Below, piece after piece: positions 1 to 64,000 of a stretch of DNA of 64,000 nt. The DNA comes from a virus (taxonomy: Duplodnaviria; Heunggongvirae; Uroviricota; Caudoviricetes), in IMG/VR virus record IMGVR_UViG_3300017705_000602; one strand, written 5' to 3'. Positions within the stretch are counted from its first letter, which is position 1; each line of letters opens with the position of its first letter. Under the pieces are notes generated by a model that was not told the origin of the DNA, ran no database searches, and saw nothing but the letters and a program-made list of their open reading frames with translations. The translations under genes and the position numbers were made by a program.

Positions 1-7
1 ACCGAAC

Positions 8-457
8 GTGTCGACGAATGGCGAACATATCAGGCAATCAACAACCGCCCGAATCGCAAATCATTTGCAGTATGGATCGAACAAGCAGAAATCAAAAGGA
101 AAGAATATGAGCAGTCAAGGTGAAGTTGCACAAGCATGGGATGCACTGGTAGCGCGTATCGAAACACTGTTACGCAATCACAAAAAACGAAATTACAAAT
201 TGTCAAAAATAACAACCGAGCAAAAGCTTATCATTTTTGTTGATCGTGAAACTCAGCAGGTACTTGCTAAACTTTCCATTGACACTCGATATAAAAAAGT
301 TTTAGAAAAAGATGAGAAAATGGTTGACTTTTTTTCTCAAGATGCTAAAATAGAAGACATAGTTAAGCAGATAGATTGTTTTAAAACACTCGAAACTGCT
401 TTGCTATCTTACCGTAATGCAGAGCGAGGAAATGCTGTGTACAATCGGTTAAATTAA
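8..457 (+). CDS. hypothetical protein (may be 5'-extended beyond window)
   Basis: 149-aa ORF on the dominant + strand; basic N-terminus; no recognisable motif. Confidence 0.45.
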   Translation: MSTNGEHIRQSTTARIANHLQYGSNKQKSKGKNMSSQGEVAQAWDALVARIETLLRNHKKRNYKLSKITTEQKLIIFVDRETQQVLAKLSIDTRYKKVLEKDEKMVDFFSQDAKIEDIVKQIDCFKTLETALLSYRNAERGNAVYNRLN

Positions 458-738
458 AGAAAAATAAAATGATAAAGAAAAGTCAATTTTGTAGTTTAGG
501 ACAATACATTACACGAAATATAAGTATATAAATAGAGAATAGGCTAACACATTCTAGAACGTGAGGCCATGTTAGATTCCTAAAAATCGAAACTAAAAGT
601 GCTACGTACACTACATCACGGAAGATGTGCCACTAAACATTTGTTTATGCTGTACAAGGAAAGTAGCACGGGAGACAAAGGGCCACAAGGCCCTTTTCTT
701 TTGATAAATACACAAAACTATTATGGAATTGTGTATAA

Positions 739-1455
739 ATGACTTATAGAGCAAACGGAGTGTTATTCGACAACTTGTTCGAAGCAGGAACGTCGGGTAC
801 TATCAACTACTCAGAAACCGGGACAAATTTCTCGAATATCTATCGAGGTCTAGAAAAGGACCAGCGCATACCTGATATCGGATATCGTAACAACGGAACT
901 GATCTTGCCCGTTTACTTAAAGGGAATATTTCTCAATATGCAAATACCTTGGAATTAACAACTTCGAGAACCACTGCTTGGAACGGAGGCATATTTTACG
1001 ATGTTGATGTTTCTTTCCCATCAACTACTGCCATTAACAACTTTTTTATATTTGGTGGACGTATTATAATGTCTGCATCAAGAACCGGTGGTTCGTCAAC
1101 TGCAAAAAATGCCGAATGGACCAGCCTGTTAAACGATGCAGGGAACATTGAACTGGCACGATCAGCAACATACAAAAACACCGAAACACAAGTATCGGGC
1201 ATAGGATATCTTGACCTTACAGGTTCCTACCAGTTGTTATACACCGAAACAGGATCGTCACCGTACACAACTGCGTTATACAGAATTTATGCATACATGT
1301 TAACTACAACCACTGTTCGTATACGTGTAAGATTCGACGATGGCGCATCGGGTGTAATTGACGAAAACATCGACGGCACAATCACAAGCTTTATTAACGA
1401 ACGCCGCCATCCGACACAAACTGCCCCGTCGTATAGCAGAGTCGGAGGTCTATAA
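739..1455 (+). CDS. hypothetical protein, Gly/Thr/Ser/Asn-rich beta-type composition (possible fibre/adhesin-like)
   Basis: 238-aa ORF; composition typical of receptor-binding/fibre tips; no catalytic motif seen. Confidence 0.45.
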   Translation: MTYRANGVLFDNLFEAGTSGTINYSETGTNFSNIYRGLEKDQRIPDIGYRNNGTDLARLLKGNISQYANTLELTTSRTTAWNGGIFYDVDVSFPSTTAINNFFIFGGRIIMSASRTGGSSTAKNAEWTSLLNDAGNIELARSATYKNTETQVSGIGYLDLTGSYQLLYTETGSSPYTTALYRIYAYMLTTTTVRIRVRFDDGASGVIDENIDGTITSFINERRHPTQTAPSYSRVGGL

Positions 1456-1459
1456 CAGT

Positions 1460-2296
1460 ATGTACCAGCTCGATCTAGACAAGTACAATCGTATCTTTAC
1501 TTTCGGATGCAGTTATACTAACTTTGCATGGGACACATGGGCAAACCTATTAGCAAGCCAATTTCCTGACAAAGAGTTTTATAACTTTGGTAAATCTGGC
1601 GTTGGCAATTACTATATTGCTAACATGCTGATGCAAGTAGACGAACACTACAACTTTACTTCGTCGGATTTAGTATTGATATGTTGGTCATTTCCAGAAA
1701 GAGAAGACCGCATTATCGATGAGTACAAAGGAAACCGCATTGTGTGGACCAATTCCGGCAGTGTGTACTCGAGCGTTTTCTTAGATGAAAATTTTATAAA
1801 CAAGTATGCTAATCCAGTGCATTACCAAATGCAGTCATTGACTGTCATGAAGTTAGTAGAAAATTTCTTCAAAAGTAAACAGCTAGATTATGCTCCGTTT
1901 ATAACAAACAGCTTACATGATAAAAAACTATCACTAGATCAGCCATACGACCACCCGTACGTGCTATCAAGACATTCGTTCAAAGACATGATACATAAAG
2001 TACAAGCATATCCGAGCATGCACGAAATACTCTGGAACGATGACATCACAGTAAAAGAACGTGCAATGGCAAAACAGTACAAAGATTTTCGTGATACACA
2101 CCCCTCTCCACAAGAGCATGCAGATGTATTAAAAGCAGTGTTTGATTATCAGTGGAACGAGCCAGCATTAACTGAGCGTGTACAACAATCAACTGACGCC
2201 ATGAACGAAGGAATAGCCAGCGGCGATATATACACAAAAAGGTGGAGAAAAGTCACATACGAATCGATGCCCACTATCAAACGTATTATTCGTTGA
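1460..2296 (+). CDS. hypothetical protein (possible SGNH/GDSL-like or sulfotransferase-like fold)
   Basis: ATG at 1460 after GGAGG (1444-1448); motifs FGCSYT and FGKSGVG resemble SGNH block I/II variants. The track ORF 1358.. would overlap the upstream gene by 98 nt. Confidence 0.4.
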   Translation: MYQLDLDKYNRIFTFGCSYTNFAWDTWANLLASQFPDKEFYNFGKSGVGNYYIANMLMQVDEHYNFTSSDLVLICWSFPEREDRIIDEYKGNRIVWTNSGSVYSSVFLDENFINKYANPVHYQMQSLTVMKLVENFFKSKQLDYAPFITNSLHDKKLSLDQPYDHPYVLSRHSFKDMIHKVQAYPSMHEILWNDDITVKERAMAKQYKDFRDTHPSPQEHADVLKAVFDYQWNEPALTERVQQSTDAMNEGIASGDIYTKRWRKVTYESMPTIKRIIR

Positions 2297-2473
2297 CTTT
2301 TCCAGAAAACCATGTATAATAGATTCAAGATAGATAAATAAAACTAAACAAAAGGACTAGTTTATGTTTAACGAACACGATAGAGATGGTCTAGTAGGAC
2401 AAGAACAAGACCACGGATTTATTACCGCCCAAGAAGAACTTTGGGATTAATTTTAAAAAGATTAAAAAAACGG

Positions 2474-2502
2474 TTGACATTCGTATAAAGTTGTCATATA
2501 AT
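2474..2502 (+). promoter_or_regulatory. sigma70-type promoter TTGACA-17-TATAAT
   Basis: TTGACA at 2474-2479, TATAAT at 2497-2502, 17-nt spacer. Confidence 0.5.
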
Positions 2503-2568
2503 AGCACCATAACGTTAGAGTTTAGATAAATAAAACTGTAACAAAAACTAATAACCGAAGAGAGAAAT

Positions 2569-2721
2569 ATGTTTTCAATAATAAATCAATTACCAACTAC
2601 AATGCAACAGTCGATTGAATCGATTGCGGGTACTGTGCTGGCGAACGATTTTAGTCGAGAGCATAATAAGCCGTATACGGCATCCGGTTGTTTTATAAAT
2701 GATGATTGGCCTAGCGTTTAA
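2569..2721 (+). CDS. small hypothetical protein (50 aa)
   Basis: ATG with GAGAG upstream, between the promoter at 2474 and the terminator at 2744. Confidence 0.25.
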   Translation: MFSIINQLPTTMQQSIESIAGTVLANDFSREHNKPYTASGCFINDDWPSV

Positions 2722-2743
2722 CTAGAGTCAGTAGATTTACAAA

Positions 2744-2771
2744 ACAACCGCTTATAACAAGCGGTTTTTTT
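2744..2771 (+). terminator. rho-independent terminator
   Basis: hairpin aaccgc-ttataaca-agcggtt followed by T7. Confidence 0.7.
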
Positions 2772-2912
2772 ATGTCTGTATAACCAGACCTTTGCGACAA
2801 TACTGCAAAGTACGTTCATTAACAATTTGGAATATTACCTTAAAAATTGAAAGTGCCGAAAGCATTTGCCTAGGCACTATCAATTCTTAACTATTCGAAA
2901 GAATACTTAGGT

Positions 2913-2985
2913 GTGACTGTAGCTCAATTGGCAGAGCCCCTGGATGTGACCTAGGAAGACGCGGGATCGTTGCCCGTCAGTCACC
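2913..2985 (+). tRNA. tRNA-His (anticodon GTG)
   Basis: acceptor gtgactg/cagtcac, D-arm gctc..gagc, anticodon loop atGTGac, T-arm gcggg..cccgt; flanked by inverted repeat atacttagg/cctaagtat. Confidence 0.7.
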
Positions 2986-3000
2986 CCTAAGTATTTTTAC

Positions 3001-3076
3001 GTTCCGTTCATCTAGCGGTTTAGGATATTGCCCTTTCAAGGCAAGTACACGGGTTCGAATCCCGTACGGAACACCA
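3001..3076 (+). tRNA. tRNA-Glu (anticodon TTC)
   Basis: acceptor gttccgt/acggaac, anticodon stem ttgcc/ggcaa with loop ctTTCaa, T-loop ttcgaat, encoded CCA. Confidence 0.8.
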
Positions 3077-3086
3077 TTTTTCAATC

Positions 3087-3159
3087 GCGGGGTGGACTGG
3101 AGTTGGTTCCAGCTCAGGCTCATAACCTGAACGACGGGGGTTCGAATCCCTCCTCCGCA
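3087..3159 (+). tRNA. tRNA with CAT anticodon (Met or Ile-lysidine type), copy 1
   Basis: anticodon stem tcagg/cctga, loop ctCATaa, T-loop ttcgaat, acceptor gcggggt/cctccgc with one mismatch. Confidence 0.65.
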
Positions 3160-3214
3160 TCCAAATTTATTGTTTTGTGATAAATACAAATAAATTATTT
3201 ACAAGGCAGTACAA

Positions 3215-3697
3215 ATGAGATTAAGCGAAATATTAACAGAAGCACCCGATCAAGGTTGGTTAACCGGCCCAGATATCGAAGTCGAAGTTATCGACTACAG
3301 TACAAGTGAAGTAAAACTTGTTTTGGGCATAGGCGAAGATGCTGACATTGTTGTTGATGCATATATTGATGTTGATGCAAGAGTCGAAGATCATAGCTTT
3401 GGATACGAATACGGATCGATATCAGGAACACATGAAGATTATTCACACGAAGGCGAAATATCTGTAAAGGACATTGATTTAGATATCGATGATCGCAGTA
3501 CTACTAAAAAAGCCGCACAGCTTTTGCGTGTGCCAGGCAGACAATCGTTAAATCCTGTTGTGTTACAAAAATATTTGTATCATGCATTCAAGGGTGGCGA
3601 GAAGGCTTTTACTAGTTTTATTGAAACGTATATCGATGAAACATTAGGTGAAGATTTAATTAACAGCGAAATCGAAAGTCGCAAAGACGACTATTAA
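3215..3697 (+). CDS. hypothetical acidic protein
   Basis: 160-aa ORF rich in Asp/Glu; no motif recognised. Confidence 0.5.
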   Translation: MRLSEILTEAPDQGWLTGPDIEVEVIDYSTSEVKLVLGIGEDADIVVDAYIDVDARVEDHSFGYEYGSISGTHEDYSHEGEISVKDIDLDIDDRSTTKKAAQLLRVPGRQSLNPVVLQKYLYHAFKGGEKAFTSFIETYIDETLGEDLINSEIESRKDDY

Positions 3698-3698
3698 C

Positions 3699-3989
3699 AT
3701 GAACGTTAATGTAAAAAAGACTCTAACTACACTGATAACCATTCTGCCATTGTTGGCTTTGCTTGGAACAGGCGCTATGTGGGTTGATACACGTTATATG
3801 CATAAGCAAATATCCGATACAAGATATATTGATTTGCAAATAAAAATAGTTCAAGGGCACATTAGAGAGTACGAAAGATTAAAAACTTCGGATGCTCCGT
3901 TGACAATGTCAGACGAAAGCAACTACAACACCGACTTGCGACAACTTGATAATTTGCTAAGTGAACGTAACAAGTTGTTGGGTATATGA
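3699..3989 (+). CDS. hypothetical membrane-anchored protein
   Basis: N-terminal hydrophobic segment LTTLITILPLLALLGTGAMW; start overlaps upstream stop. Confidence 0.5.
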   Translation: MNVNVKKTLTTLITILPLLALLGTGAMWVDTRYMHKQISDTRYIDLQIKIVQGHIREYERLKTSDAPLTMSDESNYNTDLRQLDNLLSERNKLLGI

Positions 3990-4234
3990 AAACATTATTA
4001 ATCGCAGTATTTTTATTTTTTGCATTAACTGCTAGTGCAAACACACCACCTGTTTACCAGGAAAACGCAATCGCAAATAACGGTGTTAGTGTAATACGTC
4101 TAGTGAACACTACACCTTATGCAGTCAGTTGTTGGTTAAGAGACGAATATACATTCACTTCGTTTGTTGTGCCCGGTCAGCGTGTAAGTTTATGGTATCC
4201 AATTTACGGATACTACGAATGGTACTGCGAATAA
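3986..4234 (+). CDS. small secreted protein
   Basis: signal-peptide-like N-terminus MKTLLIAVFLFFALTASA; ATGA overlap with upstream gene. Confidence 0.5.
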   Translation: MKTLLIAVFLFFALTASANTPPVYQENAIANNGVSVIRLVNTTPYAVSCWLRDEYTFTSFVVPGQRVSLWYPIYGYYEWYCE

Positions 4235-4241
4235 CTTCTTT

Positions 4242-4318
4242 AGTGGTATAGCTCAGTTGGTCAGAGCGTTCCCCTGATAAGGGAAAGGTCGCTGGTTCGA
4301 TTCCAGCTATCACTACCA
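4242..4318 (+). tRNA. tRNA-Ile (anticodon GAT)
   Basis: anticodon stem ttccc/gggaa, loop ctGATaa, T-arm gctgg ttcgatt ccagc, CCA encoded. Confidence 0.8.
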
Positions 4319-4434
4319 ATTAATCATTGACATGATAAAATGCATTGTATATACTTACTGTGCAATATATCACTGTAAGTGATATAAAAAAAGAACTGCG
4401 ATGTATAGAAAGCAGTTACAAGAGTAAGAAATTT

Positions 4435-4511
4435 CGGGATTTAGCACAGTCTGGTAGTGCGCACCGTTTGGGACGGTGAGGTCGCAGGTTCGAGCCCTGC
4501 AATCCCGACCA
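4435..4511 (+). tRNA. tRNA-Pro (anticodon TGG)
   Basis: acceptor cgggatt/aatcccg, anticodon stem caccg/cggtg, loop ttTGGga, CCA encoded. Confidence 0.8.
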
Positions 4512-4516
4512 GTTTT

Positions 4517-4592
4517 GTCCCTATAGCTCAGCGTGCAGAGCGTTCGACTCATAATCGATTGGTCCCTGGTTCGAATCCAGGTGGGGGCACCA
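4517..4592 (+). tRNA. tRNA with CAT anticodon, copy 2
   Basis: D-arm gctc agcgtgca gagc, loop ctCATaa, T-arm cctgg ttcgaat ccagg, acceptor with two G-U pairs, CCA encoded. Confidence 0.7.
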
Positions 4593-4608
4593 TTTCAAGG
4601 AATGCACA

Positions 4609-4941
4609 ATGTGGGAACAAGGTAGACAAGGTACCGGGTATCTTAAACGCAAGATATTTCAGTTTGCAAACGGTTGGTTTGCACTAGATTGTTATATACT
4701 TAAATACCCTGAGAAATCTTATATACCACCGCATACTGATCCGATACCGGGTCACAAGCATTTTAGATTGAACATTGTCTTAAAGAAAGCAAAAGTCGGC
4801 GGCAACGTATATTATTTTAACACCCGCTGTTATAGAAGAATTATGTTGTTTAGACCAGATTATATTGAACACGAAGTAAGCCAAGTACAACGAGGCGAAA
4901 GAATTGTGTTATCGATAGGTCTAGCAACTAAAAAAGTTTAA
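4609..4941 (+). CDS. small 2OG-Fe(II) oxygenase-like protein (paralog of 18452..18808)
   Basis: HxD...H-type signature YIPPHTDPIPGHKHFRLNIVL; same pattern in the paralog (FIPKHKDPSKYGKHYRFNITL). Confidence 0.5.
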   Translation: MWEQGRQGTGYLKRKIFQFANGWFALDCYILKYPEKSYIPPHTDPIPGHKHFRLNIVLKKAKVGGNVYYFNTRCYRRIMLFRPDYIEHEVSQVQRGERIVLSIGLATKKV

Positions 4942-5025
4942 GGAGTGGCTGAGCATTGGCGAGCTCACTTGGTTGTAACCCAAACGCCCCTGGCTGTGTC
5001 CGTTCGACTCGGACCTGCTCCACCA
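4942..5025 (+). tRNA. tRNA-Tyr (anticodon GTA), class II long variable arm
   Basis: acceptor ggagtgg/ctgctcc, loop ttGTAac, long variable arm, T-arm gtccg ttcgact cggac, CCA. Confidence 0.7.
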
Positions 5026-5030
5026 TATAA

Positions 5031-5105
5031 GCCTCCAAAGCATTAGTGGCGATGCACCGGTTTTGTAATCCGGGGAATTCAGTTCGATTCTGGATGGAGG
5101 CACCA
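5031..5105 (+). tRNA. tRNA-Thr (anticodon TGT; Gln TTG not excluded)
   Basis: acceptor gcctcca/tggaggc perfect, loop tTTGTAa region, T-loop ttcgatt, CCA; anticodon register ambiguous by hand. Confidence 0.6.
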
Positions 5106-5122
5106 AATACAAAGGTAAGCAC

Positions 5123-5440
5123 ATGTCACTTTATGCAATTGTATACGACGATAACGGATCTAGAAAGTTTTGCCATGCAGACGGTACTGCGTACTTTGGG
5201 CTCGATCGCGCCGAGCTAACAAAAACATGCGCCGAAATAATAAAAAAAATGAAATGGCAGCTTGACTGTTCTCCGGTAACTATCCAAGGATTTTTGTCAT
5301 GTCGTGTTGAACGAACTGGCACCTTAACACCGGAGACACAAGCAAGATATAGCACGATGTTAGAAAGCATCCGTGTTGTAAAAGTTACCGAAATGTCATT
5401 TGACGATGGTGTAGAATTACCAGAGAAAACAAATGAATGA
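5123..5440 (+). CDS. hypothetical protein
   Basis: 105-aa ORF with AAAGG RBS; preferred over the antisense ORF 5131..5562 by strand consistency. Confidence 0.45.
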   Translation: MSLYAIVYDDNGSRKFCHADGTAYFGLDRAELTKTCAEIIKKMKWQLDCSPVTIQGFLSCRVERTGTLTPETQARYSTMLESIRVVKVTEMSFDDGVELPEKTNE

Positions 5441-5597
5441 TAAACTAATAAAGGCGTTGCACGAATACAAGCCAACGCAACAAGACGTTCGTGAATTTGC
5501 AAAAAGTGTTCGAGAGCAAGAAGAGCAGTATTGTAAAACGACACGAAAATTAACTCCGACACAAGCAGATCGCAATCGATACTACAACATGTAAAGG
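5433..5597 (+). CDS. small hypothetical protein (54 aa)
   Basis: ATG overlapping upstream stop, GAGAAAA upstream; below the ORF-track cutoff. Confidence 0.3.
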
Positions 5598-5604
5598 TAA
5601 TGAA

Positions 5605-5793
5605 ATGCGAAAGCAGTCAGTGCGCAATAAAAGAAAGCAGTCGATAGCATTTAAAGAATACCGACTATGGTATAAAAGTTTAGGCATCGACCTTGAAAAT
5701 ACTTCGCTTGTACAAGGCAGAGCGCTTACTAAAACCGAAACTGACGACGGTGAAATAATTCATCCGTTTACATACATTTACGAAAAGAATTAA
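5605..5793 (+). CDS. small hypothetical basic protein
   Basis: 62-aa ORF, AAAGG RBS 7 nt upstream. Confidence 0.35.
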   Translation: MRKQSVRNKRKQSIAFKEYRLWYKSLGIDLENTSLVQGRALTKTETDDGEIIHPFTYIYEKN

Positions 5794-5794
5794 A

Positions 5795-5865
5795 GGGGCG
5801 CGTCATGGATGCGGATGATCGTTTGCAACGATTAGAGCGGGGTTCGATTCCCCGGTGCTCCACCA
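5795..5865 (+). tRNA. tRNA-Ala (anticodon TGC)
   Basis: anticodon stem gatcg/cgatt, loop ttTGCaa, T-arm cgggg ttcgatt ccccg, acceptor ggggcgc/gtgctcc with G-U pairs, CCA; D-arm irregular. Confidence 0.55.
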
Positions 5866-5932
5866 CATAAAGGAATGCTATGTTTTATTTTGAACTAGAT
5901 ATCCGATCATGTATTAACATGAGGATATCAAA

Positions 5933-6142
5933 ATGCACAGAAAAGGTCATAGCAACAGCGGATGGGTTCGCTTACTAAAACAAGTTAGCCAATCCGATTT
6001 TGAATATCGCGAATACTGCGTAAAACGTATTCGCTACAAATCATATTATGATACAGTTTACGATGGTGTACAGTGGGATCACCCTTACCGCACCAAGCCA
6101 CAACGTTCGTGGAAAACGTACCGTAAAGCACAGTTTAAGTAG
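5933..6142 (+). CDS. small hypothetical protein
   Basis: 69-aa ORF; 3' end abuts tRNA-Val. Confidence 0.35.
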   Translation: MHRKGHSNSGWVRLLKQVSQSDFEYREYCVKRIRYKSYYDTVYDGVQWDHPYRTKPQRSWKTYRKAQFK

Positions 6143-6215
6143 TCCGGTAACTCAGAGGCAGAGTGTCGTCTTTACACGGCGAAGGTCGGGATTTCGAAAT
6201 TCCCCCGGACTACCA
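6141..6215 (+). tRNA. tRNA-Val (anticodon TAC)
   Basis: acceptor agtccgg/ccggact, D-arm actc..gagt, loop ttTACac, CCA. Confidence 0.7.
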
Positions 6216-6258
6216 AAGTATTTTGTAGTAACTTTGATAACTTAACTAATGGACTAGA

Positions 6259-6513
6259 ATGAAACTAGAATTAAACAGAGTTACTTCGCATTTAAGAATC
6301 TTTATCGACGACAACAAGTCAACAGACAATAGAGATCCTTACGACACTATAATTACTGTTCAGCACATAAGTGATACAGAAGTACACTTGTCTGGACTTA
6401 AAGGTGTCATGAATAGAGAAATACTTAAAGAGATTGAACAGTTCTTTCGTGAACAAGGTGTTACCACTGTAACATTCGAAAGGCACGGAAAACAGCAATC
6501 TCGTAAAGATTAA
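6259..6513 (+). CDS. small hypothetical protein
   Basis: 84-aa ORF between tRNAs. Confidence 0.4.
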   Translation: MKLELNRVTSHLRIFIDDNKSTDNRDPYDTIITVQHISDTEVHLSGLKGVMNREILKEIEQFFREQGVTTVTFERHGKQQSRKD

Positions 6514-6514
6514 T

Positions 6515-6608
6515 GGAAGGTGACACGCCGAGATGGTCGGTGTCCTGGTCTTGAAAACCAGTGGAACCCTTGACGGGGTTTGGGGATCGTGCCCTCCGCC
6601 TTCCGCCA
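6515..6608 (+). tRNA. tRNA-Ser (anticodon TGA), class II
   Basis: anticodon stem ctggt/accag, loop ctTGAaa, long variable arm, acceptor ggaaggt/gccttcc, CCA; 94 nt. Confidence 0.65.
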
Positions 6609-6625
6609 TATAAAAGGTAGACAAA

Positions 6626-6892
6626 ATGACAATGAATGCGTATTATTGTTTAAGATGCGAACATCCTAACAATTGCAAGTGCGAAGACAAATCGAAAACA
6701 TTTCGGTATTCGCACAAGTTAAGAGTTCCTACATCGACCAAGAACAAAGTTAAGTTTAGAAAGTTCTTGGATGATTGTCCGATATTTGCTAATTGTGTAC
6801 CAGACGAGTTACAAGAAGATTTTCGTAACTTGTTAAGAAAAGTCAAGTACACCGGCCGTGAAATAAACGGTCACAAGTGGACAAAAGTTTAA
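6626..6892 (+). CDS. small Cys-rich (zinc-finger-like) protein
   Basis: 88 aa with CLRCEH..CKCED and C..C pairs. Confidence 0.45.
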   Translation: MTMNAYYCLRCEHPNNCKCEDKSKTFRYSHKLRVPTSTKNKVKFRKFLDDCPIFANCVPDELQEDFRNLLRKVKYTGREINGHKWTKV

Positions 6893-6893
6893 T

Positions 6894-6952
6894 GCCCTGG
6901 TAGCTCAGTTGGATTAGAGCATGCCGCTACGAACGGTAAGGCCGCAGGTTCA
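6894..6952 (+). pseudogene. tRNA-Arg (anticodon ACG) 5' fragment, truncated inside the T-loop at the HNH gene boundary
   Basis: intact acceptor 5' strand, D-arm, anticodon arm tgccg-ctACGaa-cggta and T-stem 5' strand gcagg-ttca; sequence then runs into tgataaatatatgcATG; no matching 3' acceptor found. Confidence 0.55.
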
Positions 6953-6966
6953 TGATAAATATATGC

Positions 6967-7644
6967 ATGGACTATACAAAACATTATGACGCCCTTATCG
7001 AACGTGCAAAACAGCGTGTGTTAACATGCTATACAGAAAACCATCATGTGATACCGAAATGCTTAGGTGGCAACGATACCAAAGAAAACATCGTGATGTT
7101 ACTACCGGAAGAACACTATGTAGCGCATCAGCTATTGGTAAAAATTTATCCTGGTAGTAAACAGCTTTTGTATGCGGCACTAATGATGACAGTTTCATCG
7201 GCAAGTGTTAAGCGTAAAAATAAAGCTTATAAATGGTTAAAAGAAAAATACCACTTGGTGTGCAAAGAAAGAACCGGTGTAAAAAATCCATCGTATGGTA
7301 AACCTTGGTATCACAATCCAGAAAATGGCGAATCGGGTAAATTTGAAGAAGATCAGCAACCCGTTGGATGGGTTAGAGGTCGAGTAAAGAAACCTAAAAG
7401 ATATTGCATTAAATGCAACACAGAAATTAATACATCTGTTGCTAAATGGTGCAACGAATGTAGACCAAAGAAAACTAAGAGTGTAATACGATCGGCTAAA
7501 CAAAAAGAAAAGTATTCTGAAGCTGATAAAATTAAAGCACTTAAAGAAAATAACGGTAATATAAGGCAGGCACTTTATAGCTTAGGTTTAAACGACAGCG
7601 GCTGGCATTATCGTAAAATGAAAGATTTATTAAGTAAGATTTGA
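6967..7644 (+). CDS. HNH homing endonuclease (paralog of 19865..20563)
   Basis: HHVIPKCLGGNDTKENIVML..EEHYVAH HNH motif, C-terminal CxxC..CxxC; start chosen by alignment with the paralog (MDYTKHYD / MDYKKLYY). Confidence 0.8.
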   Translation: MDYTKHYDALIERAKQRVLTCYTENHHVIPKCLGGNDTKENIVMLLPEEHYVAHQLLVKIYPGSKQLLYAALMMTVSSASVKRKNKAYKWLKEKYHLVCKERTGVKNPSYGKPWYHNPENGESGKFEEDQQPVGWVRGRVKKPKRYCIKCNTEINTSVAKWCNECRPKKTKSVIRSAKQKEKYSEADKIKALKENNGNIRQALYSLGLNDSGWHYRKMKDLLSKI

Positions 7645-7724
7645 GCGGTTGTATTCCCTCTGGCTACGAACCAGTTGAAAGGATAATTGGACACATGTAG
7701 GTTCGACTCCTACCTGCCGCGCCA
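7645..7724 (+). other. tRNA-like element immediately after the HNH stop codon (irregular; probable tRNA remnant or atypical tRNA)
   Basis: perfect T-arm gtagg ttcgact cctac, 3' acceptor ctgccgc + g + CCA, and a hairpin ctgg-ctACGaa-ccag carrying the same Arg-ACG anticodon loop as 6894 fragment; no room for a normal D-arm. Confidence 0.35.
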
Positions 7725-7732
7725 CTAACAAT

Positions 7733-7808
7733 GCGTCTGTAACTCAGTTGGTAGAGTGATGGTTTGAAGTACCATTGGTCGCTGGTTCGAACCCAGCCGG
7801 GCGCACCA
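7733..7808 (+). tRNA. tRNA-Phe (anticodon GAA)
   Basis: D-arm actc agttggta gagt, anticodon stem atggt/accat, loop ttGAAgt, T-arm gctgg ttcgaac ccagc, CCA. Confidence 0.8.
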
Positions 7809-7822
7809 TATTTAGGATAGAC

Positions 7823-8038
7823 ATGGATATCGAAGAGAAAACATTACTCAAGCTGTTTGAAATGAGGCACGGAGTATTAGCAAACAATTTTCACACTGAT
7901 ATCGAATATAACGACCCGACCATGATGGACCGTGCAGTAGGCGTAAATGTTTACAAAAACGGTGATTTTGTTTGGTCAGAGTCGGCAGTCAGTTTGTTGC
8001 TTTGGCACACTGGTAAACAATTAGGTATAAAAGAATGA
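7823..8038 (+). CDS. small hypothetical protein
   Basis: start moved to first ATG after tRNA-Phe; stop overlaps downstream start. Confidence 0.4.
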   Translation: MDIEEKTLLKLFEMRHGVLANNFHTDIEYNDPTMMDRAVGVNVYKNGDFVWSESAVSLLLWHTGKQLGIKE

Positions 8039-8481
8039 AACTGAGTTATAAAGATTGCGGCGTTATCGGATTTACTTGTAGTACATTTGATTTATTGCAT
8101 GCAGGTCATGTAGCAATGTTAGAAGAAGCAAAACGACAATGCGACTTCTTGATCGTAGGATTACAAAATGATCCGACTTTAGACAGACCAGTGCAAAAGA
8201 ATCCTCCTGTCCAAAGCTTAGTTGAACGCCAGATACAGTTAAGCGCAGTCAAGTTTGTTGACGATCTAGTGGTCTATAACACCGAAAAGGATCTTGAAGA
8301 TCTGTTGCTAACATTGCCAATTGCGGTTAGAATACTAGGTGTCGAATACGAGGACAAAGAATTCACTGGTAGAAAAATATGCCAGGACAAAGGAATCAAG
8401 TTGTTCTTTAACACACGAGATCACAGCTTTAGTAGCACCAGTTTAAGACAACGTGTAGCAGACTCGCAAAACGCAAAATAA
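8035..8481 (+). CDS. cytidylyltransferase-fold nucleotidyltransferase, RfaE/HldE domain II-like (heptose-1-phosphate adenylyltransferase family)
   Basis: HIGH motif FTCSTFDLLHAGHV; downstream LIVGLQNDPTLDRPVQKNPPVQSLVERQ mirrors HldE-II LIVAVNSD...RPVNPLEQR. Confidence 0.7.
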   Translation: MKLSYKDCGVIGFTCSTFDLLHAGHVAMLEEAKRQCDFLIVGLQNDPTLDRPVQKNPPVQSLVERQIQLSAVKFVDDLVVYNTEKDLEDLLLTLPIAVRILGVEYEDKEFTGRKICQDKGIKLFFNTRDHSFSSTSLRQRVADSQNAK

Positions 8482-8547
8482 GGTTGTAATAACACCATAA
8501 AACGTGTAATATTACAACTCAATAACAGAAACGGTGTAACGACAGCT

Positions 8548-8814
8548 ATGCGAGTATTTACAGCAGTAATAGACGAATATATTGACGTATTTGGCGAATG
8601 CCATGCTGTTAGAAACATGGTCCCGAATCAAGAAAGCACAACTCAAGATTTAGAAACCAGCTATCGTGAAGTTGCACAGCGCATTGCTGATACCAATTCG
8701 CATCGTGAGTTGATCAGTGTTACTATTTCCGCATACCGAGATAACAGCCTGGGTTGCTTTACGTATTGGCAAGGTGCTATGAGAACATACAAAATAGAAG
8801 AATTAAAAGGTTGA
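8548..8814 (+). CDS. hypothetical protein
   Basis: 88-aa ORF. Confidence 0.4.
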   Translation: MRVFTAVIDEYIDVFGECHAVRNMVPNQESTTQDLETSYREVAQRIADTNSHRELISVTISAYRDNSLGCFTYWQGAMRTYKIEELKG

Positions 8815-9001
8815 CAATATAAACACATTCATGTATAGTGTGTTCATATTGTAAAGTTTTAAGACACAAATAGTTCCTATGAAAATTCACTTTTAAGATA
8901 AAATACTATTCGTCTTACCGTATCAAGCGCCAGTGGCACACCAAAGTTGTATACCACCTTTAATAGCAGGTATGTAATGCCACTGGTAGCAATAAAAATT
9001 T

Positions 9002-9078
9002 GGAGTTGAGGTGTACCAGGATTGCATACTCCCCTGTCACGGGAAAGGTAGCGGGTTCGATCCCCGTCAACTCCGCCA
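9002..9078 (+). tRNA. tRNA-Asp (anticodon GTC)
   Basis: acceptor ggagttg/caactcc perfect, loop ctGTCac, T-arm gcggg ttcgatc cccgt, CCA; D-arm irregular. Confidence 0.6.
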
Positions 9079-9108
9079 GTTTTGCAAATGCTCCGAGACG
9101 GGTGTTTG

Positions 9109-9176
9109 AGGAAGATAGCTTAATAGGAAAAGCATCCTTAGGGACGTTATGGACGGTTCGAATCCGGTCCTTCCAC
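9109..9176 (+). other. tRNA-like sequence (possible pseudo-tRNA; anticodon arm not resolvable)
   Basis: D-arm gctt aataggaa aagc and T-loop ggttcgaatcc present, but acceptor pairing and U33 anticodon loop could not be found. Confidence 0.3.
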
Positions 9177-9183
9177 ATTTTTT

Positions 9184-9261
9184 GGAGAGTAAGCATAAGC
9201 GGTATATGCGGTCGCCTGTTAAGCGAATGACAGTCGGGTTCGAATCCCACACTCTCCGCCA
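9184..9261 (+). tRNA. tRNA-Asn (anticodon GTT)
   Basis: acceptor ggagagt/actctcc perfect, D-arm gcat..atgc, loop ctGTTaa, CCA; weak 3-bp T-stem. Confidence 0.6.
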
Positions 9262-9266
9262 CATTT

Positions 9267-9344
9267 GGGTCGCTAGCTCAATTGGTTAGTAGCACCGGCC
9301 TTTTAAGCCGTAGGTTCCGAGTTCGAGTCTCGGGCGACCCACCA
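9267..9344 (+). tRNA. tRNA-Lys (anticodon TTT)
   Basis: acceptor gggtcgc/gcgaccc perfect, anticodon stem ccggc/gccgt, loop ctTTTaa, T-arm ccgag ttcgagt ctcgg, CCA. Confidence 0.8.
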
Positions 9345-9362
9345 CTTTTTAAGGAATGAATA

Positions 9363-9911
9363 ATGGGCTATCGTGTACGTCTTGGTCGCTTTCCGAAAGT
9401 TGATCGTAAACGTTATATGCACCTTAAATCAGAAGCAGAAGCTTACGAATGGTTTGAACAGCACGACACAGAACATGCACATTATCGTCCACGAGAACTG
9501 CAAGAGCTTGTTGAACTTGGCAAGTATGTCGACTATAAAAAGCAAGGTCTCGATGTAGAAAAGTTTTACGAGTTCGATCTTGAGGAAAACGATTTTATTA
9601 TTGTTAACCGAGAGTTTTTATTGCACATCATCGAAGAGTATCGAACAAATACAGTAGTCTGGTATACCGAACTGCTAGACGAAGTTGCAAGCGGCGACGT
9701 TGCACAAGTTAGTTTTCATCTCAAAAACAAAATAAATGAATGGGATAATAAGTATTACAGCAATTTAAAGACAGAAGAACACGACACAGGCAAGCACGAA
9801 GATGGTCGATTAACACGATCGTGGAAGTTTGAATATGCAGTGTTCAATTTACTGTTTATATTACACACATTCGACTGGGACAATGATTATTTAATCTACA
9901 GCGGATGGTAA
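9363..9911 (+). CDS. hypothetical protein
   Basis: 182-aa ORF with AAGGAATGAATAATG RBS context between tRNA-Lys and tRNA-Ser. Confidence 0.5.
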   Translation: MGYRVRLGRFPKVDRKRYMHLKSEAEAYEWFEQHDTEHAHYRPRELQELVELGKYVDYKKQGLDVEKFYEFDLEENDFIIVNREFLLHIIEEYRTNTVVWYTELLDEVASGDVAQVSFHLKNKINEWDNKYYSNLKTEEHDTGKHEDGRLTRSWKFEYAVFNLLFILHTFDWDNDYLIYSGW

Positions 9912-9917
9912 GAACAA

Positions 9918-10008
9918 GGTGAGTTGGCAGAGTTGGTCTATTGCGCTTGACTGCTAATCAAGAGTCCTGTAACCGGGGCACGTGGGTTCGAATCCCACAC
10001 TCACCGCC
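9918..10008 (+). tRNA. tRNA-Ser (anticodon GCT), class II
   Basis: acceptor ggtgagt/actcacc, anticodon stem cttga/tcaag, loop ctGCTaa, long variable arm, T-loop ttcgaat, CCA. Confidence 0.8.
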
Positions 10009-10026
10009 AAACACAAGGATTACAAC

Positions 10027-11160
10027 GTGTCAAAACGAATAGTAGTAAAAGTTGGCTCTACATTGTTAGCAAACGAAGAAACACTTAGAATGCGATTTGC
10101 ATTTATGTGGGGTTTGCTACGTGATATAGCCGATCTACAAAATCAAGGTTACGATGTAGTACTAATGAGTTCTGGTGCAGTTGCACTAGGTAGAGAAATA
10201 CTCAAAACAGATGACAACAGTATTGCAACCAAACAAGCCGCATCGGCTTGTGGGCAACCAGTATTACTGCATGCTTACAGATCGATTGCACAAGAAATGA
10301 GCAAAGATATTGCTCAAGTGTTGGTTACCATGAGCGAAATGGAATCGCAAGATCATTTTGATGATATCAGCAACACAATTGAACGTTTGTTTGATTATCC
10401 TGTTATTCCTATTGTTAACGAAAACGATACCACAGCAACAAAAGATTTGCGCGTTGGCGACAATGACAGGCTAGCGGCAAAAGTTGCCGAAATGATTGGT
10501 GCAGAACACTTGGTTATACTTACCAGTATTGACGGTTTATACGATCGAAATCCAAGTGATCCAGACGCACAGTTTATCGATGTGCTTGATGATGTTAGTC
10601 AGTATATTGACGGCACAGAAGAAACAAACGGCCTGGGCAGCGGTGGCATGAAAACTAAATTGCAAGCCGCAAACATGGCACAGCAATGCAATTGTACCAC
10701 ACATATTGCCGAAGGCATCATAGATGCACCGGTGTCAAGTGTTATTAATAATACACGAGTGCATACTAAATGTTTGCCGATTGACCAGACAGCATCCAGG
10801 CAAGAACTTTGGTTAAGTAACCGATTGCGAGTAGCATGTTCGATTATTGTTCCGAAACAAGTTGCACAATCTCTTGCAGACACAAAGCAAAATATCGTGT
10901 ATAATGATATTGCTTCACGCTTTGGCGCATTCAGCAGAGATGATATTTTACATGTGTTTAGCGAAGATGGTGTTGAATTAGCACGTGGGTATGCAGAATG
11001 TTCAAGTGATGATCTTGAACACTTGCAACACATGCGCAACCAGTTTGATTCAGAATACGGTGCAGACGCATTGATAATCAAACAAGACCGCATGATGCTA
11101 GTGGAGTCCAGTCAGTTAAGCTGGGACGCACCGGACATTGAAACAACACAATCTGTTTAA
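10027..11160 (+). CDS. glutamate 5-kinase (ProB)-like amino-acid-kinase-family protein with C-terminal PUA domain
   Basis: VVKVGSTLL, VLMSSGAVALGRE, PIVNENDTTATKDLRVGDNDRLAA, GSGGMKTKLQAAN match ProB blocks; C-terminal region matches the ProB PUA domain. GTG start at 10027 chosen (AAGGA 8 nt upstream) because the track start at 9982 lies inside tRNA-Ser. Confidence 0.75.
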   Translation: MSKRIVVKVGSTLLANEETLRMRFAFMWGLLRDIADLQNQGYDVVLMSSGAVALGREILKTDDNSIATKQAASACGQPVLLHAYRSIAQEMSKDIAQVLVTMSEMESQDHFDDISNTIERLFDYPVIPIVNENDTTATKDLRVGDNDRLAAKVAEMIGAEHLVILTSIDGLYDRNPSDPDAQFIDVLDDVSQYIDGTEETNGLGSGGMKTKLQAANMAQQCNCTTHIAEGIIDAPVSSVINNTRVHTKCLPIDQTASRQELWLSNRLRVACSIIVPKQVAQSLADTKQNIVYNDIASRFGAFSRDDILHVFSEDGVELARGYAECSSDDLEHLQHMRNQFDSEYGADALIIKQDRMMLVESSQLSWDAPDIETTQSV

Positions 11161-11170
11161 GGAAATAAAC

Positions 11171-11404
11171 ATGTGCGATAAAAAAATTACAATTTCGGTT
11201 TACCTTGACACAGGTGTAGTTAGAGAATACGATGTATCCAATCATGCAAGTGCTAGAGAGCACGTTGCAGAAATCGTAAAGACAGGTTACCGACATATTG
11301 ACGGAGACAAATTAACACACGTACCTCCGCATAAAATTAGTAAAGTTTGTGCTCAAGGCCCGGGTATTGATACTAAATATCCAGACCGTGTAAGAGGCAC
11401 GTAG
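11171..11404 (+). CDS. small hypothetical protein
   Basis: ATG at 11171 with AAGGA RBS; 77 aa. Confidence 0.45.
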   Translation: MCDKKITISVYLDTGVVREYDVSNHASAREHVAEIVKTGYRHIDGDKLTHVPPHKISKVCAQGPGIDTKYPDRVRGT

Positions 11405-11576
11405 ATTGTACTTGTCATTTTTTATTTACTACCTTGGATTAGTAATTGCATTTGCAATACAAGTAGTTCTATTTCCAAGCAGTAGAATAACGTTTACACA
11501 AGCGTTTGTACTATTATTTAAGTCGTTTGGCTCGTGGCTAACCATCGGTTGGTTATGGACAAAACGCAAACAGTTA

Positions 11577-11651
11577 TAGAGGTATAGCCAAGCGGTTACG
11601 GCATCGGACTTTGAATTCGACATCGCTGGTTCGAATCCAGCTACCTCTGCC
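11577..11651 (+). tRNA. tRNA-Gln (anticodon TTG)
   Basis: acceptor agaggta/tacctct perfect, anticodon stem tcgga/ttcga, loop ctTTGaa, T-arm gctgg ttcgaat ccagc, CCA. Confidence 0.7.
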
Positions 11652-11808
11652 ACATTTAAGCTGTAATTGTTAGCCGTCCAGAGAGGATAGGGGCAGGCAT
11701 CTGAACTTGTTTGATTGCGCATACACAAGAAGGAAGGATGTCGACGTTTATAAGCATTGGCCCGCTTTTAAACAACTTTACAGCTTAAACCTATTTTGAG
11801 GAAATGTT

Positions 11809-12291
11809 ATGTTTAGTGCTTTTGGTAGACTGGTTTACAAGTGCGTAAATGCAGCAGTCGGAGTTAATCTCACAGAGCAAGACAAGAAAAACATACAAGC
11901 ATTACAAAACAGAAAAGGTCCTGCAGAAGCAGTACGCGAATATTGGAAAAAAGCCGAGCAAGGCAAACAAAAAGTGCCTGGTGTTGCAAAAAATCTTAAA
12001 CCGGGCGACTTGTCTAACAATCAAGATTGGATGTACATACAAGATATCGGCCAGTATATTTCTCCGCGTGGCAACGATCGCAAACACACAGTGATTGTAC
12101 AAGAAGTGCGTAGGCACACTGCTGGTGTAGAAATTGCAAGGATTGAGTGTACTAACTCAATTTACAGCGAATGGATAGTAGCATGTTCAAACAGCATGTG
12201 GCATACACAAGCAAAGACAGCTCAGGACATTCATGGTAATTTTTACCACTTAGGGCAAATGTGCCAAACTAGATGTACAGTAACTTATTAA
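11809..12291 (+). CDS. hypothetical protein
   Basis: 160-aa ORF ending 1 nt before tRNA-Leu. Confidence 0.5.
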   Translation: MFSAFGRLVYKCVNAAVGVNLTEQDKKNIQALQNRKGPAEAVREYWKKAEQGKQKVPGVAKNLKPGDLSNNQDWMYIQDIGQYISPRGNDRKHTVIVQEVRRHTAGVEIARIECTNSIYSEWIVACSNSMWHTQAKTAQDIHGNFYHLGQMCQTRCTVTY

Positions 12292-12375
12292 GCGGGTATG
12301 GTGGAACGGTATACACAGAGTGCTTAAAACGCTCCGACTTCGGTCATGCAGGTTCGAATCTTGCTACCCGCACCA
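12292..12375 (+). tRNA. tRNA-Leu (anticodon TAA), class II
   Basis: acceptor gcgggta/tacccgc perfect, anticodon stem gagtg/cgctc, loop ctTAAaa, long variable arm, T-loop ttcgaat, CCA. Confidence 0.75.
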
Positions 12376-12382
12376 TTTTTAT

Positions 12383-12457
12383 GCAGTATTAGCTCAGTAG
12401 GTAGAGCGTTGGTCTGCCAGTCCAAAGGTCATCGGTTCGAACCCGATATACTGCTCC
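12383..12457 (+). tRNA. tRNA-Gly (anticodon GCC, tentative)
   Basis: acceptor gcagtat/atactgc perfect, D-arm gctc agtaggta gagc, loop ctGCCag with one stem mismatch, T-arm atcgg ttcgaac ccgat, CCA. Confidence 0.6.
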
Positions 12458-12467
12458 AAGGATACAC

Positions 12468-12773
12468 ATGATTGCATACAACTTTAAAAAAGTAAACAAC
12501 CAAGACCTTACTTATGCAATAGTAGGAAACATTGCAATCGATTTCGGGTACATAACCAGAAAAGAACGTTCTGATTTTAGGCAGTTTTTACAATCGCACA
12601 ACTTTATTAAAAAAGTCGACGGATGCATAAACTTTGAAATTGTATACCCTTTTGTGTATCGCACAGTAAAAAGTAACAAAACAGACGATGCGTTAATGAC
12701 GGTGCATTTATTCAAGCAAGGCGTTTACATCAACTACGATTTTGTTGAAGTTGAATTTCTTGAAGTTGAATAA
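12468..12773 (+). CDS. hypothetical protein
   Basis: 101-aa ORF with GGA RBS context. Confidence 0.45.
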   Translation: MIAYNFKKVNNQDLTYAIVGNIAIDFGYITRKERSDFRQFLQSHNFIKKVDGCINFEIVYPFVYRTVKSNKTDDALMTVHLFKQGVYINYDFVEVEFLEVE

Positions 12774-12800
12774 ATACATATATAACCATGAGGAAAAAAT

Positions 12801-13079
12801 ATGTTTTGTAAGAATTGTGCAACAGAAATAAGCGACCGAGCAAGGTCATGCCCTAAATGCGGACATCCAGTTTGCGAAGAAGGTGCCAAGTCAAAAGTTG
12901 CTTTTGTTATATTGGCGCTACTAGTAGGCGGCTTTGGCATTCACCGTATGTATATCGGTGATTGGTTGCTTGGTATTATATACCTTGTTTTTTGTTGGAC
13001 ATTTATTCCAGCTTTAGTTGCGTTAATAGAAGCTATAGTTATCGGATTTAGAAAAGACGATCCACGCTTCGAATATTAA
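12801..13079 (+). CDS. zinc-ribbon + TM2-domain membrane protein
   Basis: N-terminal CxxC..CxxC ribbon (CKNC..CPKC) followed by two hydrophobic helices with G..G.HRMYIGD pattern typical of TM2 domain. Confidence 0.6.
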   Translation: MFCKNCATEISDRARSCPKCGHPVCEEGAKSKVAFVILALLVGGFGIHRMYIGDWLLGIIYLVFCWTFIPALVALIEAIVIGFRKDDPRFEY

Positions 13080-13084
13080 ATAAT

Positions 13085-13170
13085 GCGGATGTGGTGAAAT
13101 GGGAGACACGCCAGGTTTAGGCCCTGGTGCTAGAAATAGCGTGAGAGTTCGAATCTCTCCATCCGTACCA
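13085..13170 (+). tRNA. tRNA-Leu (anticodon TAG), class II
   Basis: anticodon stem ccagg/cctgg perfect, loop ttTAGgc, long variable arm, T-loop ttcgaat, acceptor gcggatg/catccgt, CCA. Confidence 0.75.
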
Positions 13171-13177
13171 TTTTATA

Positions 13178-13774
13178 CTAGGCCCTTTTTATAATTATTG
13201 CTTGACGACCCATGAACACATTAAGATGTTCATTGTGAATCATGCAAAAGCGGTTTACTGCTTTATAAACACCGGGCCAGTTTTCTTCACTGTAATCATC
13301 GAAATATAAAACTCCTCCTTTCTTTATTTTAGGATACCATTGGTTTATATTTGATTTAGTTTGATCGTAAGTGTGTCCTGCATCGATGTAGATAAAGTCA
13401 ACACTTTCGTCTTCGAACGTCATTTCTTCAACTGCAAGCGGAAGCACAGCTTTTACAAGATGCAGATTTTTTACATCTTGTAAATTTTCTCGTACAGTTT
13501 CCACGCAGTATATTTGATCCGTATCGGCATTATGTAAAAGTGAGTCTTGTTGAAAACTAGCAAGCGTTCTTGGATTACACGGATCACCGAACCAATCGTA
13601 ACAGTACAGATGAACAGAATCTTTTTTATTCATGCCAAGTGCATACGCACTTCTGCCTGCAAACGTACCGAGTTCTACTATGGTGCCATTTTCGGGCACT
13701 TGCTTTGCATATTTTGCTAAGTTTACGAGTGAGCAAGTATTTCCCCAACCGCATATATTTTCATTTATGATCAT
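13178..13774 (-). CDS. class I SAM-dependent methyltransferase (Methyltransf_24 / TylF-MycF-like O-methyltransferase family)
   Basis: minus-strand ORF; SAM-binding motif I IVELGTFAGRSA and motif FIYIDAGHTY...KGGVLYFDDY typical of TylF-type sugar O-methyltransferases. Confidence 0.65.
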   Translation of the reverse strand: MIINENICGWGNTCSLVNLAKYAKQVPENGTIVELGTFAGRSAYALGMNKKDSVHLYCYDWFGDPCNPRTLASFQQDSLLHNADTDQIYCVETVRENLQDVKNLHLVKAVLPLAVEEMTFEDESVDFIYIDAGHTYDQTKSNINQWYPKIKKGGVLYFDDYSEENWPGVYKAVNRFCMIHNEHLNVFMGRQAIIIKRA

Positions 13775-13853
13775 AGCATTATTTATCGGGTACTACACCT
13801 CACTGTGATAAATATACGAAGCATATCGTTTAGGTCGGCAATATAGGAAAACA

Positions 13854-14447
13854 ATGTTAACTACAATTTTGTCAACGCCAAGAACAGGCAGTTCGACTTT
13901 TAGCAACGAAGTAGGTTTAAGTTGGTTTCCTTCTTGCCATCCAAACAAGAATAACCGAGAGTATTTTAATTTTTTACATTGCGACACACCTGAACAAGTG
14001 ACCGAATATTGCGATCGCTATATTGGGTTACTTGAAGAGAAAGTATTAAAAGACGACCAGGATATAGTAATCAAGATACTGATATCCCATCTAGAACATC
14101 AGCCACACATACTGGATCGTGTGTTAGCAATTAGCAGTAAAATTTATCACACTGTTCGTTACAACTACCAAGATCATTTAAAAAGTTATACATCATCAAG
14201 ATTGTCTGGCGAATGGGGAGCTTCTCGCAAGCGTGAGCAGATATCGGTGTGCAACAACACAGTGTCGTTATTCCATACGCACCTTACAGCTCAACTAAAA
14301 ATGCATTCGGATCTTTATCATTTGGTCGGCGGCGACCTTGTTGTACTTGAAGAAAGGACACAAAACAGATATCCGCAAGTACCAGTATTCAATAACAATA
14401 TTATCTGGCCGTCATTCGATACAGAGGCACAGTTTAAAAAACGATAA
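13854..14447 (+). CDS. sulfotransferase-like protein (tentative)
   Basis: N-terminal P-loop-like LSTPRTGSSTF resembling the 5'-PSB PAPS-binding motif; AGGAAAACAATG RBS; divergent from the methyltransferase gene. Confidence 0.4.
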   Translation: MLTTILSTPRTGSSTFSNEVGLSWFPSCHPNKNNREYFNFLHCDTPEQVTEYCDRYIGLLEEKVLKDDQDIVIKILISHLEHQPHILDRVLAISSKIYHTVRYNYQDHLKSYTSSRLSGEWGASRKREQISVCNNTVSLFHTHLTAQLKMHSDLYHLVGGDLVVLEERTQNRYPQVPVFNNNIIWPSFDTEAQFKKR

Positions 14448-14470
14448 ATAATGGTAGTATTCCAAATCAC

Positions 14471-14547
14471 GGTTGTGTAGTTCAGTCTGGTAGAACAGGA
14501 GACTCATATTCTCTATGTCGCAGGTTCAAATCCTGCCTCAACCACCA
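14471..14547 (+). tRNA. tRNA with CAT anticodon, copy 3
   Basis: D-arm gttc agtctggta gaac, anticodon stem ggaga/tctct, loop ctCATat, T-arm gcagg ttcaaat cctgc, CCA. Confidence 0.65.
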
Positions 14548-14566
14548 CTTTATAATAAATACACAC

Positions 14567-14806
14567 ATGACACAAAAATTTGAAATAATAGAAAAATCTT
14601 GGTTCAAGCGCAGAACACCGCGACCAGAACCAAAAGCAGTATCAGTAGACATCCCCGATTACAAACAAGAAAAAAATCACTTCTGTAAAATGCACGTAAC
14701 TTACGACGACGGGTCAACCAAGACCTTGTTGGCTCGCGTGGTACAAAATCATATCAAGAAGCATTGGATCGTTGACGGTATGGAAGTTTCTGTACTGGTA
14801 GTGTAA
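14567..14806 (+). CDS. small hypothetical protein
   Basis: 79-aa ORF. Confidence 0.45.
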   Translation: MTQKFEIIEKSWFKRRTPRPEPKAVSVDIPDYKQEKNHFCKMHVTYDDGSTKTLLARVVQNHIKKHWIVDGMEVSVLVV

Positions 14807-14919
14807 TAAATAATACATCAGAAAAAACATCGATTGACTTTTATAACAATGTATTATACTATATACGTGTCGTTAATCAGTTAACGATAAATTAATTAAT
14901 TTTTACCAAGGATCCACAT

Positions 14920-15654
14920 ATGAAATTTAAAAACATTTTGTTGGGCACAGTAATAGCACTTGGCTTTTCGTCAGTTGCTAATGCGGGCCTAATAACAACA
15001 ATAGATGACTTTTCCGATGACCAAGGTCCGCTAACTGTTATGGCAGGCGGTATGGACTGGAGCTCAGTACTCGGTGACATGATTGGCGGCGAACGTGATT
15101 TAATGATCACAAACATTGTCGATGATAATAACAGAGGGACAACTATCGAAATTACAAACGATAAGTTCTTCTTTAGTGCCGGTTCGGGTGCCGAGTCAAT
15201 GTTTACTATGCAATGGGACGGCATTGATAACTCAATGGACGTTAACACAACTGGGCTAGGCGGAATCAACTTTTTTGAATCTGGCAACTCGGTAGTTTCG
15301 TTTGTTACTGCAATCGTTGAGTCCGACTTAAATGCTTGGTTCGACATCACGTTTTGGTCTGGTGCTAACGGCACTGCTGAAACAGTAGAACTACCAATTC
15401 CAGGTGTTGCATTCCCAGGTCGCGATGCGTTCTTTACCACTAACGAATTTGCAAATACCGATTTTACAAATATCGGCGCAATACAAGTTCGCGGTAACAT
15501 TATATCTCCTGACACTGGGTTAATGGTTCGGTCGTACGACTTGCAACTAGATTCAGTAACAGCAGTACCAGAGCCAGCAATGGCAAGTTTGCTTGGTTTA
15601 GGTCTTGCAGGAATTGCATTAGCAGGTCGCAGAAGAAAAAAACTAGTAGGATAA
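14920..15654 (+). CDS. secreted protein with C-terminal PEP-CTERM sorting signal
   Basis: signal peptide MKFKNILLGTVIALGFSSVANA; C-terminus VPEPAMASLLGLGLAGIALAGRRRKK = VPEP + hydrophobic helix + Arg/Lys cluster; AAGGA RBS. Confidence 0.7.
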   Translation: MKFKNILLGTVIALGFSSVANAGLITTIDDFSDDQGPLTVMAGGMDWSSVLGDMIGGERDLMITNIVDDNNRGTTIEITNDKFFFSAGSGAESMFTMQWDGIDNSMDVNTTGLGGINFFESGNSVVSFVTAIVESDLNAWFDITFWSGANGTAETVELPIPGVAFPGRDAFFTTNEFANTDFTNIGAIQVRGNIISPDTGLMVRSYDLQLDSVTAVPEPAMASLLGLGLAGIALAGRRRKKLVG

Positions 15655-15675
15655 TTATGCGTCACAGCATACAGT

Positions 15676-15702
15676 AAAAAACGGTCGTAAGGCCGTTTTT
15701 TT
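15676..15702 (+). terminator. rho-independent terminator
   Basis: hairpin acggtc-gtaa-ggccgt followed by T7. Confidence 0.65.
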
Positions 15703-15891
15703 ACGATATCAAAAAAGTTGTATAAATACCAGCAGTGTGTATAATTATTATTGTATAGCGCACACCAAGGGTTAAGTGAGCATGCAACAACAGTAACCCC
15801 GAAAGACCCGAAAAACCACGGAAGGTGGCTAGTAAAGCTGGTAACTGTGTGCTATAATGCGCTATACACCCTACAATATATGGAGGTTGAC

Positions 15892-16701
15892 ATGAAAGTT
15901 AAAAAAGAATTACTTAGGGTATTTCTGTTAACGTTCTGTTTGGCCCCGACTTGCACATCCTACAATGATTTTAACACTTCGCTGATCAGATCTGTTTCCA
16001 CTGCGTCTAGTGAAATCGAAGACACCCAGGACCAAGAAAAAGACCGTGATTTGATTTCTGTTGCTCGCCAGGGCAAGCACAACGCAAATGATTCTGAACC
16101 GAACGACATATTAGAACACGATCCTGAGATTGCGGATGATACAGTCGAGGATGAGGATAAAGAAAACATAACACCAACCGTTGTGATACCACAAACAGGA
16201 TCGGACTCAATTAATCCGGATCTTTCGGACAGCACAATTAATCCCGAAAACTTGTTTTTACCTTTCGGGGTCAATCCGCTGTTCGGTGGTGGAACTGCAT
16301 TTGATTTTGATATTATTGGCACACCTGGCAACAGCAGAAGCAACCTAGGCACAAGATACCCAGTATTTAATTTTGGTAATTTCGGAATGTTACCAGGCGG
16401 GTTTTGGAATTTTAATCCCGGAACAGTTGATGTTGACCTAGACGACATGCTAGGCGATGCAGGCAATGATAACGACAACGGTAATGATAATGATAACGAC
16501 AGCGGTAACGACAATGACTTTGACTTCGGCAACCCCGGTGATGATTTTGTTATCGTAATTGAACCTATAGACCCAGGTTCAATTGATGTTGGTATTGGCA
16601 ATGGCAATGATGATATTGTTGACGTACCGGCACCACAAACTGCATTGCTATTATTTTTATCAATTGCTATACTACTTTACAATCGTAAATTTACACCATA
16701 A
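15892..16701 (+). CDS. secreted Asp/Asn/Gly-rich repeat protein with PEP-CTERM-like C-terminus
   Basis: GGAGG RBS then ATG at 15892; signal peptide MKVKKELLRVFLLTFCLAPTCTS; low-complexity GNDNDN repeats; C-terminus VPAPQTALLLFLSIAILLYNRKFTP (VPxP + helix + basic); extended -10 TGTGcTATAAT at 15848-15858. Confidence 0.55.
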   Translation: MKVKKELLRVFLLTFCLAPTCTSYNDFNTSLIRSVSTASSEIEDTQDQEKDRDLISVARQGKHNANDSEPNDILEHDPEIADDTVEDEDKENITPTVVIPQTGSDSINPDLSDSTINPENLFLPFGVNPLFGGGTAFDFDIIGTPGNSRSNLGTRYPVFNFGNFGMLPGGFWNFNPGTVDVDLDDMLGDAGNDNDNGNDNDNDSGNDNDFDFGNPGDDFVIVIEPIDPGSIDVGIGNGNDDIVDVPAPQTALLLFLSIAILLYNRKFTP

Positions 16702-16713
16702 TAAGGAATAATC

Positions 16714-17010
16714 ATGGACACACAAGACATCGCTCTTATGGCCGCTTTACAAAATAAATTCAAAGCAGGACATCTAAACCCTTTTACTAAATTCGTTTTA
16801 TCGGACGATAACACATATATTGTTTGCGGTGAATGCCACGGTGATCCACGATGGGCTGACGGCACTATTATTCGGACTTCAGTAGTGCTTTGTCATCACG
16901 AAGACGATGGTGTCATTGAAACCAGAAACAGTTATTACACTGTGGGCGAAGAAGTTCCGGACGACGACGAAAATAGAATTGAGCGTTTGCGTTTATTGTC
17001 AGTATTGTAA
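16714..17010 (+). CDS. hypothetical protein
   Basis: 98-aa ORF with AGGAATAATCATG context. Confidence 0.5.
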   Translation: MDTQDIALMAALQNKFKAGHLNPFTKFVLSDDNTYIVCGECHGDPRWADGTIIRTSVVLCHHEDDGVIETRNSYYTVGEEVPDDDENRIERLRLLSVL

Positions 17011-17390
17011 TGAAAGTGATTTATCGCCAGCTTGAAAGCATATACTCCACTAAACCGGATTCGCCGTGTTCGTTTGAACTATTGCTCGATGAAGGTTCGG
17101 AGTACTACTGCCAGCTAGTGTTAGCCCAAGGCGAAGATAACGTCACTTATACATTTAAAGGTAATGTGTCAATCGACATGACTGACTCGGTTATCAGTTT
17201 AAGCATACGCTACATGTTTTTTAAACCTATTTTCGAAGCATTGCTTGCAGGCGCACTAATTATCAGATACCACGGATACCAGATTATTCCTGATCTTAAA
17301 AGCATGACCTTGTCCGATCATCGAGACCATGGCAAGGATTATATATTCAATTGCGTTAAATTCAAAGCGGTGTTTGATTTCCAACAATAG
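17010..17390 (+). CDS. hypothetical protein
   Basis: 126-aa ORF, ATGA-overlap with upstream gene. Confidence 0.5.
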   Translation: MKVIYRQLESIYSTKPDSPCSFELLLDEGSEYYCQLVLAQGEDNVTYTFKGNVSIDMTDSVISLSIRYMFFKPIFEALLAGALIIRYHGYQIIPDLKSMTLSDHRDHGKDYIFNCVKFKAVFDFQQ

Positions 17391-17420
17391 ATAAATATGC
17401 TTATCAATCTGGAGATAAGC

Positions 17421-17801
17421 ATGTCTGTTCAAGTCCCTGCTATAAAAGCAATCATAATATTGCCATCGGAGCAAAACGAAAAAACACTTTATTTATTGCT
17501 TGAAGATTTCACTTTTAACGGCATCACTGTGCCAAAGGGCTTTGTGACCGACGGTGCCACAATTCCACGCATTTTTTGGCCGATTTTGCCGCCTGTAGAC
17601 AAGTATATGCCAGCGGCAATAGTACACGATTATATGCTAACACAGACAAGCAGACGCGAAGCAGACACCTTGTTTAACGACACGCTTAAACTGTTACGTA
17701 TCAAGCGATATCGTCGATGGTTAATGTATGGTGCAGTAAGGATTTTCGCACACTGGAAAAAACTTGTAACAAAGGTTAAAGGTCTGTATAGTAGCAAGTA
17801 A
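17421..17801 (+). CDS. DUF1353-family phage protein
   Basis: motif GFVTDGATIPRIFWPI and AAIVHDYM typical of DUF1353; start at ATG 17421 after GGAGATAAGC RBS. Confidence 0.6.
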   Translation: MSVQVPAIKAIIILPSEQNEKTLYLLLEDFTFNGITVPKGFVTDGATIPRIFWPILPPVDKYMPAAIVHDYMLTQTSRREADTLFNDTLKLLRIKRYRRWLMYGAVRIFAHWKKLVTKVKGLYSSK

Positions 17802-17814
17802 ACAACATAAAGGT

Positions 17815-18354
17815 TTGCTTATTATGAATTACAACAAAATCGTTTGCTTGGATTTAGAAATGACATGCTGGGACGATGGGCGTGAACCACGCACCGGCGA
17901 AATTATCGAAATAGGTCTAGCCAAGCTCGATCTTTCCACGCAAGAAATCGAAAAAACAGCTTCGTACATTGTTAAACCGGATCACGACGAAGTCAGTGAA
18001 TTCTGCACACAATTAACAGGGCATACCCAAAGCTCTGTGAATCGCCAAGGCCGCCCTTTTGCCGATGTGTTAGACACTGTAGTCAAGAACTTTGGCGGCG
18101 CCAGTGTAATATACGGCTCGTGGGGCAGAGATGACTTGGTCATGCGCAAAGAATGCGAAGCAAAAGGAATCGTTTATCCTTTTAAAGAATACATCAATCT
18201 AGCAACTGTATTTAGAATGCAACAGCGTGTCAAGAACAAACGTTTCGGGCACAAACGAGCAATGCAGATTGCAGGCTTGGAGTGGGAAGGACGCCAGCAT
18301 TCGGGTGTAGTAGATGCAACCAACCTAGCAAGATTAACAATGACCATGCTGTAA
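17815..18354 (+). CDS. DEDDh 3'-5' exonuclease (DnaQ/KapD-like)
   Basis: Exo I CLDLEMTCWDDG..EIIEIG (D-x-E), Exo III HSGVVDATNLARL (H-x4-D). Confidence 0.7.
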   Translation: MLIMNYNKIVCLDLEMTCWDDGREPRTGEIIEIGLAKLDLSTQEIEKTASYIVKPDHDEVSEFCTQLTGHTQSSVNRQGRPFADVLDTVVKNFGGASVIYGSWGRDDLVMRKECEAKGIVYPFKEYINLATVFRMQQRVKNKRFGHKRAMQIAGLEWEGRQHSGVVDATNLARLTMTML

Positions 18355-18355
18355 A

Positions 18356-18384
18356 GGTTGACAAAAGAAACGCATTCAGTTATA
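18356..18384 (+). promoter_or_regulatory. sigma70-type promoter TTGACA-17-TATAAT
   Basis: TTGACA 18356-18361, TATAAT 18379-18384. Confidence 0.55.
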
Positions 18385-18451
18385 ATGTAGACTACTAAAA
18401 CATAAATTAACAAAGGTACAAATTATGAAATAAACTAAAAATAAAGCAACT

Positions 18452-18808
18452 ATGCGTCTGTGGCGTTGGGGGTATGATCAGTTTAGAACTGGTTATAGAA
18501 TATTCACAATTGCTTATATAAAGGCGCTTAGATGGGATATATATTTGTTTCATTATCCCGAAGGGTCGTTTATACCTAAGCATAAAGATCCTTCAAAGTA
18601 CGGCAAGCATTACCGTTTTAATATAACTCTTAAACGACCTGAACAGGGCGGCGAGTTTATTTGCAACAATGTAGTGTTTAGATGGTGGAGATTTTGTTTG
18701 TTTAGAGCAGATGCAAATTACCACCGCGTAACTCGAATTGAAAAAGGTAGCCGTTGGATACTAAGCTTCGGTTTTACATTTAAGCATGACAAAAGTTCAA
18801 ATCGGTAA
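18452..18808 (+). CDS. small 2OG-Fe(II) oxygenase-like protein (paralog of 4609..4941)
   Basis: FIPKHKDPSKYGKHYRFNITLK HxD...H pattern shared with the 4609 paralog. Confidence 0.5.
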   Translation: MRLWRWGYDQFRTGYRIFTIAYIKALRWDIYLFHYPEGSFIPKHKDPSKYGKHYRFNITLKRPEQGGEFICNNVVFRWWRFCLFRADANYHRVTRIEKGSRWILSFGFTFKHDKSSNR

Positions 18809-19415
18809 TAACAGCATGGAACTTCCGGAAGGCCCAATTGGGCTTTCCTTTTCTACCGGTCTCGATAGTACAATTTTGTTGTACTTGCTTGCACAGCAAG
18901 TAAAGTCGGATTTACATTTGTTTACTATAAGTGTTCATTCTCGAGACCTACATGCAATCAAGTATTCGGCAGATATACTCAATTGGGTAATTGCACAAAC
19001 AGGTAAAACAAACATTTATCTGCATGTGACTGTAAAGCAAGATGCCGACGATGCATTAGGCAATGCAGGATTATACAAGACACCGGCTGAATATTTAGCA
19101 AGAGGCTTAATCAACTGCGTAGTAACTGGACATAACAGTTTACCGCCCGATGAAATCGATCTAGGATGGCCTGCAAAAGATTCGCACGATTACAAAATTC
19201 GAACTCCGCACGAACAGCGCGATATCGAATTTGCAACAAATTGGTTCAGTCCATTGACAAACTGCAACAAGAAACAGATTGCAGAACTTTTTTTAGAAAA
19301 TGGTGCATTAGCACTTGCGAAAAAGACTAATAGCTGTTATACTTCGTATAACGAAGAGCCATGTAAGCAGTGCTTTGCTTGTAAAGAAAAATTCTGGGGC
19401 TTTGGGTTTTACTAA
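18786..19415 (+). CDS. QueC-like PP-loop ATP pyrophosphatase, paralog 1 (degenerate PP-loop)
   Basis: N-terminal LSFSTGLDSTILLY (variant of SGGxDS) and C-terminal Zn-ribbon CYTSYNEEPCKQCFACKEKFWGFGF matching QueC TCY..GCGxCxxCxxRxxGF. Confidence 0.6.
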   Translation: MTKVQIGNNSMELPEGPIGLSFSTGLDSTILLYLLAQQVKSDLHLFTISVHSRDLHAIKYSADILNWVIAQTGKTNIYLHVTVKQDADDALGNAGLYKTPAEYLARGLINCVVTGHNSLPPDEIDLGWPAKDSHDYKIRTPHEQRDIEFATNWFSPLTNCNKKQIAELFLENGALALAKKTNSCYTSYNEEPCKQCFACKEKFWGFGFY

Positions 19416-19470
19416 GATAAATAGGTAGACAAATCTCACTTGATAAGTTACAATATGCACTTATTAGATA

Positions 19471-19668
19471 ATGAGTAAAAAAATGTCAGCACCAACAAAA
19501 GACGAAATGTTCAAGCGTTTATGCAATGCAGTCTTGTACTGGGATAAAATAGACCAGCAATTCTTTGCTGACAATCCGACATATTTTGTAACAGATATTA
19601 AAAACTTCGCTAATCAGATACGAGAGTATCAAACGGAGTACCCGGAATCACTCAACGAAGATAAATAA
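19471..19668 (+). CDS. small hypothetical protein
   Basis: 65-aa ORF. Confidence 0.4.
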   Translation: MSKKMSAPTKDEMFKRLCNAVLYWDKIDQQFFADNPTYFVTDIKNFANQIREYQTEYPESLNEDK

Positions 19669-19677
19669 ACATATAAT

Positions 19678-19808
19678 GCGGGCGTAGCTCAGTTGGATTA
19701 GAGCAACGGTTGTTTAAATGTCCCCTGTGCCGACACCGGTCTTCTAAACCGGAAGCATAAAAAACGTTGGGTTGGAGCTGGGAGGTTCGACTCCTCCAGG
19801 GGATGCCA
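19678..19808 (+). other. composite tRNA-like region upstream of HNH gene
   Basis: 19678-19710 = normal tRNA 5' part (acceptor gcgggcg, ta, D-arm gctc agttggatta gagc). Further on: perfect hairpin ccggt-ctTCTaa-accgg, perfect T-arm ggagg ttcgact cctcc, then aggggat-g-CCA (matches gtcccct at 19718). No canonical cloverleaf. Confidence 0.35.
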
Positions 19809-19864
19809 TTTTTAAAATCTGTGATAAATACTTTTACTTTAATGTTAGAAGTAGAAGAATTATC

Positions 19865-20563
19865 ATGGATTATAAGAAATTATACTATTCGATTATTGAA
19901 AAGCGACAAAGGTGTACACCTACTGGATATACTGAAAAACATCATATTGTCCCAAGGTCGTTAGGTGGTACTAATGACAAAGAAAATTTAGTTAAGTTAA
20001 CTGCTAGAGAGCATTTTCTTTGTCATTACTTGCTTGCAAAAATGTATAGCAAAGAATCAGTTGAATGGTATAAAATGAATCATGCATTTTTAATGATGAA
20101 GTCATCGTCGGCAACACAACAACGGTACTTTAATTCGAAACTGTATGAAAGCTTAAAAGTGAATATGTCGTTTGTGATGTCAGAATCACAAACGGGCAAC
20201 AGGAACTCTCAGTACGGAAAGCGATGGATACACTCTGTGGAGTTACAGAAATCTGTTAAAATTCCTAAGGATGATCCTTTACCTGACAACTGGAAAGAAG
20301 GCAGAAGAGTTAACTGGGATCTTGTTAAAACATGCCCACAATGCGGTACAGAGTTTTTAAAGAGTTTAAAGAAGTACTGTTCGGATGATTGCAAGGATAA
20401 GGCAACTAATCCTTTCCGTGGTAAAGAACAAGAGTTTTTAGAATTGTATGCGGAGTACCAGAGCATGAACAAAGCCTTAAAGGCAATGGGATACCCTGGT
20501 GCAATTAGTCATTATTACCGTTGGGCGAAATCGGTTATAGGTAATAACAATTCAAATGTTTGA
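19865..20563 (+). CDS. HNH homing endonuclease (paralog of 6967..7644)
   Basis: HHIVPRSLGGTNDKENLVKL..REHFLCH motif; C-terminal CPQCGT..C..C zinc finger. Confidence 0.8.
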   Translation: MDYKKLYYSIIEKRQRCTPTGYTEKHHIVPRSLGGTNDKENLVKLTAREHFLCHYLLAKMYSKESVEWYKMNHAFLMMKSSSATQQRYFNSKLYESLKVNMSFVMSESQTGNRNSQYGKRWIHSVELQKSVKIPKDDPLPDNWKEGRRVNWDLVKTCPQCGTEFLKSLKKYCSDDCKDKATNPFRGKEQEFLELYAEYQSMNKALKAMGYPGAISHYYRWAKSVIGNNNSNV

Positions 20564-20659
20564 TAAATAGTTTTAACAAAGAATTCGACCGACAAACGGA
20601 ATTTCGCTACCGAAAGTCAGGTGTCGAACCGCCCGGGGTAGTGCCCGGGCACTTACAAT

Positions 20660-20743
20660 GTGGGTGCGCATCGGCGAGCAAAGCGGTCTCCAAAACCGTG
20701 GCCTTAATCGGCCTTGAGGGTTCGAATCCTTCCACCCGCGCCA
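20660..20743 (+). tRNA. tRNA with CCA anticodon (Trp-type), atypical 84 nt with extra variable hairpin
   Basis: acceptor gtgggtg/cacccgc (G-U at pos 2), anticodon stem gcggt/accgt, loop ctCCAaa, variable hairpin ggcc-ttaatc-ggcc, T-arm gaggg ttcgaat ccttc, CCA; D-arm not canonical. Confidence 0.5.
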
Positions 20744-20749
20744 TTTTAT

Positions 20750-20825
20750 GCGTCTGTAGTTCAGTTGGTAGAACGTTGTCCTTCCAAGTCAAATGTCGCA
20801 GGTTCGAATCCTGTCAGACGCTCCA
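20750..20825 (+). tRNA. tRNA-Gly (anticodon TCC)
   Basis: acceptor gcgtctg/cagacgc perfect, D-arm gttc agttggta gaac, loop ctTCCaa (one internal stem mismatch), T-arm gcagg ttcgaat cctgt, CCA. Confidence 0.65.
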
Positions 20826-20917
20826 CTCTTTTTCCCACAAACCTCTTTACACTGCAATGTCATTCGTGTATTTTATTATTTAGAACTATAATAAATAAAC
20901 ATCTACAAGGATACAGT

Positions 20918-21325
20918 ATGTCTCTAATATCATGGACTGGCAATGTGAAAGTTTCATATCCAGACAAAGACGATGAACAACAAGCATTGCTATTGATGCT
21001 GACACGAGATCACTCAACTATTGAACTCTGGTCCGGTGAAATAAAAACACAAAAAGTTGTCGGTAGTAAACCAGTTAAGAGAGTTAAAGTACGCAAGCAA
21101 ATACACGGATCGAACGTGTTAATTGACATTGGTATCAAAGATTTTCATAACTATGCAACAAATGTATTCCGGCCGCATCCTTCGTCAGACACATTAATTT
21201 CAGTCAGTGCAAACGGCAAAATGAATTTCACGTTTGATCAGATAACTGAACTGAACTTGGTAATAAAAGAAGCGTACGGTGTGTACTTACAACAACTAAA
21301 GCAAGAGCAAGAAAATGATTCATAA
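20918..21325 (+). CDS. hypothetical protein
   Basis: ATG 20918 after AAGGAT; the track ORF start at 20714 lies inside tRNAs. Confidence 0.5.
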   Translation: MSLISWTGNVKVSYPDKDDEQQALLLMLTRDHSTIELWSGEIKTQKVVGSKPVKRVKVRKQIHGSNVLIDIGIKDFHNYATNVFRPHPSSDTLISVSANGKMNFTFDQITELNLVIKEAYGVYLQQLKQEQENDS

Positions 21326-21400
21326 CACAAACAGGCTACTCAAAATAATCTAGCCAGTGTAGAGTAATACTCAACTGCACTGGTATTATCAGGAGTAGTT

Positions 21401-21676
21401 ATGAAAGACAAACACCGTGCCGCTCGCAGAGCGCAACAGAAACGCATTATCAATAAAGCAAAACGCAAATATAAAGAATGGTGGTGGTTACAAGATCTTT
21501 CCAAAGAAGAGAATCATGTTGCATCGTCAAAGCTTGCAAACAATATGAAAAACTGTTCTTGTTGGATGTGTGGCAATCCACGCAAATTTAGTCAAGGACG
21601 AGCTGAGCTAACTCAACAAGAGTTACGATGCGAACGAAACTTAAGAGAAGGTTTAGATGAGTACTTCGAACAATAA
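21401..21676 (+). CDS. small basic Cys-containing protein
   Basis: Lys/Arg-rich N-terminus, CSCWMCGNPRK motif, AGGAG RBS. Confidence 0.5.
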   Translation: MKDKHRAARRAQQKRIINKAKRKYKEWWWLQDLSKEENHVASSKLANNMKNCSCWMCGNPRKFSQGRAELTQQELRCERNLREGLDEYFEQ

Positions 21677-22094
21677 AACACGCGACAACTATACACACGA
21701 ATTGCTCGATCATGTTCTTTACGGAGACAAAACACTATCCGAGATTAACTATCCGAATGTGACCATGCTCGACATTTCACTGGACATAAAGCGGTGCGAA
21801 GAAAGTGTTAGTTCAATGGGCTCGACATTAAAATTCGCATCGCCAGAAAACGTATGCGAAGAATGCGAAGAAGAACACGGTAACTTGATCAGTACCGTTG
21901 AAGATGCTCATTCGGATCTCGATTGTCACTTAGACACTATTATTACAAATTACCAGGCCTTGCTAGAACGCAATCAGCATTTAGAAAACATTATACATGA
22001 TTTAGTTGGCATGGCAGTCAAAGCAGTTGACGATGACGAAGTCGAACAGTTCGAAGAAAAATTAATACTTAGTAAACTAACCGGGGACAAATGA
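21657..22094 (+). CDS. hypothetical acidic protein
   Basis: 145-aa ORF; CEECEEEHG cluster. Confidence 0.5.
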   Translation: MSTSNNKTRDNYTHELLDHVLYGDKTLSEINYPNVTMLDISLDIKRCEESVSSMGSTLKFASPENVCEECEEEHGNLISTVEDAHSDLDCHLDTIITNYQALLERNQHLENIIHDLVGMAVKAVDDDEVEQFEEKLILSKLTGDK

Positions 22095-22342
22095 ATATCG
22101 TAGTAAAAGATAGCAGTTGGTTAGAGTCCGACATTGCAACATTGTACGGCGACCACAGTGGCAATGTTGAGCAAGTTACATTTGTCGACAACATGCCTAT
22201 TCCTAACTTGTTAGTTCAATTAGGTGTTTTTGCGTCAACATCAAAAGCAAGACAAGCAGGTCGCACAGGGGATATTCCTATCGGATGGTCCGAATACAAA
22301 GCAAGCAAAAAAAGGACGCTGTGGATATGGAACCCGAGATGA
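22091..22342 (+). CDS. hypothetical protein
   Basis: 83-aa ORF, ATGA overlap. Confidence 0.45.
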   Translation: MNIVVKDSSWLESDIATLYGDHSGNVEQVTFVDNMPIPNLLVQLGVFASTSKARQAGRTGDIPIGWSEYKASKKRTLWIWNPR

Positions 22343-23172
22343 AAACGATACCTGCAGACGAGCCGGTGCTGGTAGACGATATTGCAGTTATGACATACAA
22401 CGAATCTCGTGTTATGTCGCAGTATTGGCGTGCCGGTGAATCGTTATGGAAAGGTGTTATGCCATGTAACAGTTTCCAGCTTTTGCACGAAAACAGTATA
22501 CGCCAAACAGTATTCGGGTACTTTGTTAATCAGTGTTTTCGATGCTCAGTAGATGAAATTGCAGATGACGATATCACAGTTAACAATTATTGGCTTGAAA
22601 TACTACCTAAGATTTTGTGGTTATGCGAAGAATGGTTAACCAAAAAACAATTTGTTGAACCCCTTATGGCGCACTGGAATCCCCGAATACAAAAGAATGT
22701 GGTACATCCTGGAATGTCACGTGCAAGTGTGATGCATCTGTTTCCGCAAGGACTTACTGAATTCTCAGTGGTGTATTTTAATACCGGCGGTGGATACGAT
22801 CGCAACACAATGAACAAGCTGAGAAAAATTACAATAGACGATTTAATCGACGATGGCTGGAACACAATGACATTTGTCGCCGACCACGAATCTCTTATTC
22901 CGCATTTTTCAAAAAATATTGAAGCAAATGCAAACTACAAAAAAGATTACCATCGTAAGATAATCGAACGGCTATCGTCAATGTCGATAGAAACAAATAC
23001 TAAAGACACTATATTTACAGATCCGCTGTCAGCTTGGATTAAAAGAAACGGTAACGTACAAATTATTTTCACCGATCAAGAACCGGGTCCGTTAGCACAA
23101 GCAAGGGCATTGTTGTGTGCATTGTTAGGAAAAACGTACACAGACCATGAAGTAAAAGTATCATGCAATTAG
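22327..23172 (+). CDS. hypothetical protein
   Basis: 281-aa from ATG 22327 (AAGGACG RBS); immediately upstream of and overlapping the radical SAM gene. Confidence 0.5.
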   Translation: MEPEMKTIPADEPVLVDDIAVMTYNESRVMSQYWRAGESLWKGVMPCNSFQLLHENSIRQTVFGYFVNQCFRCSVDEIADDDITVNNYWLEILPKILWLCEEWLTKKQFVEPLMAHWNPRIQKNVVHPGMSRASVMHLFPQGLTEFSVVYFNTGGGYDRNTMNKLRKITIDDLIDDGWNTMTFVADHESLIPHFSKNIEANANYKKDYHRKIIERLSSMSIETNTKDTIFTDPLSAWIKRNGNVQIIFTDQEPGPLAQARALLCALLGKTYTDHEVKVSCN

Positions 23173-24128
23173 AGCGAGCAGTAATCGAAATTGCAGGAGG
23201 TTGCAATTACACCTGCGGAATGTGTCCTCAGAGCACAGGACGTGGCAAAGACTTTACCAAAAAGATGTCGGTATCTCATTTTGCTCAACTGCTCGACGAG
23301 ATTGTGGACAAGTATGGCAGCCCTCAGATTAATTTAGAAGGCTCAGGTGAGCCCACTATCAATCGAGATTTACCTTTGTATATACGAGAATGCACAAAGC
23401 GCAATCTTAAAAGTTTCATGTATACAAATGGTGCAAGGTTTAAAGGTAAACTGATGACCGATTCCATTGACGCCGGATTGTCTTTTGTTAGATTCAGTTG
23501 CATTGGCTACAATCGTGAGACTTATAAAAAATGGATGAGTCGTAACAACTTCGATTTGCTGATAAAAAATGCTATTGCTACACAGCAATACATACAGCAG
23601 ACTGAATCAAACTGCACAGTGAGCAGTTATCACCTAATACTAGACAACGCTAACATCGAGTACGAGATCGAGCAGTATCGGCGTAACTTTATTGAGCAAG
23701 TCGAATCAGTTGCGTATATCTGGAAAATGCACAACTGGAGCGGAAACATACAGCCAATATATCTGAGAGATACTTCCGATCGCAGAACATGCGGACGTCC
23801 ATTTGCACCCGAAATAACCATACGAGCCGGTGGCCTAGATGGTAAATACGGAGCAGTAACACCTTGTTGTCAAACTATGGGTCCACCGCACGAAGCCGAA
23901 AGCGTGCTAGGGCATACTTCTGTAAACACAATTGAAGAAATATTTACAGGAGAAAAATATGAGCAATTACGAAAAGCTCATAGACAACAAGACTTTGATA
24001 GTGTATCATATTGCAAAGATTGTGATTTCTTGTATGAAGACCCTGAGGTTCTAGTATGGAGTAACGATACTAGTGCAACAACAAATCACATGCTTGGAAC
24101 AAATTTTAATTTAGAAGATTACAAATAA
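23163..24128 (+). CDS. radical SAM enzyme with C-terminal SPASM/twitch-like Cys cluster
   Basis: N-terminal CNYTCGMC (Cx3Cx2C) in GGCNYTCGMCPQS; C-terminal Cys-rich region TCGRP...TPCCQTMG...SYCKDCDF. Confidence 0.7.
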   Translation: MQLERAVIEIAGGCNYTCGMCPQSTGRGKDFTKKMSVSHFAQLLDEIVDKYGSPQINLEGSGEPTINRDLPLYIRECTKRNLKSFMYTNGARFKGKLMTDSIDAGLSFVRFSCIGYNRETYKKWMSRNNFDLLIKNAIATQQYIQQTESNCTVSSYHLILDNANIEYEIEQYRRNFIEQVESVAYIWKMHNWSGNIQPIYLRDTSDRRTCGRPFAPEITIRAGGLDGKYGAVTPCCQTMGPPHEAESVLGHTSVNTIEEIFTGEKYEQLRKAHRQQDFDSVSYCKDCDFLYEDPEVLVWSNDTSATTNHMLGTNFNLEDYK

Positions 24129-24130
24129 AC

Positions 24131-24206
24131 GCACGGTTGTCTGAACGGTCTAGGTGCAGGATTGCAAATCCTTGTTATGCGAGTTCGAATCTCGCACCGT
24201 GCTCCA
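24131..24206 (+). tRNA. tRNA-Cys (anticodon GCA)
   Basis: acceptor gcacggt/accgtgc perfect, loop ttGCAaa, T-arm gcgag ttcgaat ctcgc, CCA. Confidence 0.65.
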
Positions 24207-24328
24207 AATCCCACTAATGGTAGTTATTTCTACCCAGTCCACTAGAGCTGATTGTAATGCTAGGAGGCCTAAACAGCCGAGGCGCCCAGTTTTACTGTTT
24301 GGTGCCTTTTTTTTGACTAAATATTCAC

Positions 24329-24994
24329 ATGCGAATTGAACTGCTCGGAAATGATTATATTGACATACCCAACGATACCAGTGTAGGTGTCGGATTTAGC
24401 GGTGGTGTTGATTCTACTTTGTTATTGTACATAATGTTGCTATACTCGCCGCATACTGTATTTCCGCTTACTATAACAGTTAACAATCGTTATCATCGCC
24501 ATAAGCAAGTGGCATCGGAAGTTCTTGAACTGTGCTGTAATGAAACAGGCAACCACGAAGTTATACATTCGGCAATACATTGCAACGATATTGATTTAGA
24601 AAATGGCACTAACCCTACTGCATTAAAACAAAACTGGTTTTTAAAGTCTGGCATGATCAGCACTTTGTTTCTTGGTACTAACCAGTTACCACCAGCTGGT
24701 CATATACACACTGAAGACTTTCGACACAATCACACTGACGAGTACTATCGGCGAGAACCCGGTGTGTTAAAAGCTACTAGTACCCACGGTGGTGCATTTC
24801 AGTTGCCACTCATTAATTATGACAAACGACAAATCTGCGAGCTGTACAGAAAGTTTGGTATATCAGATGAAATATACAAGCGCACATGGTCTTGCTCGAC
24901 TATACTCAGTGACAAGGATTGGAATGTAAATAGACATTGTGGGAAATGCGGCCCTTGTCACGAACGTATTTTTGGGTTTGGAAAAATAGAATAG
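24329..24994 (+). CDS. QueC-like 7-cyano-7-deazaguanine synthase family PP-loop ATPase, paralog 2
   Basis: canonical PP-loop VGFSGGVDSTLLLY; C-terminus WSCSTILSD..HCGKCGPCHERIFGFG matches QueC zinc motif. Confidence 0.7.
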   Translation: MRIELLGNDYIDIPNDTSVGVGFSGGVDSTLLLYIMLLYSPHTVFPLTITVNNRYHRHKQVASEVLELCCNETGNHEVIHSAIHCNDIDLENGTNPTALKQNWFLKSGMISTLFLGTNQLPPAGHIHTEDFRHNHTDEYYRREPGVLKATSTHGGAFQLPLINYDKRQICELYRKFGISDEIYKRTWSCSTILSDKDWNVNRHCGKCGPCHERIFGFGKIE

Positions 24995-25015
24995 CGGCCG
25001 AAGCCGCTATTTTTA
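24991..25015. terminator. bidirectional rho-independent terminator
   Basis: palindromic hairpin atagcggc-cgaa-gccgctat flanked by A-run upstream and T-run downstream. Confidence 0.65.
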
Positions 25016-25174
25016 TTTGATTTGAGTAGGTGGCTTAGGACCGCCAGGTCTTCCACCGCCGCCACCAGTTCCACCGTTGCCCGATGAACCCGAGTCTTTG
25101 TTTTTGATTTTGCGCCATATAAAATAGCCAAAACCGCCAACTACTACAACTAAAATTCCAATTTCTAATCCAGA
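25004..25174 (-). CDS. small Gly-rich membrane protein (56 aa), minus strand
   Basis: GGAGG 4 nt upstream of ATG on minus strand; one TM helix then Gly/Pro-rich tail; convergent on the bidirectional terminator. Confidence 0.3.
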
Positions 25175-25272
25175 CATAAAGCCTCCTTGTTATATACAAC
25201 TATTTATCCGGTTAATAATATGTATTGTAAACTACCATGGTTTTTCATGTAAATATAAGCAAGGAGGGAACC

Positions 25273-25659
25273 ATGGTAAAACGAGCAAAATTACTGTTTT
25301 CGGTGCTGTTAGCTGTACTAGTTGCACTGGTTTTTACGTTTGCATTTTCTTTGTCTTTATTGCTCACCGAAACCAAGTTGATTGGCGAACTCGATATAGT
25401 CAACAAATATCAACCTGCTCGAAATAACTTTTCGCTAGAGGTAAAGATATACGATTCCGAGAAAGCACTAACACGGGCCATCAATCGGTATTTGTCACAA
25501 GATGACATGCGTTTGAGATCTGGATTCTCAGTGTGGAAATTTGACGGATCGGAATGTACTATATTTGTAACTGAGCCAATGGTAGAAAAAGACTTTGACA
25601 GTTGGGGACACGAATTGGGTCATTGCGTGTACGGCAATTGGCACCCGCAGAAAAATTGA
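25273..25659 (+). CDS. membrane-anchored HExxH zinc-metallopeptidase-like protein
   Basis: AAGGAGGG RBS, N-terminal TM, C-terminal SWGHELGHCVYGNWH (HExxH). Confidence 0.55.
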   Translation: MVKRAKLLFSVLLAVLVALVFTFAFSLSLLLTETKLIGELDIVNKYQPARNNFSLEVKIYDSEKALTRAINRYLSQDDMRLRSGFSVWKFDGSECTIFVTEPMVEKDFDSWGHELGHCVYGNWHPQKN

Positions 25660-25684
25660 CATAAAACGCACCATGTGTTATATT
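25656..25684 (+). promoter_or_regulatory. sigma70-type promoter TTGACA-17-TATATT
   Basis: TTGACA 25656-25661, TATATT 25679-25684. Confidence 0.5.
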
Positions 25685-25714
25685 ACTAGTTGTTAAACGG
25701 CTAAGGGATATAGC

Positions 25715-25993
25715 ATGTCAGAAATACTAGGTGTTCTAGGCGCAATCTGTGTTGTGCTTGCATATACACTACTTCAATTGGGTAAAACCAACCCAAGAAC
25801 ATACACATACAATTTAATAAACCTAGCAGGGGCCGTTCTACTTCTTTGGTCCCTGCTAATTAACTTCAACCTTGGCAGTTTCATAATCGAAATTGTATGG
25901 ATTGCGATTTCGTTATACGGTTTGTATCAGACACACAAAGGTAAACATGAGAAAAAGAATACAAGTGGATTTGCAAATAGCGCAAGCAAATAA
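25715..25993 (+). CDS. small three-helix membrane protein (possible holin-like)
   Basis: three hydrophobic segments, charged C-terminal tail. Confidence 0.45.
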   Translation: MSEILGVLGAICVVLAYTLLQLGKTNPRTYTYNLINLAGAVLLLWSLLINFNLGSFIIEIVWIAISLYGLYQTHKGKHEKKNTSGFANSASK

Positions 25994-26186
25994 CTATATA
26001 ACTGTACAGGACGCGCTCACCGATCTAACACATCGACTAGACGCAAATAAAGAAAAAGAAACAGTTGACGTATGCGAAGATCTTCTGTTATACTACAAGT
26101 CACAAATAGAAAAAGGCAAATGTGCTACAACAAGTTTAACATATTCGTTAAAGCACAATGTAATTGTACGATATTTAAAGGAATAG
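25947..26186 (+). CDS. hypothetical protein
   Basis: ATG 25947 with AAAGG RBS, overlapping 3' end of upstream gene. Confidence 0.3.
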   Translation: MRKRIQVDLQIAQANNYITVQDALTDLTHRLDANKEKETVDVCEDLLLYYKSQIEKGKCATTSLTYSLKHNVIVRYLKE

Positions 26187-26312
26187 ATATTGGAAAATTT
26201 TTTAATCAACGGATTGATGTTTGTGACATTTTACGTGCTGTGGTATATAGCTAGCGTAAAAATCACAAAAGCAATACAACTTAAAACACATGGATTTTGG
26301 ATAGACTAACAC

Positions 26313-26543
26313 ATGGATAAAACAGCCACTTTTACCAGGTGGCTTTGTTTTTCGGTAACCAAGGATGGTTTTAGAACAGGCAGCGGATTTACAAAAGATC
26401 CTAACCGTGCTAAAGTCTACTTGCGTAAACCGAGCGCAAAGTCTTATTCTCGCTCATTAGCAGTAGTACCAGTTAAAATTGAATGTACTATTGATCTAGA
26501 AGCATTAACATACACAAAAATTTCAGGGACCGAATATGAGTAA
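26313..26543 (+). CDS. hypothetical protein
   Basis: 76-aa ORF. Confidence 0.4.
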   Translation: MDKTATFTRWLCFSVTKDGFRTGSGFTKDPNRAKVYLRKPSAKSYSRSLAVVPVKIECTIDLEALTYTKISGTEYE

Positions 26544-26850
26544 GAAAAAATACATTATTGCCGCTGTAACCAGTCCACAGCAAAGATTAGATCGGCATGG
26601 CAAAACCTACAGCATGCCAGACACTTACCTGGTTACTGTTTCTCCTACCCTTGCCGAAGCCAAAGACTACATCGACGAAGGCAAAGTACGCGATGCAAGT
26701 GCATTTGAATATCTTGTCATTGAAGAAAGCACTGAGCTTGCCACAAAAACACAGATACTGCGATGGTACATTTCTAAAGACAAAGAAATAACTCAGCTGG
26801 CCTGCGCACCCGACGAATATAAAAATTATAAGAGTATGATATCAATGTAA
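26536..26850 (+). CDS. hypothetical protein
   Basis: 104-aa ORF overlapping upstream stop. Confidence 0.45.
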   Translation: MSKKKYIIAAVTSPQQRLDRHGKTYSMPDTYLVTVSPTLAEAKDYIDEGKVRDASAFEYLVIEESTELATKTQILRWYISKDKEITQLACAPDEYKNYKSMISM

Positions 26851-26893
26851 ATGATAAATACTCGAAACAAATCAAGTATTGTAAAGGTGTAGT

Positions 26894-27136
26894 ATGTTGT
26901 TATCTCAGTTATTAGTCGAAAAAGAAGTTGACTCTTCGTGGATTATCGATATTTCATATAATCGACAAAAGAAAATTGCAAGGCTAGTAACTTCATACAA
27001 AGGTAATCAAACCACGTACTACATATTAGGTATGTCGAGACGAGAGTTCGACAAGTGGCATACTGCACCTTCGCAAGGTAAATTCTTTCACAAGTTTGTC
27101 AAGGGATTTTATGACATAAAAAGAGAAGAACAATGA
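26894..27136 (+). CDS. hypothetical protein
   Basis: 80-aa ORF. Confidence 0.45.
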   Translation: MLLSQLLVEKEVDSSWIIDISYNRQKKIARLVTSYKGNQTTYYILGMSRREFDKWHTAPSQGKFFHKFVKGFYDIKREEQ

Positions 27137-27459
27137 GTCCGAAAACTTTATGCATTATTGATAAGCTTCTCTTTATATGCTATGTATTTGTAATATTGTA
27201 TTGTTTGAATCCGATTATGTTAGGGCTGTGTGCATTACTTGTACTCGGTGCAGTACTTTCAGCACTGTCTTCGCAAATTCTTACCGCGGTAGTAGTTGTG
27301 TTAATAGCATTGGCGTACCATTTTCTTATATGGATACCATTTAGAAGAATTTTTATGAGATACGAATGCATGTATTTTAATATTTTTGCTCCGCACTTGC
27401 CCGACCGTAGGATAAACAACGTCCCAGTTAAGAACGACAAACGCAAACCTATAAAGTAA
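27133..27459 (+). CDS. membrane protein
   Basis: three hydrophobic helices; ATGA overlap. Confidence 0.45.
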
Positions 27460-27466
27460 CCTTTCG

Positions 27467-27634
27467 ATGAAAACCAAACGATACAAATGTATTATATGCG
27501 AATATATCTACGACGAATCAATCGGTATACCCGATGAGGGCATTCCGCCCGGCACAAGATTTGAAGATATTCCTGATGATTGGTCATGCCCGCTGTGCGG
27601 AATTGATAAAACTTACTTCGAGGAAATAACATGA
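27467..27634 (+). CDS. rubredoxin (55 aa)
   Basis: CxxC...CPxCG pairs in [40 protein letters not shown] with conserved Tyr/Asp/Trp aromatic core; ATGA-coupled to DHFR. Confidence 0.75.
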
Positions 27635-28143
27635 TCACGCTTATAGCCGCTATAGGTACCAATGGCGAAATCGGTAAAGATAACAGTTTACTTTGGGACA
27701 TACCCGAAGAAATGAAAGTGTTTATCAAGCACACTAAAGGTAAAACTGTGTTAATGGGCCGCAAGACATTCGAATCAATTGGTAGTAAGCCTTTGCCAAA
27801 TCGAACAAACATTGTGATTTCAAGAACTATGCCCGAAACCAACGGTGTACATGTTTATAGCAATATTGCAGATGCAATTAAAGATCACCCGGATGTAGTG
27901 GTCATGGGCGGAGAACAAATATACCGCGAGTGCTTACCGATAGCCGATCAAATGATCATATCGCATGTGTGCATGAGCTTTCCTGATGCCGATTCTCATT
28001 TTCCTGTATGTAATCAGTTGCTTGAAAAATCAGGTGAATTGTTGCACGATGGATCACCTTTTTTCTCAACGTATAAATATACGAAAGGAAAAGGAGAAAA
28101 CTCATGGGATTCAGATTCAGCAGACGAAGCGAAGAAAGACTAG
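27631..28143 (+). CDS. frd: dihydrofolate reductase
   Basis: [51 protein letters not shown] matches DHFR N-terminal blocks. Confidence 0.85.
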
Positions 28144-28502
28144 AAGGTGTTCACCCCGATCTAGTTGATGTTGCACATCGCGCAATCGAACTAACACCGT
28201 ATGACTTTGGTATTACCCAAGGCGTAAGAACAATAGAAGAACAAAGACGTTTTGTCGAAGAAGGCAAGTCTACTACAATGAACAGCAGGCACCTGATACA
28301 AGACGACGGATACAGCCATGCAATTGATATTGCAGTATATGTAGACGGTTCGATAACGTGGGAAGTGCCTTACTACAGAAAAGTTGTACAAGCATTTTTT
28401 ACTGCCGCTATTGAAAAGAATGTACAAATCAATTCGGGTGTGCTGTGGCGTACATTTGTCGACGGTCCGCACATTGAACTAAACTACAGGTACTATGAAT
28501 AA
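28104..28502 (+). CDS. peptidase M15-family L-alanyl-D-glutamate peptidase-type endolysin
   Basis: NSRHLIQDDGYSHAIDIAV (SxHxxGxAxD) and DGPHIEL second His motif. Confidence 0.65.
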   Translation: MGFRFSRRSEERLEGVHPDLVDVAHRAIELTPYDFGITQGVRTIEEQRRFVEEGKSTTMNSRHLIQDDGYSHAIDIAVYVDGSITWEVPYYRKVVQAFFTAAIEKNVQINSGVLWRTFVDGPHIELNYRYYE

Positions 28503-29103
28503 TATATACACCTGTAAGCTATTCGAGCCGCACGAAGCACAACGACTGTTAGACGATATTACATCGGAGTTTTACGGCAAATTTGTAAGATCAAGACTGT
28601 ACGACACATCTTCAGGCAACATGCATTTTAAAGAGATTGCCGATGCCCGAAGATCGTGGGAGCAAGTGTATCATAACCATACTCGGTTTGCTTGGATAAA
28701 AGCTAGACTAAACAATCATGTAAGAACTGCGCTTGATCAGTTCGGTCTTACTATGCCTGCTATACACTATCCGCAAGGTCTTCGATTTTTAAAATACGAC
28801 TCGGCAGAAACGGGCTTTCAGAATTGGCACACGGACAAGTCTAAACAATCGCGTATTCTTACTTGTGTTGTACAATTAACAGACCCTGACGAATATCAAG
28901 GTGCAAGACTCGAATTTCAATCTCCGATACTGTCGAGGCAGGTGCCAGTTCAGCAAGGCAGTTTAATTATATTTCCATCGGAGCAGATTCATCGTGTGTC
29001 TGAATGCATATCGGGAATTAGATACTCGTTGATTGTTTGGGCCGAGACAGAAGATACAGCATTACCTCCAGGGTACACAGATGACACTACTGAAAAGAAC
29101 TGA
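28495..29103 (+). CDS. 2OG-Fe(II) oxygenase, prolyl-4-hydroxylase-like
   Basis: HxD in FQNWHTDKS, distal His IHRVSE and 2OG-binding RYSL. Confidence 0.65.
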   Translation: MNNIYTCKLFEPHEAQRLLDDITSEFYGKFVRSRLYDTSSGNMHFKEIADARRSWEQVYHNHTRFAWIKARLNNHVRTALDQFGLTMPAIHYPQGLRFLKYDSAETGFQNWHTDKSKQSRILTCVVQLTDPDEYQGARLEFQSPILSRQVPVQQGSLIIFPSEQIHRVSECISGIRYSLIVWAETEDTALPPGYTDDTTEKN

Positions 29104-29611
29104 TTGGGAATTTCTAGCACCGCTTGCATTAAAAGAAGCAATGTCTATTATCAACAAGCACGGTGCGTTTAACGGGCAGATTGGACTTACACATCGTCCT
29201 GGAACACCCGAAGGCGATAAACTGATTGATGCAACAGGCTCGTTGTATGATTACGACTCGGGTCAGTTTGTTGCAAAGGAATCAGACTTTACTGAATTCA
29301 ATAGTGCTTTTGTAGGTACTTACTTGCACGAAATTTACAGCACTATCGGAAACATCGGTCGTATGAGAATCATGATCATGGATGGCCCTACTGCATACAC
29401 CATTCATCGCGATGTGACTACTCGTTACCACTTAGCTCTCAAAACCAATCCGTTTTGTTTTTTTGTGTTCCCTAACCAAAACGAACAAATACACATTCCG
29501 CAGGACAATAACATATACGAAGTTGACACACGAGAATATCACACGTTCTTGAATGGCACTAGAGCAACACGTATTCATTTAGTAATGGATAATTTGTTGT
29601 CGTATGAGTAA
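29081..29611 (+). CDS. cupin-type aspartyl/asparaginyl beta-hydroxylase-like protein
   Basis: TAYTIHRDVTTRYHLALKTNP resembles the AspH-family His-x-Asp...His core; start uncertain (29033 or 29081). Confidence 0.45.
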   Translation: MTLLKRTDWEFLAPLALKEAMSIINKHGAFNGQIGLTHRPGTPEGDKLIDATGSLYDYDSGQFVAKESDFTEFNSAFVGTYLHEIYSTIGNIGRMRIMIMDGPTAYTIHRDVTTRYHLALKTNPFCFFVFPNQNEQIHIPQDNNIYEVDTREYHTFLNGTRATRIHLVMDNLLSYE

Positions 29612-30107
29612 TATTATAATCACAGGACACACTTGCGGACTAGGAAAAGAGCTTGCATGTATATACCCTGACTACACTGGGTTTTCAAGAAGCAACGGAT
29701 ACGACATAAACAATCATGGTATTCGAACTAAGATAGTACAGGCAAGTGCCAACGCAGACATAATTTTTAACAATGCCCACGCAGGATTTAGTCAAATTGA
29801 ATTATTGTATCTTTTGTTTGATGCGTACAAACACACTAACAAAACGATAGTGAACATCTCGTCGATATCCCCGGAAACTTCAATACATCGTCCTCACAAG
29901 TATGCAGTTGAAAAGCTAGCACTTGATGCAGCCTCCAAGCAATTGGATATAAATTCAGACTGCCGCATAGTGCTAGTCAAACCAGGTTTGTTTATCAGTA
30001 ACAGAAGCAAAAACATTCCCGGAACTAAAATGCCCGCCAAGTACATTGCACAAGAAATCAAAGTTGCACTGTTACAGTCTGAGTCGAACATAATTAATAT
30101 ACAGTGA
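29604..30107 (+). CDS. short-chain dehydrogenase/reductase (SDR)-like protein
   Basis: IIITGHTCGLGKELA (TGxxxGxG) and YAVEK (YxxxK). Confidence 0.55.
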   Translation: MSNIIITGHTCGLGKELACIYPDYTGFSRSNGYDINNHGIRTKIVQASANADIIFNNAHAGFSQIELLYLLFDAYKHTNKTIVNISSISPETSIHRPHKYAVEKLALDAASKQLDINSDCRIVLVKPGLFISNRSKNIPGTKMPAKYIAQEIKVALLQSESNIINIQ

Positions 30108-30138
30108 TAATGATAAATATCTCTACTAGGAGATATTA

Positions 30139-30417
30139 ATGAATAACGAAAGACAAACAGAGAATAATGCGGAAGTTCCTGTGAGCACTGATAATCCTGA
30201 CCAAGGCAAAAGGTGGCAGTTTCGTAGAACAGTCATTGTGATGTCTTTGGTGTTTTGTGCAACTATAATAACGTTCATGACATTGTACGGCGAAGATACC
30301 CGACTGAATGAAACAATTGCAATGGGCACATTTGGGTTAGCAATATCAATAATTGGGTCCGCAGTATTTGGAGCAGTATGGGATGATAAGAACTCTAATA
30401 AACAGCGCAACCGGTAA
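30139..30417 (+). CDS. small membrane protein
   Basis: two hydrophobic helices. Confidence 0.45.
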   Translation: MNNERQTENNAEVPVSTDNPDQGKRWQFRRTVIVMSLVFCATIITFMTLYGEDTRLNETIAMGTFGLAISIIGSAVFGAVWDDKNSNKQRNR

Positions 30418-30859
30418 TATCGGTGTTTACATTGTGGGAGCCGCCGTTATCGCTATCGGTGTTTACATATACTTGCAAGATGCGCAGATCAAGGCATTGT
30501 CTAAAAATCTTAAAACTGCAAATCAGCAAGTGGCTGTACTTGGTACACAAGTCGAACAACAAAAAGCAACAATAGGAACTATTCAAAGACAGTACAACGA
30601 AACCGTTGCTGGCACACAAAAGTTAAATTCCGAAGTTGCTCAACTACGAGAAGAACAAAATGAAATTGAAGCACAATACAATGAATATCGTGGAAGGCTC
30701 GCAAAGCTTTCTGCAAAAAAGCCTGGGCTTGTTGAGCGTCTTGCTAATAACGCTTTCAGTGACATCATGCAGTCTTTTACCGAAGCCACCGATCGAAGTG
30801 AAAACAACTCAAGTGAACAGTCCGATACTGATACAGGAAAGACCAGCCAAGCTAACTAA
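30353..30859 (+). CDS. i-spanin candidate (N-terminal TM + periplasmic coiled coil)
   Basis: TM VYIVGAAVIAIGVYIYL followed by heptad-rich sequence; embeds start of the lipoprotein ORF in another frame. Confidence 0.5.
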   Translation: MGPQYLEQYGMIRTLINSATGNIGVYIVGAAVIAIGVYIYLQDAQIKALSKNLKTANQQVAVLGTQVEQQKATIGTIQRQYNETVAGTQKLNSEVAQLREEQNEIEAQYNEYRGRLAKLSAKKPGLVERLANNAFSDIMQSFTEATDRSENNSSEQSDTDTGKTSQAN

Positions 30860-31220
30860 TCCCAAGATCGAAAAAGCAATCAACATTCTGACGTTTGAGA
30901 CTATATATAACGAATTTTACCGAAGTGTGTTGCTTGATCAAATTGAACATATTCTAAGACTAGAGGGTGTGTCAGTTGAACAAGCCAGCGCACGAGCGCA
31001 AGTGTTTGTTAAAGAAATGGACGCCTACGTCAAAAACAACCAAGGTGTATTTGTGTACTTTGCGTTCGAAGAAGATAACTACTTGACATTTGCACAATGG
31101 CTCGAACAGAATCTTAGCTATATCAAAGAGCAAAACGCAATTATACGCTATTACGAAACTGTCGCAAAACAGCGAAACGAACAAAACGAAAAAAACAAGG
31201 ACAAAGAAAACAATGATTGA
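30660..31220 (+). CDS. lipoprotein, o-spanin candidate (overlapped architecture)
   Basis: signal sequence ending in lipobox-like LSVTSC, then Pro-rich LLPKPPIEV; starts inside the i-spanin candidate in a different frame; longer than typical o-spanins. Confidence 0.4.
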   Translation: MKLKHNTMNIVEGSQSFLQKSLGLLSVLLITLSVTSCSLLPKPPIEVKTTQVNSPILIQERPAKLTNPKIEKAINILTFETIYNEFYRSVLLDQIEHILRLEGVSVEQASARAQVFVKEMDAYVKNNQGVFVYFAFEEDNYLTFAQWLEQNLSYIKEQNAIIRYYETVAKQRNEQNEKNKDKENND

Positions 31221-31449
31221 AATTTACGGAGCAACATGGTGTGGTTATTGTCGCAAAGCCAAGAGCTTGTGCGAATCTAACGAAGTTGAATTTGAATACT
31301 ACGATGTCGATCAAGCAAATCATAAGCAAGAACTTTTTGATCGCATGGACGAAAAGCCCGAGACCATTCCGCAAATATTCGTAGACAACAAACTTCTACC
31401 GGGCGGGTTTACTGCACTGAAAGAACACTTAACACAAAAAGCTGCCTAA
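31213..31449 (+). CDS. glutaredoxin (NrdC-like)
   Basis: MIEIYGATWCGYCRKAK (CGYC active site) and glutaredoxin C-terminal FVDNKLLPGGF. Confidence 0.8.
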   Translation: MIEIYGATWCGYCRKAKSLCESNEVEFEYYDVDQANHKQELFDRMDEKPETIPQIFVDNKLLPGGFTALKEHLTQKAA

Positions 31450-31462
31450 AGGCAGCTTTTTA
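31437..31462 (+). terminator. rho-independent terminator
   Basis: hairpin agctgcc-taaa-ggcagct + T5. Confidence 0.65.
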
Positions 31463-31489
31463 TTGACACGCGAATGATATCTGTATAAT
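31463..31489 (+). promoter_or_regulatory. sigma70-like promoter TTGACA-15-TATAAT
   Basis: TTGACA 31463-31468, TATAAT 31484-31489; short spacer. Confidence 0.35.
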
Positions 31490-31525
31490 ATGCAATGGCA
31501 ATTATGCATAACAAAGGAAAATCGC

Positions 31526-32527
31526 ATGTCATCGAAAGAAATTACTCCAGGTCGCATTATAAAATGGATCGTGTGGGCAATACTAGCTATTATTGCTTTT
31601 AGTGCTCTAATGGGATCGTTTTATATTAACTCAGAATACGAGCGCACAGTTGAAACACGCTTAGGCGAAATCAACGGTGATGTAACCGGTCCTGGGTTAC
31701 AGTTTAAAGCACCGTTTATCGATTCTGCTCACACAGCAGACATTCGCATAGACGAAATCAACTACCCGGGCGAAGTAACTGCATCGTACGATGGTCAGAC
31801 AATCAACATTGATATTACTATTAACCACCAGATACTTGAAGCGTCTGTGCAAAAGTTATATTCGGACTTTGGTTCAAACTATAACTACAGCGATCGTATC
31901 TTGCGCAAGATGGCAATTGATCGTATTAAAGGACTGATCGGTACATACAAAATTGAAGAGTTCATGCCTAATCGTGAACAGATTAGACAAGAAGCACTAA
32001 CAGTTGTTAAAGCAGAAGCCAACAAGTACGGTGTTAACATACTGGACATTCAGTTATCGAACTTTGAATTTGACCCACGCTTTAAAACACGTTTACAAGA
32101 AGTTGCTGATGCAAGAGCGCGAGCGTCAAAAGAAGAACAGCGAGCACGTGAAGCCGGCTTTGCTGCCGAGAAGCGTATCGAAGTCGAACGTGGTGAAGCA
32201 GAATCTAAAAAGCTTGCTGCCGATGCAAACGCTCACAAAATTCGTGTAGAGTCGGAACAAAAAGCGGCAGCTATACAGCGCGAAGGTGAAGCACAAGCGG
32301 CATCTGAACTTGCTAAAGGTACTGCAAAAGCCGAAGCAATTAAAGCACAGCTTGAAGCACTTGAACGAGGCGGGCAGAATTTGGTTGAGTTAACCAAAGC
32401 CGAAGCAATGAAAAATTGGGACGGTGTATACAGCCCGGACACAGTTATCAGTTCAGGCGGTACAGGCCAGCCAGGTTTTATACCTTTCATGAACTACAAT
32501 GAACTGTTGAAGCCAAAGAAAAACTAA
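31526..32527 (+). CDS. SPFH/band-7 (prohibitin/HflKC-like) membrane protein
   Basis: N-terminal TM then band-7 core (GLQFKAPFIDS...) and long Ala/Glu/Lys-rich coiled coil; AAAGGAAAATCGCATG RBS. Confidence 0.7.
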   Translation: MSSKEITPGRIIKWIVWAILAIIAFSALMGSFYINSEYERTVETRLGEINGDVTGPGLQFKAPFIDSAHTADIRIDEINYPGEVTASYDGQTINIDITINHQILEASVQKLYSDFGSNYNYSDRILRKMAIDRIKGLIGTYKIEEFMPNREQIRQEALTVVKAEANKYGVNILDIQLSNFEFDPRFKTRLQEVADARARASKEEQRAREAGFAAEKRIEVERGEAESKKLAADANAHKIRVESEQKAAAIQREGEAQAASELAKGTAKAEAIKAQLEALERGGQNLVELTKAEAMKNWDGVYSPDTVISSGGTGQPGFIPFMNYNELLKPKKN

Positions 32528-32553
32528 CACAGCCTGCAAGCGTGTAACTGAAT

Positions 32554-32580
32554 AAAAGCCCGCCTTGTGCGGGCTTTTTA
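32554..32580 (+). terminator. rho-independent terminator
   Basis: hairpin aaaagcccgc-cttgt-gcgggctttt. Confidence 0.7.
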
Positions 32581-32595
32581 TTAAAGGAATAAAAT

Positions 32596-32775
32596 ATGAA
32601 TGCACTGATTGATCTCAAGAACCTGTTTGAAAAACACAATATCAAAGTAACGTACTTTGATGGATATCAACTGCTAACTAAAAAGCACGGCAAATGGGGC
32701 CTGTCACTCGGCGAGTATCGTTGCAATGGCGAGATAGTTTCTCGCAAGGAAATTAACGATTTGGTCAAGAAATGA
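32596..32775 (+). CDS. small hypothetical protein (59 aa)
   Basis: AAAGGAATAAAATATG RBS; ATGA overlap with downstream gene. Confidence 0.4.
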   Translation: MNALIDLKNLFEKHNIKVTYFDGYQLLTKKHGKWGLSLGEYRCNGEIVSRKEINDLVKK

Positions 32776-33155
32776 AAAAAGAAATAATATTCGTGTCCAA
32801 GATATATTCGCAGGAATTGTATAAAAGTCCTAAAGCGCACATTGACAATAACCCACTTATCATAACCAGATTCAATCCGCGTTCTGGCAAGCGCATTGCT
32901 ACTGCCACAGGCAACAATTTAAGTAAGGTAGTATCAGCAGAGCATGCAGACTATTACTACATTATAGATCTCAGCGTACACGAGCATACACAGCTTGACC
33001 CTGCAGACATAACTGCATTTGTACTAGCTAACTCGCACAAGTGCCTAAATCGAATAATCGAAGACCACAACTGGAATATCGGATACATCCTGTTTGACTT
33101 TATCATGGATGGTGTATCGGACAACCAAGATAAAAAAATTAAAAGTTTTTTTTAA
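32772..33155 (+). CDS. hypothetical protein
   Basis: 127-aa ORF. Confidence 0.5.
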   Translation: MKKEIIFVSKIYSQELYKSPKAHIDNNPLIITRFNPRSGKRIATATGNNLSKVVSAEHADYYYIIDLSVHEHTQLDPADITAFVLANSHKCLNRIIEDHNWNIGYILFDFIMDGVSDNQDKKIKSFF

Positions 33156-33161
33156 AATAGG

Positions 33162-33189
33162 TTGACGTATTCAAAAACTAGTGTATAAT
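33162..33189 (+). promoter_or_regulatory. sigma70-type promoter TTGACG-16-TATAAT
   Basis: TTGACG 33162-33167, TATAAT 33184-33189. Confidence 0.55.
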
Positions 33190-33245
33190 GTGTAACATAC
33201 TTTAGCAAAGCAGAAACATGTTTTGCAAAATAAATTAAAAAAGAT

Positions 33246-33274
33246 GTTGACAAACACACATAACAGTGTATAAT
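33246..33274 (+). promoter_or_regulatory. sigma70-type promoter TTGACA-17-TATAAT
   Basis: TTGACA 33246-33251, TATAAT 33269-33274. Confidence 0.6.
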
Positions 33275-33372
33275 GTACAGCAACTTAGTTAGACAACTTG
33301 TTTGTTTAACAGCTCTTTAACAGAATTAGATTTATGATTTGGGCATGATAGAGTCATCGTAAGGTGGCCTAA

Positions 33373-33597
33373 ATGGCAAAGTCCATCACTTTGTCTACTG
33401 CAATTTCGATTGCAGTCAACCCAAGAAAGCCGAGGCCTCGTAAAGACTTCATTCCGGTGGAGTTCGTGCAGGACGTTAAGGTAACGAAAAGACAAATGCT
33501 GGCCAACGGTGACCATTTGTCGAGAGACCGCAAATCTCTAGTTGCAACGCAAAACTTAACTAATGTGCAAGGTCAAAGGGTATATTGTTTGGTGTGA
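33373..33597 (+). CDS. small basic hypothetical protein
   Basis: strong RBS AAGGTGG 6 nt upstream; 74 aa; lies in otherwise ORF-poor region. Confidence 0.35.
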   Translation: MAKSITLSTAISIAVNPRKPRPRKDFIPVEFVQDVKVTKRQMLANGDHLSRDRKSLVATQNLTNVQGQRVYCLV

Positions 33598-33762
33598 GTC
33601 TTAGCGGGCAAATGCTGTACAGTTGTTTAAAAGGTTGTGGTTAAACACATTCTTGAAAGACGGTCGAAAAGTAGTCTTAGCAGACGAAACGGCAGGTAGC
33701 GTAGTGCATTTGGTACCTCAAAAGGGTATCGACCATTTCTAGGGCGCACGTTACAGATGGTT

Positions 33763-33836
33763 ATTCAAGTTAGCTCAGTTTGGTAGAGCAAATGACTCTT
33801 AATCATTCGGTCGCAGGTTCAATTCCTGTATTTGAA
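33763..33836 (+). tRNA. tRNA-Lys (anticodon CTT), isolated from main array
   Basis: acceptor ttcaagt/atttgaa (U1-A72), D-arm gctc agtttggta gagc, anticodon stem aatga/tcatt, loop ctCTTaa, T-arm gcagg ttcaatt cctgt; no encoded CCA. Confidence 0.55.
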
Positions 33837-33839
33837 ATC

Positions 33840-34318
33840 AAAAAAGCAAAGACGCCCTGGGATAGTAAGAAAGAGTAAATGGCTTAATTGTCCTAACCCG
33901 CAAGGGAATTAGGAATGTACGAAGCTCGCAAGGCAGAATACATTTTGTTGGAAGTTGCACGTTGTAGTCGAATACTTAACAGCTCGCAAGGCTGGCGGTA
34001 AACCAATAGCAGAAACGCTTACTATCAAGAACTTCGGTTCGACATGAAACGCCACATGTAAAAAGGCAGCCATGCTTGGAGACGATTGCGTGTCGAAAGA
34101 CAGCAAAAGTGGATGAGAAGTAAATCCGTAGGGTCGCACCGAAGGAGTAACACTTCAAACGTCCGAGTGTATTAGCTGTAATTCTCAAGCTAATAAACCT
34201 TGCTTATATCAATACAGAATATATCGGATATAAGTAATGTACTGGGTATCATACGAAACTACCACTAATATATAGAATACATATACGTAGAAAAGTCGCT
34301 GATATCGCGAGTACCAAA
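33840..34318 (+). ncRNA. candidate structured non-coding RNA region (uncharacterised)
   Basis: ~480 nt without credible ORF downstream of two strong promoters and a tRNA; duplicated 12-mer agctcgcaaggc (33925, 33978); ends at terminator 34319-34347. Confidence 0.3.
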
Positions 34319-34347
34319 CAGCACCTAAAAAGGTGCTTTTTTTATGG
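34319..34347 (+). terminator. rho-independent terminator
   Basis: hairpin agcacc-taaaaa-ggtgct + T7. Confidence 0.7.
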
Positions 34348-34359
34348 CCGCAAAACCGG

Positions 34360-34388
34360 TAGACAATGATACTTCTGTGTCGTACAAT
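34360..34388 (+). promoter_or_regulatory. sigma70-like promoter TAGACA-17-TACAAT
   Basis: TAGACA 34360-34365, TACAAT 34383-34388. Confidence 0.4.
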
Positions 34389-34420
34389 TAGTTTATCAAC
34401 AACAACATGTAGAGATTATT

Positions 34421-35506
34421 GTGGAATTTATACTTGCTTTAATTGGGCCTGCCGCAGTTGCCGTATTTGCAAAACTGTACTTCAAACAGGAAATCAGCAA
34501 ACGTGAAACGCTAGCACAGATTGCAATCGGTATAGGATTCGGGTTTATGGTGTCTGTATTGATTGCAATGGGTCAGCTACATGATAACGAATATGTTACA
34601 GGCCAAGTGATCAACAAGCATCGCGACAACGACAGCTACGAAGAAAGCTACGATTGCAATTGTCGCACAGTAACATCGGGTTCCGGAGATAGCAAAACCA
34701 CTTCAACGGTGTGCGACACTTGTTGGAAAACAATCTACACAGTGGACTGGTATTTAAGTTCTACAGTTGGGCGCATCGCAATCAACAGCCGTGAATCTGA
34801 AAGCCAACAAGTGTGGATTGCACCCAATCCACAAGCCTGGATCGACGCTAAAATCGGCGAAGCATGTACTACAGCTCGATCGTACCAAAACTATATTTTA
34901 GCGTCACCGGACAGTTTGTTTAATTCGTCGGAGTATGGCAATAACGAATTTGCTGTGCCAGGGTATCCGCGCATGCATTCCATATACAAAATGAAACATG
35001 CACTCACAGTAGACGGAGCAATACCTAACTCGGCTGAATGGACAGAACAAATTCGAGAACATTTAAAAATTCGCAATGCTAATAGCAGTCCAAATGTGTT
35101 GTTTGTGTTTACTAAATCAACCGACAGAACTTTTAAATATGCGCTAGAGCGTAATTGGACAGGCGGCAAAAAGAATGACTTGATTGTTGTTATCGGCACA
35201 GCCAACTATCCAAACGCAAACTGGACAGAAGTTATAACACTTGGTAAGACTTCCGGCAACGAACTAACGGCAGTAAAAATAAGAGACATAGTCGAAGATC
35301 ATCATCTAGATCCACAAGTAACAGTTAAAAATGTGTTTAGCATGATTGACAAGCACTTTGATATGAAACCGATAAGCGACTTTGAATATCTCAAAGACGA
35401 ACAACAAATGACATTATGGCAAGCATTAGCAGTTGTATTTGCTTCGATAATTGTTAGTATTATAGTAAGTTATATATTTTCACGCAACGCTTTAAGGAGC
35501 AAATAA
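34421..35506 (+). CDS. membrane protein with N- and C-terminal TM helices (DUF2207-like partner of LemA, tentative)
   Basis: GTG start; two N-terminal TM helices, large soluble domain, C-terminal TM; directly upstream of LemA-like gene as in bacterial LemA/DUF2207 pairs. Confidence 0.5.
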   Translation: MEFILALIGPAAVAVFAKLYFKQEISKRETLAQIAIGIGFGFMVSVLIAMGQLHDNEYVTGQVINKHRDNDSYEESYDCNCRTVTSGSGDSKTTSTVCDTCWKTIYTVDWYLSSTVGRIAINSRESESQQVWIAPNPQAWIDAKIGEACTTARSYQNYILASPDSLFNSSEYGNNEFAVPGYPRMHSIYKMKHALTVDGAIPNSAEWTEQIREHLKIRNANSSPNVLFVFTKSTDRTFKYALERNWTGGKKNDLIVVIGTANYPNANWTEVITLGKTSGNELTAVKIRDIVEDHHLDPQVTVKNVFSMIDKHFDMKPISDFEYLKDEQQMTLWQALAVVFASIIVSIIVSYIFSRNALRSK

Positions 35507-35507
35507 C

Positions 35508-36050
35508 ATGAAACCATGGCACATCGTTTTACTGGTAATCGGGCTAATTGTAGTCGGGTTAGTAGGTTCTTTTATTAGTACATACAATTACGGAGTACGA
35601 GCAGAACAAGGCATCAAGTCCGCCTGGGAAAACAACGAAAACATTTTGGGTCAGTATTCACTCAAGGTAAAAGAAACTGCAAAAGTTTCTGACAAGTACA
35701 GTGGTGCAATTTCTCAATATGTAAGAGACACCATGACAGGTCGTTATGGCGAAAGTGGCTCGCAAGCACAAATGCAATGGATACAAGAAAACATTCCGGA
35801 TTTTGATGCAAGCATGTACAAACAAATACAGCAAATTATCGAAGCCGGACGTACCAAGTTCGAAAATGCTCAAACAGAACTAGTCGATCGCAAGCGTGCT
35901 TACGAAATTGAACTGAACAGTTTGTGGAGCGGTGCAATGCTTGGGTTAGCAGGTTATCCGAAAATCAACTTAGACGATTATAAAATTATAACATCCGAGC
36001 ATGCTAAAGAAACATTCGAATCCGGTGTTGACAAAGGTGTAGAATTTTAA
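35508..36050 (+). CDS. LemA-family protein
   Basis: N-terminal TM MKPWHIVLLVIGLIVVGLVGSF then helical domain of LemA-like size; AAGGAGC RBS. Confidence 0.5.
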   Translation: MKPWHIVLLVIGLIVVGLVGSFISTYNYGVRAEQGIKSAWENNENILGQYSLKVKETAKVSDKYSGAISQYVRDTMTGRYGESGSQAQMQWIQENIPDFDASMYKQIQQIIEAGRTKFENAQTELVDRKRAYEIELNSLWSGAMLGLAGYPKINLDDYKIITSEHAKETFESGVDKGVEF

Positions 36051-36062
36051 TTTAACAGTTTC

Positions 36063-36090
36063 AAAAAGCCCGCAGTGTGCGGGCTTTTTT
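36063..36090 (+). terminator. rho-independent terminator
   Basis: hairpin aaaaagcccgc-agtgt-gcgggctttttt. Confidence 0.75.
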
Positions 36091-36140
36091 GTGAGCATAT
36101 ACCCACGAATAAATAGTAAAATACATAATCGGAAGGGTAT

Positions 36141-36764
36141 ATGAAAGTTTTACACAAGCAAGACATTTTTGATAGTAATCCATATTTAACTGAATCGGTA
36201 GCTGACGATTTTTACAACAACACGTTTGAATACTTTGATAAAGACGGGTTTGACCTAAACCATTTTGAAGCAGGTTTATACAAGCACAACAATGTATTAG
36301 TTCAGCCTTTGCTGAATCGTAATGCAAATCACTATAAATGGTTTGAGCATAAATTTACCGGAAAAGGCATACATTTAGACCATTCTTTGCTGATGTGTCG
36401 TAGAGCTTACTCAGATACATTAGCTGAGCAAATCCGCCATAAATCGCAGGAAAATCCACTGTTAAACAAGCTTTTAATGCTACGACCAAAGTGGGGCATA
36501 GACGTAAACATTGAGTTTGTGTTTGATGACGACACCATAATCGAAGTATTTCATCACGAGTCAGATTACTTTGAGTACGAAGAATACCTCAACAATAAGC
36601 ATAAACTTGAACAGTTTGTTGCGGACACAGATTTTGCAGATGCCGCCCACAATTTACTTCGAGACTCACACTTGTGGAGAAACATGTGCGGCGACGATCA
36701 GACCGACTACAAGGCTAGATACTTTGGGTTCAACCGTGCATATACTACACAAAAAGTTATTTGA
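36141..36764 (+). CDS. hypothetical protein
   Basis: 207-aa ORF with GGAAGGGTATATG RBS. Confidence 0.5.
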   Translation: MKVLHKQDIFDSNPYLTESVADDFYNNTFEYFDKDGFDLNHFEAGLYKHNNVLVQPLLNRNANHYKWFEHKFTGKGIHLDHSLLMCRRAYSDTLAEQIRHKSQENPLLNKLLMLRPKWGIDVNIEFVFDDDTIIEVFHHESDYFEYEEYLNNKHKLEQFVADTDFADAAHNLLRDSHLWRNMCGDDQTDYKARYFGFNRAYTTQKVI

Positions 36765-36820
36765 TAAAGCTGTTATCTGTGCTACAATAACATGTGATCA
36801 ACTATTATAAGGCGCACACT

Positions 36821-37834
36821 ATGTACCGTATCGGCTTTGCATGCAAATTTACGCATCACGACCAGAGTTTAAAAAAGAAGAAACTCGAAGAAATCGAACG
36901 TCCGTATCGTCCTCGCATAACCACAGCACGCTGGCTCGATCAGCAAGATCAGCATGTGGCTGAACAGCGACTTAAAGATTTGATTACTCACAACGTCGAA
37001 GCAACTGCGCGACTGGTTGCATGGGTCGGTCAGTACGAACGCGAGCTTCGTATGTTGCGTATTGGTAGCGACTTATTGCCCATGTACACACATCCAAAGT
37101 GGAAGAATTTCTACACCGACAACCCATCTTTTATGGCCGGCATACAAGAACAGTTTAGACGCATCGGCATTGTTGCTCGCGAAAAAGATGTGCGCCTTTC
37201 GTTTCATCCGGGTCAGTTTACTGTGCTTGCTAGCGACAGACCAGAAGTTGTTGAGAACTCAATTGAAGAATTCGAGTACCATGCAGACATGCTACGCTGG
37301 ATGGGGTACGGTCGTACATTCCAAGATGCCAAGTGCAACGTACACATCAGCGGCAAGCTAGGTCCACAAGGCATTATCGATATACTGCCGCGTCTCAGCG
37401 AAGTTGCTCGCAATGTGATCACAATCGAGAATGACGAAATGTCATACGGTCTTGATGCATCGCTTGAGCTAGCTGATCATCTAGCTCTTGTCATAGATTG
37501 CCATCATCACTGGGTACGCACAGGCGAATACTTACAGCCCGACGACGAGCGTGTTAAGGCAGTTATTGCGTCATGGCGCGGCAAGCGACCGACTATGCAC
37601 TATTCATTATCACGCGAGGACTTGCTGGTCGATCATTGCCGTGATACTAAACCCGACATGGATAAATTACTCGAGCAAGGTTACAAAAAACAAAAGTTGC
37701 GTGCTCACTCCGACTACATGTGGAATCGAGAATGCAACAAGTGGGCAGCCGGCTTCTTAGGTAACTTCGATATCATGGTCGAGTCCAAGGCTAAGAATTT
37801 GGCATCGTTTAAGTTGTACAACGAGATTAAATGA
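36821..37834 (+). CDS. UV DNA damage endonuclease (UvdE/UVDE family)
   Basis: MYRIGFACKF, RMLRIGSDLLP, ITIENDE, IDCHHH match UVDE conserved blocks. Confidence 0.75.
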   Translation: MYRIGFACKFTHHDQSLKKKKLEEIERPYRPRITTARWLDQQDQHVAEQRLKDLITHNVEATARLVAWVGQYERELRMLRIGSDLLPMYTHPKWKNFYTDNPSFMAGIQEQFRRIGIVAREKDVRLSFHPGQFTVLASDRPEVVENSIEEFEYHADMLRWMGYGRTFQDAKCNVHISGKLGPQGIIDILPRLSEVARNVITIENDEMSYGLDASLELADHLALVIDCHHHWVRTGEYLQPDDERVKAVIASWRGKRPTMHYSLSREDLLVDHCRDTKPDMDKLLEQGYKKQKLRAHSDYMWNRECNKWAAGFLGNFDIMVESKAKNLASFKLYNEIK

Positions 37835-38688
37835 TTACAGAAAAACACTTTTGGGTCTCCGACTTTAACCGTGCGTCGAATTATGCAAAGCAATATCCTG
37901 ACATTAGCAAGATATTCGATTACCCAAGCGCAACATGGTTAACCGGTAGATCCAAATACAAAAAAATTATCGATAGATCTATTAAGCGTACTTTACGTAG
38001 AGCCGCTCCTTATTTGCCTACGTTTGTGCTTTATGCAATACCAAATAGAGATCTGGGGCATCATTCTGCAGGCGGTCTTGCATCTGACGAAGAATACTTT
38101 CAGTTTGTTAAACGTATTGCACAAGGCATCGGGAATAAAAGTCCTGTGGTGATCGTTGAACCGGATGCATTACCACATTCAACATTGCTTGACAACAAGC
38201 AACAAAAGCACAGAATTTCGCTTATTAAAAAAGCTGTAAAAATTCTAGCTAACAATTGTGATGCAATTGTTTACATTGACATTGGTCATTCCAATTGGTT
38301 ATCACCATCGGATTCGTACGACTTGTTAATGCAAGCAGGAATTGCACAAGCAAGAGGATTTTCAGTTAACGTGTCCAATTATCAATCAACGCACGATTCG
38401 TTGTTGTGGGGCACCAGAATTGCAAGCGGGTTCGAAGACGAAAAATACTTTATTGTTGACACCAGCCGAAACGGACAAGGTCCGCTTGACGACTGCTGGT
38501 GCAATCCGCCAGGCAGAGGCTTAGGTGAAACACCAACGCATGAAACACCTAGTCGCTTTTGTGATGCGTACATGTGGATTAAAGTTCCGGGTGAGTCAGA
38601 CGGCAAATGCAACGGTGGACCTCATGCAGGGAAATTTTGGCCTGAGCAAGCAGTTGAACTTGTGCAGAACTCTCCGTTTATTCGATAA
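37831..38688 (+). CDS. glycoside hydrolase family 6-like protein (cellulase/cellobiohydrolase fold), no signal peptide
   Basis: GH6 blocks VLYAIPNRDLGHHSAGG, VIVEPDAL, IDIGHSNWL, NVSNY, VDTSRNG, CDAYMWIKVPGESDG; ATGA-coupled to uvdE. Confidence 0.7.
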   Translation: MITEKHFWVSDFNRASNYAKQYPDISKIFDYPSATWLTGRSKYKKIIDRSIKRTLRRAAPYLPTFVLYAIPNRDLGHHSAGGLASDEEYFQFVKRIAQGIGNKSPVVIVEPDALPHSTLLDNKQQKHRISLIKKAVKILANNCDAIVYIDIGHSNWLSPSDSYDLLMQAGIAQARGFSVNVSNYQSTHDSLLWGTRIASGFEDEKYFIVDTSRNGQGPLDDCWCNPPGRGLGETPTHETPSRFCDAYMWIKVPGESDGKCNGGPHAGKFWPEQAVELVQNSPFIR

Positions 38689-38722
38689 ACACAGCACTTG
38701 AATTAAAAAAGGAAGATTCGTT

Positions 38723-38884
38723 ATGCAATGCCCTGAGTGCAATAGCAACCTAGAAGAAGATGACGAAATCGATACTTCGGTCATTGACGCTGATAGCTGC
38801 CAGATAAACTTTAAGTGTATCAACGAAGATTGTGCAAAACATTTTTGTGTTGAATTCTCTCCTATTGATATAACCGAAATTTAA
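38723..38884 (+). CDS. small zinc-ribbon protein (53 aa)
   Basis: AAGGAAG RBS; CPEC...C..C..C pattern. Confidence 0.4.
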   Translation: MQCPECNSNLEEDDEIDTSVIDADSCQINFKCINEDCAKHFCVEFSPIDITEI

Positions 38885-38955
38885 TCTGCTAGACTAGACA
38901 AAATATTTCTTTTGTTGTATACTGTGTACATGTTAAACGTGTAAGGCAGTAAAAC

Positions 38956-39141
38956 ATGAGCGAAACATGTAAAGTGTGTAAATTTCATCACACGCACACC
39001 ACTGAGCAAATATCAGGGCATTGTACTAAATGGCAAGAGTGGAAAGAATACCACCCGTGCTCACAGTATTGGCCTCGCCCTGTTGAAGACACTGCTGAAG
39101 AAAATTTATTAGACAATCAGACTCATCGGTTTCGGTGTTAG
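38956..39141 (+). CDS. small Cys/His-rich protein
   Basis: 61-aa ORF CKVCKFHHTH...C..C. Confidence 0.4.
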   Translation: MSETCKVCKFHHTHTTEQISGHCTKWQEWKEYHPCSQYWPRPVEDTAEENLLDNQTHRFRC

Positions 39142-39150
39142 GAGTTTATT

Positions 39151-39531
39151 ATGTCCTTTATACAAGGTGACAACAAATATCGTCCGCGATCTAAAAAAGA
39201 GAAACTGCGCCTGCAAGAACAGCGCAAACGAGAACTGGCTGCCAAACGAGAGCGGCAACAACATTCGCAACAAGCAGGTTCAAGTTTTACACCGAACTAC
39301 GATTATCCTCGGCGTAATCAGCATGTGACCATTTCAAGTCGCAGTACACAGTCGACACCTGCACCACAAGCGCAACCACAGCCAGAGTATTCCGAAGAAA
39401 TGCTCGAGCGTGAGCGTTTAGCACAAGCAGAAGCCAATCGTCGCAAAAACTGTATTGCACCGGCATTCAACAAGGGTCCGTACCAGTATGTCGGTTCCGT
39501 CGAAGAGGCAAAGTTAATTGGACGCAGTTAA
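39151..39531 (+). CDS. hypothetical basic Gln-rich protein
   Basis: 126-aa ORF, GGAG RBS. Confidence 0.5.
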   Translation: MSFIQGDNKYRPRSKKEKLRLQEQRKRELAAKRERQQHSQQAGSSFTPNYDYPRRNQHVTISSRSTQSTPAPQAQPQPEYSEEMLERERLAQAEANRRKNCIAPAFNKGPYQYVGSVEEAKLIGRS

Positions 39532-39647
39532 ATCGCAAAGCTTGTATGTTAAAACTCTCAAGTGGCTAAGTAATGTTGAGCTACACGAAATTATACAGTC
39601 GGGCAAGTATTGCTCGGCTACCAAAAAGCGTGCAAGCAGTATTTTGC

Positions 39648-39917
39648 ATGAACGAGGAGTTTATGGGTAGAGCGAAACGTGGAAAGAACATTGGGTTTGT
39701 TAAAGAAGTTGCAAAAAAGAAACCTGCGTTACAACATGTTCTTGACAACCTTGATTTGCTTTCGTTAGAAGAAATTCGAGCAAGTAAGATTCCCGGATGG
39801 ACCAAACAAGTTCTTGAACAAGAAAAAGACTTGCTAGAAAAAAGAAGAGGATGCATTTCTGTAGAAGAAATTGCAAAGCGAATGAACGAATATTCGCAAA
39901 ATAAAACAAAGGAATGA
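39648..39917 (+). CDS. hypothetical protein
   Basis: ORF in frame with 39573; start at ATG 39648 (GAGGAG upstream) preferred; antisense 39581..40090 judged spurious. Confidence 0.4.
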   Translation: MNEEFMGRAKRGKNIGFVKEVAKKKPALQHVLDNLDLLSLEEIRASKIPGWTKQVLEQEKDLLEKRRGCISVEEIAKRMNEYSQNKTKE

Positions 39918-39920
39918 ATT

Positions 39921-40304
39921 ATGTCAGGATTATTTTCTGTACCTATCGACTTGCGCGTTAGCATGTCAAATATCGAAACCTTGCAAATATTAACCGACAT
40001 GTACTTTAAAGGTGTGCTTGAAGGAAAAGCAACAATTGCAATCACTGCTAGTGGTGCATGTCTGTTGTTTACTGACCCTAAAGACGTCACTTATGTCGAG
40101 CTCGATAATGCTATAATTAATGAATATTGTCAGTCTGTAACTGCATTGCAACGCCAGCTATCCGCTGTAAGTTTTACATCGCAAGACCACACTCATACAT
40201 TAAACGGTTATTTTCACAACGGCACCAGCATTGCAACAAACTCGATAAGCAATGCCACTATAGCACCAGGTTCTTGGTCAAACAATTCGTCGGGTACTGC
40301 TTAG
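39921..40304 (+). CDS. hypothetical protein
   Basis: 127-aa ORF, AAGGAATGAATTATG context. Confidence 0.5.
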   Translation: MSGLFSVPIDLRVSMSNIETLQILTDMYFKGVLEGKATIAITASGACLLFTDPKDVTYVELDNAIINEYCQSVTALQRQLSAVSFTSQDHTHTLNGYFHNGTSIATNSISNATIAPGSWSNNSSGTA

Positions 40305-40313
40305 GAGCATAAC

Positions 40314-41036
40314 ATGCAAGTCGGCGATACTAGGTCGTTGATTTTTGACCTTGACGGTACTTTGTGCGAAAGCACAAAATGTTTGCTCCCCGAAATGCAA
40401 CACATGCTAAAGTTGTTATCTCAGGATTATGATATCTGGGTAACAACCGGAACATCGCATCAAAAGCTGTTAACGCAAATTCCAGCTGATGTATTGTCCT
40501 GTTTAACTGGTGTGTATTGCAGTTTAGGAACCGAGTACTACAACAACGGACAGCTGGTGTCAAGATTGGATGCTGAGTTTTCACAAAGTCTCCTACTTGA
40601 ACTCCAAGCTGTGTTTGAAGCATGCGAGTTTGCACACAAACACGAGTGCGCAATAACGTATAGGAATGCCATGATAAACTTCTCGGTGTTAACTCCGGGT
40701 TCATCGGACACATTGAGAAAACAGTTTGCAACGTGGGACCACGAAACCAACTTTAGGAATCGTATTGTGATGCATTTAAAAAACATGTATCCGCAGTACA
40801 ACTTTGCGGCAGGCGGCATGGTCAGCATTGATATTACACAGACCGGAGTTGACAAATCTGTTATTGTTGATAACGAAAAGTTAAAAACGGACGTGATATT
40901 CTTTGGTGATAAAGCCGAACCGTTGGGTAATGATTATCCGGTTGCTCAAGCAATAGTTGAGCGCAAGATAGGCAAGTACTACTGTGTTGAATCTCCTGAG
41001 CATACATTAAGTTTACTCAAAAAAATACGCGCCTAG
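40314..41036 (+). CDS. eukaryotic-type phosphomannomutase (HAD superfamily, PMM family)
   Basis: DxDGT motif LIFDLDGTL; YRNAMINFSVLTPGSS, VSIDITQTGVDKS and IFFGDKAEPLGNDYP align with PMM blocks FRNGMLNVSPIGRS / ISFDVFPEGWDK / IHFFGNETSPGGNDF. Confidence 0.75.
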   Translation: MQVGDTRSLIFDLDGTLCESTKCLLPEMQHMLKLLSQDYDIWVTTGTSHQKLLTQIPADVLSCLTGVYCSLGTEYYNNGQLVSRLDAEFSQSLLLELQAVFEACEFAHKHECAITYRNAMINFSVLTPGSSDTLRKQFATWDHETNFRNRIVMHLKNMYPQYNFAAGGMVSIDITQTGVDKSVIVDNEKLKTDVIFFGDKAEPLGNDYPVAQAIVERKIGKYYCVESPEHTLSLLKKIRA

Positions 41037-41047
41037 TGCGCGTATTT
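41027..41047. terminator. bidirectional terminator between convergent genes
   Basis: palindrome tacgcgc-ctagt-gcgcgta flanked by A- and T-runs. Confidence 0.55.
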
Positions 41048-41071
41048 TTGTTTGTGCAAAACCTAAAAGGT

Positions 41072-41701
41072 TTAAGCGTTTGCGTCTTCTGGAGACTCAA
41101 TTGTAACAGTTGGTGCAGTAGTGTAACCTGTACCGCCTGTGTCAACAGTGATTGCAGTTACGGCACCGCCACTAACTGTAGCAGTAGCAGTTGCACCGGT
41201 TCCGTTGCCATCAATAGTAACAGTTGGTACGCCAATATAACCTTCACCAGCCACATCTACTGTGATTGCATCGACTGCGCCAGTATCAATTGTGGCTGTA
41301 GCGGTAGCAGTTACAAACGATACGTTAGCATCGTCGATTACATCGGCTTGCCCGGCTTCACTAGCCGCGTCAGCACTCCATGAATACGATGAATACTCTG
41401 TTGCAGAATCAAACACTGAAACTCGATACTGAGTAAGCTTGTAAACAGGTTGTGCAGAACCATTGAATGGTGTTGCTAGTATAAATGCTTCACCTTCTGC
41501 TAGGTCTCCCGCAGTATCTTTGTTTACTAAGAAAACATCGCCGATTGTGCCGTTAATGTTTACTTTGTATTTGCGAGTACCTGTTTGTTCAGTTATAAAG
41601 CCTTCGGCCACTGCTTCGCCAGGTAATTTTGCTGTAATTTTTAATTGTGAACCTACGCTAAGTGGATCCCCGAAAAACTTTTGCTTGATCGGTCTTCCCA
41701 T
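41072..41701 (-). CDS. repeat-containing putative structural protein (minus strand)
   Basis: 209 aa; tandem repeats G-A-V-x-A-I-T-V-D...G-Y-x-x-x-P-T-V-T-I; Gly/Thr/Ala/Val-rich. Confidence 0.55.
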
Positions 41702-41821
41702 TTTTATTCTCCTTAATAATGGCTAGTGGTCGCCCTTGCAGGCTTACTAGGCAAGTCTTTTGCTTGCAGAAGTATTTATCATATGTTACTATGTATACAG
41801 TATCATTTGTAGGAGTCAGTT

Positions 41822-42088
41822 ATGGAACAGCACGAAATAATTTCTGAGATTACCAAGTCCGTTACCGAGGGCATAGAGAGACGCCGCCGCAATGCAGGTT
41901 TTTCAGGCATGCATGGCGACAACGGTGCGTCACAATCCGAACGTGAACTAAATTGCTGGCTAGACGGCATACAATTTGCAAAAACTGGTAAAACTGAAAC
42001 TTACAAAGATCTGTTGCAAAAATTAGAAAACGAACGCGACCCTGATTATCAAGAGTATCAACGTCTCAAACAAAAATTTGAAAAATAG
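41822..42088 (+). CDS. hypothetical protein
   Basis: 88-aa ORF, GGAG RBS. Confidence 0.5.
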   Translation: MEQHEIISEITKSVTEGIERRRRNAGFSGMHGDNGASQSERELNCWLDGIQFAKTGKTETYKDLLQKLENERDPDYQEYQRLKQKFEK

Positions 42089-42147
42089 TTTGACATTTGT
42101 GCCATTCAGTCATAAGCTGAGTACATCGTTAAAAACAAGGAACAGCA

Positions 42148-44577
42148 ATGAAGCTAAAGCATACCACTGCCGCAGTTGAAACAAACAACGTAACCGAAGG
42201 CAACACGTTCGGCATTAAAAGCTCACCAAAAACATTTGCAATATTGTCAAGCGGTTTGTACTCAGACAAGATTCTTGCAGTGGTACGTGAACTGTCATGT
42301 AATGCATACGATTCCCACACTGAACGCAACAATGCAATAGACGCCGGCAAAGCATCTAAATTTACAGCACCGCGTGACAAAAACATAGTTGTACATTTTC
42401 CAACTGCGTTTGACCCGTTTTTTAGTGTTCGTGATTTTGGCATTGGCTTAACGCCCGAAGAAGTTGAAAATGTTTACACTGTTTACTTTGAGTCAACCAA
42501 ACAAGATTCAAACGATTATGTTGGCGCACTAGGGCTTGGCTCTAAGTCTCCATTTTCGTATGCAAAATCATTTAACGTGATTGCAACCAAGCACGGGCAT
42601 CGTGTAATTTACACCATGTTCATAAACTCAAACGGCATTCCACAACCTGCTATTCTTGACCAAGGTCCAGTTGAAAGTTTTTACATGGACGACGAAGAAA
42701 TTCCCGAAGAAGAGTTTTATGATGGTGTTGAAGTTAAAGTGCCAGCCGAAGCAAATGACGCTTATTCTTTTTGCGATGCAGCCGAAAGCATTTACCGATA
42801 CTTTGCGCAGTGTCCCGAGTTAAAAAATTACACAGGCAACACAATCAAGTATTACAAAGACAATGTTGAAGAATTTGTTAGCGGAATATACATTGCTGAT
42901 CGAGGGTATAACAGAAATCAATATGCTGTTCAGGGCAATGTTGCTTATCCAATTGCACTCAAGGAAAATGACTTTAAACGTGCAGTCAAAGATATCGAAA
43001 AGTTCGATGATCAAGACCGTCCGAGCGAAACACTGTCCGAAGAGACCATCGACGAACTGTGGAATTTTTATCGTAATGTGTTTGTCAACTACATGTTTTA
43101 TGTGCATTTTGAAATAGGCGAGCTTGATGTTGCCGCTAGCCGCGAAGAACTGAGCTATGATGCTAGTACCATCATGGCAATAATTGTACAAATAAAGCGA
43201 ATATACGATTGCATCGAAAGCAAGTTTGACGAACACATGGAAAAGCTCGAAAGCAAATGGGACAAGGCACACGAGCTGTATCGCATTGGCAGTTATCATC
43301 ACACATACGATATGTCAGCAACCGACAAGCTGTTTCGAAACACGAAGTCGTATAAACCATACATAAAAGGTAATCATATACCGCAAATACAGTTGTCAGC
43401 CAACGACAGTCATGTACAATATAATCGCGATTATGTTACATTCGAGATACCAAAAGATGCCGATTTTAACATACGTGTGTGCGGAAGGTCTTCGTTCAAG
43501 CGATTCTCGCGTGTGTGGCACAACGAAACCAACCCTATGAAGATTTCAGGGCTGGTACAAGACAATCGTGTAGAAGCAATGAGCAACTTAGTACAGATCA
43601 TAGTAAATGATACTGCGCGAGGCGGTGCAACATTTGCTAAAGCGTACTTTAGTGATATATCTACAAAAAATCAGTGCGTGTTCATTGAGCCTGACAAGTT
43701 AGGCAATACTGCTGAGATATCAGCATTTGTTGACAAAATAAATGCTAAGATGGACAACCCAGGTCTTAGCATTGTGTACTTGTCCAAAGTAAAAGAAGAA
43801 CACCCTGATCTTACCAAGCGCACAGTAAGACCGAAATCCAATATCGGGTACTATGAAATTGGCGATGGATTTTCTGCAGTGTATGCAATTCGTAATTCGA
43901 TACCGGAGCGGTTCGAAACCGACACAATTGTATATATTCCGTTTAAGCAACAAAAGCCAACTTCGGATAACAACGACTTTTCAAATTTAAGTTCGTTAGG
44001 AGACCGCCCAGATTCGTTCGCAAACATACATCAGGTTACGCTGGCATTGCAGAAAATTGCCCATTACACAGGCGAAAAAATGCCAACTGTAGTCGGGCTC
44101 AATCAAAACATGCTTAGACAAGTCGGCGATTACGATAATTGGATACCGGCTAACGAATATATCGAACAGCAATTTCACAAGCAGTTTGGTAAGCAGTCAC
44201 AGCGAGACAAGATTGTCAAGCAGTTAACTGGCAAGCTGAGAACAAACGCAATTGTCGATAATGTTGAATGGCCTTTTTGTACTGACACTACAAGAAAAAT
44301 AGCCGAGCAGTTATCACAAACACCCGAGCTTGCTGAAGTTTGTGACATAATTAACTTACTAATCAGCGGCAACGTAACTACTACACATCTCGAAGACTTA
44401 TACTCTATGTTTTACGAAGTCCCTGGTGTTGATTATGATGCCGAATGGTTTAATAGTAAATTTTCAATACTGTCACTGGTCGAAAATGAACGATCGTGGT
44501 GCAAAATTGATAACGAAGACGTGACCAAGGTAGTAAACTACATTAAAACATGCACACTAAACGGAGAAAGCAAATGA
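42148..44577 (+). CDS. rIIA: rIIA protector-from-prophage-exclusion protein (GHKL ATPase-like N-terminus)
   Basis: N-terminal AILSSGLYSDKILAVVRELSCNAYDS matches T4 rIIA FQILSENLYKDKHGSIVREVVANAVDAS; 809 aa; followed by rIIB. Confidence 0.8.
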   Translation: MKLKHTTAAVETNNVTEGNTFGIKSSPKTFAILSSGLYSDKILAVVRELSCNAYDSHTERNNAIDAGKASKFTAPRDKNIVVHFPTAFDPFFSVRDFGIGLTPEEVENVYTVYFESTKQDSNDYVGALGLGSKSPFSYAKSFNVIATKHGHRVIYTMFINSNGIPQPAILDQGPVESFYMDDEEIPEEEFYDGVEVKVPAEANDAYSFCDAAESIYRYFAQCPELKNYTGNTIKYYKDNVEEFVSGIYIADRGYNRNQYAVQGNVAYPIALKENDFKRAVKDIEKFDDQDRPSETLSEETIDELWNFYRNVFVNYMFYVHFEIGELDVAASREELSYDASTIMAIIVQIKRIYDCIESKFDEHMEKLESKWDKAHELYRIGSYHHTYDMSATDKLFRNTKSYKPYIKGNHIPQIQLSANDSHVQYNRDYVTFEIPKDADFNIRVCGRSSFKRFSRVWHNETNPMKISGLVQDNRVEAMSNLVQIIVNDTARGGATFAKAYFSDISTKNQCVFIEPDKLGNTAEISAFVDKINAKMDNPGLSIVYLSKVKEEHPDLTKRTVRPKSNIGYYEIGDGFSAVYAIRNSIPERFETDTIVYIPFKQQKPTSDNNDFSNLSSLGDRPDSFANIHQVTLALQKIAHYTGEKMPTVVGLNQNMLRQVGDYDNWIPANEYIEQQFHKQFGKQSQRDKIVKQLTGKLRTNAIVDNVEWPFCTDTTRKIAEQLSQTPELAEVCDIINLLISGNVTTTHLEDLYSMFYEVPGVDYDAEWFNSKFSILSLVENERSWCKIDNEDVTKVVNYIKTCTLNGESK

Positions 44578-45629
44578 GCTTACCATACATAGTTCAAGAT
44601 GATGGAATAACAGTCTTTGTTGACAAAAAGCCACATCATGTAAAATCAAGCAGTAAGAATTACACCAAGCTAAAACAAGCTTTAAAAAACAAAGAATGGG
44701 ACAAAGTCGAAAGTCTAGTGTCGTACGGTACTGCAATCAAGACATTCTCTCAAGGCAAAATGAAACTTGATCGCGGCGTAGTCACATACAACAACAAAGA
44801 GTTGCCGACTGAGCTTGCCAAGCGCATTATCAAAATGATCGACGAAGAAATGGACCTTGAGCCTTTGATCAAGTTTATTGAGCGATTGCACATGAACCCG
44901 AGTTTTAATTCGGTTCAGCAAACATACGCTTTTCTTGAAACTAACATGCTGCCTATCACTGACGAAGGGTACATACTAGCTTACAAAGTGGTAAAATTTG
45001 CCAACCAAAACAGCGACGAGCACGGATTCAAGCGCGGTGATTTGGTAGATTGTTACACAGGAACCGTTCGCAACAACATCGGCGACGTTGTTGAAATGGA
45101 TCGAAATCAAGTCGACGATGATCCTAATCGTTTGTGTTCGTTTGGTCTACATGGTGGCAGCGAAGGCTATTACAACTCGTTAAGACAAAGCCCTAACAAT
45201 GTCATGTTAGTGATCAAGATCGATCCAGTCGATATGGTAGCAGTACCCAAGTATCACCACGAAAGCAAGTTCCGATGCTGTAAGTACGAAGTTATTTCGT
45301 ACTTTGGTAACGATGGCGACAAAAAGCTCGAAGATGAGATTGTAGTAAACGAAAAGCAAGGTGCAAAGTCTTTTGATTCGAAAGTTGATACTCGTGCTCA
45401 AGTGCAACAAGCACTTGACATTGCAAAGGGCATGATCGACTCGTACAAACGACAGCGTCTAAGCAAGCAATCTGGTCACTGGGCATCTGTTGCAGGTCTA
45501 GTAGGATACTTGCAAGGTGCAGAACTTGGATCAGTTGACATCAACGATATTGCAAGAAAAATCACAGACGAGCTAGGCTTTATGTCAGCAGAAGTCAAAG
45601 ACAACAACTTGTATATAACTCGTGCATGA
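44574..45629 (+). CDS. rIIB: rIIB protein
   Basis: DEGYILAYKVVK, RNQVDDDPNRLCSFGLH, FRCCKYEVI match T4 rIIB blocks; ATGA overlap with rIIA. Confidence 0.8.
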   Translation: MSLPYIVQDDGITVFVDKKPHHVKSSSKNYTKLKQALKNKEWDKVESLVSYGTAIKTFSQGKMKLDRGVVTYNNKELPTELAKRIIKMIDEEMDLEPLIKFIERLHMNPSFNSVQQTYAFLETNMLPITDEGYILAYKVVKFANQNSDEHGFKRGDLVDCYTGTVRNNIGDVVEMDRNQVDDDPNRLCSFGLHGGSEGYYNSLRQSPNNVMLVIKIDPVDMVAVPKYHHESKFRCCKYEVISYFGNDGDKKLEDEIVVNEKQGAKSFDSKVDTRAQVQQALDIAKGMIDSYKRQRLSKQSGHWASVAGLVGYLQGAELGSVDINDIARKITDELGFMSAEVKDNNLYITRA

Positions 45630-45862
45630 TCATTTGTGTTTGCAATGCAATTAACGAGCGTACAATTGCAAAATGTGTAGTGGAGCATTCGTGCTCCACT
45701 GTTCGCGACTTACAACAGCATTTAAAACTTTGCGATCAATGCTGTTTGTGCAATCCTGAGATTAAAAGGATAATAAAAGAAAATGGCACACTACATACCG
45801 TACGAAAAGGCCAAGAACTTTGCAAATCATCGATGTCACAGTGCGACCATCACAGTCACTAA
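45626..45862 (+). CDS. BFD-like [2Fe-2S]-binding domain protein (bacterioferritin-associated ferredoxin-like)
   Basis: MIICVCNAINERTI...CSTVRDLQQHLKLCDQCCLC matches Bfd CxC..C..C spacing; ATGA overlap with rIIB. Confidence 0.6.
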   Translation: MIICVCNAINERTIAKCVVEHSCSTVRDLQQHLKLCDQCCLCNPEIKRIIKENGTLHTVRKGQELCKSSMSQCDHHSH

Positions 45863-46004
45863 CTTAGACCATAGCGCAATCGACGATCACATGTCTCACA
45901 GCAACGGTGGATGGACATATAGTTGGAACAATCACAAATCAGAACTAACTGTTTTTTCAACGGACCAGGAAGCATTGACTTACGTTTCGATGCTAGCGGA
46001 ATAA
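45783..46004 (+). CDS. small hypothetical protein (start uncertain)
   Basis: overlaps Bfd-like ORF by 80 nt in another frame; may start at a later ATG. Confidence 0.3.
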   Translation: MAHYIPYEKAKNFANHRCHSATITVTNLDHSAIDDHMSHSNGGWTYSWNNHKSELTVFSTDQEALTYVSMLAE

Positions 46005-46008
46005 AAAT

Positions 46009-46797
46009 ATGAAAGTAGGAATCATAGGACACGGATATGTTGGCAAATCAATCAGTTTGCTATATTGCATACACGAACAAATCATAGTAGACGTCGATAC
46101 AGCGCACACAGTTAACGACATTGACACTTGTGATGTAGTGTTTGTCTGCTTACCCACTCCCACTAAAAACAGCGTGTGCGACTATACAGTGCTTTTAAAC
46201 GAGGTATCTAAGCTGGTACATCTAGATGTACCTGTTGTTATCAAGTCAACTGTTACACCTGACTTCTTTGAACATGAGTCAGTAAAGCAAATAAAGCACC
46301 TGGTGTACTATCCAGAGTTTTTGCGCGAAGCACATTACGAATACGATGCACAGAATCCAACATACATGATACTTGCAGGCAGCAAACAAGATTGTCTTGC
46401 CATGAAGCACATAATCAGCACGGCAGTTTTGCATACAGTGCCGGTGTGTTATCAAACAGAAAGTTACCGAGCCGCATCATTGGCAAAATATGCTATTAAT
46501 TCGTTTCTTGCAACTAAAGTAGTGTTCATGAATGAACTAGAAAGTCTAGCAGGAGCAGATTTTGAACAAGTTGCGCACATGATGTCACTGGACTGTAGAA
46601 TCGGAAACACTCACTTGGATGTGCCAGGCCCAGATGGCCAGTATGGGTTCGGTGGTTCGTGTTTTCCAAAAGACACAAAAGCGTTGACATCATACGCCGA
46701 AGAAAGTAACATAGCGTTATCAGTACTAAAACAGGCATGCGAAACAAATGACAGCTATCGGCACAAAAATCGAATTCGACCTAACCACAAAAACTGA
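46009..46797 (+). CDS. UDP-glucose/GDP-mannose 6-dehydrogenase-family protein lacking the C-terminal UDP-binding domain
   Basis: GxGxxG in MKVGIIGHGYVG; catalytic-Cys block FGGSCFPKDTKAL; 262 aa covers NAD-binding and central domains only. Confidence 0.65.
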   Translation: MKVGIIGHGYVGKSISLLYCIHEQIIVDVDTAHTVNDIDTCDVVFVCLPTPTKNSVCDYTVLLNEVSKLVHLDVPVVIKSTVTPDFFEHESVKQIKHLVYYPEFLREAHYEYDAQNPTYMILAGSKQDCLAMKHIISTAVLHTVPVCYQTESYRAASLAKYAINSFLATKVVFMNELESLAGADFEQVAHMMSLDCRIGNTHLDVPGPDGQYGFGGSCFPKDTKALTSYAEESNIALSVLKQACETNDSYRHKNRIRPNHKN

Positions 46798-47269
46798 TCT
46801 CGAACGACTGCGTCGTCTCCAAGAAGATCATCGATGCACTAAATCTGACTCCGTTGAATATATGTGTCAGCAACTTGAAATTGATAATCTTGTTAAAACT
46901 TTGGATATTGATAATCGACGGTCCCGAAACTTACAGGCGTTTAATGCAGAGCTGTACAGTCACGGAGTAAGACAGTGGGCCTATCGTAAAAGCTTTATGG
47001 TTTCGATGCCAGCAGTACACAAGAAACGCGAAAAAGAATTCGGCATATATGTTCCGATGTGGGCAGTGTCTAGTCATTTCAGAATGCCATGTGCATGCGG
47101 AAACACTGACCAGCGTCAACTTGGGTGTAATATCGAATTATTTTTTCCGCCGGCACACGAAGGCAAAGTGATCGAAATCAATCATGAAAATGGCGCATAC
47201 AGTGCATATCTGTTTCATGAAGCACCATTTACGCCATCGAGCAACATGAAATACTGGTTATCAAAATGA
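46748..47269 (+). CDS. hypothetical protein
   Basis: 173-aa ORF overlapping upstream gene by 50 nt; no UDPGDH C-domain motifs. Confidence 0.45.
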   Translation: MTAIGTKIEFDLTTKTDLERLRRLQEDHRCTKSDSVEYMCQQLEIDNLVKTLDIDNRRSRNLQAFNAELYSHGVRQWAYRKSFMVSMPAVHKKREKEFGIYVPMWAVSSHFRMPCACGNTDQRQLGCNIELFFPPAHEGKVIEINHENGAYSAYLFHEAPFTPSSNMKYWLSK

Positions 47270-47592
47270 TAAAACTTTACATCGACGACCTGAGACAACC
47301 GCCCGACAACACCTGGGTGGTTACTCGGTCATATCAAGAGACTGTTGACTATATCGAAACAAATGGACTGCCTGCAACAATATCGTTTGATCACGATTTA
47401 GGTCTTGAAGAATCTGGTTATGATATTGCTAAATGGATAGTGGAGCAAATGCTTGATAAAAAACTTGACTTTCCCGAAGGCTTTAGTTATCATGTACACA
47501 GTGCAAATCCAGTTGGCAAGCAAAATATCGAATGTTTGCTAGACAACTTTGCTAAATACCATACAGAAAACAAAGGAGATAGTCATGTCTAA
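47266..47592 (+). CDS. hypothetical protein (CheY-like/receiver-like fold suspected)
   Basis: MIKLYIDDLRQPP...ISFDHDLG pattern; ATGA overlap. Confidence 0.35.
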   Translation: MIKLYIDDLRQPPDNTWVVTRSYQETVDYIETNGLPATISFDHDLGLEESGYDIAKWIVEQMLDKKLDFPEGFSYHVHSANPVGKQNIECLLDNFAKYHTENKGDSHV

Positions 47593-47761
47593 GAAAAAGG
47601 GCGTGAAGCAACAAAACTTTGTTGCCAAGTACGCCAGACAGTTCAACAAAGCCGCAGTACACCAAGATCAAACAAAATACAACAGAAAAAGAAAGCATCG
47701 TAATCATACAGACTACGATGCTTTTTTTATGCTTGACAAATCGGTAATGTTCAGTTTATAA
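47585..47761 (+). CDS. small basic protein with ArfA-like (alternative ribosome-rescue factor) sequence pattern
   Basis: AAGGAG RBS; KGVKQQNFVAKYARQFNKAAVHQDQTKYNRKRKHR resembles ArfA core; terminator hairpin overlaps 3' end. Confidence 0.4.
   Translation: MSKKKGVKQQNFVAKYARQFNKAAVHQDQTKYNRKRKHRNHTDYDAFFMLDKSVMFSL
47694..47727 (+). terminator. rho-independent terminator
   Basis: hairpin gcatcgta-...-tacgatgc followed by T7. Confidence 0.6.
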
Positions 47762-47827
47762 TCGATTCTACTGTGGTTTAGAGTTCGCTTTGATAAATTA
47801 ACAGTGAACAAATTGTAAGGAAGCACA

Positions 47828-48958
47828 ATGGCAAAGAAAGGATCAATCTCGACATCTTCGGGATTAACAAGACCAGATTATAAGAATATCAATCGTGAGA
47901 AAAAAACATTCACGAATGACTTTAGACGAGCGATGTATTATGTTCACTACGAAATCGCTGTCAAGAAACTAAAAGCCGAATCAATCAAGTATGCTAAAAA
48001 GCATCACCCTGAGCTAACTGAGTTAGACTCACTTGAAAATTATTACTATAGCGTTGTCGGTAAGCCTTGCTTGATCATAAACGCAGGTGGTCATATACCA
48101 GAGCGTTGGCAAGAGTACATAGACACTGAGCTTGTCGAATTGCATAAAAAAGCAATTGAAGTAAAAGCTGCCAAAGAAAAAGAAAAGCAAGAAACGCAAC
48201 CGGACAAAAAACCCGCACAGCAATACACTATACAAGATCGCCTGCGTGACCAAGCCGCAGAGGTTGCATCAATATTCGACGGATGGGTTGATGATTTCAT
48301 TATAGATCCGCGCAAGTTCAAAGCAGACAACTACGATCCGTATAAAGAAATGCAATTAGCCGATCTTAAAGCACAACATGTTAGGCACATTATAAACTTT
48401 TACGACACCGACGTAAAAGAGCTTGAATTAGTGCTTAAAAGCACAGATGCCGACCTTAACGAGGCCTACGATACATATACTAAGCCTCAGGTCAAAAAAC
48501 TGCTAAAATTGTACGAAAAAATTAACGATGCCGCTAATGTAATCATCGAGTCGAGCATGTCAAAACGCAAGCCTCGCAAAAAAGCAGTAAGCGCCGAGAA
48601 AAAAGTGTCCAAGTTAAAATACTTAGAGTCGTTTCCGAAACTTGCACTGGTTAGTAAAAACCCTATTGATATTGTCGGTGCAAAAGAAGTTTGGATTTAT
48701 AATACCAAAACCCGCAAGATCGGAAAGTATGTTGCTTTAGATGAAGCAGGGCTCGATGTAAAAGGTACTTCGATATTAAACTTTATAGAAAAGGATAGTA
48801 TCGAAAAGACACTGAGAAAGCCAGAAGTACAACTTAAAGAATTCAAGTCTGCAGGCAAAGTGGCACTTCGTAAGTTCTTGGATGGCATTAATGCAGTTGA
48901 TGTTAAGCTCAAGGGCAGAATGAACGACAACATTATCATATTAAAGATACAGGCATAA
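47828..48958 (+). CDS. hypothetical Lys-rich protein
   Basis: 376-aa ORF, AAGGAAGCACAATG RBS. Confidence 0.55.
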   Translation: MAKKGSISTSSGLTRPDYKNINREKKTFTNDFRRAMYYVHYEIAVKKLKAESIKYAKKHHPELTELDSLENYYYSVVGKPCLIINAGGHIPERWQEYIDTELVELHKKAIEVKAAKEKEKQETQPDKKPAQQYTIQDRLRDQAAEVASIFDGWVDDFIIDPRKFKADNYDPYKEMQLADLKAQHVRHIINFYDTDVKELELVLKSTDADLNEAYDTYTKPQVKKLLKLYEKINDAANVIIESSMSKRKPRKKAVSAEKKVSKLKYLESFPKLALVSKNPIDIVGAKEVWIYNTKTRKIGKYVALDEAGLDVKGTSILNFIEKDSIEKTLRKPEVQLKEFKSAGKVALRKFLDGINAVDVKLKGRMNDNIIILKIQA

Positions 48959-48959
48959 C

Positions 48960-49295
48960 ATGCATTACCCAAGTGGCAATATACATTCGTGTGTCAGCGA
49001 ACAGGATATAAAAAGTATATCGTGGCAACCTCACTTTTGCTTTCTGCCCAGGCGTCTTGAGAACGGTCGCCTGGCATGGCTTGAAACAGTTTATAAACGA
49101 AAGTCTAAAATGCACCTGTCTCGCTATCCCGACCATTCGCCGGGTGTGTTTCGTAGTATAGTAAAATTTAAAAAGTACGTGTTTATCGATCGGTACGAAT
49201 TCATGATTGAGAAATTAAAAGGTGACGACGAACCGTTTGCGAAAGTACAACATCTTTTTAGAAAACACAGAACAGGACATTTTAGAATATGGTAG
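48960..49295 (+). CDS. hypothetical protein
   Basis: 111-aa ORF. Confidence 0.45.
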   Translation: MHYPSGNIHSCVSEQDIKSISWQPHFCFLPRRLENGRLAWLETVYKRKSKMHLSRYPDHSPGVFRSIVKFKKYVFIDRYEFMIEKLKGDDEPFAKVQHLFRKHRTGHFRIW

Positions 49296-49744
49296 CCGGT
49301 CTCATGAATTATCTTAGACGTTATTCAAAAACATCAAGGGCAGAGTATCGTCGCACTATGCAAGCTCATGGTGCTAGCGGTACAACATCGTTTGAAATAA
49401 AAATTGATGTAATCGATGGCATCCAGTATGTTAACTGGCAGTCATGGTTTGCATGGAGACCTGTAAAAACAGTTGCGGGAGATTGGGTATGGTTAGACAA
49501 AATTTATCGCAGAAAGAATCACTTGGTGTTCAGTGAAATTGTTTCACGAAGTGCTCCTGTGAAATTTAAAACAGAACTGTGTAACTTTGTATATGCAGAC
49601 CAAGAATTGGTCACCATGGACTGCATTTGTGAGCCGGACAAGACCAGACAAATACCTGTTTTGCTAGCAAGCCCTAGCATGAATCGAGTTCAAATTAAAG
49701 TAAAACCCAACCGATCCTACAGTAACATACAACTCATAGAATAA
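49289..49744 (+). CDS. hypothetical protein
   Basis: 151-aa ORF overlapping upstream stop. Confidence 0.5.
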   Translation: MVAGLMNYLRRYSKTSRAEYRRTMQAHGASGTTSFEIKIDVIDGIQYVNWQSWFAWRPVKTVAGDWVWLDKIYRRKNHLVFSEIVSRSAPVKFKTELCNFVYADQELVTMDCICEPDKTRQIPVLLASPSMNRVQIKVKPNRSYSNIQLIE

Positions 49745-49794
49745 CACAACTTCTCTTTTACGATAAATAAAGTAAAAGATTAAAGGAGTTGTTC

Positions 49795-50547
49795 GTGTCA
49801 GAACAAATAAGTTATCGCAATCGGTTAGTAAACGAACTACGTTTGTTACTGGGCGATCAAATGATCGATGTCGAACTCGATCCTGAGCATTACGATCTTG
49901 CAATTACCATGTCGCTTGATCGTATTCGACAACGCAGTGACGGTGCGCTTGAAGAAGAAGACATATTCTTAACAGTGCAACCGTCAGAACAAGAGTACAC
50001 TTTACCCGAAGAAGTACAAGAAGTACGTAGACTTTATAGACGCGGCGTCGGCGCATACACATCAGGCGGTATCAACTTTGATCCTGTGGACGGTGCATTC
50101 TTCAATATTTATTTGTTGCAACCACAACGATCTGGCGGCCTTGCTAGCTGGGATTTTTATAACCAGTATCTTGAAACCACAGAACGTTTGTTTGCGTCAC
50201 AATACAACTTTGTGTGGTACAACAGTACTAAAACACTAAGACTTATTAGAAAGCCAACTGCAACCGAAGATGTCATGGTTCGAGTGTGGACTCGCAAGAG
50301 CGAAGATACACTATTTGTCGATCCTTACACAGGTCCGTGGATACGTTCGTACAGTATTGCACAATGTAAAGGCATGTTAGGACAAGCACGAAGCAAGTAT
50401 GCAAACGGCATACCGGGACCTCAAGGAAATGTAACACTTAACGGTGAAGCACTTATTCAGCAAGCCCAGCAAGAAATCGAACGTCTTGACATTGAGCTAG
50501 ACAATATATATACCGGTGGCGATGGCTACTCATTTATTATAGGATAA
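49795..50547 (+). CDS. hypothetical protein (possible tail/neck structural component)
   Basis: GTG start after AAGGAG; position just upstream of dNMP kinase and sheath genes. Confidence 0.45.
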   Translation: MSEQISYRNRLVNELRLLLGDQMIDVELDPEHYDLAITMSLDRIRQRSDGALEEEDIFLTVQPSEQEYTLPEEVQEVRRLYRRGVGAYTSGGINFDPVDGAFFNIYLLQPQRSGGLASWDFYNQYLETTERLFASQYNFVWYNSTKTLRLIRKPTATEDVMVRVWTRKSEDTLFVDPYTGPWIRSYSIAQCKGMLGQARSKYANGIPGPQGNVTLNGEALIQQAQQEIERLDIELDNIYTGGDGYSFIIG

Positions 50548-50550
50548 TGT

Positions 50551-50946
50551 ATGAGACTGAACGACTTATTTGAAAATCAGGCACCAAAATTAACAACTGC
50601 CGATCTCGACAAGCTCGAAAAGTACCTTGATGCACTGTATGCACAAGACAACATCGACTTCGAGTTTACCAGACACTTTCTTGATCGTGTTAACGATGCT
50701 CGCAATCGCAGACAAATAACATTTAACGAACTGCTAAAAATGTTCGGTAAAGCTGAACAAAAATACGGCAAGCAAATAGCCGGACTCGGAAATCGAGCAC
50801 AAGCAGTGATTACAGATGTAAATACACACATTAACAGTCCGTTTGTGTTAGAGTGGAATCCACGTAAGAAAATGTTTGATCTAATTGCAAAAACAGTAAT
50901 GCGCAAGCCAAACTTTAAAACCTCTAACCAAGTGCTAAAAGTCTAA
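50551..50946 (+). CDS. hypothetical protein
   Basis: 131-aa ORF. Confidence 0.5.
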   Translation: MRLNDLFENQAPKLTTADLDKLEKYLDALYAQDNIDFEFTRHFLDRVNDARNRRQITFNELLKMFGKAEQKYGKQIAGLGNRAQAVITDVNTHINSPFVLEWNPRKKMFDLIAKTVMRKPNFKTSNQVLKV

Positions 50947-50965
50947 TCACTAAAAAGAGAGTAAG

Positions 50966-51589
50966 TTGAAAAATATTGCAATAACTGGCCTTAAGGGTTC
51001 TGGCAAAGGAACCCTTGCTACCTACCTTGTTAAAACACATCGATACCAAGAATTAAGTTTTGCTTATGCACTCAAAGACACGTTGTCAGTTGTGTTTGGG
51101 TGGCCCCGTGATATGTTAGAAGGTAATACACCCGAATCAAGAAAGTTTAGAGAAACTGTCGATCCTTGGTGGAGCCGCGAACTCGGCATTGAAAATTTCA
51201 CGCCGAGATTTGCAATGGAGCATGTCGGTACTGAATTATTCCGAGATCGTTTTCATCCTCGTATCTGGGCACTAACAGTAAAAAACAAAATACAATCCAC
51301 TCACACTGTTATATCTGATTTAAGGTTTGTAAACGAATTTAAAACCATTAACGACAGCGTCGACTTAATAGTAAAAGTGTTGCCGAAGAAAACACCAGTG
51401 TGGTATTATATTGCCAAGCAAGCATTGCAAGGCGATGAAGATGCATATCGAGACATGCTCGAATCATTCCCGGAAGTACACAAAAGTGAATGGGAAACAA
51501 CTATTATACCTGCTGATATCGAAATAAGAAACGATTCGACAATCGAACACCTTGTACATAAATTCAACACTGCCATCAATATAGACTAA
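50966..51589 (+). CDS. deoxynucleoside monophosphate kinase (T4 gp1-like)
   Basis: TTG start; Walker A GLKGSGKGT; IAITGLKGSGKGTLATYLV...FAYALKDTL aligns with T4 gp1 IFLSGVKRSGKDTTADFIM...LAGPIKDAL. Confidence 0.7.
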   Translation: MKNIAITGLKGSGKGTLATYLVKTHRYQELSFAYALKDTLSVVFGWPRDMLEGNTPESRKFRETVDPWWSRELGIENFTPRFAMEHVGTELFRDRFHPRIWALTVKNKIQSTHTVISDLRFVNEFKTINDSVDLIVKVLPKKTPVWYYIAKQALQGDEDAYRDMLESFPEVHKSEWETTIIPADIEIRNDSTIEHLVHKFNTAINID

Positions 51590-51669
51590 TAAATAACCCG
51601 CCTATAAACACCTATTTTTTATTGAATGCGATAAATATTAGCAAAGATATAATCAAATAGGAGATTAGA

Positions 51670-54273
51670 ATGGCAACATTGACCAGTCCAGGCGTAAGCG
51701 TAAGCGTTATAGACGAGAGCGCATACGCAGGCAGCGGCGAAGGTACAGTACCTTTCATTTTAATTGCGACAGCAGAAGACAAAACGACACCTGACGGTGC
51801 AAGTGTTGCTGAAGGTACAACCGCTCAAAATGCCGGTGTGCTGTACAGAATAACCAGTCAGCGAGAGCTTATACAAACTTTCGGTGATCCAATTTTCCAA
51901 AGTGTTGGCGGCACAGTTTTAAACGGTAGTCCAATTAATGAATATGGTCTATTAGCGGCTCAGTCGTTTTTAGGCATTTCAAACAGTGCGTATGTGATGC
52001 GTGCTGATATCAACATGGGTCAACTAGAAGCATCGACACTGGTACCAACCAGTCCTGCTACAACTGGCACATATTGGATTGATACAGATGAGTCAGAGTT
52101 CGGGCTACATACATTAATACAAGATCCAGCTGACCCATCCGGTGTTATTTGGAATTCAGTTGACATTGACTATGTGTTTGTTGGTACAGCTGATAATGCA
52201 ATTGGTCTAGCAGGCGACTTCGCAGTAACAATCGACGAAACATCCGGCGAAATGATTTACCAGACAAATACCGGTGGCGCTTGGACAGGACTTGAAGTTA
52301 TTGATAACCCGAATAACTCAAACGAACCTGCAAAATTAATAGCAGGCGATATTTACCCTGTTAATGATGCAACTGGTAGTCCATTAGCGACTAGTGATAT
52401 CGATTACGCATTCTGGATAAAAACATCTGCCAATAACGGTGGCATTGACATTTCAGTAAAATTAAAATCGTCAATACAGTTCGAAACAATAAATGCACCA
52501 GCAGTTGCATTCGACACTGATTCAACTGTAACTGAAACAGCGGCAGTTGCGAAACTTGGCGGTTCAGTTACTGACGGCGATCATTATGTACGTGTTACAG
52601 CAACTACATCATCAACTGGTACAGACGACGGATTCATGAAAGCGGAAGTGTATACTTACGGTAACTTTACATGGTCACTACTATCTGGCTTTGAGGCACA
52701 AGCCGATGCGCCAAACGGACCGATTCCAGAAAATGCTTATTGGTACAATGCTGATGTCGGTTTAGATGCAGACGGTGAGTCTACAGTAGATTTACTAATC
52801 AACAACGGCACTGGTTCGTGGGAAAACGTAAAATTACCTGGAATTGACACCGCTGAACAAAACGGTGATTCAAGTACAGTTGAGCTTTATGCACAAACAC
52901 TTGATCCACTTGACGACTCAGGTGCAAATCCAGTTGCAGGTGATTTATGGCTTGATACAGCTGACATCGATAACTACCCGGCTCTTTACCGTTTAGTTGC
53001 AGGACGTTGGAATCGTGTTGATACTACGGATCAAACTACACCAAACGGCATTGTGTTTGCTGATGCTCGTCCATTTCCACGCGCTGATATTAACGGCGAT
53101 GGAACAGCAGGCTCAGGTATTAACAACGGCGCTGGCACTGCACCGAATCTTGATATTGATGTACCTGATCCGGATTTATACCCTGCAGGTGTATTGCTGT
53201 GGAACACAAGATATTCAACTCTTAACGTTAAACAACGTGAATACAACCGTTTAATTTATGTCGACGGTGGACAAGAGTTCTTCGGAGATCGTTGGGTATC
53301 AGTATCAGGAACTAATGCAGACGGTTCGTTGCGTGCAGGAGCAGACGCTCAGCGTGCAGTAGTAACACAAAAGTTTGCCGAGATACTTGTATCAAATGAA
53401 GAAATTCGCTCAGATGCAATTTCGTTTAACTTGATTGCTACACCTGGTTATCCAGAAGTAATCGACGAAATGGTTACACTTAATGTAGATCGTAAAGAAA
53501 CTGCATTTATTGTTGGTGACACACCGTTTGATTTACGCAACAACGGCACAGTTTTACAAAACTGGGCAACAAACGCAAATGGCGCGGCATCAAACGGACA
53601 AGACGGTCTTATTACAGCTGATCCGTACTTAGGTGTTTACTACCCATCGGGTCTTGCAACAAACACTGACGGAACAGAAGTTGTTGTACCGGCATCGCAC
53701 ATGGTGTTAAGAACAATGGCATTTAACGATCAGGTTGGTTACCCTTGGTTTGCGCCAGCAGGACTAAACAGAGGCCGCGTAACAAACGCAGTTTCAGTTG
53801 GTTATGTTGACGGCGAAGGCGAATATGTTCCAGTTACGTTAAACGAAGGTATTCGTGATACACTGTACCAAAACAATGTTAACCCGATTACATTTATTCC
53901 GGGCACAGGTATTGTAGTTTACGGACAGAAAACAAGAAACCCGTTTGCTAGTGCATTAGATCGTGTAAACGTTGCACGCCTAATTAACTACATACGAGAT
54001 CGTTCAGACGAAATTGCTCGTCCGTACTTGTTTGAGCCAAACGACAAGCAAACTAGAGATAGTATTCTTGACTCGTTTAACAGATTCTTTGCAGAGCTTG
54101 TAACACTACGCGGTGTTCAAGACTTCTTGGTAGTTTGTGATAGTTCAAACAACACACCAGCAAGAATCGATCGTAACGAACTTTGGGTAGATATTGCTAT
54201 ACAGCCTACTAAAGCTGTTGAGTTTATTTACATTCCGATCCGTATACGTAACACAGGCGAAAGCTTAGCCTAA
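51670..54273 (+). CDS. contractile tail sheath protein (gp18-like)
   Basis: N-terminal MATLTSPGVSVSVIDESAYA matches the sheath signature (xSPGVYxxEID.S); 867 aa; followed by tail tube gene. Confidence 0.75.
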   Translation: MATLTSPGVSVSVIDESAYAGSGEGTVPFILIATAEDKTTPDGASVAEGTTAQNAGVLYRITSQRELIQTFGDPIFQSVGGTVLNGSPINEYGLLAAQSFLGISNSAYVMRADINMGQLEASTLVPTSPATTGTYWIDTDESEFGLHTLIQDPADPSGVIWNSVDIDYVFVGTADNAIGLAGDFAVTIDETSGEMIYQTNTGGAWTGLEVIDNPNNSNEPAKLIAGDIYPVNDATGSPLATSDIDYAFWIKTSANNGGIDISVKLKSSIQFETINAPAVAFDTDSTVTETAAVAKLGGSVTDGDHYVRVTATTSSTGTDDGFMKAEVYTYGNFTWSLLSGFEAQADAPNGPIPENAYWYNADVGLDADGESTVDLLINNGTGSWENVKLPGIDTAEQNGDSSTVELYAQTLDPLDDSGANPVAGDLWLDTADIDNYPALYRLVAGRWNRVDTTDQTTPNGIVFADARPFPRADINGDGTAGSGINNGAGTAPNLDIDVPDPDLYPAGVLLWNTRYSTLNVKQREYNRLIYVDGGQEFFGDRWVSVSGTNADGSLRAGADAQRAVVTQKFAEILVSNEEIRSDAISFNLIATPGYPEVIDEMVTLNVDRKETAFIVGDTPFDLRNNGTVLQNWATNANGAASNGQDGLITADPYLGVYYPSGLATNTDGTEVVVPASHMVLRTMAFNDQVGYPWFAPAGLNRGRVTNAVSVGYVDGEGEYVPVTLNEGIRDTLYQNNVNPITFIPGTGIVVYGQKTRNPFASALDRVNVARLINYIRDRSDEIARPYLFEPNDKQTRDSILDSFNRFFAELVTLRGVQDFLVVCDSSNNTPARIDRNELWVDIAIQPTKAVEFIYIPIRIRNTGESLA

Positions 54274-54290
54274 TACGATAACTTAAAATT

Positions 54291-54319
54291 AAAAAGCAGG
54301 CGTTTGCCTGCTTTTTTTA
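54291..54319 (+). terminator. rho-independent terminator after sheath gene
   Basis: hairpin aaaaagcaggc-gttt-gcctgcttttttt. Confidence 0.75.
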
Positions 54320-55000
54320 TGGCCAGAAAATCAGTCAAGATGCTTGCGGTCTCACTAAATATCTTAGTAAAAATATGCAATCATTAGCACGAAGGTTGTA
54401 TATCCTGATATAAATCCCAAAGGAAGAACAGTCATTTATGACACCTGACGGTCGTAGTTAGGAGCATTCGTGCAGGCTTAAAACCGAAACCCTCGCTTCA
54501 GAGTTGTCACAAATCAGACAACATAATTCTGGCCGCAACACACTGTACCAGAATTCGGCGTCATGCTTAATAGCAGAGAACACTAACCGGGTCAATGCTG
54601 ACCGCCCGGAGGGGTTGTAAAATATACTAGTGGTGTGTTTTTATTTTCTCGTTGCGACAGCGAGATTCTGAAGATAATTTCATATATAAAAGAATACAAG
54701 AAGTGTATGAGTGAGTGAGTTTACGAACGAATACACTGAATTGTTTTGGAGTCGTGTTAACGACGACAACATGCAATCACTTGCGCTTAACATAGCTCTG
54801 AGTACATCAGTTGGTATTGCTTGCGCAACACCAATGAAATTTTAGTTCACTTCGTGTTCTCTAAAGAGAAACTCAGTAATCTAAAATTCGTTTTTCTTCT
54901 TTTATTCGTGTTTTCTTCATTTTGTCTTTGCTTTTGTCAGTGTAACTAGCCGGGAAAAATTTTCGAGACAGTTTTGATAAATATATGCAAATACAAGGAA
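54320..55000 (+). other. ~680-bp ORF-free, structure-rich intergenic region between sheath and tube genes
   Basis: no ORF >=60 aa on either strand; nested palindrome ccggGTCAatgcTGACcgcccgg, inverted repeat agtgtat...atacact, gagtgagtgagt repeat. Confidence 0.4.
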
Positions 55001-55008
55001 TATAAATC
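55001..55008 (+). promoter_or_regulatory. T4-type late promoter-like element TATAAATC
   Basis: TATAAAT 14 nt upstream of tail-tube ATG, preceded by tgataaatatatgca motif also found at 6953. Confidence 0.4.
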
Positions 55009-55021
55009 CTAGGAGAAAAAT

Positions 55022-55636
55022 ATGGCAGATTTATCAAAATTCGGTGTTCCGCTAGATGGGCAAAAGCTTGGTATTTTGCACCCGAAGCAACAATATCGAT
55101 TCCGTGTTAGATTTAACAACTTTGGTCTTAATACCCAAATGCGTGAATTAACACAAAACGTTGTAAGTGTAACTAGACCATCAGTTAGTTACGAACCAGT
55201 TGAATTGCATTCGTACAATTCGCGTGGTTATATTGCAGGCAAGCACGAATGGGAAACTGTTGAAATTACTTTGCGTGATGACATCAATAACTCAGTTATT
55301 GCTGAAGTTGGCGCTCAAGTACAAAAGCAAGTTAACCATTACGAACAAACCTCAGCAGTTGCAGGTATCAACTACAAGTTTACTTGTTTTATCGACTCGC
55401 TTGACGGTACTAACAACGAAGAGCTTGAAGCTTGGGAATTAAATGGATGTTTCTTATCTAACGTAGCATACCCAGAAGGTAACTACGAAAACTCTGAAGC
55501 AAACATTGTAACACTTACTGTTCGTTATGACGTTGCAACTAACATTGCCGGTCCTAACACTAACGGTGGCGCTACTACAGGTGATGATCCAATGATCAAT
55601 CTACCTAGCTTAACTGGCGGAAGTTTGTTCGGTTAA
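55022..55636 (+). CDS. tail tube protein (gp19-like)
   Basis: 204 aa immediately after sheath; KQQYRFRVRFNNFG and C-terminal beta-rich pattern typical of myovirus tube proteins. Confidence 0.6.
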   Translation: MADLSKFGVPLDGQKLGILHPKQQYRFRVRFNNFGLNTQMRELTQNVVSVTRPSVSYEPVELHSYNSRGYIAGKHEWETVEITLRDDINNSVIAEVGAQVQKQVNHYEQTSAVAGINYKFTCFIDSLDGTNNEELEAWELNGCFLSNVAYPEGNYENSEANIVTLTVRYDVATNIAGPNTNGGATTGDDPMINLPSLTGGSLFG

Positions 55637-55639
55637 TAG

Positions 55640-56863
55640 ATGCCTCAAGTTAAATCGGACGGAGCACAACAGAATCCTACTGGCGATCAAGCTGGTGGGT
55701 TTCTGGCTGGTACACGAGAAGTATTCGAGGGCGTAACAGGCGGCATTCGCGACACACAAGAAGAGATTAACGAAGCTCTTGGCGTAGGTAGCGGTCGTGT
55801 TGACCCTTCGAGTACACCTATACTCCGCACTAGTGATTTAGCGCGACGAACATTTGGTGTTGACAAGGATTTGTATAACAAGTCCACTCCTTTATTAGGG
55901 TTTCAATACTTTGTGCGTGTTAACTATAACGGTGCATTAAAGGAGTTCGTTGAAGCATACTTTAAAGAGCAAGGCGGTTTCGAAAGCAATAACACATTAG
56001 TTAAATCTGTTACTATGCCTTCGATTGGTGTCGAGTCTGAAATCTTTAACGAATATAACCGTAAAAGAATTAGCCAAACAAAACTAAAGTTTGATCCAAT
56101 TGACATGGTGTTTCATGATGTTTCGAATGGTAACACTTTAAAACTTTGGCAGATGTACTATCAGTATTATTTTGCTGATGGTAGATACAGTACAAAAAGT
56201 CAGGCAGTCAAAGACGCACCTGTTAATCCAGTTGATTTTGAACATCGTAACTATGGTTACGATATCGGTACTGAGGCCGGTAGAGTCAACGATGTAAGAT
56301 ACTTGTATAAATCCATCGAGATATTTCAAGTTTCTGCAGGATCGTTTAACAAAGTTACATTGTACAATCCGCGCATAGTCGATTTTAAGCATGACACTTT
56401 AGACTATTCTAAAAACGATTTAGTTGAAGTTAGCTATACAATTGATTACGAATGGGCTGAGTACGAGTTTAAGTCTCGCAACAGTACTAATACCCCACAA
56501 GAAATAAGCGAAGAAGCCGATATTGAATCATATTTTGCAAACAGCAATGTGTTTGAATATCAGTCTTTTGATCCAGCACCAGCACCTAACGAACCGTATC
56601 CAGATGGCTTGTTAGGCGATATAGCTGAGATAGTCGACACTGTACAAACAGGAATCGAGACAGTCGAAGCCGCTAAAGGCTTTGCAAGAAACATAGCCGG
56701 CAAAGTACAAAGTGTCAGCGCACTAGGAAATCAAATTCAAAAAGAAGTACTTGGCGTTGACGAACCACCATTTCCGTTACCTAGCGTTAGAGGGTTCACG
56801 TCACGCATAGACGACATACCTACTAACTATCCAGATGTTAGAAGGGTTAGGAAAGGTGGATAA
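55640..56863 (+). CDS. hypothetical structural protein (possible tube-like paralog)
   Basis: 407 aa after tube gene; C-terminal YTIDYEWAEYEF resembles tube-fold terminal strand. Confidence 0.4.
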   Translation: MPQVKSDGAQQNPTGDQAGGFLAGTREVFEGVTGGIRDTQEEINEALGVGSGRVDPSSTPILRTSDLARRTFGVDKDLYNKSTPLLGFQYFVRVNYNGALKEFVEAYFKEQGGFESNNTLVKSVTMPSIGVESEIFNEYNRKRISQTKLKFDPIDMVFHDVSNGNTLKLWQMYYQYYFADGRYSTKSQAVKDAPVNPVDFEHRNYGYDIGTEAGRVNDVRYLYKSIEIFQVSAGSFNKVTLYNPRIVDFKHDTLDYSKNDLVEVSYTIDYEWAEYEFKSRNSTNTPQEISEEADIESYFANSNVFEYQSFDPAPAPNEPYPDGLLGDIAEIVDTVQTGIETVEAAKGFARNIAGKVQSVSALGNQIQKEVLGVDEPPFPLPSVRGFTSRIDDIPTNYPDVRRVRKGG

Positions 56864-57339
56864 TGGCAAGCAGACAAACAATTAAAAACTCCCAGCTCGG
56901 GAGATTCAGTACTCAAATACTTGAACAAAAAGGCGCAGAAAGAACTGTTCGGAATGTTAACGGTGCTCGTGCCAATGTATACTCAGGTGCAACAGGCGGC
57001 GAAACATTCTTATCACCTGACGCAATACGACTTGCTTTTACTAACACTACAGGCGGCAGCGTTAACGACGACTTGTTTAATGTAGTGTTCTGTTACTTTG
57101 AGAAAATAAGTAAGTCGAAACAAACTGCGTCAACGCTTGCGGTTATTTTAATCGATGCCGCCAAAATACAAGGCGTCTCACCTCTTAATTTAATACAAGC
57201 AGCCAATCAAGGTAAAGTTAATTTAGTAGAATCAATCTATCCTTATATAAACTTACTTCGCGGTGCAGGCGATCAACACGAAAGAGTTCGTAGCATTAAC
57301 AACAATGCAAGTCCTAAAAGCAGAGGTGTTCAACCTTGA
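56863..57339 (+). CDS. hypothetical protein
   Basis: 158-aa ORF, ATGG overlap. Confidence 0.5.
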   Translation: MASRQTIKNSQLGRFSTQILEQKGAERTVRNVNGARANVYSGATGGETFLSPDAIRLAFTNTTGGSVNDDLFNVVFCYFEKISKSKQTASTLAVILIDAAKIQGVSPLNLIQAANQGKVNLVESIYPYINLLRGAGDQHERVRSINNNASPKSRGVQP

Positions 57340-57767
57340 GCAATTTTCATCAGAACTATTATAAAGTAAAAAACCCGGACAAGTATTCGGGTAAAACTGC
57401 ACCTTACTATAGATCGTCTTGGGAACTAGCAGTCTGCAGAATGTGCGATAATCACCCTAACATTTTAGAATGGTCTTCGGAATCTATAAAAATTCCGTAT
57501 AAGCATCCGCTCAAAGGGACAATGACTGTGTATGTACCCGACTTTGTTGTGTTATTCGAAGACAAAGATGGTAATCGTAGACTTGAAGTATGGGAAATAA
57601 AACCATCATCGCAAACATTTGTAGAACAAGCCAAGAAAGAAAAGGATAAATTAGCATTAGCAGTAAATGCGGCAAAGTGGCAAGCGGCACAACAATGGTG
57701 CTCAAGGCGCGGTGCAGTATTTAAAGTAATTAATGAAGATAGTATCTTTTCAAAGAAAAGGAAATAA
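57336..57767 (+). CDS. PD-(D/E)xK nuclease-like protein
   Basis: VYVPDFVVLFEDKDGNRRLEVWEIK gives PD...E.K catalytic triad spacing. Confidence 0.4.
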   Translation: MSNFHQNYYKVKNPDKYSGKTAPYYRSSWELAVCRMCDNHPNILEWSSESIKIPYKHPLKGTMTVYVPDFVVLFEDKDGNRRLEVWEIKPSSQTFVEQAKKEKDKLALAVNAAKWQAAQQWCSRRGAVFKVINEDSIFSKKRK

Positions 57768-57770
57768 CAC

Positions 57771-58256
57771 ATGACAAGACAGCTCGAAGAAGAACTTGGA
57801 TTACCACCGTACGAAGAAGATAACACTGCCGACATCGAAGAGCACGAAGAGCAGTCTGCTACCATGTTAGAATCTTTGTCAACTGCTGAAAAGCTTGACA
57901 ATGCATTGGCCGCAGTTACAGGTGTTGATAAACACGATAAAGAAATGGAAGAAATATCCGGACACGCATTATCGTCATACAAGGACTTAGTTGAACTCGG
58001 CAAGAATTCGCCACTAGGACAGTCGGGTAGAATTTACGAAGTTGCTGGACAAATGCTCAAACATGCACTTGATGCCCGCAATTCTAAAGCAGATAGAAAA
58101 ATAAAACTGCTAGAACTGCAAATGAAAAAATTAAAGATTGAACAGGACAGCGGCGAAGGCGAAGGCGCACGCAAAGGCGAAGAACTTGATCGTAATGAGC
58201 TATTAAGTCTCATACGTTCGAATGCGCAGCCAAGCGAGCAGTCCGACGATAAATAG
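57771..58256 (+). CDS. acidic coiled-coil protein (small terminase candidate by size/composition only)
   Basis: 161 aa, acidic N-terminus, heptad region RKIKLLELQMKKLKIEQ; two genes upstream of large terminase. Confidence 0.3.
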   Translation: MTRQLEEELGLPPYEEDNTADIEEHEEQSATMLESLSTAEKLDNALAAVTGVDKHDKEMEEISGHALSSYKDLVELGKNSPLGQSGRIYEVAGQMLKHALDARNSKADRKIKLLELQMKKLKIEQDSGEGEGARKGEELDRNELLSLIRSNAQPSEQSDDK

Positions 58257-58284
58257 TGGTAATAAAAGAATTCCGGAGATAAAG

Positions 58285-58899
58285 ATGCACATGGGTTTAA
58301 AAGATTATTTAAGTAGTTCGTACCCAGAGTACAAATATACTATTAAATTGGCAGTTGATGCCGTAACAGATGACATGCTTGATTGCATGGAAAACTGTTT
58401 TGCTAAGTACGACTTGAAAACAGCAAGTAAATTCCGTGAAACTCCAATACAGGAAAGTCCGTTAGATTTCCCGCAAGTGAAAAATACACCAGTGTTTATT
58501 TCCGAGATTGTATTGCAGTATCCGGCAAGTAGAGATTATCTAAATACAAAACTTGCCGACATGCTTGGTGTTTCAAAACAACGAATAGTTGTTTACAGTG
58601 AAAACGATCCGCGATTTGCCGAAACAGATTTGTACATTTCAAGAATGATAAATCATGATAACAAAGGCGAAGCTAAGTTAGGTAAAGATGATTACAAAGG
58701 CGAAGAAGCCGAAGATCCAAAAGGCACTGAAGATCAACGCCTGGATTTACTTAAAGACTTAGAAAAAGCGCGTAAAGAAAGAGAAACCAACGAAGCGCAT
58801 GCTGAATCGGACAATGTTCTACCAGCTGATTACGATTCGTTTGACAAAACTAAAGAAGAAAGTTCACCGGGTTTATTCGGCAGAATGAAAGAAAAATAA
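58285..58899 (+). CDS. hypothetical protein
   Basis: ATG 58285 after GGAGATAAAG; Lys/Glu-rich C-terminus. Confidence 0.5.
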   Translation: MHMGLKDYLSSSYPEYKYTIKLAVDAVTDDMLDCMENCFAKYDLKTASKFRETPIQESPLDFPQVKNTPVFISEIVLQYPASRDYLNTKLADMLGVSKQRIVVYSENDPRFAETDLYISRMINHDNKGEAKLGKDDYKGEEAEDPKGTEDQRLDLLKDLEKARKERETNEAHAESDNVLPADYDSFDKTKEESSPGLFGRMKEK

Positions 58900-58909
58900 A
58901 GGACTAGTT

Positions 58910-60097
58910 ATGAGTAATGAAATAAACAGACTACGAGAACTAGCCGGTATTAAGCAAGAACCGGTGAAAAGTAAAAGTAAAAAATTAGACGAAGGCGTTA
59001 TTGGCGGAATGCAAGAAGTCCGACACGTAAGCGAACGACAGGATATTGACTGGAACGATTATTTCGACAACGATCGCGAAGCCGGCCAAGAAGCAAGTTT
59101 ACCGGATTACGAAGAAGAAGATCCGATGGATATCTTTACCAAAGGCGCACGAGTCGATTACGAAGACGACGAAGTCGGAGACGAACATGATTCAGTTGAA
59201 ATGGTCGACCGTGCAAGATTCGACGACGAGCATTATAACGATTCACAACCTTCGACGTTAGACGATTATGAGCGCAAGTTAAGATATCGTGAGCTTACTG
59301 GCGAATCAATGAACGAAAGCCGCGAAGGCGTTTGTATGACCAAAGCAGGCCAAGGCAAATCTTGCACCACGCAAGATGTTTTAGCAGATCTTAAAAACGG
59401 TGACAGCACCGCACTGTACTTTGCCGATGAAACGCAAATACAACAGTTGATTGACAAGGGTCAAATCGACGAAGATTATTTTGCACAGTGGTTGGATGCC
59501 CAGGAAGAAATGGCGCATTTAAGACACGAAGCTAACCAAGAATTCGGCGGAATGCAAGAGTCAGATATTGATTCGTTAGCAAATGACATGGAAGAAGATG
59601 TTCTTGTTAACAAAGAAGATCGCATTGTCGACGATGCCCGAGAAATGATGAACCGTGGCATGGACCTTGATTCTGTTGTAATGGCACTTGCTGATGAATA
59701 CGGCTTAGGCACTGAAGAACAGTTTGGGCTATACAATGCTGTAATGAATCCAGTTGAAGAAGCAACCGACGATGACGTAAAGCCTGACTATATTGATTTA
59801 GATAACGATGGCGACACCGAAGAGCCAATGGCACAAGCGGCTGACGACAAGCGTTATGTCCAAAAAGACAACGATGAAAAAGTCGACGAAGATTACGACA
59901 ACGGTTACGACAAGCAAATTGAAGTTGATGTCGACGGTTATTTCCCTAATGGCGCGCATCACTCGGTTGCAAAAGACGCAGGGCCGAGTTCAGCCAAGCA
60001 AGGCGATAACCCGTTGCAAAAGAAAATGGATGTAACAGAAAGTAAATCTATACACAGAGACTTGGCGTCCAATTATAGGTTATTTAAAAAGTCATAA
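58910..60097 (+). CDS. highly acidic protein (scaffold/internal-protein-like composition)
   Basis: 395 aa, ~30% Asp+Glu; AAGGACTAGTTATG RBS. Confidence 0.5.
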   Translation: MSNEINRLRELAGIKQEPVKSKSKKLDEGVIGGMQEVRHVSERQDIDWNDYFDNDREAGQEASLPDYEEEDPMDIFTKGARVDYEDDEVGDEHDSVEMVDRARFDDEHYNDSQPSTLDDYERKLRYRELTGESMNESREGVCMTKAGQGKSCTTQDVLADLKNGDSTALYFADETQIQQLIDKGQIDEDYFAQWLDAQEEMAHLRHEANQEFGGMQESDIDSLANDMEEDVLVNKEDRIVDDAREMMNRGMDLDSVVMALADEYGLGTEEQFGLYNAVMNPVEEATDDDVKPDYIDLDNDGDTEEPMAQAADDKRYVQKDNDEKVDEDYDNGYDKQIEVDVDGYFPNGAHHSVAKDAGPSSAKQGDNPLQKKMDVTESKSIHRDLASNYRLFKKS

Positions 60098-60100
60098 TTT

Positions 60101-61663
60101 ATGATAGATGATAAGTTAGTTAAAAAGGCCTATTCTAGGGTACATTACACTGCGGAGCAAATTGAAGAGCTTCGCAAATGCATGCACCCTGAGACTGGCC
60201 CAATGTACTTTCTTGAAAACTTTATGTATATACAGCATCCTACACAAGGTAGGATGCTTTTTCAGCCTTATGAGTTTCAGAGAGGACTAGTTGATTCTTA
60301 CCATAATTATCGAAAATCAATAAACATGGTTTCGCGACAAATGGGTAAGTCAACTGTGGCAGCAGGATATCTGTTGTGGTATGCAATGTTCATATCAGAT
60401 TCTACTGTTCTTGTTGCATCTAACAAACATGACGGTGCATTGGAAATTATGCAACGTATTCGATATGCATACGAAAGTATACCAGATCATATTCGTGCAG
60501 GTGTTGTTGCATACAACAAAAAATCATTAGAATTTGATAACGGCTCACGTATTATTGCACAAACTACAACAGCAAACACTGGACGTGGTTTATCATTGTC
60601 ATTAATATACATGGATGAGCTCGCGTTCGTAGATCACGGCATCGCCAAAGAACTATGGACGTCACTGTCACCTACACTATCAACGGGTGGTAAATGTATT
60701 ATTACAAGTACGCCTAACATTGAAGATGATCAGTTTGCCGAAATATGGTTTAATGCTAACAAGCTAACTGACGAATACGGTAACGAAACTGAAATTGGTC
60801 CTAACGGATTTAAGCCATTCTTTGCTGACTGGAAATCGCATCCAGATCGAGATGACGACTGGGCTACTGCTGAACGTAATGCTGTGGGCGATGATAAATT
60901 CAAGCGTGAGCACGAATGTCAGTTTATAGCGTTTGAAGAAACATTAATAGCATCTGCTAAACTTGCACAGCTTGAAGGTGCCACACCTAAGCGTACTGAG
61001 CATCAAGTTAGATGGTACAAAGATATTGACCCGAATTGCACTTATGTAATCGGGCTAGATCCTTCGATGGGAACCGGCGGCGACAATGCCGCAATACAAG
61101 TGTGGGAATTACCAACACTGCGACAAGTTGCAGAATGGCAACACAACAAAACCCGCATAGAAGATCAAGTGGCGTTATTAAGAGACATAGGACGTCATAT
61201 ACAATCTAAAGGTGACCCAGAAGTTTATTGGTCAGTGGAAAATAATACACTAGGCGAAGCCGCTTTAGTTGTAATACGTGATACAGGCGAAGACCACTTT
61301 GCAGGTTCTATGTTGCACGATCCAGATACACGTGGTGCTCGTAAACGTAAAGGGTATACAACTACCCCGCGTTCGAAACAAGAAGCATGTGCTACATTAA
61401 AACGTCTAGTTGAAAACGGTCAGTTAGACATTAATTCGAAAGCGTTAATAAGTGAACTTAAAACATTCATATATCGTGGTGGTACTTATGCTGCCAGGAA
61501 TGGAACTACAGATGACTTGGTAATGGCATTGATACTTGTACTAAGAATGGCTGACTTTATTGCTAAGTGGGAAGACACTACCAGCGCGGCATTATCAAGT
61601 AACTTAGCATTCGGCGAAGATGAAGACGATGACGAATCACCAATGCCACTAGCATTTATATAA
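60101..61663 (+). CDS. terminase large subunit (T4 gp17-like)
   Basis: Walker A VSRQMGKST, Walker B LIYMDELAF, C-terminal nuclease region; 520 aa. Confidence 0.85.
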   Translation: MIDDKLVKKAYSRVHYTAEQIEELRKCMHPETGPMYFLENFMYIQHPTQGRMLFQPYEFQRGLVDSYHNYRKSINMVSRQMGKSTVAAGYLLWYAMFISDSTVLVASNKHDGALEIMQRIRYAYESIPDHIRAGVVAYNKKSLEFDNGSRIIAQTTTANTGRGLSLSLIYMDELAFVDHGIAKELWTSLSPTLSTGGKCIITSTPNIEDDQFAEIWFNANKLTDEYGNETEIGPNGFKPFFADWKSHPDRDDDWATAERNAVGDDKFKREHECQFIAFEETLIASAKLAQLEGATPKRTEHQVRWYKDIDPNCTYVIGLDPSMGTGGDNAAIQVWELPTLRQVAEWQHNKTRIEDQVALLRDIGRHIQSKGDPEVYWSVENNTLGEAALVVIRDTGEDHFAGSMLHDPDTRGARKRKGYTTTPRSKQEACATLKRLVENGQLDINSKALISELKTFIYRGGTYAARNGTTDDLVMALILVLRMADFIAKWEDTTSAALSSNLAFGEDEDDDESPMPLAFI

Positions 61664-61673
61664 AGGATAACTA

Positions 61674-62966
61674 ATGGTCAAGTTTGAGAGATTAGCAGAA
61701 AAGATTTTTGGTGTACTACGAAGCGCAAGCGACGAAGTGAAAATTTATACACCGGACGGTGATATCACAGTTGACCCTCAGTTAGGCACTCGGTTTTATG
61801 TACCTGAGCCAAGCATGATGGTTACTATTGATACAGACAACAACGAAATCGAGCTAAGTATAAACAAAGAAGAGTCTTTTGAAGCAACTGAAAAGATGCA
61901 ACGCAGACTAAAAAACTTAGCAAACGAGTTTCTAATTAATTATACAGTTAAGAACTATGGGAAGAGTATTCAACCGCGAGACTTCTCCTATAAAGCAAAA
62001 ATAAATAGGATGAGAAAAATGGCTGATCAACAAGTATCTGAATCGATGTCACGTATGTACGGTTCAAAAAAGACCAGTTACCAACAGGTCGAAAGCGTAA
62101 AGCTCTTGGTTAAACACAAAACCGCAGTAGACGAAGATGTTCGCGGTTCAAGAGCAAGAAACATCAAAGACATTTTTATTGAAATGGCTGGCGAACGTTT
62201 TAGGTTCCCGCACAAACACCTCGGTGGTGCTCGTGCTATGGCTCGTCACATGTCTTACGGTGGCGTAATGGAAGATGCTGTAGGCAACTACATTATCGAA
62301 AACACTGGCAGAATGCTAAAGCTCAAAGAGTTTGTTCAGTATGCTAAAACAAACAACTTGATCAACGAAAGCACTCAGCAAATATTAGAAACTGTTAACG
62401 AAAATCTAGCATCAATCAAGCATGATATTGCCAGACTGTCTGGTACTAACACTTATCATGTTATTGCCGAGCGTATCAAAGAAACAGAACCACTTGAACT
62501 GAGCGAAGATCAATACGGGTACACAGAAGACGATCTTAAAGATATGTTCACTGTTAAATCGTTTAGCGAAAAGTTCGAGTCTTTGTTACCAACTGTAAAC
62601 AAGATGGTAGCAGAAAAAGATCATTACTTGCGTAAAGTAGAAGAAAGCTCAAGTTCTACAATTTGGGTAAATGGAAATCTTGACTTAACTGAAGAAAAGA
62701 TGCTACAATTCGAATCTGAACAAGCAAGACTAGGATATCGCTTAGGCGCTATTGCTTCGCTTATTTCGGAAAACGAAACATTGTCTACATATATAAGTAA
62801 AGTATCTAAGCGCATGCAACAAGGTCAAGATATTAATGCCTTTGAACACAGCGTGATAAATAATGTACTTGAAAATCTTACTGTAAAAACAGAAGAAACT
62901 GTATCGGAAGATTTAAAAGAAAGCAAAGAATTCGAATTGTCACTGGAGAAATACACTAGAGTATAA
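61674..62966 (+). CDS. hypothetical protein
   Basis: 430-aa ORF, AAGGATAACTAATG RBS. Confidence 0.55.
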   Translation: MVKFERLAEKIFGVLRSASDEVKIYTPDGDITVDPQLGTRFYVPEPSMMVTIDTDNNEIELSINKEESFEATEKMQRRLKNLANEFLINYTVKNYGKSIQPRDFSYKAKINRMRKMADQQVSESMSRMYGSKKTSYQQVESVKLLVKHKTAVDEDVRGSRARNIKDIFIEMAGERFRFPHKHLGGARAMARHMSYGGVMEDAVGNYIIENTGRMLKLKEFVQYAKTNNLINESTQQILETVNENLASIKHDIARLSGTNTYHVIAERIKETEPLELSEDQYGYTEDDLKDMFTVKSFSEKFESLLPTVNKMVAEKDHYLRKVEESSSSTIWVNGNLDLTEEKMLQFESEQARLGYRLGAIASLISENETLSTYISKVSKRMQQGQDINAFEHSVINNVLENLTVKTEETVSEDLKESKEFELSLEKYTRV

Positions 62967-62971
62967 ACTGG

Positions 62972-63000
62972 TTGACAACCAGAATATGATTAAGTATAAT
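62972..63000 (+). promoter_or_regulatory. sigma70-type promoter TTGACA-17-TATAAT upstream of SSB gene
   Basis: TTGACA 62972-62977, TATAAT 62995-63000. Confidence 0.6.
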
Positions 63001-63129
63001 ACTTGAACATTAAGAGGGCTAGGCGACTAGCCCCTACACTACACATAATAGTTGGAACAGCATAACGCGACTCAGTACGGCTAACATAACAAATGGACAG
63101 CGTTTAGGATTATTAAAAGGAATTTAAAA

Positions 63130-64000
63130 ATGACATCTAAACTTGACGAAATTCGCAAGAAACTACAAGCCGCGGATTCCCGCAAACAGCCATCAACCTC
63201 TTCAGGTGAAACCTTTCCGTTTTGGAACTTAGACAATGATACATCAGCAAAAATTCGATTCTTACCTGACGGTAACGAAGACAATACATTTTTCTGGGTA
63301 GAGAAACAAGTTATTAAACTTCGTTTCCCTGGTATCAAAGGCGACGATGAGAACAAAGAAGTAATCATCCAAGTGCCGTGTATGGAAATGTATGGCGAGT
63401 CTTGCCCTGTTTTAGCAGAAGTACGCCCATGGTGGAATGATGACTCGTTAAAATCAACTGCATCGCAGTATTGGAAAAAGCGCAGTTACATTTTTCAGGG
63501 TTTTGTGCAAGATAGCGACTTTGCAGAAAAAGATTTGCCAGAAAATCCAATTCGCAAATTTGTTATTGGTCCACAAATTTTTACACTTATTAAAAGTTCA
63601 TTGCTTGACCCGGACTTAGAAGCATTGCCAACAGACTATTACAATGGTCTTGATTTTACAATCACAAAGACACAAAAAGGGCAATACGCTGATTATAGCA
63701 CTTCTAAATGGGCACGCCGTGAAACAGCATTAACTGATGAGCAAATCGGTGCAGTAAAAGAGCACGGGTTAAAGAACTTAAATGACTGGTTGCCAGAGAA
63801 GCCATCGGCTGAACAACTTGGCGCTATTTACGAAATGTTCGAAGCATCTGTTAATGGTGAGTTATACGATCCAGAGCGATTTGCAAAATTTTATCGCCCT
63901 TGGGGTTTTGAGTACTCAGGCCCTACTGCATCAAGTAACTCGGCTCCTCCAAAGACTGAGTCAGAACCAAAGACTGAGTCGGCACCTGCTCCTTCAGAAA
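63130..64000 (+). CDS. gp32-like single-stranded DNA-binding protein (3' partial at window end)
   Basis: IRFLPDGNEDNTFFWVEKQV resembles T4 gp32 IRFLPSKNDEQAPF; Zn-site-like VPCMEMYGESCPV; acidic Ser/Pro/Glu-rich C-terminal tail; AAAGGA RBS. Confidence 0.7.
   Translation, partial: MTSKLDEIRKKLQAADSRKQPSTSSGETFPFWNLDNDTSAKIRFLPDGNEDNTFFWVEKQVIKLRFPGIKGDDENKEVIIQVPCMEMYGESCPVLAEVRPWWNDDSLKSTASQYWKKRSYIFQGFVQDSDFAEKDLPENPIRKFVIGPQIFTLIKSSLLDPDLEALPTDYYNGLDFTITKTQKGQYADYSTSKWARRETALTDEQIGAVKEHGLKNLNDWLPEKPSAEQLGAIYEMFEASVNGELYDPERFAKFYRPWGFEYSGPTASSNSAPPKTESEPKTESAPAPSE

What the first reader, a model, noticed from the sequence alone, without database searches (positions are those of the whole stretch)
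6894..7724. HNH endonuclease gene inserted into or at a tRNA: truncated tRNA-Arg(ACG) upstream, scrambled tRNA-like remnant downstream
The 5' two-thirds of a canonical tRNA-Arg(ACG) runs intact to the middle of the T-loop at 6952. There it abuts the motif tgataaatatatgc and the HNH ORF. Directly after the HNH stop is a tRNA-like element with a perfect T-arm, 3' acceptor + CCA, and the identical ctACGaa anticodon loop, but no normal D-arm. This looks like a homing-endonuclease insertion that disrupted or rearranged a tRNA gene, or an intron-like arrangement. Either case is unusual for phage tRNA arrays.
Basis: seen in the sequence. Interest (0 to 1): 0.6.

Follow-up and report, generated by a model that had tools for sequence, protein, structure and literature searches.

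The report
Homing endonuclease carrying a rewired phage tRNA-Arg
A mobile HNH endonuclease gene has cut off an ordinary phage tRNA-Arg gene, and the "scrambled remnant" behind it is an intact member of a widespread, apparently undescribed class of phage tRNAs for arginine and isoleucine in which the D-loop and the anticodon arm have swapped places.

Summary
6894-6952 is the 5' part of a canonical tRNA-Arg(ACG), ending in the T-loop. It has no 3' partner anywhere nearby. Relatives without the HNH gene carry an intact tRNA-Arg(ACG) at exactly this spot.

6967-7644 is a free-standing HNH homing endonuclease (PHROG 655, T4 Mob-like). A phage about 12% diverged elsewhere carries the stub, HNH gene and downstream element at 95-100% identity, so the cassette moved recently. 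Among homolog loci that contain tRNAs, 20 of 28 have the HNH stop codon abutting a tRNA 5' end. Several also have a tRNA stub upstream.

The downstream element (7645-7724) is not debris. It belongs to a family of at least 84 distinct phage sequences with 98.9% of cells paired and compensatory changes in 18 of 19 pairs. The fold is a 7-bp acceptor, a T-arm, and a 3-bp stem enclosing the anticodon hairpin, followed by a D-loop-like linker.

Anticodons found are only Arg or Ile. The linker base after GG (A in Arg, U in Ile) and the discriminator (A in all Ile) track the anticodon. Arrays carrying the ACG form lack a canonical tRNA-Arg(ACG).

The family is phage-specific, mostly unannotated, and I found no description of it. 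Function in translation is inferred, not shown.

The parts
6626..6892 (+). 88-aa ORF of unknown function; left anchor of the site
   Evidence: Homologs in relatives are followed directly by an intact tRNA-Arg(ACG) (L083-85, L217), by tRNA-Val (L216) or by tRNA-Met (L087). Identity to L086 rises from about 65-85% within the ORF to 95% or more at its 3' end.
6894..6952 (+). Dead 5' stub of a canonical tRNA-Arg(ACG): acceptor 5' strand, D-arm, anticodon arm, variable loop, T-stem 5' strand and UUCA of the T-loop
   Evidence: Sequence read. Rfam tRNA 19.9 bits, below 29. Not called by ARAGORN. No 3' partner. It starts at the same offset after the ORF stop as the intact tRNA-Arg in L083 and L217.
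6954..6961 (+). GATAAATA box that travels with the HNH gene; it resembles the T4 late promoter TATAAATA and lies 5 nt before the ATG
   Evidence: TAAATA lies within 25 nt upstream of the ATG in 49 of 83 homolog loci, against 1.4% of random 25-nt windows. Spacing clusters at 4-6 nt or 15-19 nt. Promoter function is inferred. TATAAATA is not enriched in the window.
6967..7644 (+). Free-standing HNH homing endonuclease gene (225 aa; the ORF is also open from ATG 6952)
   Evidence: PHROG 655 'homing endonuclease', E 5e-47. DNA similarity to T4-type mob/HNH genes. Invariant E-HH-P-C-G-N-EH-AH motif across 25 homologs. Identity to L086 is 95-100% against an 87-88% background.
7645..7724 (+). Non-canonical tRNA-Arg(ACG) gene. 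Layout: acceptor 7645-7651 / 7714-7720; U8 A9 U; outer 3-bp stem 7655-7657 / 7681-7683 enclosing the anticodon hairpin (anticodon 7666-7668); D-loop-like linker UAAUUGGACACAU 7684-7696; T-arm 7697-7713; discriminator G7721; CCA 7722-7724
   Evidence: Model R1 97.5 bits. RNAalifold predicts the same structure independently. Covariation. Identity-linked bases.
7733..7808 (+). Canonical tRNA-Phe(GAA); right flank of the site
   Evidence: ARAGORN. Rfam tRNA 65.4 bits. tRNA-Phe also lies downstream of the intact tRNA-Arg, after an 82-aa ORF, in L083.
19678..19712 (+). Second stub: acceptor 5' strand, Arg-type D-arm (AGTTGGATTA) and the start of the anticodon stem of a canonical tRNA
   Evidence: Sequence read. 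Not called by ARAGORN.
19720..19808 (+). Divergent tRNA-Arg(UCU)-like gene that I read by eye as the same topology: outer stem CCGAC/GUUGG around the anticodon hairpin, anticodon 19743-19745, linker GUUGGAGCUG, T-arm, acceptor, G, CCA
   Evidence: Rfam tRNA-Sec 29.9 bits, below 47. R1 gives only 15.8 bits. Not called by ARAGORN. Assignment to the family rests on topology only and is tentative.
19865..20563 (+). Second HNH homing endonuclease gene of the same family (232 aa)
   Evidence: PHROG 655, E 2e-43. 38% identical to the first HNH protein. GATAAATA lies at 19823-19830 and again at 20563-20570.

Best explanation
The locus is a composite left by a selfish, free-standing HNH homing-endonuclease gene that travels with a tRNA gene at its 3' end.

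Shown: the slot right after the 88-aa ORF originally held an ordinary tRNA-Arg(ACG), because relatives still have one there. Everything from the middle of that gene's T-loop onward is now replaced by a cassette. The cassette consists of a GATAAATA box, the HNH gene and a complete tRNA gene. The upstream 59 nt is a non-functional stub. The cassette has recently moved between phage lineages. Identity to a phage that is 87-88% identical elsewhere rises through the flank to 95-98% over the stub and the HNH 5' end, and reaches 100% over the HNH 3' part and the start of the downstream tRNA.

Inferred: the endonuclease cuts the endonuclease-free allele of a co-infecting phage. Repair from the endonuclease-bearing genome then copies the cassette. 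The left junction forms in the universally conserved GGTTCR of the T-loop, which would explain why stubs of different tRNA identities end there.

The downstream element is the phage's working tRNA-Arg(ACG), built on an alternative scaffold. It keeps the 7-bp acceptor stem, U8-A9, the T-arm, the discriminator and CCA. A 3-bp D-stem-like helix encloses the anticodon arm instead of a D-loop. The D-loop sequence (..UGGA.., with the A20 equivalent) follows that helix as a 13-nt linker to the T-arm. My count of stacked layers from anticodon to core comes out about the same as in a normal tRNA.

Inferred: the element is processed, charged by ArgRS (and by IleRS for the Ile members of the family) and used in decoding. 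Its altered body spares it from something that acts on canonical tRNAs or on their genes. That could be a host tRNA-targeting nuclease or the homing endonucleases themselves.
For: Ancestral state:
- Intact canonical tRNA-Arg(ACG) sits directly after the ORF homolog in L083-85 and L217.
- The stub has no 3' partner and scores below threshold.

The endonuclease and its mobility:
- PHROG 655 match and a conserved HNH motif.
- Identity gradient against L086.
- L181 and L204 keep only the last ~18 nt of the HNH ORF in front of the element, a deletion scar.
- 20 of 28 homolog loci that contain tRNAs have a tRNA start within -60 to +25 nt of the HNH stop.
- Same-identity stubs lie upstream in L091 and L092 (Arg), L093 (Trp), L095 and L099 (Ala), and L083 (Asp). 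Junctions occur at GGTTCR in the window, L093, L095 and L109.
- C-terminal tails of eight homologs (KASLYPLATNQLKG and similar) match, by manual back-translation, the scaffold's 5' half.
- A second HNH gene with a stub and a scaffold-like Arg(UCU) lies in the same window.

The downstream element is a real structured RNA:
- 44 viral contigs match the exact core and 77 match with a free anticodon.
- Alignment A3: 99.1% of cells paired, covariation score 0.573 against 0.18 for shuffles.
- RNAalifold predicts the same fold on an alignment not fitted to the model.
- 84 distinct sequences: 98.9% paired, 18 of 19 pairs with compensatory changes.

Evidence that it works as a tRNA:
- It sits 1-10 nt from neighbouring tRNAs inside arrays.
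- Anticodons are only ACG, UCG, UCU, CCU or GAU, UAU, CAU.
- The base after GG in the linker is A in 52 of 52 Arg members that have GG, and U in 22 of 24 Ile members. The discriminator is A in 24 of 24 Ile members. These match the A20 identity element of ArgRS and the A73 element of IleRS, which I cite from established knowledge.
- 0 of 45 arrays (677 tRNAs) with the ACG form hold a canonical tRNA-Arg(ACG), against 5 of 21 arrays without the scaffold (Fisher p = 0.002).
- In Streptomyces phage Mildred21 all CGN and AGA decoders are of this type, and only Arg(CCU) is canonical.
- The window has no other tRNA-Arg.
Against: - There are no expression, processing, aminoacylation or ribosome data. 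Function in translation is inferred.
- The invariance of the anticodon arm is partly imposed by the search patterns. Alignment A4 is fitted to the model.
- The loci are short (flanks a few kb) and some are near-duplicates. A canonical tRNA-Arg(ACG) elsewhere in those genomes is therefore not excluded, and the Fisher test overstates independence.
- Some GAU and UCG members sit next to a canonical tRNA with the same anticodon (L225, L238, L251, L226). The scaffold is thus not always a replacement.
- The window copy has a U.U mismatch at acceptor pair 6-67.
- The endonuclease's cleavage site is unknown. The scaffold keeps a normal T-loop, so the T-loop alone cannot be the discriminating target.
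- L091 carries a homologous HNH gene in front of a canonical tRNA-Arg(ACG). The HNH clade is therefore not tied exclusively to the scaffold.
- Stub break-points vary among the T-loop, the anticodon loop and the D-arm.
Confidence: 0.72

Rival explanations
1. The downstream element is a degenerate, rearranged leftover of the tRNA that the HNH gene disrupted. It would be a pseudogene with no function.
For: It fails the Rfam tRNA threshold (25.1 bits against 29). It lacks a D-arm. ARAGORN does not call it. It shares the CTACGAA loop with the stub.
Against: - The same 77-nt architecture occurs in at least 84 distinct sequences from unrelated phages, with compensatory changes in 18 of 19 pairs.
- 72 of 77 viral-contig copies have no HNH gene next to them.
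- Its acceptor strands pair with each other, not with the stub.
- It occurs with six other anticodons.
Confidence: 0.02
2. This is an intron-like or split-gene arrangement. The stub and a downstream 3' part would be joined by splicing around the HNH ORF to give a mature canonical tRNA-Arg.
For: HNH ORFs do reside in phage group I introns. One homolog locus (L131) has a group I intron just upstream of its HNH gene.
Against: - No intron family matched at E up to 10 in 6700-7900.
- Only 15 nt lie between the stub and the ORF, and 0 nt between the ORF and the next RNA gene.
- No CCAGGGC or CCTGC..CCAGGG partner exists.
- The break lies in the T-loop, not the anticodon loop.
Confidence: 0.02
3. The scaffold RNA is a tRNA mimic rather than a decoder. 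It could be a decoy or sponge for a host tRNA-targeting defence nuclease or modification enzyme that recognises Arg and Ile anticodon arms. It could instead be a processing or regulatory element in the array transcript.
For: - The anticodon arm and flanking bases are extremely conserved compared with the acceptor and T stems.
- The family is phage-only: 8 hits in 185,579 species genomes, all on MAG contigs.
- Phage tRNAs are documented counter-measures against tRNA-cleaving defences (abstracts of PMC10264068, PMC11464382, PMC11555353, listed).
- Mildred21 also encodes RNA ligase, polynucleotide kinase and a Ro-like protein.
Against: - The distribution is complementary to canonical tRNA-Arg(ACG).
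- A full Arg isoacceptor set sits on this scaffold in Mildred21.
- A20- and U20-equivalent bases and the discriminator A73 track the anticodon class.
- CCA is encoded where neighbouring tRNAs encode it.
- Being a decoy and being a decoder are not mutually exclusive.
Confidence: 0.18
4. The upstream stub is kept because it is useful to the mobile element. It could serve as the left homology arm for homing into canonical tRNA-Arg genes, or as an RNase P/E-type processing or stabilising structure for the HNH mRNA. On this reading it is not simply decaying debris.
For: - The stub lies inside the high-identity tract shared with L086.
- Nearly identical Arg stubs precede the HNH genes of L091 and L092, although their downstream tRNAs differ.
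- Stubs are frequent.
Against: - The extent of the stub varies from 59 nt (window) to about 8 nt (L090, only CCTACGAA). Internal decay is visible in L091 and L092.
- The stub alone folds no better than shuffled sequence (z = +1.26).
Confidence: 0.12

Closest known systems
Phage T4 SegB, a GIY-YIG homing endonuclease inside the T4 tRNA gene cluster (PMC2330249; see also PMC13096335)
   Same: It is a free-standing homing endonuclease gene embedded in a phage tRNA array. It promotes preferential inheritance of the surrounding tRNA region in co-infections and so shapes the tRNA gene content.
   Different: SegB belongs to a different nuclease family (GIY-YIG, not HNH). As far as I know, the T4 case has no truncated tRNA stub and no endonuclease ORF whose stop overlaps the 5' end of a tRNA. 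No non-canonical tRNA is involved.
T4 Mob-family free-standing HNH endonucleases, such as MobE (PMC2790892); PHROG 655
   Same: The proteins are homologous (PHROG 655 E 5e-47; DNA hits to mobB-type genes). Both are free-standing, lie between conserved genes and are expected to home together with flanking DNA.
   Different: The clade studied here is specialised on tRNA arrays. Its ORF ends at or inside a tRNA gene. It is accompanied by tRNA stubs and a conserved TAAATA box. No biochemical data exist for it.
D-arm-lacking mitochondrial tRNAs (for example metazoan mt-tRNA-Ser(AGY) and nematode mt-tRNAs; reviewed in PMC4394434)
   Same: Both are functional tRNAs without a normal D-arm. Both have an extended anticodon-side helix and a retained acceptor/T domain.
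   Different: The mitochondrial tRNAs replace the D-arm with a short loop and often lose the D-loop/T-loop contacts. The phage RNA keeps a D-stem-like 3-bp helix, placed around the anticodon arm. It also keeps a full D-loop-like sequence with GG and the identity base, moved to the 3' side, and a normal T-loop. It is found in viruses of bacteria whose own tRNAs are canonical.
allo-tRNAs with 8/4 or 9/3 acceptor/T-stem structures (PMC5389517)
   Same: Both are non-canonical tRNA architectures found in genome and metagenome sequence data, and that report states that certain bacteria and their phages carry them.
   Different: The allo-tRNAs alter the acceptor/T branch and keep the cloverleaf order. 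Here the acceptor/T branch is canonical (7/5), and the D and anticodon domains are re-ordered.
Phage tRNAs that evade tRNA-targeting defences through sequence changes (PMC10264068; PARIS, PMC11464382; retron, PMC11555353)
   Same: These are phage-encoded tRNAs that differ from host tRNAs in ways proposed or shown to escape host nucleases. They offer a plausible selective rationale for an altered body.
   Different: The known cases are point changes in otherwise canonical tRNAs. Here the whole D/anticodon domain is re-wired, and no cognate defence is known.

Membership tests
HNH homing endonuclease, T4 Mob-like (PHROG 655) | Significant match to the family profile | tested here: met
   PHROG 655 E 5.1e-47 over residues 1-202. 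There is no Pfam-A hit at E up to 0.01.
HNH homing endonuclease, T4 Mob-like (PHROG 655) | HNH catalytic motif (His-His ... Asn ... His) conserved | tested here: met
   Invariant E24, H26, H27, P30, C32, G35, N41, E49, H50, A53 and H54 across 25 homologs. The alignment profile weakly matches the McrA HNH region (6ghc, E 9e-4).
HNH homing endonuclease, T4 Mob-like (PHROG 655) | Presence/absence polymorphism at a conserved site, with co-conversion of flanks | tested here: met
   The gene is absent in L083-85 and L217, which have an intact tRNA there, and present in the window, L001, L002 and L086. Identity against L086 rises from about 65-85% to 100%. L181 and L204 carry a deletion scar.
HNH homing endonuclease, T4 Mob-like (PHROG 655) | Site-specific cleavage or nicking of the endonuclease-free allele | not testable with these tools
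   This needs purified protein and target DNA. The target site is unknown.
Canonical tRNA (Rfam RF00005 cloverleaf): downstream element 7645-7724 | 7-bp acceptor stem, discriminator and CCA | tested here: met
   Six Watson-Crick or G.U pairs plus one U.U in the window copy. Across the family all 7 pairs covary and 98.1% of cells are paired.
Canonical tRNA (Rfam RF00005 cloverleaf): downstream element 7645-7724 | 5-bp T-stem with a GTTCRA-type 7-nt T-loop | tested here: met
   GTAGG-TTCGACT-CCTAC in the window. 4 of 5 pairs show compensatory changes in alignment A4.
Canonical tRNA (Rfam RF00005 cloverleaf): downstream element 7645-7724 | Anticodon stem with a 7-nt loop (U33, purine 37) | tested here: met
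   CUGG/CCAG plus a flanking U.U, with loop CUACGAA. All 4 stem pairs covary in alignment A4.
Canonical tRNA (Rfam RF00005 cloverleaf): downstream element 7645-7724 | D-arm (stem plus loop) between position 9 and the anticodon arm | tested here: not met
   Only UUCCC lies between U8-A9 and the anticodon stem. The Rfam alignment deletes the D-arm and inserts 18 nt in the variable region. The D-loop-like sequence lies 3' of the anticodon arm.
Canonical tRNA (Rfam RF00005 cloverleaf): downstream element 7645-7724 | Score at or above the curated threshold, or a call by a tRNA finder | tested here: not met
   25.1 bits against a gathering score of 29. ARAGORN calls none of the 77 viral-contig copies. 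tRNAscan-SE was not available.
Canonical tRNA (Rfam RF00005 cloverleaf): downstream element 7645-7724 | Aminoacylation and use in decoding | not testable with these tools
   The evidence is indirect only: identity-linked bases and a distribution complementary to canonical tRNA-Arg(ACG).
tRNA gene fragment / pseudogene: upstream piece 6894-6952 | Contiguous match to part of a tRNA, with the rest missing and no partner nearby | tested here: met
   tRNA positions 1 to about 57 are present. No T-stem 3' strand or acceptor 3' strand was found. An intact orthologous gene exists in relatives.
Group I intron in a tRNA gene carrying a homing endonuclease ORF | Intron catalytic core, insertion in the anticodon loop, and exons that reconstitute one tRNA | tested here: not met
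   No Intron_gpI or Intron_gpII hit at E up to 10 in 6700-7900. The break is in the T-loop. The flanking tRNA parts are not complementary.
D-arm-lacking mitochondrial-type tRNA | D-arm replaced by a short unpaired connector, with loss of the D-loop | tested here: not met
   The phage RNA keeps a covarying 3-bp helix (pair 11-39: AU 26, GC 6, CG 2, UA 1). It also keeps a 12-14-nt D-loop-like linker with conserved GG. The resemblance is functional, not membership.

The most novel reading that the evidence does not exclude
Tailed phages of very different hosts (marine jumbo myoviruses, Streptomyces and Microbacterium siphoviruses) share a virus-specific, fully functional alternative tRNA architecture. 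It is used only for arginine and isoleucine. In it the D-stem encloses the anticodon arm and the D-loop is relocated.

On this reading the architecture exists because the re-wired body, or its gene, escapes something that attacks canonical tRNAs or tRNA genes. That could be a host tRNase or the tRNA-array homing endonucleases themselves. HNH homing endonucleases such as the one in this window would then actively spread it by overwriting canonical tRNA-Arg genes.
Probability: 0.4. Interest if true: 0.92.

Novelty: new variant of a known kind. Interest (0 to 1): 0.8.

Why it matters
If the scaffold RNAs are charged and decode, bacterial translation systems accept a tRNA whose D and anticodon domains are connected in a different order. 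Until now, loss or remodelling of the D-arm was known essentially only from mitochondria. That would bear on several things:
- how ArgRS, IleRS, EF-Tu, RNase P, the CCA-adding enzyme, TadA and the ribosome recognise tRNA;
- the phage-host arms race over tRNAs;
- the design of orthogonal tRNAs.

It also matters for annotation. ARAGORN misses these genes, and GenBank records leave them unannotated or mislabel them. One Mildred21 copy is annotated 'tRNA-Phe(gaa)' and another 'tRNA-OTHER'. Phage tRNA repertoires and codon-usage analyses therefore systematically lack Arg and Ile decoders.

The HNH part gives a concrete picture of how homing endonucleases remodel tRNA arrays. They leave stubs, carry a tRNA with them and replace resident genes. 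The cassette and its endonuclease-free alleles are a ready-made system for mapping a new endonuclease specificity. Cultured phages (Mildred21, StarPlatinum, A3Wally) make all of this testable.

Tried and rejected
- Near-identity search of 6400-8100 against GenBank phages found no match. The distant search found only mob/HNH genes and tRNAs.
- An exact 28-mer of the element's 3' end gave 0 hits in viral contigs.
- A scan for relatives of the neighbouring cytidylyltransferase gene (80 loci, L003-L082) was not syntenic and carried almost no tRNAs. It was useless for this question.
- A viral-contig scan with the 88-aa ORF gave no confirmed relatives. The protein database route worked instead.
- A metagenome scan for the stub's 25-mer, looking for an uninterrupted allele with the same sequence, gave 0 hits. 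The exact ancestral allele was therefore not recovered. Only orthologous intact genes in relatives that are 78-83% identical in the neighbouring ORF were found.
- Single-sequence MFE folding of the element and the stub was uninformative (z-scores -0.2 to -2.2). Comparative analysis was needed.
Stubs were identified by eye and by local alignment instead. Their frequency is therefore not rigorously quantified.
- The T4 late-promoter reading of GATAAATA: the box is strongly associated with HNH homologs. However, TATAAATA is not enriched in this window (3 found, 4.7 expected). Promoter function stays an inference.
- The Y RNA-like (YrlA) match at 7668-7791 (25 bits against 69) was rejected as a by-product of the tRNA-like T-arm and the D-arm of the adjacent tRNA-Phe.
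- Nine literature searches, including one for the literal core sequence, found no description of the scaffold. The library covers open-access papers only.
Full report
**1. What is in the window**

The window comes from a large tailed phage. Its tail sheath is about 50% identical to those of Pseudomonas phage PA5oct and its relatives. A contig carrying the same locus occurs in JGI metagenome 3300017718. The first half of the window is a tRNA array. ARAGORN tRNAs there, none of them tRNA-Arg.

The order of features around the finding is as follows:
- an 88-aa ORF at 6626-6892;
- a tRNA-like piece at 6894-6952;
- an ORF open from 6952, with its likely real start at 6967, ending with TGA at 7642-7644;
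- a second tRNA-like piece at 7645-7724;
- tRNA-Phe at 7733-7808.

**2. The upstream piece is a dead stub of an ordinary tRNA-Arg(ACG)**

It contains the acceptor 5' strand, a normal D-arm, the anticodon arm with loop CUACGAA, a 5-nt variable loop, the T-stem 5' strand and UUCA of the T-loop. It then stops.
- Rfam's tRNA model scores it 19.9 bits against a threshold of 29.
- The complement of its acceptor strand is absent from the next 2 kb. No T-stem-plus-acceptor partner exists anywhere in the window.
- No intron family is detectable at E up to 10.

The ancestral state is preserved in relatives. I found them through homologs of the 88-aa ORF.
- In L083-L085 (ORF 83% identical, from a 331-kb contig) and in L217 (78%), an intact canonical tRNA-Arg(ACG) begins one base after the ORF's stop codon. 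That is exactly where the stub begins here. No HNH gene is present at that site.
- Other relatives have tRNA-Val (L216) or tRNA-Met (L087) in the slot.

**3. The ORF is a mobile HNH homing endonuclease**

It matches PHROG 655 'homing endonuclease' at E 5e-47. It resembles T4-type mob/HNH genes at the DNA level. It shares an invariant HNH motif with 24 homologs, nearly all of which start M-[ND]-Y. This places the start at ATG 6967.

Locus L086 comes from a phage that is 87-88% identical to the window in syntenic regions. It has an extra GIY-YIG gene nearby. L086 carries the same stub, HNH gene and downstream element. Identity rises from about 65-85% within the 88-aa ORF to 95-98% over the stub and the HNH 5' end. 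It is 100% from 7154 to the end of the L086 contig at 7681. This is the footprint expected of recent homing with co-conversion of flanks.

Loci L181 and L204 keep only the last ~18 nt of the HNH ORF in front of the downstream-type element. That is a deletion scar, so the gene is also lost again.

**4. The arrangement is the habit of this endonuclease clade**

Among 83 homolog loci, 28 contain tRNAs. In 20 of those, a tRNA 5' end lies within -60 to +25 nt of the HNH stop codon. The tRNA identities are varied: Arg, Trp, Val, Ala, Pro, Gln, Thr, Lys, Asn, Asp, Tyr.

Upstream of the HNH gene there is often a 5' stub of a tRNA of the same identity as the complete tRNA downstream:
- Arg in L091 and L092;
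- Trp in L093;
- Ala in L095 and L099;
- Asp in L083.

In the window, L093, L095 and L109 the tRNA-derived sequence immediately upstream of the HNH gene ends at the T-loop GGTTC(G/A). What follows is a conserved box, (CAAAA)(T)GATAAATA. TAAATA lies within 25 nt of the ATG in 49 of 83 loci against 1.4% of random windows. Its spacing is 4-6 nt, or 15-19 nt with a GGAG in between.

The box resembles the T4 late promoter TATAAATA. Promoter function is my inference, and the octamer is not enriched in this window.

The window holds a second HNH gene of the same family at 19865-20563 (PHROG 655 E 2e-43, 38% identical to the first). It is preceded by another Arg-type tRNA stub at 19678-19712. Between that stub and the gene lies an uncalled tRNA-Arg(UCU)-like gene at 19720-19808.

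**5. The downstream element is an intact member of a widespread RNA family**

Two homolog loci whose HNH proteins are only 48-53% identical to the window's (L090, L092) carry the same odd element after the stop codon. They show compensatory changes in its stems.

Scans of viral contigs gave these counts:
- 44 loci matched the core CTCTGGCTACGAACCAGTNGAAAGG.
- 77 loci matched when the anticodon was left free.

Thirty-five distinct ACG sequences align without difficulty (alignment A3). RNAalifold on that alignment, and my own reading, give the same structure:
- a 7-bp acceptor stem;
- U8-A9-N;
- a 3-bp helix;
- one unpaired C;
- a U.U mismatch next to a 4-bp anticodon stem with a 7-nt loop;
- NGAAA;
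- the 3' strand of the 3-bp helix;
- a 12-14-nt linker (UAAYUGGAYACAU);
- a normal T-arm;
- the discriminator.

The covariation support is strong.
- In A3, 99.1% of cells are paired. All seven acceptor pairs, three T-stem pairs and pair 11-39 (AU 26, GC 6, CG 2, UA 1) show double changes. The covariation score is 0.573 against 0.18 for shuffles and 0.07-0.13 for slid partners.
- A covariance model (R1) scores the window copy 97.5 bits and ordinary tRNAs 28.5 bits or less.
- Over all held loci, R1 finds 105 copies, 84 of them distinct. In that set 98.9% of cells are paired and 18 of 19 pairs carry compensatory changes. These include every pair of the anticodon stem and of the outer helix. This alignment is fitted to the model, so it leans towards the structure.

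**6. Why I read it as a working tRNA with a re-ordered body**

(a) Position. Copies sit in tRNA arrays, often 1-10 nt from neighbouring tRNAs. Many encode CCA and others do not.

(b) Anticodons. They are restricted to Arg (ACG, UCG, UCU, CCU) and Ile (GAU, UAU, one CAU). The search pattern would also have admitted Thr, Lys, Asn, Ser and Met loops.

(c) The linker is a displaced D-loop.
- The Arg linker AACUGGAUA compares with the E. coli tRNA-Arg D-loop AGCUGGAUA.
- The Ile linker AAGUGGUCA compares with AGGUGGUUA.
- Both E. coli sequences are quoted from memory.
- The base after GG is A in 52 of 52 Arg members that have GG, and U in 22 of 24 Ile members.
- The discriminator is A in all 24 Ile members.
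- From established knowledge, A20 is the major ArgRS identity element in the tRNA body, and A73 belongs to the IleRS identity set.

(d) Complementary distribution.
- None of 45 arrays (677 called tRNAs) that carry the ACG scaffold has a canonical tRNA-Arg(ACG). Five of 21 arrays without the scaffold do (Fisher p = 0.002).
- The caveats are short loci and some near-duplicates.

(e) A cultured example. In Streptomyces phage Mildred21, the annotated tRNAs between 60 and 105 kb include only Arg(CCU) as a canonical tRNA-Arg. Model R1 finds scaffold genes for Arg(ACG), Arg(UCG), Arg(UCU) and Ile(GAU).

(f) Synteny. In this window the element takes the place of the destroyed canonical gene, and it is the window's only tRNA-Arg(ACG).

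By my count, the stacked helix (3 bp, an internal loop, U.U, 4 bp) has about the same number of layers as the D-stem plus anticodon stem of a normal tRNA. An L-shape of normal dimensions is therefore plausible, but this is inference. There are no expression or charging data.

**7. Distribution and prior knowledge**

The family is essentially viral. A scan of one genome for each of 185,579 bacterial and archaeal species found 8 hits. All were on MAG contigs, and at least one of these has the same length as an IMG/VR viral contig.

In GenBank phages it occurs in 45 Streptomyces phage records (family Stanwilliamsviridae) and in Microbacterium phages A3Wally and Zooman. No feature is annotated under those matches. 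The Mildred21 annotation is inconsistent from copy to copy:
- the Arg(UCG) copy is annotated 'tRNA-Phe(gaa)' and is directly preceded by an annotated HNH endonuclease;
- the Arg(UCU) copy is annotated 'tRNA-OTHER'.

Rfam 15 has no family for it. Nine full-text searches, including one for the literal core sequence, found no description. The library holds open-access papers only, so prior description elsewhere cannot be excluded.

**8. How the endonuclease and the scaffold tRNA relate**

Only 5 of 77 viral-contig copies, all of the ACG type, have the HNH gene directly upstream. The scaffold is therefore an independent gene that one HNH clade has attached itself to.

The attachment is old. The C-terminal tails of eight homologs (...KASLYPLATNQLKG*...KASVYPHATNV* and similar) match, by manual back-translation, the scaffold's 5' half.

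Canonical stubs next to scaffold genes of the same amino-acid identity recur:
- in the window, twice;
- in L092;
- in L220, a tRNA-Ile stub lies 16 nt before a scaffold Ile(GAU), with no HNH gene between them.

This suggests that canonical Arg and Ile genes are repeatedly overwritten by scaffold versions. I consider it plausible, but unproven, that the scaffold gene is resistant to an endonuclease that cuts canonical tRNA genes, or that the scaffold RNA is resistant to a host tRNase.

Two observations count against a simple version of this idea. L091 has a homologous HNH gene in front of a canonical tRNA-Arg(ACG). The scaffold also keeps a normal T-loop.

**9. Verdict**

The 'homing endonuclease disrupted a tRNA' interpretation is supported. 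The 'scrambled remnant' and 'intron-like' interpretations are not.

The endonuclease part is a new variant of a known phenomenon, namely homing endonucleases in phage tRNA clusters such as T4 SegB (PMC2330249). The scaffold tRNA is the surprising part. It is a conserved, phage-specific, Arg/Ile-restricted tRNA architecture with the D-loop and the anticodon arm exchanged, and it is missed or mislabelled by annotation.

Noticed in passing
window 19678-20570: A second instance of the theme in the same window. An Arg-type canonical tRNA stub lies at 19678-19712. A divergent, uncalled tRNA-Arg(UCU)-like gene that I read as having the same nested-stem topology lies at 19720-19808. A second PHROG 655 HNH gene lies at 19865-20563. 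GATAAATA boxes lie at 19660-19667, 19823-19830 and 20563-20570.
   Followed up: partly
window 20660-20743: The tRNA-Trp(CCA) called by ARAGORN is 84 nt long. It has a long variable hairpin (GGCCUUAAUCGGCC) and no clear D-stem. Rfam scores it only as tRNA-Sec at 30.1 bits, below threshold. It may be another non-canonical phage tRNA.
   Followed up: no
L261 (Streptomyces phage Mildred21, MF155946.1) 13704-13780, 26380-26454, 31368-31443, 34858-34934: There are four scaffold tRNAs in a cultured phage. Ile(GAU) and Arg(ACG) are unannotated. Arg(UCU) is annotated 'tRNA-OTHER'. Arg(UCG) is mis-annotated 'tRNA-Phe(gaa)' and is directly preceded by an annotated HNH endonuclease CDS. The phage also encodes a tRNA nucleotidyltransferase (immediately upstream of the Ile copy), a Ro-like protein, an RNA ligase and a polynucleotide kinase.
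   Followed up: partly
L083-L146 (tRNA arrays bearing HNH homologs); window tRNA-Ser 6515-6608: A T-loop variant, GGATCG(T/A)NNCC (A at position 54, often U at 58, instead of GGTTCGAATCC), occurs in 20 of 176 called tRNAs. It is weakly enriched among tRNAs that abut an HNH stop codon (5 of 17 against 15 of 159, Fisher p = 0.03). It could be a cleavage-resistant allele of the T-loop DNA.
   Followed up: partly
L083 4340-4420: An odd tRNA-like element (GGGTGCGTATTG...ATTGCGCACCA, with acceptor-like ends and no obvious T-arm) lies just upstream of the tRNA-Asp stub and the HNH gene of that 331-kb phage contig.
   Followed up: no
L131 1201-1391: A group I intron (Rfam Intron_gpI, 65.2 bits, above threshold) lies directly upstream of that locus's HNH homolog inside a tRNA array. 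Some members of the clade may therefore be intron-associated.
   Followed up: no
L181 about 10890-10909 and L204 about 2433-2452: The last ~18 nt of the HNH ORF (tatatgaaaaaattaaaa) persist between tRNA-Gln and the scaffold tRNA-Arg(ACG), with no HNH gene present. This is a scar of endonuclease gene loss.
   Followed up: yes
L220, 16-43 nt upstream of the scaffold Ile(GAU) at 1331-1407 (minus strand): A canonical tRNA-Ile 5' stub (GGGTGTGTAGCTCAATTGGTTAGAGTG) lies immediately before a scaffold tRNA-Ile(GAU), with no endonuclease gene between them.
   Followed up: partly
L182 and L213, the ~86 nt upstream of the scaffold Arg(ACG): An uncalled tRNA-like gene (CCCCACT...AGTGGGGACCA) with an unusual T-loop, AGCGTTA, lies between tRNA-Ile and the scaffold gene.
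   Followed up: no
L086 2348-2977: The close relative carries a 209-aa gene with a faint SegE-type GIY-YIG match between tRNA-Ser and the 88-aa ORF. The window lacks it. This is a second, independent homing-endonuclease polymorphism in the same array.
   Followed up: no
window 8035-8481 and 24329-24994: A cytidylyltransferase-like gene (Pfam CTP_transf_like, E 1.8e-10) and a QueC-like queuosine-biosynthesis gene (PHROG 1550, E 2.7e-16) are embedded in the tRNA array. Relatives of the cytidylyltransferase gene are very common in viral contigs (552 confirmed loci), but the 58 examined are almost all outside tRNA arrays.
   Followed up: no

Follow-up and report, generated by a model that had tools for sequence, protein, structure and literature searches.

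A predicted HxGH nucleotidylyltransferase of a large marine T4-like phage and its candidate partner genes

Results and discussion

The gene at 8035-8481 and its product

The window analysed here, a stretch of 64,000 nucleotides, belongs to a large marine T4-like phage. On its plus strand, an ATG-started ORF at positions 8035-8481 encodes a protein of 148 aa, a cytidylyltransferase-like HxGH nucleotidylyltransferase of PHROG 7878 (hereafter, the transferase). A nucleotidylyltransferase of the HIGH/HxGH type had been described at this locus in the first-pass annotation, and the profile search bore this out: the protein scored 41.6 bits against Pfam PF01467 CTP_transf_like (gathering score 21; E 1.8e-10) and carried HAGH at residues 22-25, that is, an HxGH motif with H22-A-G-H25. 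Its C-terminal motif reads R128-D-H-S-F-S-S-T135. Residues 11-143 were aligned with positions 3-130 of the 131 positions of the PHROG 7878 profile (E 4.8e-30), and this full-length match makes the protein a member of that family. The name of PHROG 7878, "heptose kinase/adenylyltransferase", is an annotation label and not a tested function.

The AlphaFold2 model of the transferase had a mean pLDDT of 92.2 and a pTM of 0.83. A Foldseek comparison of this model retrieved TagD (1coz), TarD (2b7l), HldC (5xf2), CCT and ECT with E values of ~1e-8 to 1e-7 and TM of ~0.7. A score above the gathering threshold, a Rossmann-like fold and HxGH define the PF01467 superfamily, and all three were found in the protein, which is assigned by family and fold to the class-I (HxGH) enzymes of the GCT/CCT/ECT/HldC clade.

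The gene is real and conserved. Other contigs carry an identical copy of the 148-aa protein. In one database, 8000 relatives received scores, and 1100 representative clusters were retrieved at E<=1e-10 from another. No paralog was found in the window, where the gene is single-copy. A 5-kb stretch surrounding the gene had no megablast match in 50,697 phage records; therefore, close cultured relatives of the phage are lacking.

The gene is isolated, with tRNA genes and small ORFs around it. The stop codon of an upstream ORF of 71 aa (7823-8038, plus strand) overlaps the start of the transferase gene (ATGA), and translational coupling of the two is possible. Gene calls on three independent contigs included the 71-aa ORF; neither Pfam nor PHROG matched it, and in none of 80 viral loci did a homolog of it lie near the transferase. 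For the ORFs flanking the transferase gene (71 aa and 88 aa), neither a family nor a conserved linkage was found. In a scan for promoters and terminators around the gene, sites were no commoner than in shuffled sequence.

Candidate partner genes in the window

A PMM gene had been predicted elsewhere in the window, and it was located at 40314-41036 on the plus strand. It encodes a PMM-type HAD-IIB protein of 240 aa with a DxDGT motif (D12-L-D-G-T), which scored 75.4 bits against PF03332 PMM over 218 of the 221 profile positions and also matched PF08282. NCBIfam models gave HAD-IIB only, and the PHROG assignment was 29277. This gene co-occurs with the transferase gene on jumbo-phage contigs of ~320-335 kb.

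What the first-pass annotation had called a dehydrogenase fragment is a UDPG_MGDP_dh-type gene at 46009-46797 on the plus strand; the gene exists, but it is not a fragment. Its product, a short NDP-sugar dehydrogenase of 262 aa, contains the N-terminal and central domains only (PF03721 and PF00984), and the UDP-binding C-terminal domain (PF03720) is absent. The protein scored 137.8 bits against TIGR03026, and its catalytic motifs are intact (GHGYVG at 7, STVTP at 80, PEFL at 102, KYAINSF at 160 and GGSCFPKD at 215). Standalone homologs of ~275-290 aa are abundant in marine metagenomes, and the short dehydrogenase represents a family of its own.

The PMM-like and short dehydrogenase genes lie 32-38 kb from the transferase gene. 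An SDR and a TylF-like methyltransferase had also been listed for the window. Neither was found in Pfam tables and scans and PHROG comparison of ~60 ORFs or in a motif scan. The sole SDR candidate from the motif scan was a 167-aa ORF at 29604-30107, which has TGxxGxxG and YxxxK motifs but is not supported by any profile. No homolog of the GalE-type SDR that adjoins the transferase in other phages was present in the window, and the scan of window ORFs revealed no glycosyltransferase.

Catalytic residues and nucleotide preference

Across 37 diverse members of the family, the catalytic residues H22, K55, R65, R128 and S133 were invariant, and H25 was retained in 36 of them. The subfamily also has invariant residues of its own, namely C36, R51, P58, E84 and T111, with H130 present in 35 of the 37 sequences. 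K55 aligns with the catalytic K46 of TagD. Arg128, which no member of the set lacks (37/37), aligns with the Arg of the signature RTEG(I/V)ST(S/T). Arg128, S133, S/T134 and T/S135 of this signature are kept, and it is divergent in the family because the TEG part reads (D/E)H(S/R).

The Arg of RTEG(I/V)ST(S/T) stacks on cytosine in CCT, ECT and GCT (PMC6060094), whereas in HldC Phe143, at the position of Arg128, stacks on adenine (PMC7993394). Since Arg128 occupies the position of the cytosine-stacking Arg and HldC has Phe143 there, we infer that the transferase probably uses CTP and not ATP. To our knowledge, the acceptors of all known CTP-using members of the fold are phospho-alcohols (glycerol-3-P, phosphocholine, phosphoethanolamine and hydroxyethylphosphonate) and not sugar-1-phosphates. 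Therefore, the assignment of CTP and the assignment of a sugar-1-P substrate are in tension.

Judged by family criteria, the transferase belongs to a distinct, biochemically uncharacterised subfamily that is neither TagD nor HldC. By Foldseek comparison of the transferase model, TagD and HldC were not separable.

Fusions and neighbours in relatives

Fusions of the transferase with other domains were found in relatives. A fusion of a short dehydrogenase (N-terminal and central domains) to the transferase was present in at least 23 clusters, which had diverged to 51% identity and came from contigs of up to 151 kb. In one such protein (P0158), the dehydrogenase half was 34% identical to the product of 46009-46797 over the full length (E 2e-45). 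In another fusion (P0234), the transferase was joined to a HAD part homologous to the PMM-like protein of 40314-41036 (E 2e-8). No PF01467 fusion occurred among the top 120 relatives of the PMM-like protein; therefore, the transferase-HAD fusion is rare. A third protein (P0197) combined a GmhA-like isomerase with a relative 46% identical to the transferase of the window, and this arrangement points to a relation of the transferase family to sugar phosphates. A GT2-transferase fusion also exists.

Neighbouring genes were counted in the +-8 kb flanks of transferase homologs in 80 viral and 80 bacterial loci. In 21 of the 80 viral loci, the 8-kb flanks of the transferase contained the short dehydrogenase; these loci represented two backbones with differing relative positions of the genes. 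When the 60 commonest neighbour families were considered, only the transferase and the short dehydrogenase were also present in the window. None of the 80 viral or 80 bacterial loci had a PMM-like gene in these flanks. In Acinetobacter phage Ab1-TPeters, a PMM-like homolog (PHROG 29277) is located directly downstream of the transferase, which is 68% identical to that of the window. Thus, the cooperation with a PMM-like gene that the first-pass annotation had suggested is supported by the P0234 fusion and the adjacency in Ab1-TPeters, and the cooperation with the dehydrogenase is supported by the P0158-type fusions and the proximity of the two genes in viral loci. Other sugar genes recurred as well: GalE directly upstream of the transferase in ~31 of the 80 viral loci (318 bits, cutoff 262) and, in a different viral backbone, a GT2 gene at the second position downstream. 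In several other phages, the transferase is a lone gene, as is the dehydrogenase-transferase fusion, and Pfam annotation of the genes around the latter gave no clue.

Chromosomal orthologs with 62-67% identity were found in Flavobacterium, Myroides, Sphingobacterium and Tenacibaculum (Bacteroidota). Their neighbours included genes for NAD-epimerase/dehydratase, full-length UDP-sugar dehydrogenase, ManC, RmlA, a NusG-like protein and flippase, and these orthologs sit in surface-polysaccharide loci. Genes for sugar dehydrogenases and epimerases commonly occur in polysaccharide loci of every kind, so that this bacterial context offers weak evidence of a particular partnership.

Proposed activity

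It is considered fairly probable (about 0.6) that the gene encodes an active stand-alone HxGH nucleotidylyltransferase, acting probably on CTP and a sugar or polyol phosphate, and that it forms a dispersed three-gene module with the genes at 40314-41036 and 46009-46797. We infer the substrate class and the order of the steps as follows. The PMM-type HAD-IIB protein would supply or interconvert the phosphorylated substrate, acting as a mutase that converts a sugar-6/7-P to a sugar-1-P; alternatively, it may be a pathway phosphatase. The transferase would then convert an NTP (probably CTP) and the phosphorylated sugar or polyol to an NDP-activated, probably CDP-linked, product and pyrophosphate. 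The short dehydrogenase would oxidise a primary alcohol of the activated product to an acid. The NDP-activated product would be a building block for a glycoconjugate and may be destined for the host envelope, the virion or DNA; glycosylation of DNA or virion had been suggested in the first-pass annotation.

Alternative activities

A true TagD/GCT, which would convert glycerol-3-phosphate of the host to CDP-glycerol so that glycerol phosphate decorates a host or phage polymer, is less probable. TagD and TarD (B. subtilis 1COZ/1N1D; S. aureus 2B7L) resemble the transferase in being single domains of ~130-150 aa and in fold, HxGH motif, catalytic Lys and Arg-led C-terminal signature (RTEGISTT, in place of which the transferase has RDHSFSST), and the equivalents of TagD R113 and K46, Arg128 and K55, are invariant in the family. 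Both were the best single-domain structure matches by Foldseek and by the family profile, with which TagD scored 73 bits, TarD 69 bits and HldC 54 bits; yet TagD, the best solved-structure match, is only ~23-26% identical to the transferase. Glycerol-3-P occurs in every host, and such a substrate would suit a gene that stands by itself in phages infecting very different hosts; the TagD name is used by JGI and in several phage records. However, TIGR01518 g3p_cytidyltrns gave 45.4 bits, below its equivalog cutoff of 165.4 and below the rfaE_dom_II score, and the family, unlike TagD, has its own set of invariant residues. Neither the Pfam tables for the window nor the recurrent neighbours examined in viral and bacterial loci included a CDP-glycerol transferase of the TagB/TagF type. 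The genomic partners of the transferase are sugar-phosphate and NDP-sugar enzymes, not teichoic-acid genes, and glycerol-3-P as substrate would not account for the proteins to which the transferase is fused or adjacent in relatives (PMM-type mutase, GmhA-like isomerase and NDP-sugar dehydrogenase). Furthermore, most hosts of the carrier phages are Gram-negative or cyanobacterial, and such hosts lack teichoic acids.

Eukaryotic CCT and ECT share with the transferase the HxGH motif, the K-(G/N)-x-P-(V/I) loop and the Arg-led signature motif. The lowest PDB E-value was obtained for ECT because both ECT domains match. These enzymes serve phospholipid synthesis in the Kennedy pathway, whereas the context of the transferase hints at no choline or ethanolamine substrate.

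A more specific scheme is unlikely. According to it, the transferase and the dehydrogenase without the C-terminal domain would be two parts of one enzyme, fused in some phages and split here, in which the transferase would also replace the missing nucleotide-binding domain. The PMM-like mutase would deliver a host sugar or polyol phosphate, and the product would be a CDP-linked uronic or aldonic acid, a compound so far undescribed, intended for a phage glycoconjugate, for modification of DNA or virion or for remodelling of the host surface. An AlphaFold2 model of a fusion of this type (P0277), built to see whether the transferase domain lies where UGDH has its UDP-binding domain, had a pLDDT of 85 and a pTM of 0.65. 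When it was compared with full-length UGDHs by Foldseek, 420-480 columns were aligned, but with an rmsd of 9-13 A and a TMq of ~0.6.

An enzyme of the HldE domain II/HldC type, which would convert ATP and beta-heptose-1-P to ADP-heptose, is quite improbable. The protein had been described as very close to HldE domain II. The part of this description that stands is that TIGR02199 rfaE_dom_II was its best NCBIfam model (79.8 bits, E 1.7e-22); the closeness itself does not, since this score is under half of the equivalog cutoff of 181.5 and solved TagD scored above HldC with the family profile. All of the best NCBIfam models scored below their cutoffs. The fold, the K-x-x-P loop and the Glu of EXTP are common to the two enzymes. 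[quoted passage not shown] The adenine-stacking Phe of the HldC motif FEHDRSTT is replaced by the invariant Arg128. This reading is favoured by the heptose name of PHROG 7878 and by the fusion, in the relative P0197, to a GmhA-like sedoheptulose-7-P isomerase. In cyanophage P-TIM68, a paralog with 30% identity lies in a cluster annotated as phosphoheptose isomerase, carbohydrate kinase, epimerases and glycosyltransferase. The companion ADP-heptose genes GmhA, HldA (or the kinase domain), GmhB and HldD were not detected by Pfam or PHROG comparison among the window ORFs scanned. Many of the carrier phages infect cyanobacteria, which are largely without LPS heptose. In a study of BpHldC, beta-glucose-1-P served as a surrogate for beta-heptose-1-P (PMC7993394).

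The first-pass annotation had preferred sugar activation to NMN adenylylation, and this preference held. An NMNAT of NAD salvage is ruled out by the scores of NMNAT models (TIGR00482, 18.4 bits, cutoff 112; TIGR01526, 16.2 bits, cutoff 341; E 0.002-0.005) and by the lack of NMNAT structures among the top 50 Foldseek matches. A cofactor-salvage adenylyltransferase in the wider sense (NMN to NAD+, FMN to FAD as in archaeal RibL, or phosphopantetheine to dephospho-CoA), which might counter NAD+-depleting immunity or boost metabolism for the phage, is the least credible reading: it would agree with the shared fold superfamily, with the weak matches to PPAT (29.9 bits), NadD (18.4 bits), NadR and RibF models, with the 46 bits of the RibL-like archaeal protein 3glv with the family profile and with a lone gene acting on a universal metabolite in phages of many hosts, but every cofactor model scored far under its own cutoff and under the TagD and HldC models, the NMNAT family PHROG 3462 reached only E 0.0017, no NMNAT, PPAT or FMNAT except 3glv (rank 36) was among the top 50 structural matches, the bacterial orthologs with 62-67% identity lie in polysaccharide loci and not in cofactor operons, and the fusion partners are sugar-pathway domains.

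Relation to other phage genes

The three-gene module, which is the preferred reading, resembles the UDP-arabinose/arabinosyl-hydroxycytosine pathway of phages RB69 and DLP3 in that there a sugar phosphate is converted to an NDP-sugar by a HAD-type enzyme and a nucleotidyltransferase; in that pathway, the NDP-sugar goes onto DNA (PMC13326640). The RB69-type pathway is ruled out here because its nucleotidyltransferase has a GT-A/MurU-like fold, fused to a kinase, and not HxGH; no homologous cluster is present. The pentose pathway of Thanatos, which depends on a UDP-xylose pyrophosphorylase recognised from its structure, is likewise ruled out.

The TagD-like gene is a recurrent auxiliary gene of marine cyanophages, roseophages, vibriophages and uncultured jumbo phages. 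In the passages of the phage literature considered here, the function of the TagD/GCT AMG "remains unclear", and these passages make no mention of a link to a short dehydrogenase or a PMM-like gene (PMC9146016, PMC6918029). According to the present analysis, the transferase family recurs together with, or fused to, two kinds of protein: the truncated NDP-sugar dehydrogenase and the PMM-type HAD protein. The placement outside both TagD and HldC, the probable use of CTP and the sugar-gene partners narrow a vague annotation to decisive assays. If the product were CDP-glycerol or a common NDP-sugar, the gene would be an ordinary AMG; if the module made a new activated sugar acid, it would represent a new virus-directed route of glycan or DNA modification in the ocean.

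The genes annotated in phages as TagD, GCT or cytidylyltransferase AMGs belong to the same family (45-68% identity to the transferase of the window by tblastn). Their carriers include Synechococcus phages S-B43 and S-H68, roseophage CRP-6, Vibrio phages phiKT1024 and Va1 and Caulobacter phage Cr30. The transferase of the window does not differ from them in kind and is a new member of this family, the gene for which usually stands alone among small ORFs.

The transferase gene and its product

The HxGH nucleotidylyltransferase gene (8035-8481, plus strand) is an exact ORF with an ATG start encoding 148 aa, and its start is overlapped by the stop codon of a 71-aa upstream ORF (ATGA). An identical gene call was found on three independent metagenomic contigs; the window holds a single copy, whose GC content (0.396) matches the window value (0.406). 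The protein contains the motifs H22-A-G-H25 and, toward the C-terminus, R128-DHSFSST. In a Pfam search it matched PF01467 (CTP_transf_like) with 41.6 bits against a gathering score of 21, and PHROG 7878 was matched over the full length (E 4.8e-30). The AlphaFold2 model, for which 32 relatives served as input, was confident (pLDDT 92.2); its nearest structures were TagD, TarD, HldC, CCT and ECT (E 2e-8 to 1e-6, TM ~0.6-0.75). The ORF and the HIGH-motif fold claimed for it in the first-pass annotation were thus borne out.

Family placement and nucleotide preference

It had also been proposed that the enzyme is very close to HldE domain II (ADP-heptose synthesis). Although rfaE_dom_II was the top NCBIfam model, it scored 79.8 bits against a curated cutoff of 181.5, and the TagD model gave 45.4 bits against 165.4. 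The NMNAT, PPAT and RibF models were close to noise, and the earlier view that the protein is not an NMNAT was therefore upheld. A family profile built from 37 sequences was scored against solved structures and gave 73 bits for TagD, 69 for TarD, 54 for HldC, 46 for a RibL-like archaeal protein, 41 for CCT and 34 for the cytidylyltransferase domain of Fom1; the 104 bits obtained for ECT are the sum of two domains. On both sets of scores, the family is neither TagD nor HldC but a separate branch about equally distant from the two. Its invariant residues are G12, D19, H22, C36, R51, K55, P58, R65, E84, T111, R128 and S133.

[quoted passage not shown] In a HMMER alignment to 5X9Q, the corresponding motif positions of the transferase family read TCS, QND, KN, EKDL and LGV, and Phe143 is replaced by Arg128, which is invariant in all 37 family sequences. 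In CCT, the first arginine of RTEG(I/V)ST(S/T) stacks on the cytosine ring, and ECT and GCT show the same arginine movement (PMC6060094). Since Arg128 occupies the Phe143 position and matches this cytosine-stacking arginine, the aligned motifs make CTP more likely than ATP as the nucleotide. The closeness to HldE domain II and ADP-heptose synthesis was accordingly not sustained. A heptose-type cluster does surround a 30%-identical paralog of the transferase in cyanophage P-TIM68. The phage arabinose pathway differs in that its nucleotidyltransferase has a fold other than HxGH.

Partner genes

The PMM-like gene (HAD-type; 40314-41036, plus strand) and the dehydrogenase (46009-46797, plus strand) to which the transferase had been linked earlier are present in the window. 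Fusions were sought among relatives clustered at 50%. In P0158, the N-terminal and central UDPG_MGDP_dh domains precede the transferase domain, and this dehydrogenase half aligned with the window dehydrogenase over the full length (34% identity, E 2e-45). In P0234, the transferase domain is followed by a HAD Hydrolase_3 domain homologous to the PMM-like ORF (E 2e-8). Further relatives joined the domain to a preceding GmhA-like SIS isomerase (P0197; TIGR00441, 90.6 bits, below cutoff), a preceding GT2 domain (P0268) or a following cupin (P0143). Two more odd fusions were a SET domain before the transferase domain (P0188) and DUF6794 after it (P0191).

The dehydrogenase fusion (PF03721, PF00984 and PF01467) is no one-off: clustering at 90% identity left at least 23 clusters of it, as divergent as 51%, from contigs of up to 151 kb. 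Also very common in marine data are standalone dehydrogenases of ~275-290 aa that lack the C-terminal domain. It follows from both findings that the gene previously called a dehydrogenase fragment is a family of its own. It keeps all UGDH-type catalytic motifs, including the GGSCFPKD cysteine, and lacks the UDP-binding domain. Because the fusion order (N-terminal, central, transferase) mirrors the N-central-C order of UGDH, the transferase was considered as a possible stand-in for the lost nucleotide-binding domain. The AlphaFold2 model of another such fusion, P0277 (pLDDT 85, pTM 0.65), aligned with full-length UGDHs over 420-480 columns at an rmsd of 9-13 Å and TMq of ~0.6, values that imply rigid superposition for the first two domains only.

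Viral context was studied in 80 IMG/VR loci with transferases 66-80% identical. In 21 of them the short dehydrogenase lay within 8 kb of the transferase; two unrelated gene orders were represented, one placing it at -7.1 to -7.9 kb and the other at +4.1 to +5.5 kb. Just two of the 60 commonest neighbour families, the transferase itself and the short dehydrogenase, have homologs in the window, which covers 64 kb of a ~320-kb genome that may hold the others elsewhere. GalE, above its equivalog cutoff, was directly upstream of the transferase in ~31 of the 80 loci, and in another viral backbone a GT2 gene was two genes downstream. A ~256-aa protein comes directly after the transferase in one viral lineage (contigs L090, 8447-9229; L092, 8435-9190; L097, 8435-9205). 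It combines a P-loop domain resembling APS kinase with another HxGH nucleotidyltransferase domain, a weak match ('WHAGH ... ISATKIR'), and this arrangement suggests a putative kinase-nucleotidyltransferase pair.

The PMM-like family (PHROG 29277, no function named) is rarer. Neither the 80 viral loci nor 80 bacterial ones had it within 8 kb of the transferase; the two genes occur on the same jumbo-phage contigs, and in Acinetobacter phage Ab1-TPeters the PMM-like gene is directly downstream of the transferase. Together with the P0158 and P0234 fusions and the 21 loci, this adjacency makes cooperation of the transferase with both genes probable. Two other proposed partners fared worse: among the ORFs scanned in the window, no SDR had Pfam or PHROG support and no TylF-like methyltransferase was found. 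A 167-aa ORF (29604-30107, plus strand) without a Pfam or PHROG match has an SDR-like motif pair, TGxxGxxG at residue 7 and YxxxK at residue 100, and may be the SDR that was meant. The scan of window ORFs also revealed no glycosyltransferase.

Distribution in phages and bacteria

The family is large, with 8000 relatives scored in one database and 1100 representative clusters (E≤1e-10) in a second. Relatives in cultured phages include those of Acinetobacter phage Ab1-TPeters (68% identity), Vibrio phages phiKT1024 and Va1 (64%), roseophage CRP-6 (53%), Synechococcus phages S-H68 and S-B43 (49%) and Caulobacter phage Cr30; distant ones in Streptomyces phages adjoin a glycosyltransferase. Phage papers name the gene TagD, GCT or cytidylyltransferase and call its role 'unclear' (PMC9146016, PMC6918029, PMC12801897).

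The nearest cellular relatives (62-67% identical) are encoded on the chromosomes of Flavobacterium, Myroides, Sphingobacterium, Tenacibaculum and Polaribacter. Neighbourhood clustering of the 80 bacterial loci, confirmed with Pfam, revealed NAD-dependent epimerase/dehydratases in 51 and full-length UDP-sugar dehydrogenases in 47, with ManC- and RmlA-type nucleotidyltransferases, a NusG-like regulator, a GFO/IDH/MocA oxidoreductase and a MatE-like flippase also recurring. These are surface-polysaccharide loci. Since identity exceeds 60%, a common substrate is probable for the phage and bacterial enzymes.

Proposed reaction

On the best reading, the enzyme would transfer a nucleotidyl group from an NTP, probably CTP, to a phosphorylated acceptor, yielding an NDP-linked product and PPi. 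By analogy with GCT and CCT, the HxGH histidines and K55 would stabilise the transition state and Arg128 would hold the base (family knowledge; PMC6060094). The activated product would next serve as substrate for oxidation by the short dehydrogenase. The partners, namely a PMM-type mutase, a GmhA-like isomerase, GalE, an NDP-sugar dehydrogenase and GT2, argue for a sugar-1-phosphate as the acceptor. Glycerol-3-phosphate remains a rival acceptor, because the known CTP users of this fold act on phospho-alcohols. The transferase is one more member of a family of phage auxiliary genes that is known but biochemically uncharacterised and that belongs to a well-known enzyme superfamily; what is added here is the corrected family placement (neither TagD nor HldC, probably CTP-dependent) and a candidate two- or three-gene module.

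Genomic setting

The source of the window is a T4-like myovirus, as seen from rIIB, gp13, tail sheath and T4-type large terminase genes; a T4 spanin match was weak. The identical transferase protein occurs on a 319,623-bp contig, and contigs of 324-346 kb carry close relatives. A megablast of 5 kb around the gene against 50,697 phage records showed no cultured phage to be close at the DNA level. Within the window, the transferase is surrounded by a tRNA region, homing-endonuclease-like ORFs and small uncharacterised ORFs; a sugar operon is absent around it. The 23 tRNA genes (2913-33837, dense at 2913-14547) cover most amino acids and include three tRNA-Met genes. Scattered between them are small ORFs and homing-endonuclease-like genes, such as an HNH-like ORF (6952-7644); another ORF (19772-20563) matches PHROG 655 'homing endonuclease', and a sister contig has a GIY-YIG gene just upstream.

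Several other genes were observed, all on the plus strand. Right after tRNA-Ser lies a ProB-type glutamate-5-kinase-like gene (10027-11160; AA_kinase and a weak PUA domain), a proline-pathway auxiliary gene unusual in phages. A 244-aa ORF (14920-15654), whose call is uncertain because a 257-aa minus-strand ORF overlaps it, ends in a PEP-CTERM sorting motif (PF07589, 24.5 bits vs 20.7), which is normally linked to bacterial exosortase and exopolysaccharide systems. A radical SAM/SPASM protein lies between two weak QueC/Asn-synthase-like ATP-pyrophosphatase genes (18816-19415, 23163-24128 and 24329-24994). Other viral backbones carry the 7-deazaguanine genes FolE, QueD and QueE around the transferase, and together these genes hint that these phages may modify bases in DNA or RNA. 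A run of redox/host-takeover type (27467-32527) encodes rubredoxin, DHFR, a 2OG-Fe(II) oxygenase, a weak Asp/Arg-hydroxylase-like protein, the weak T4 spanin, glutaredoxin and a Band_7/SPFH protein. A UvdE-type UV-damage endonuclease (PF03851, E 3e-45) adjoins a glycoside hydrolase family 6 gene (PF01341, E 5e-57) at 36794-38688; the latter is odd in a marine phage because GH6 enzymes are cellulases. Just after the short dehydrogenase, a cREC_REC-domain protein and a DUF7230 protein are encoded (47266-47761), and a protein whose N-terminal domain is a TnsA-like endonuclease domain is encoded amid the structural genes (57336-57767).
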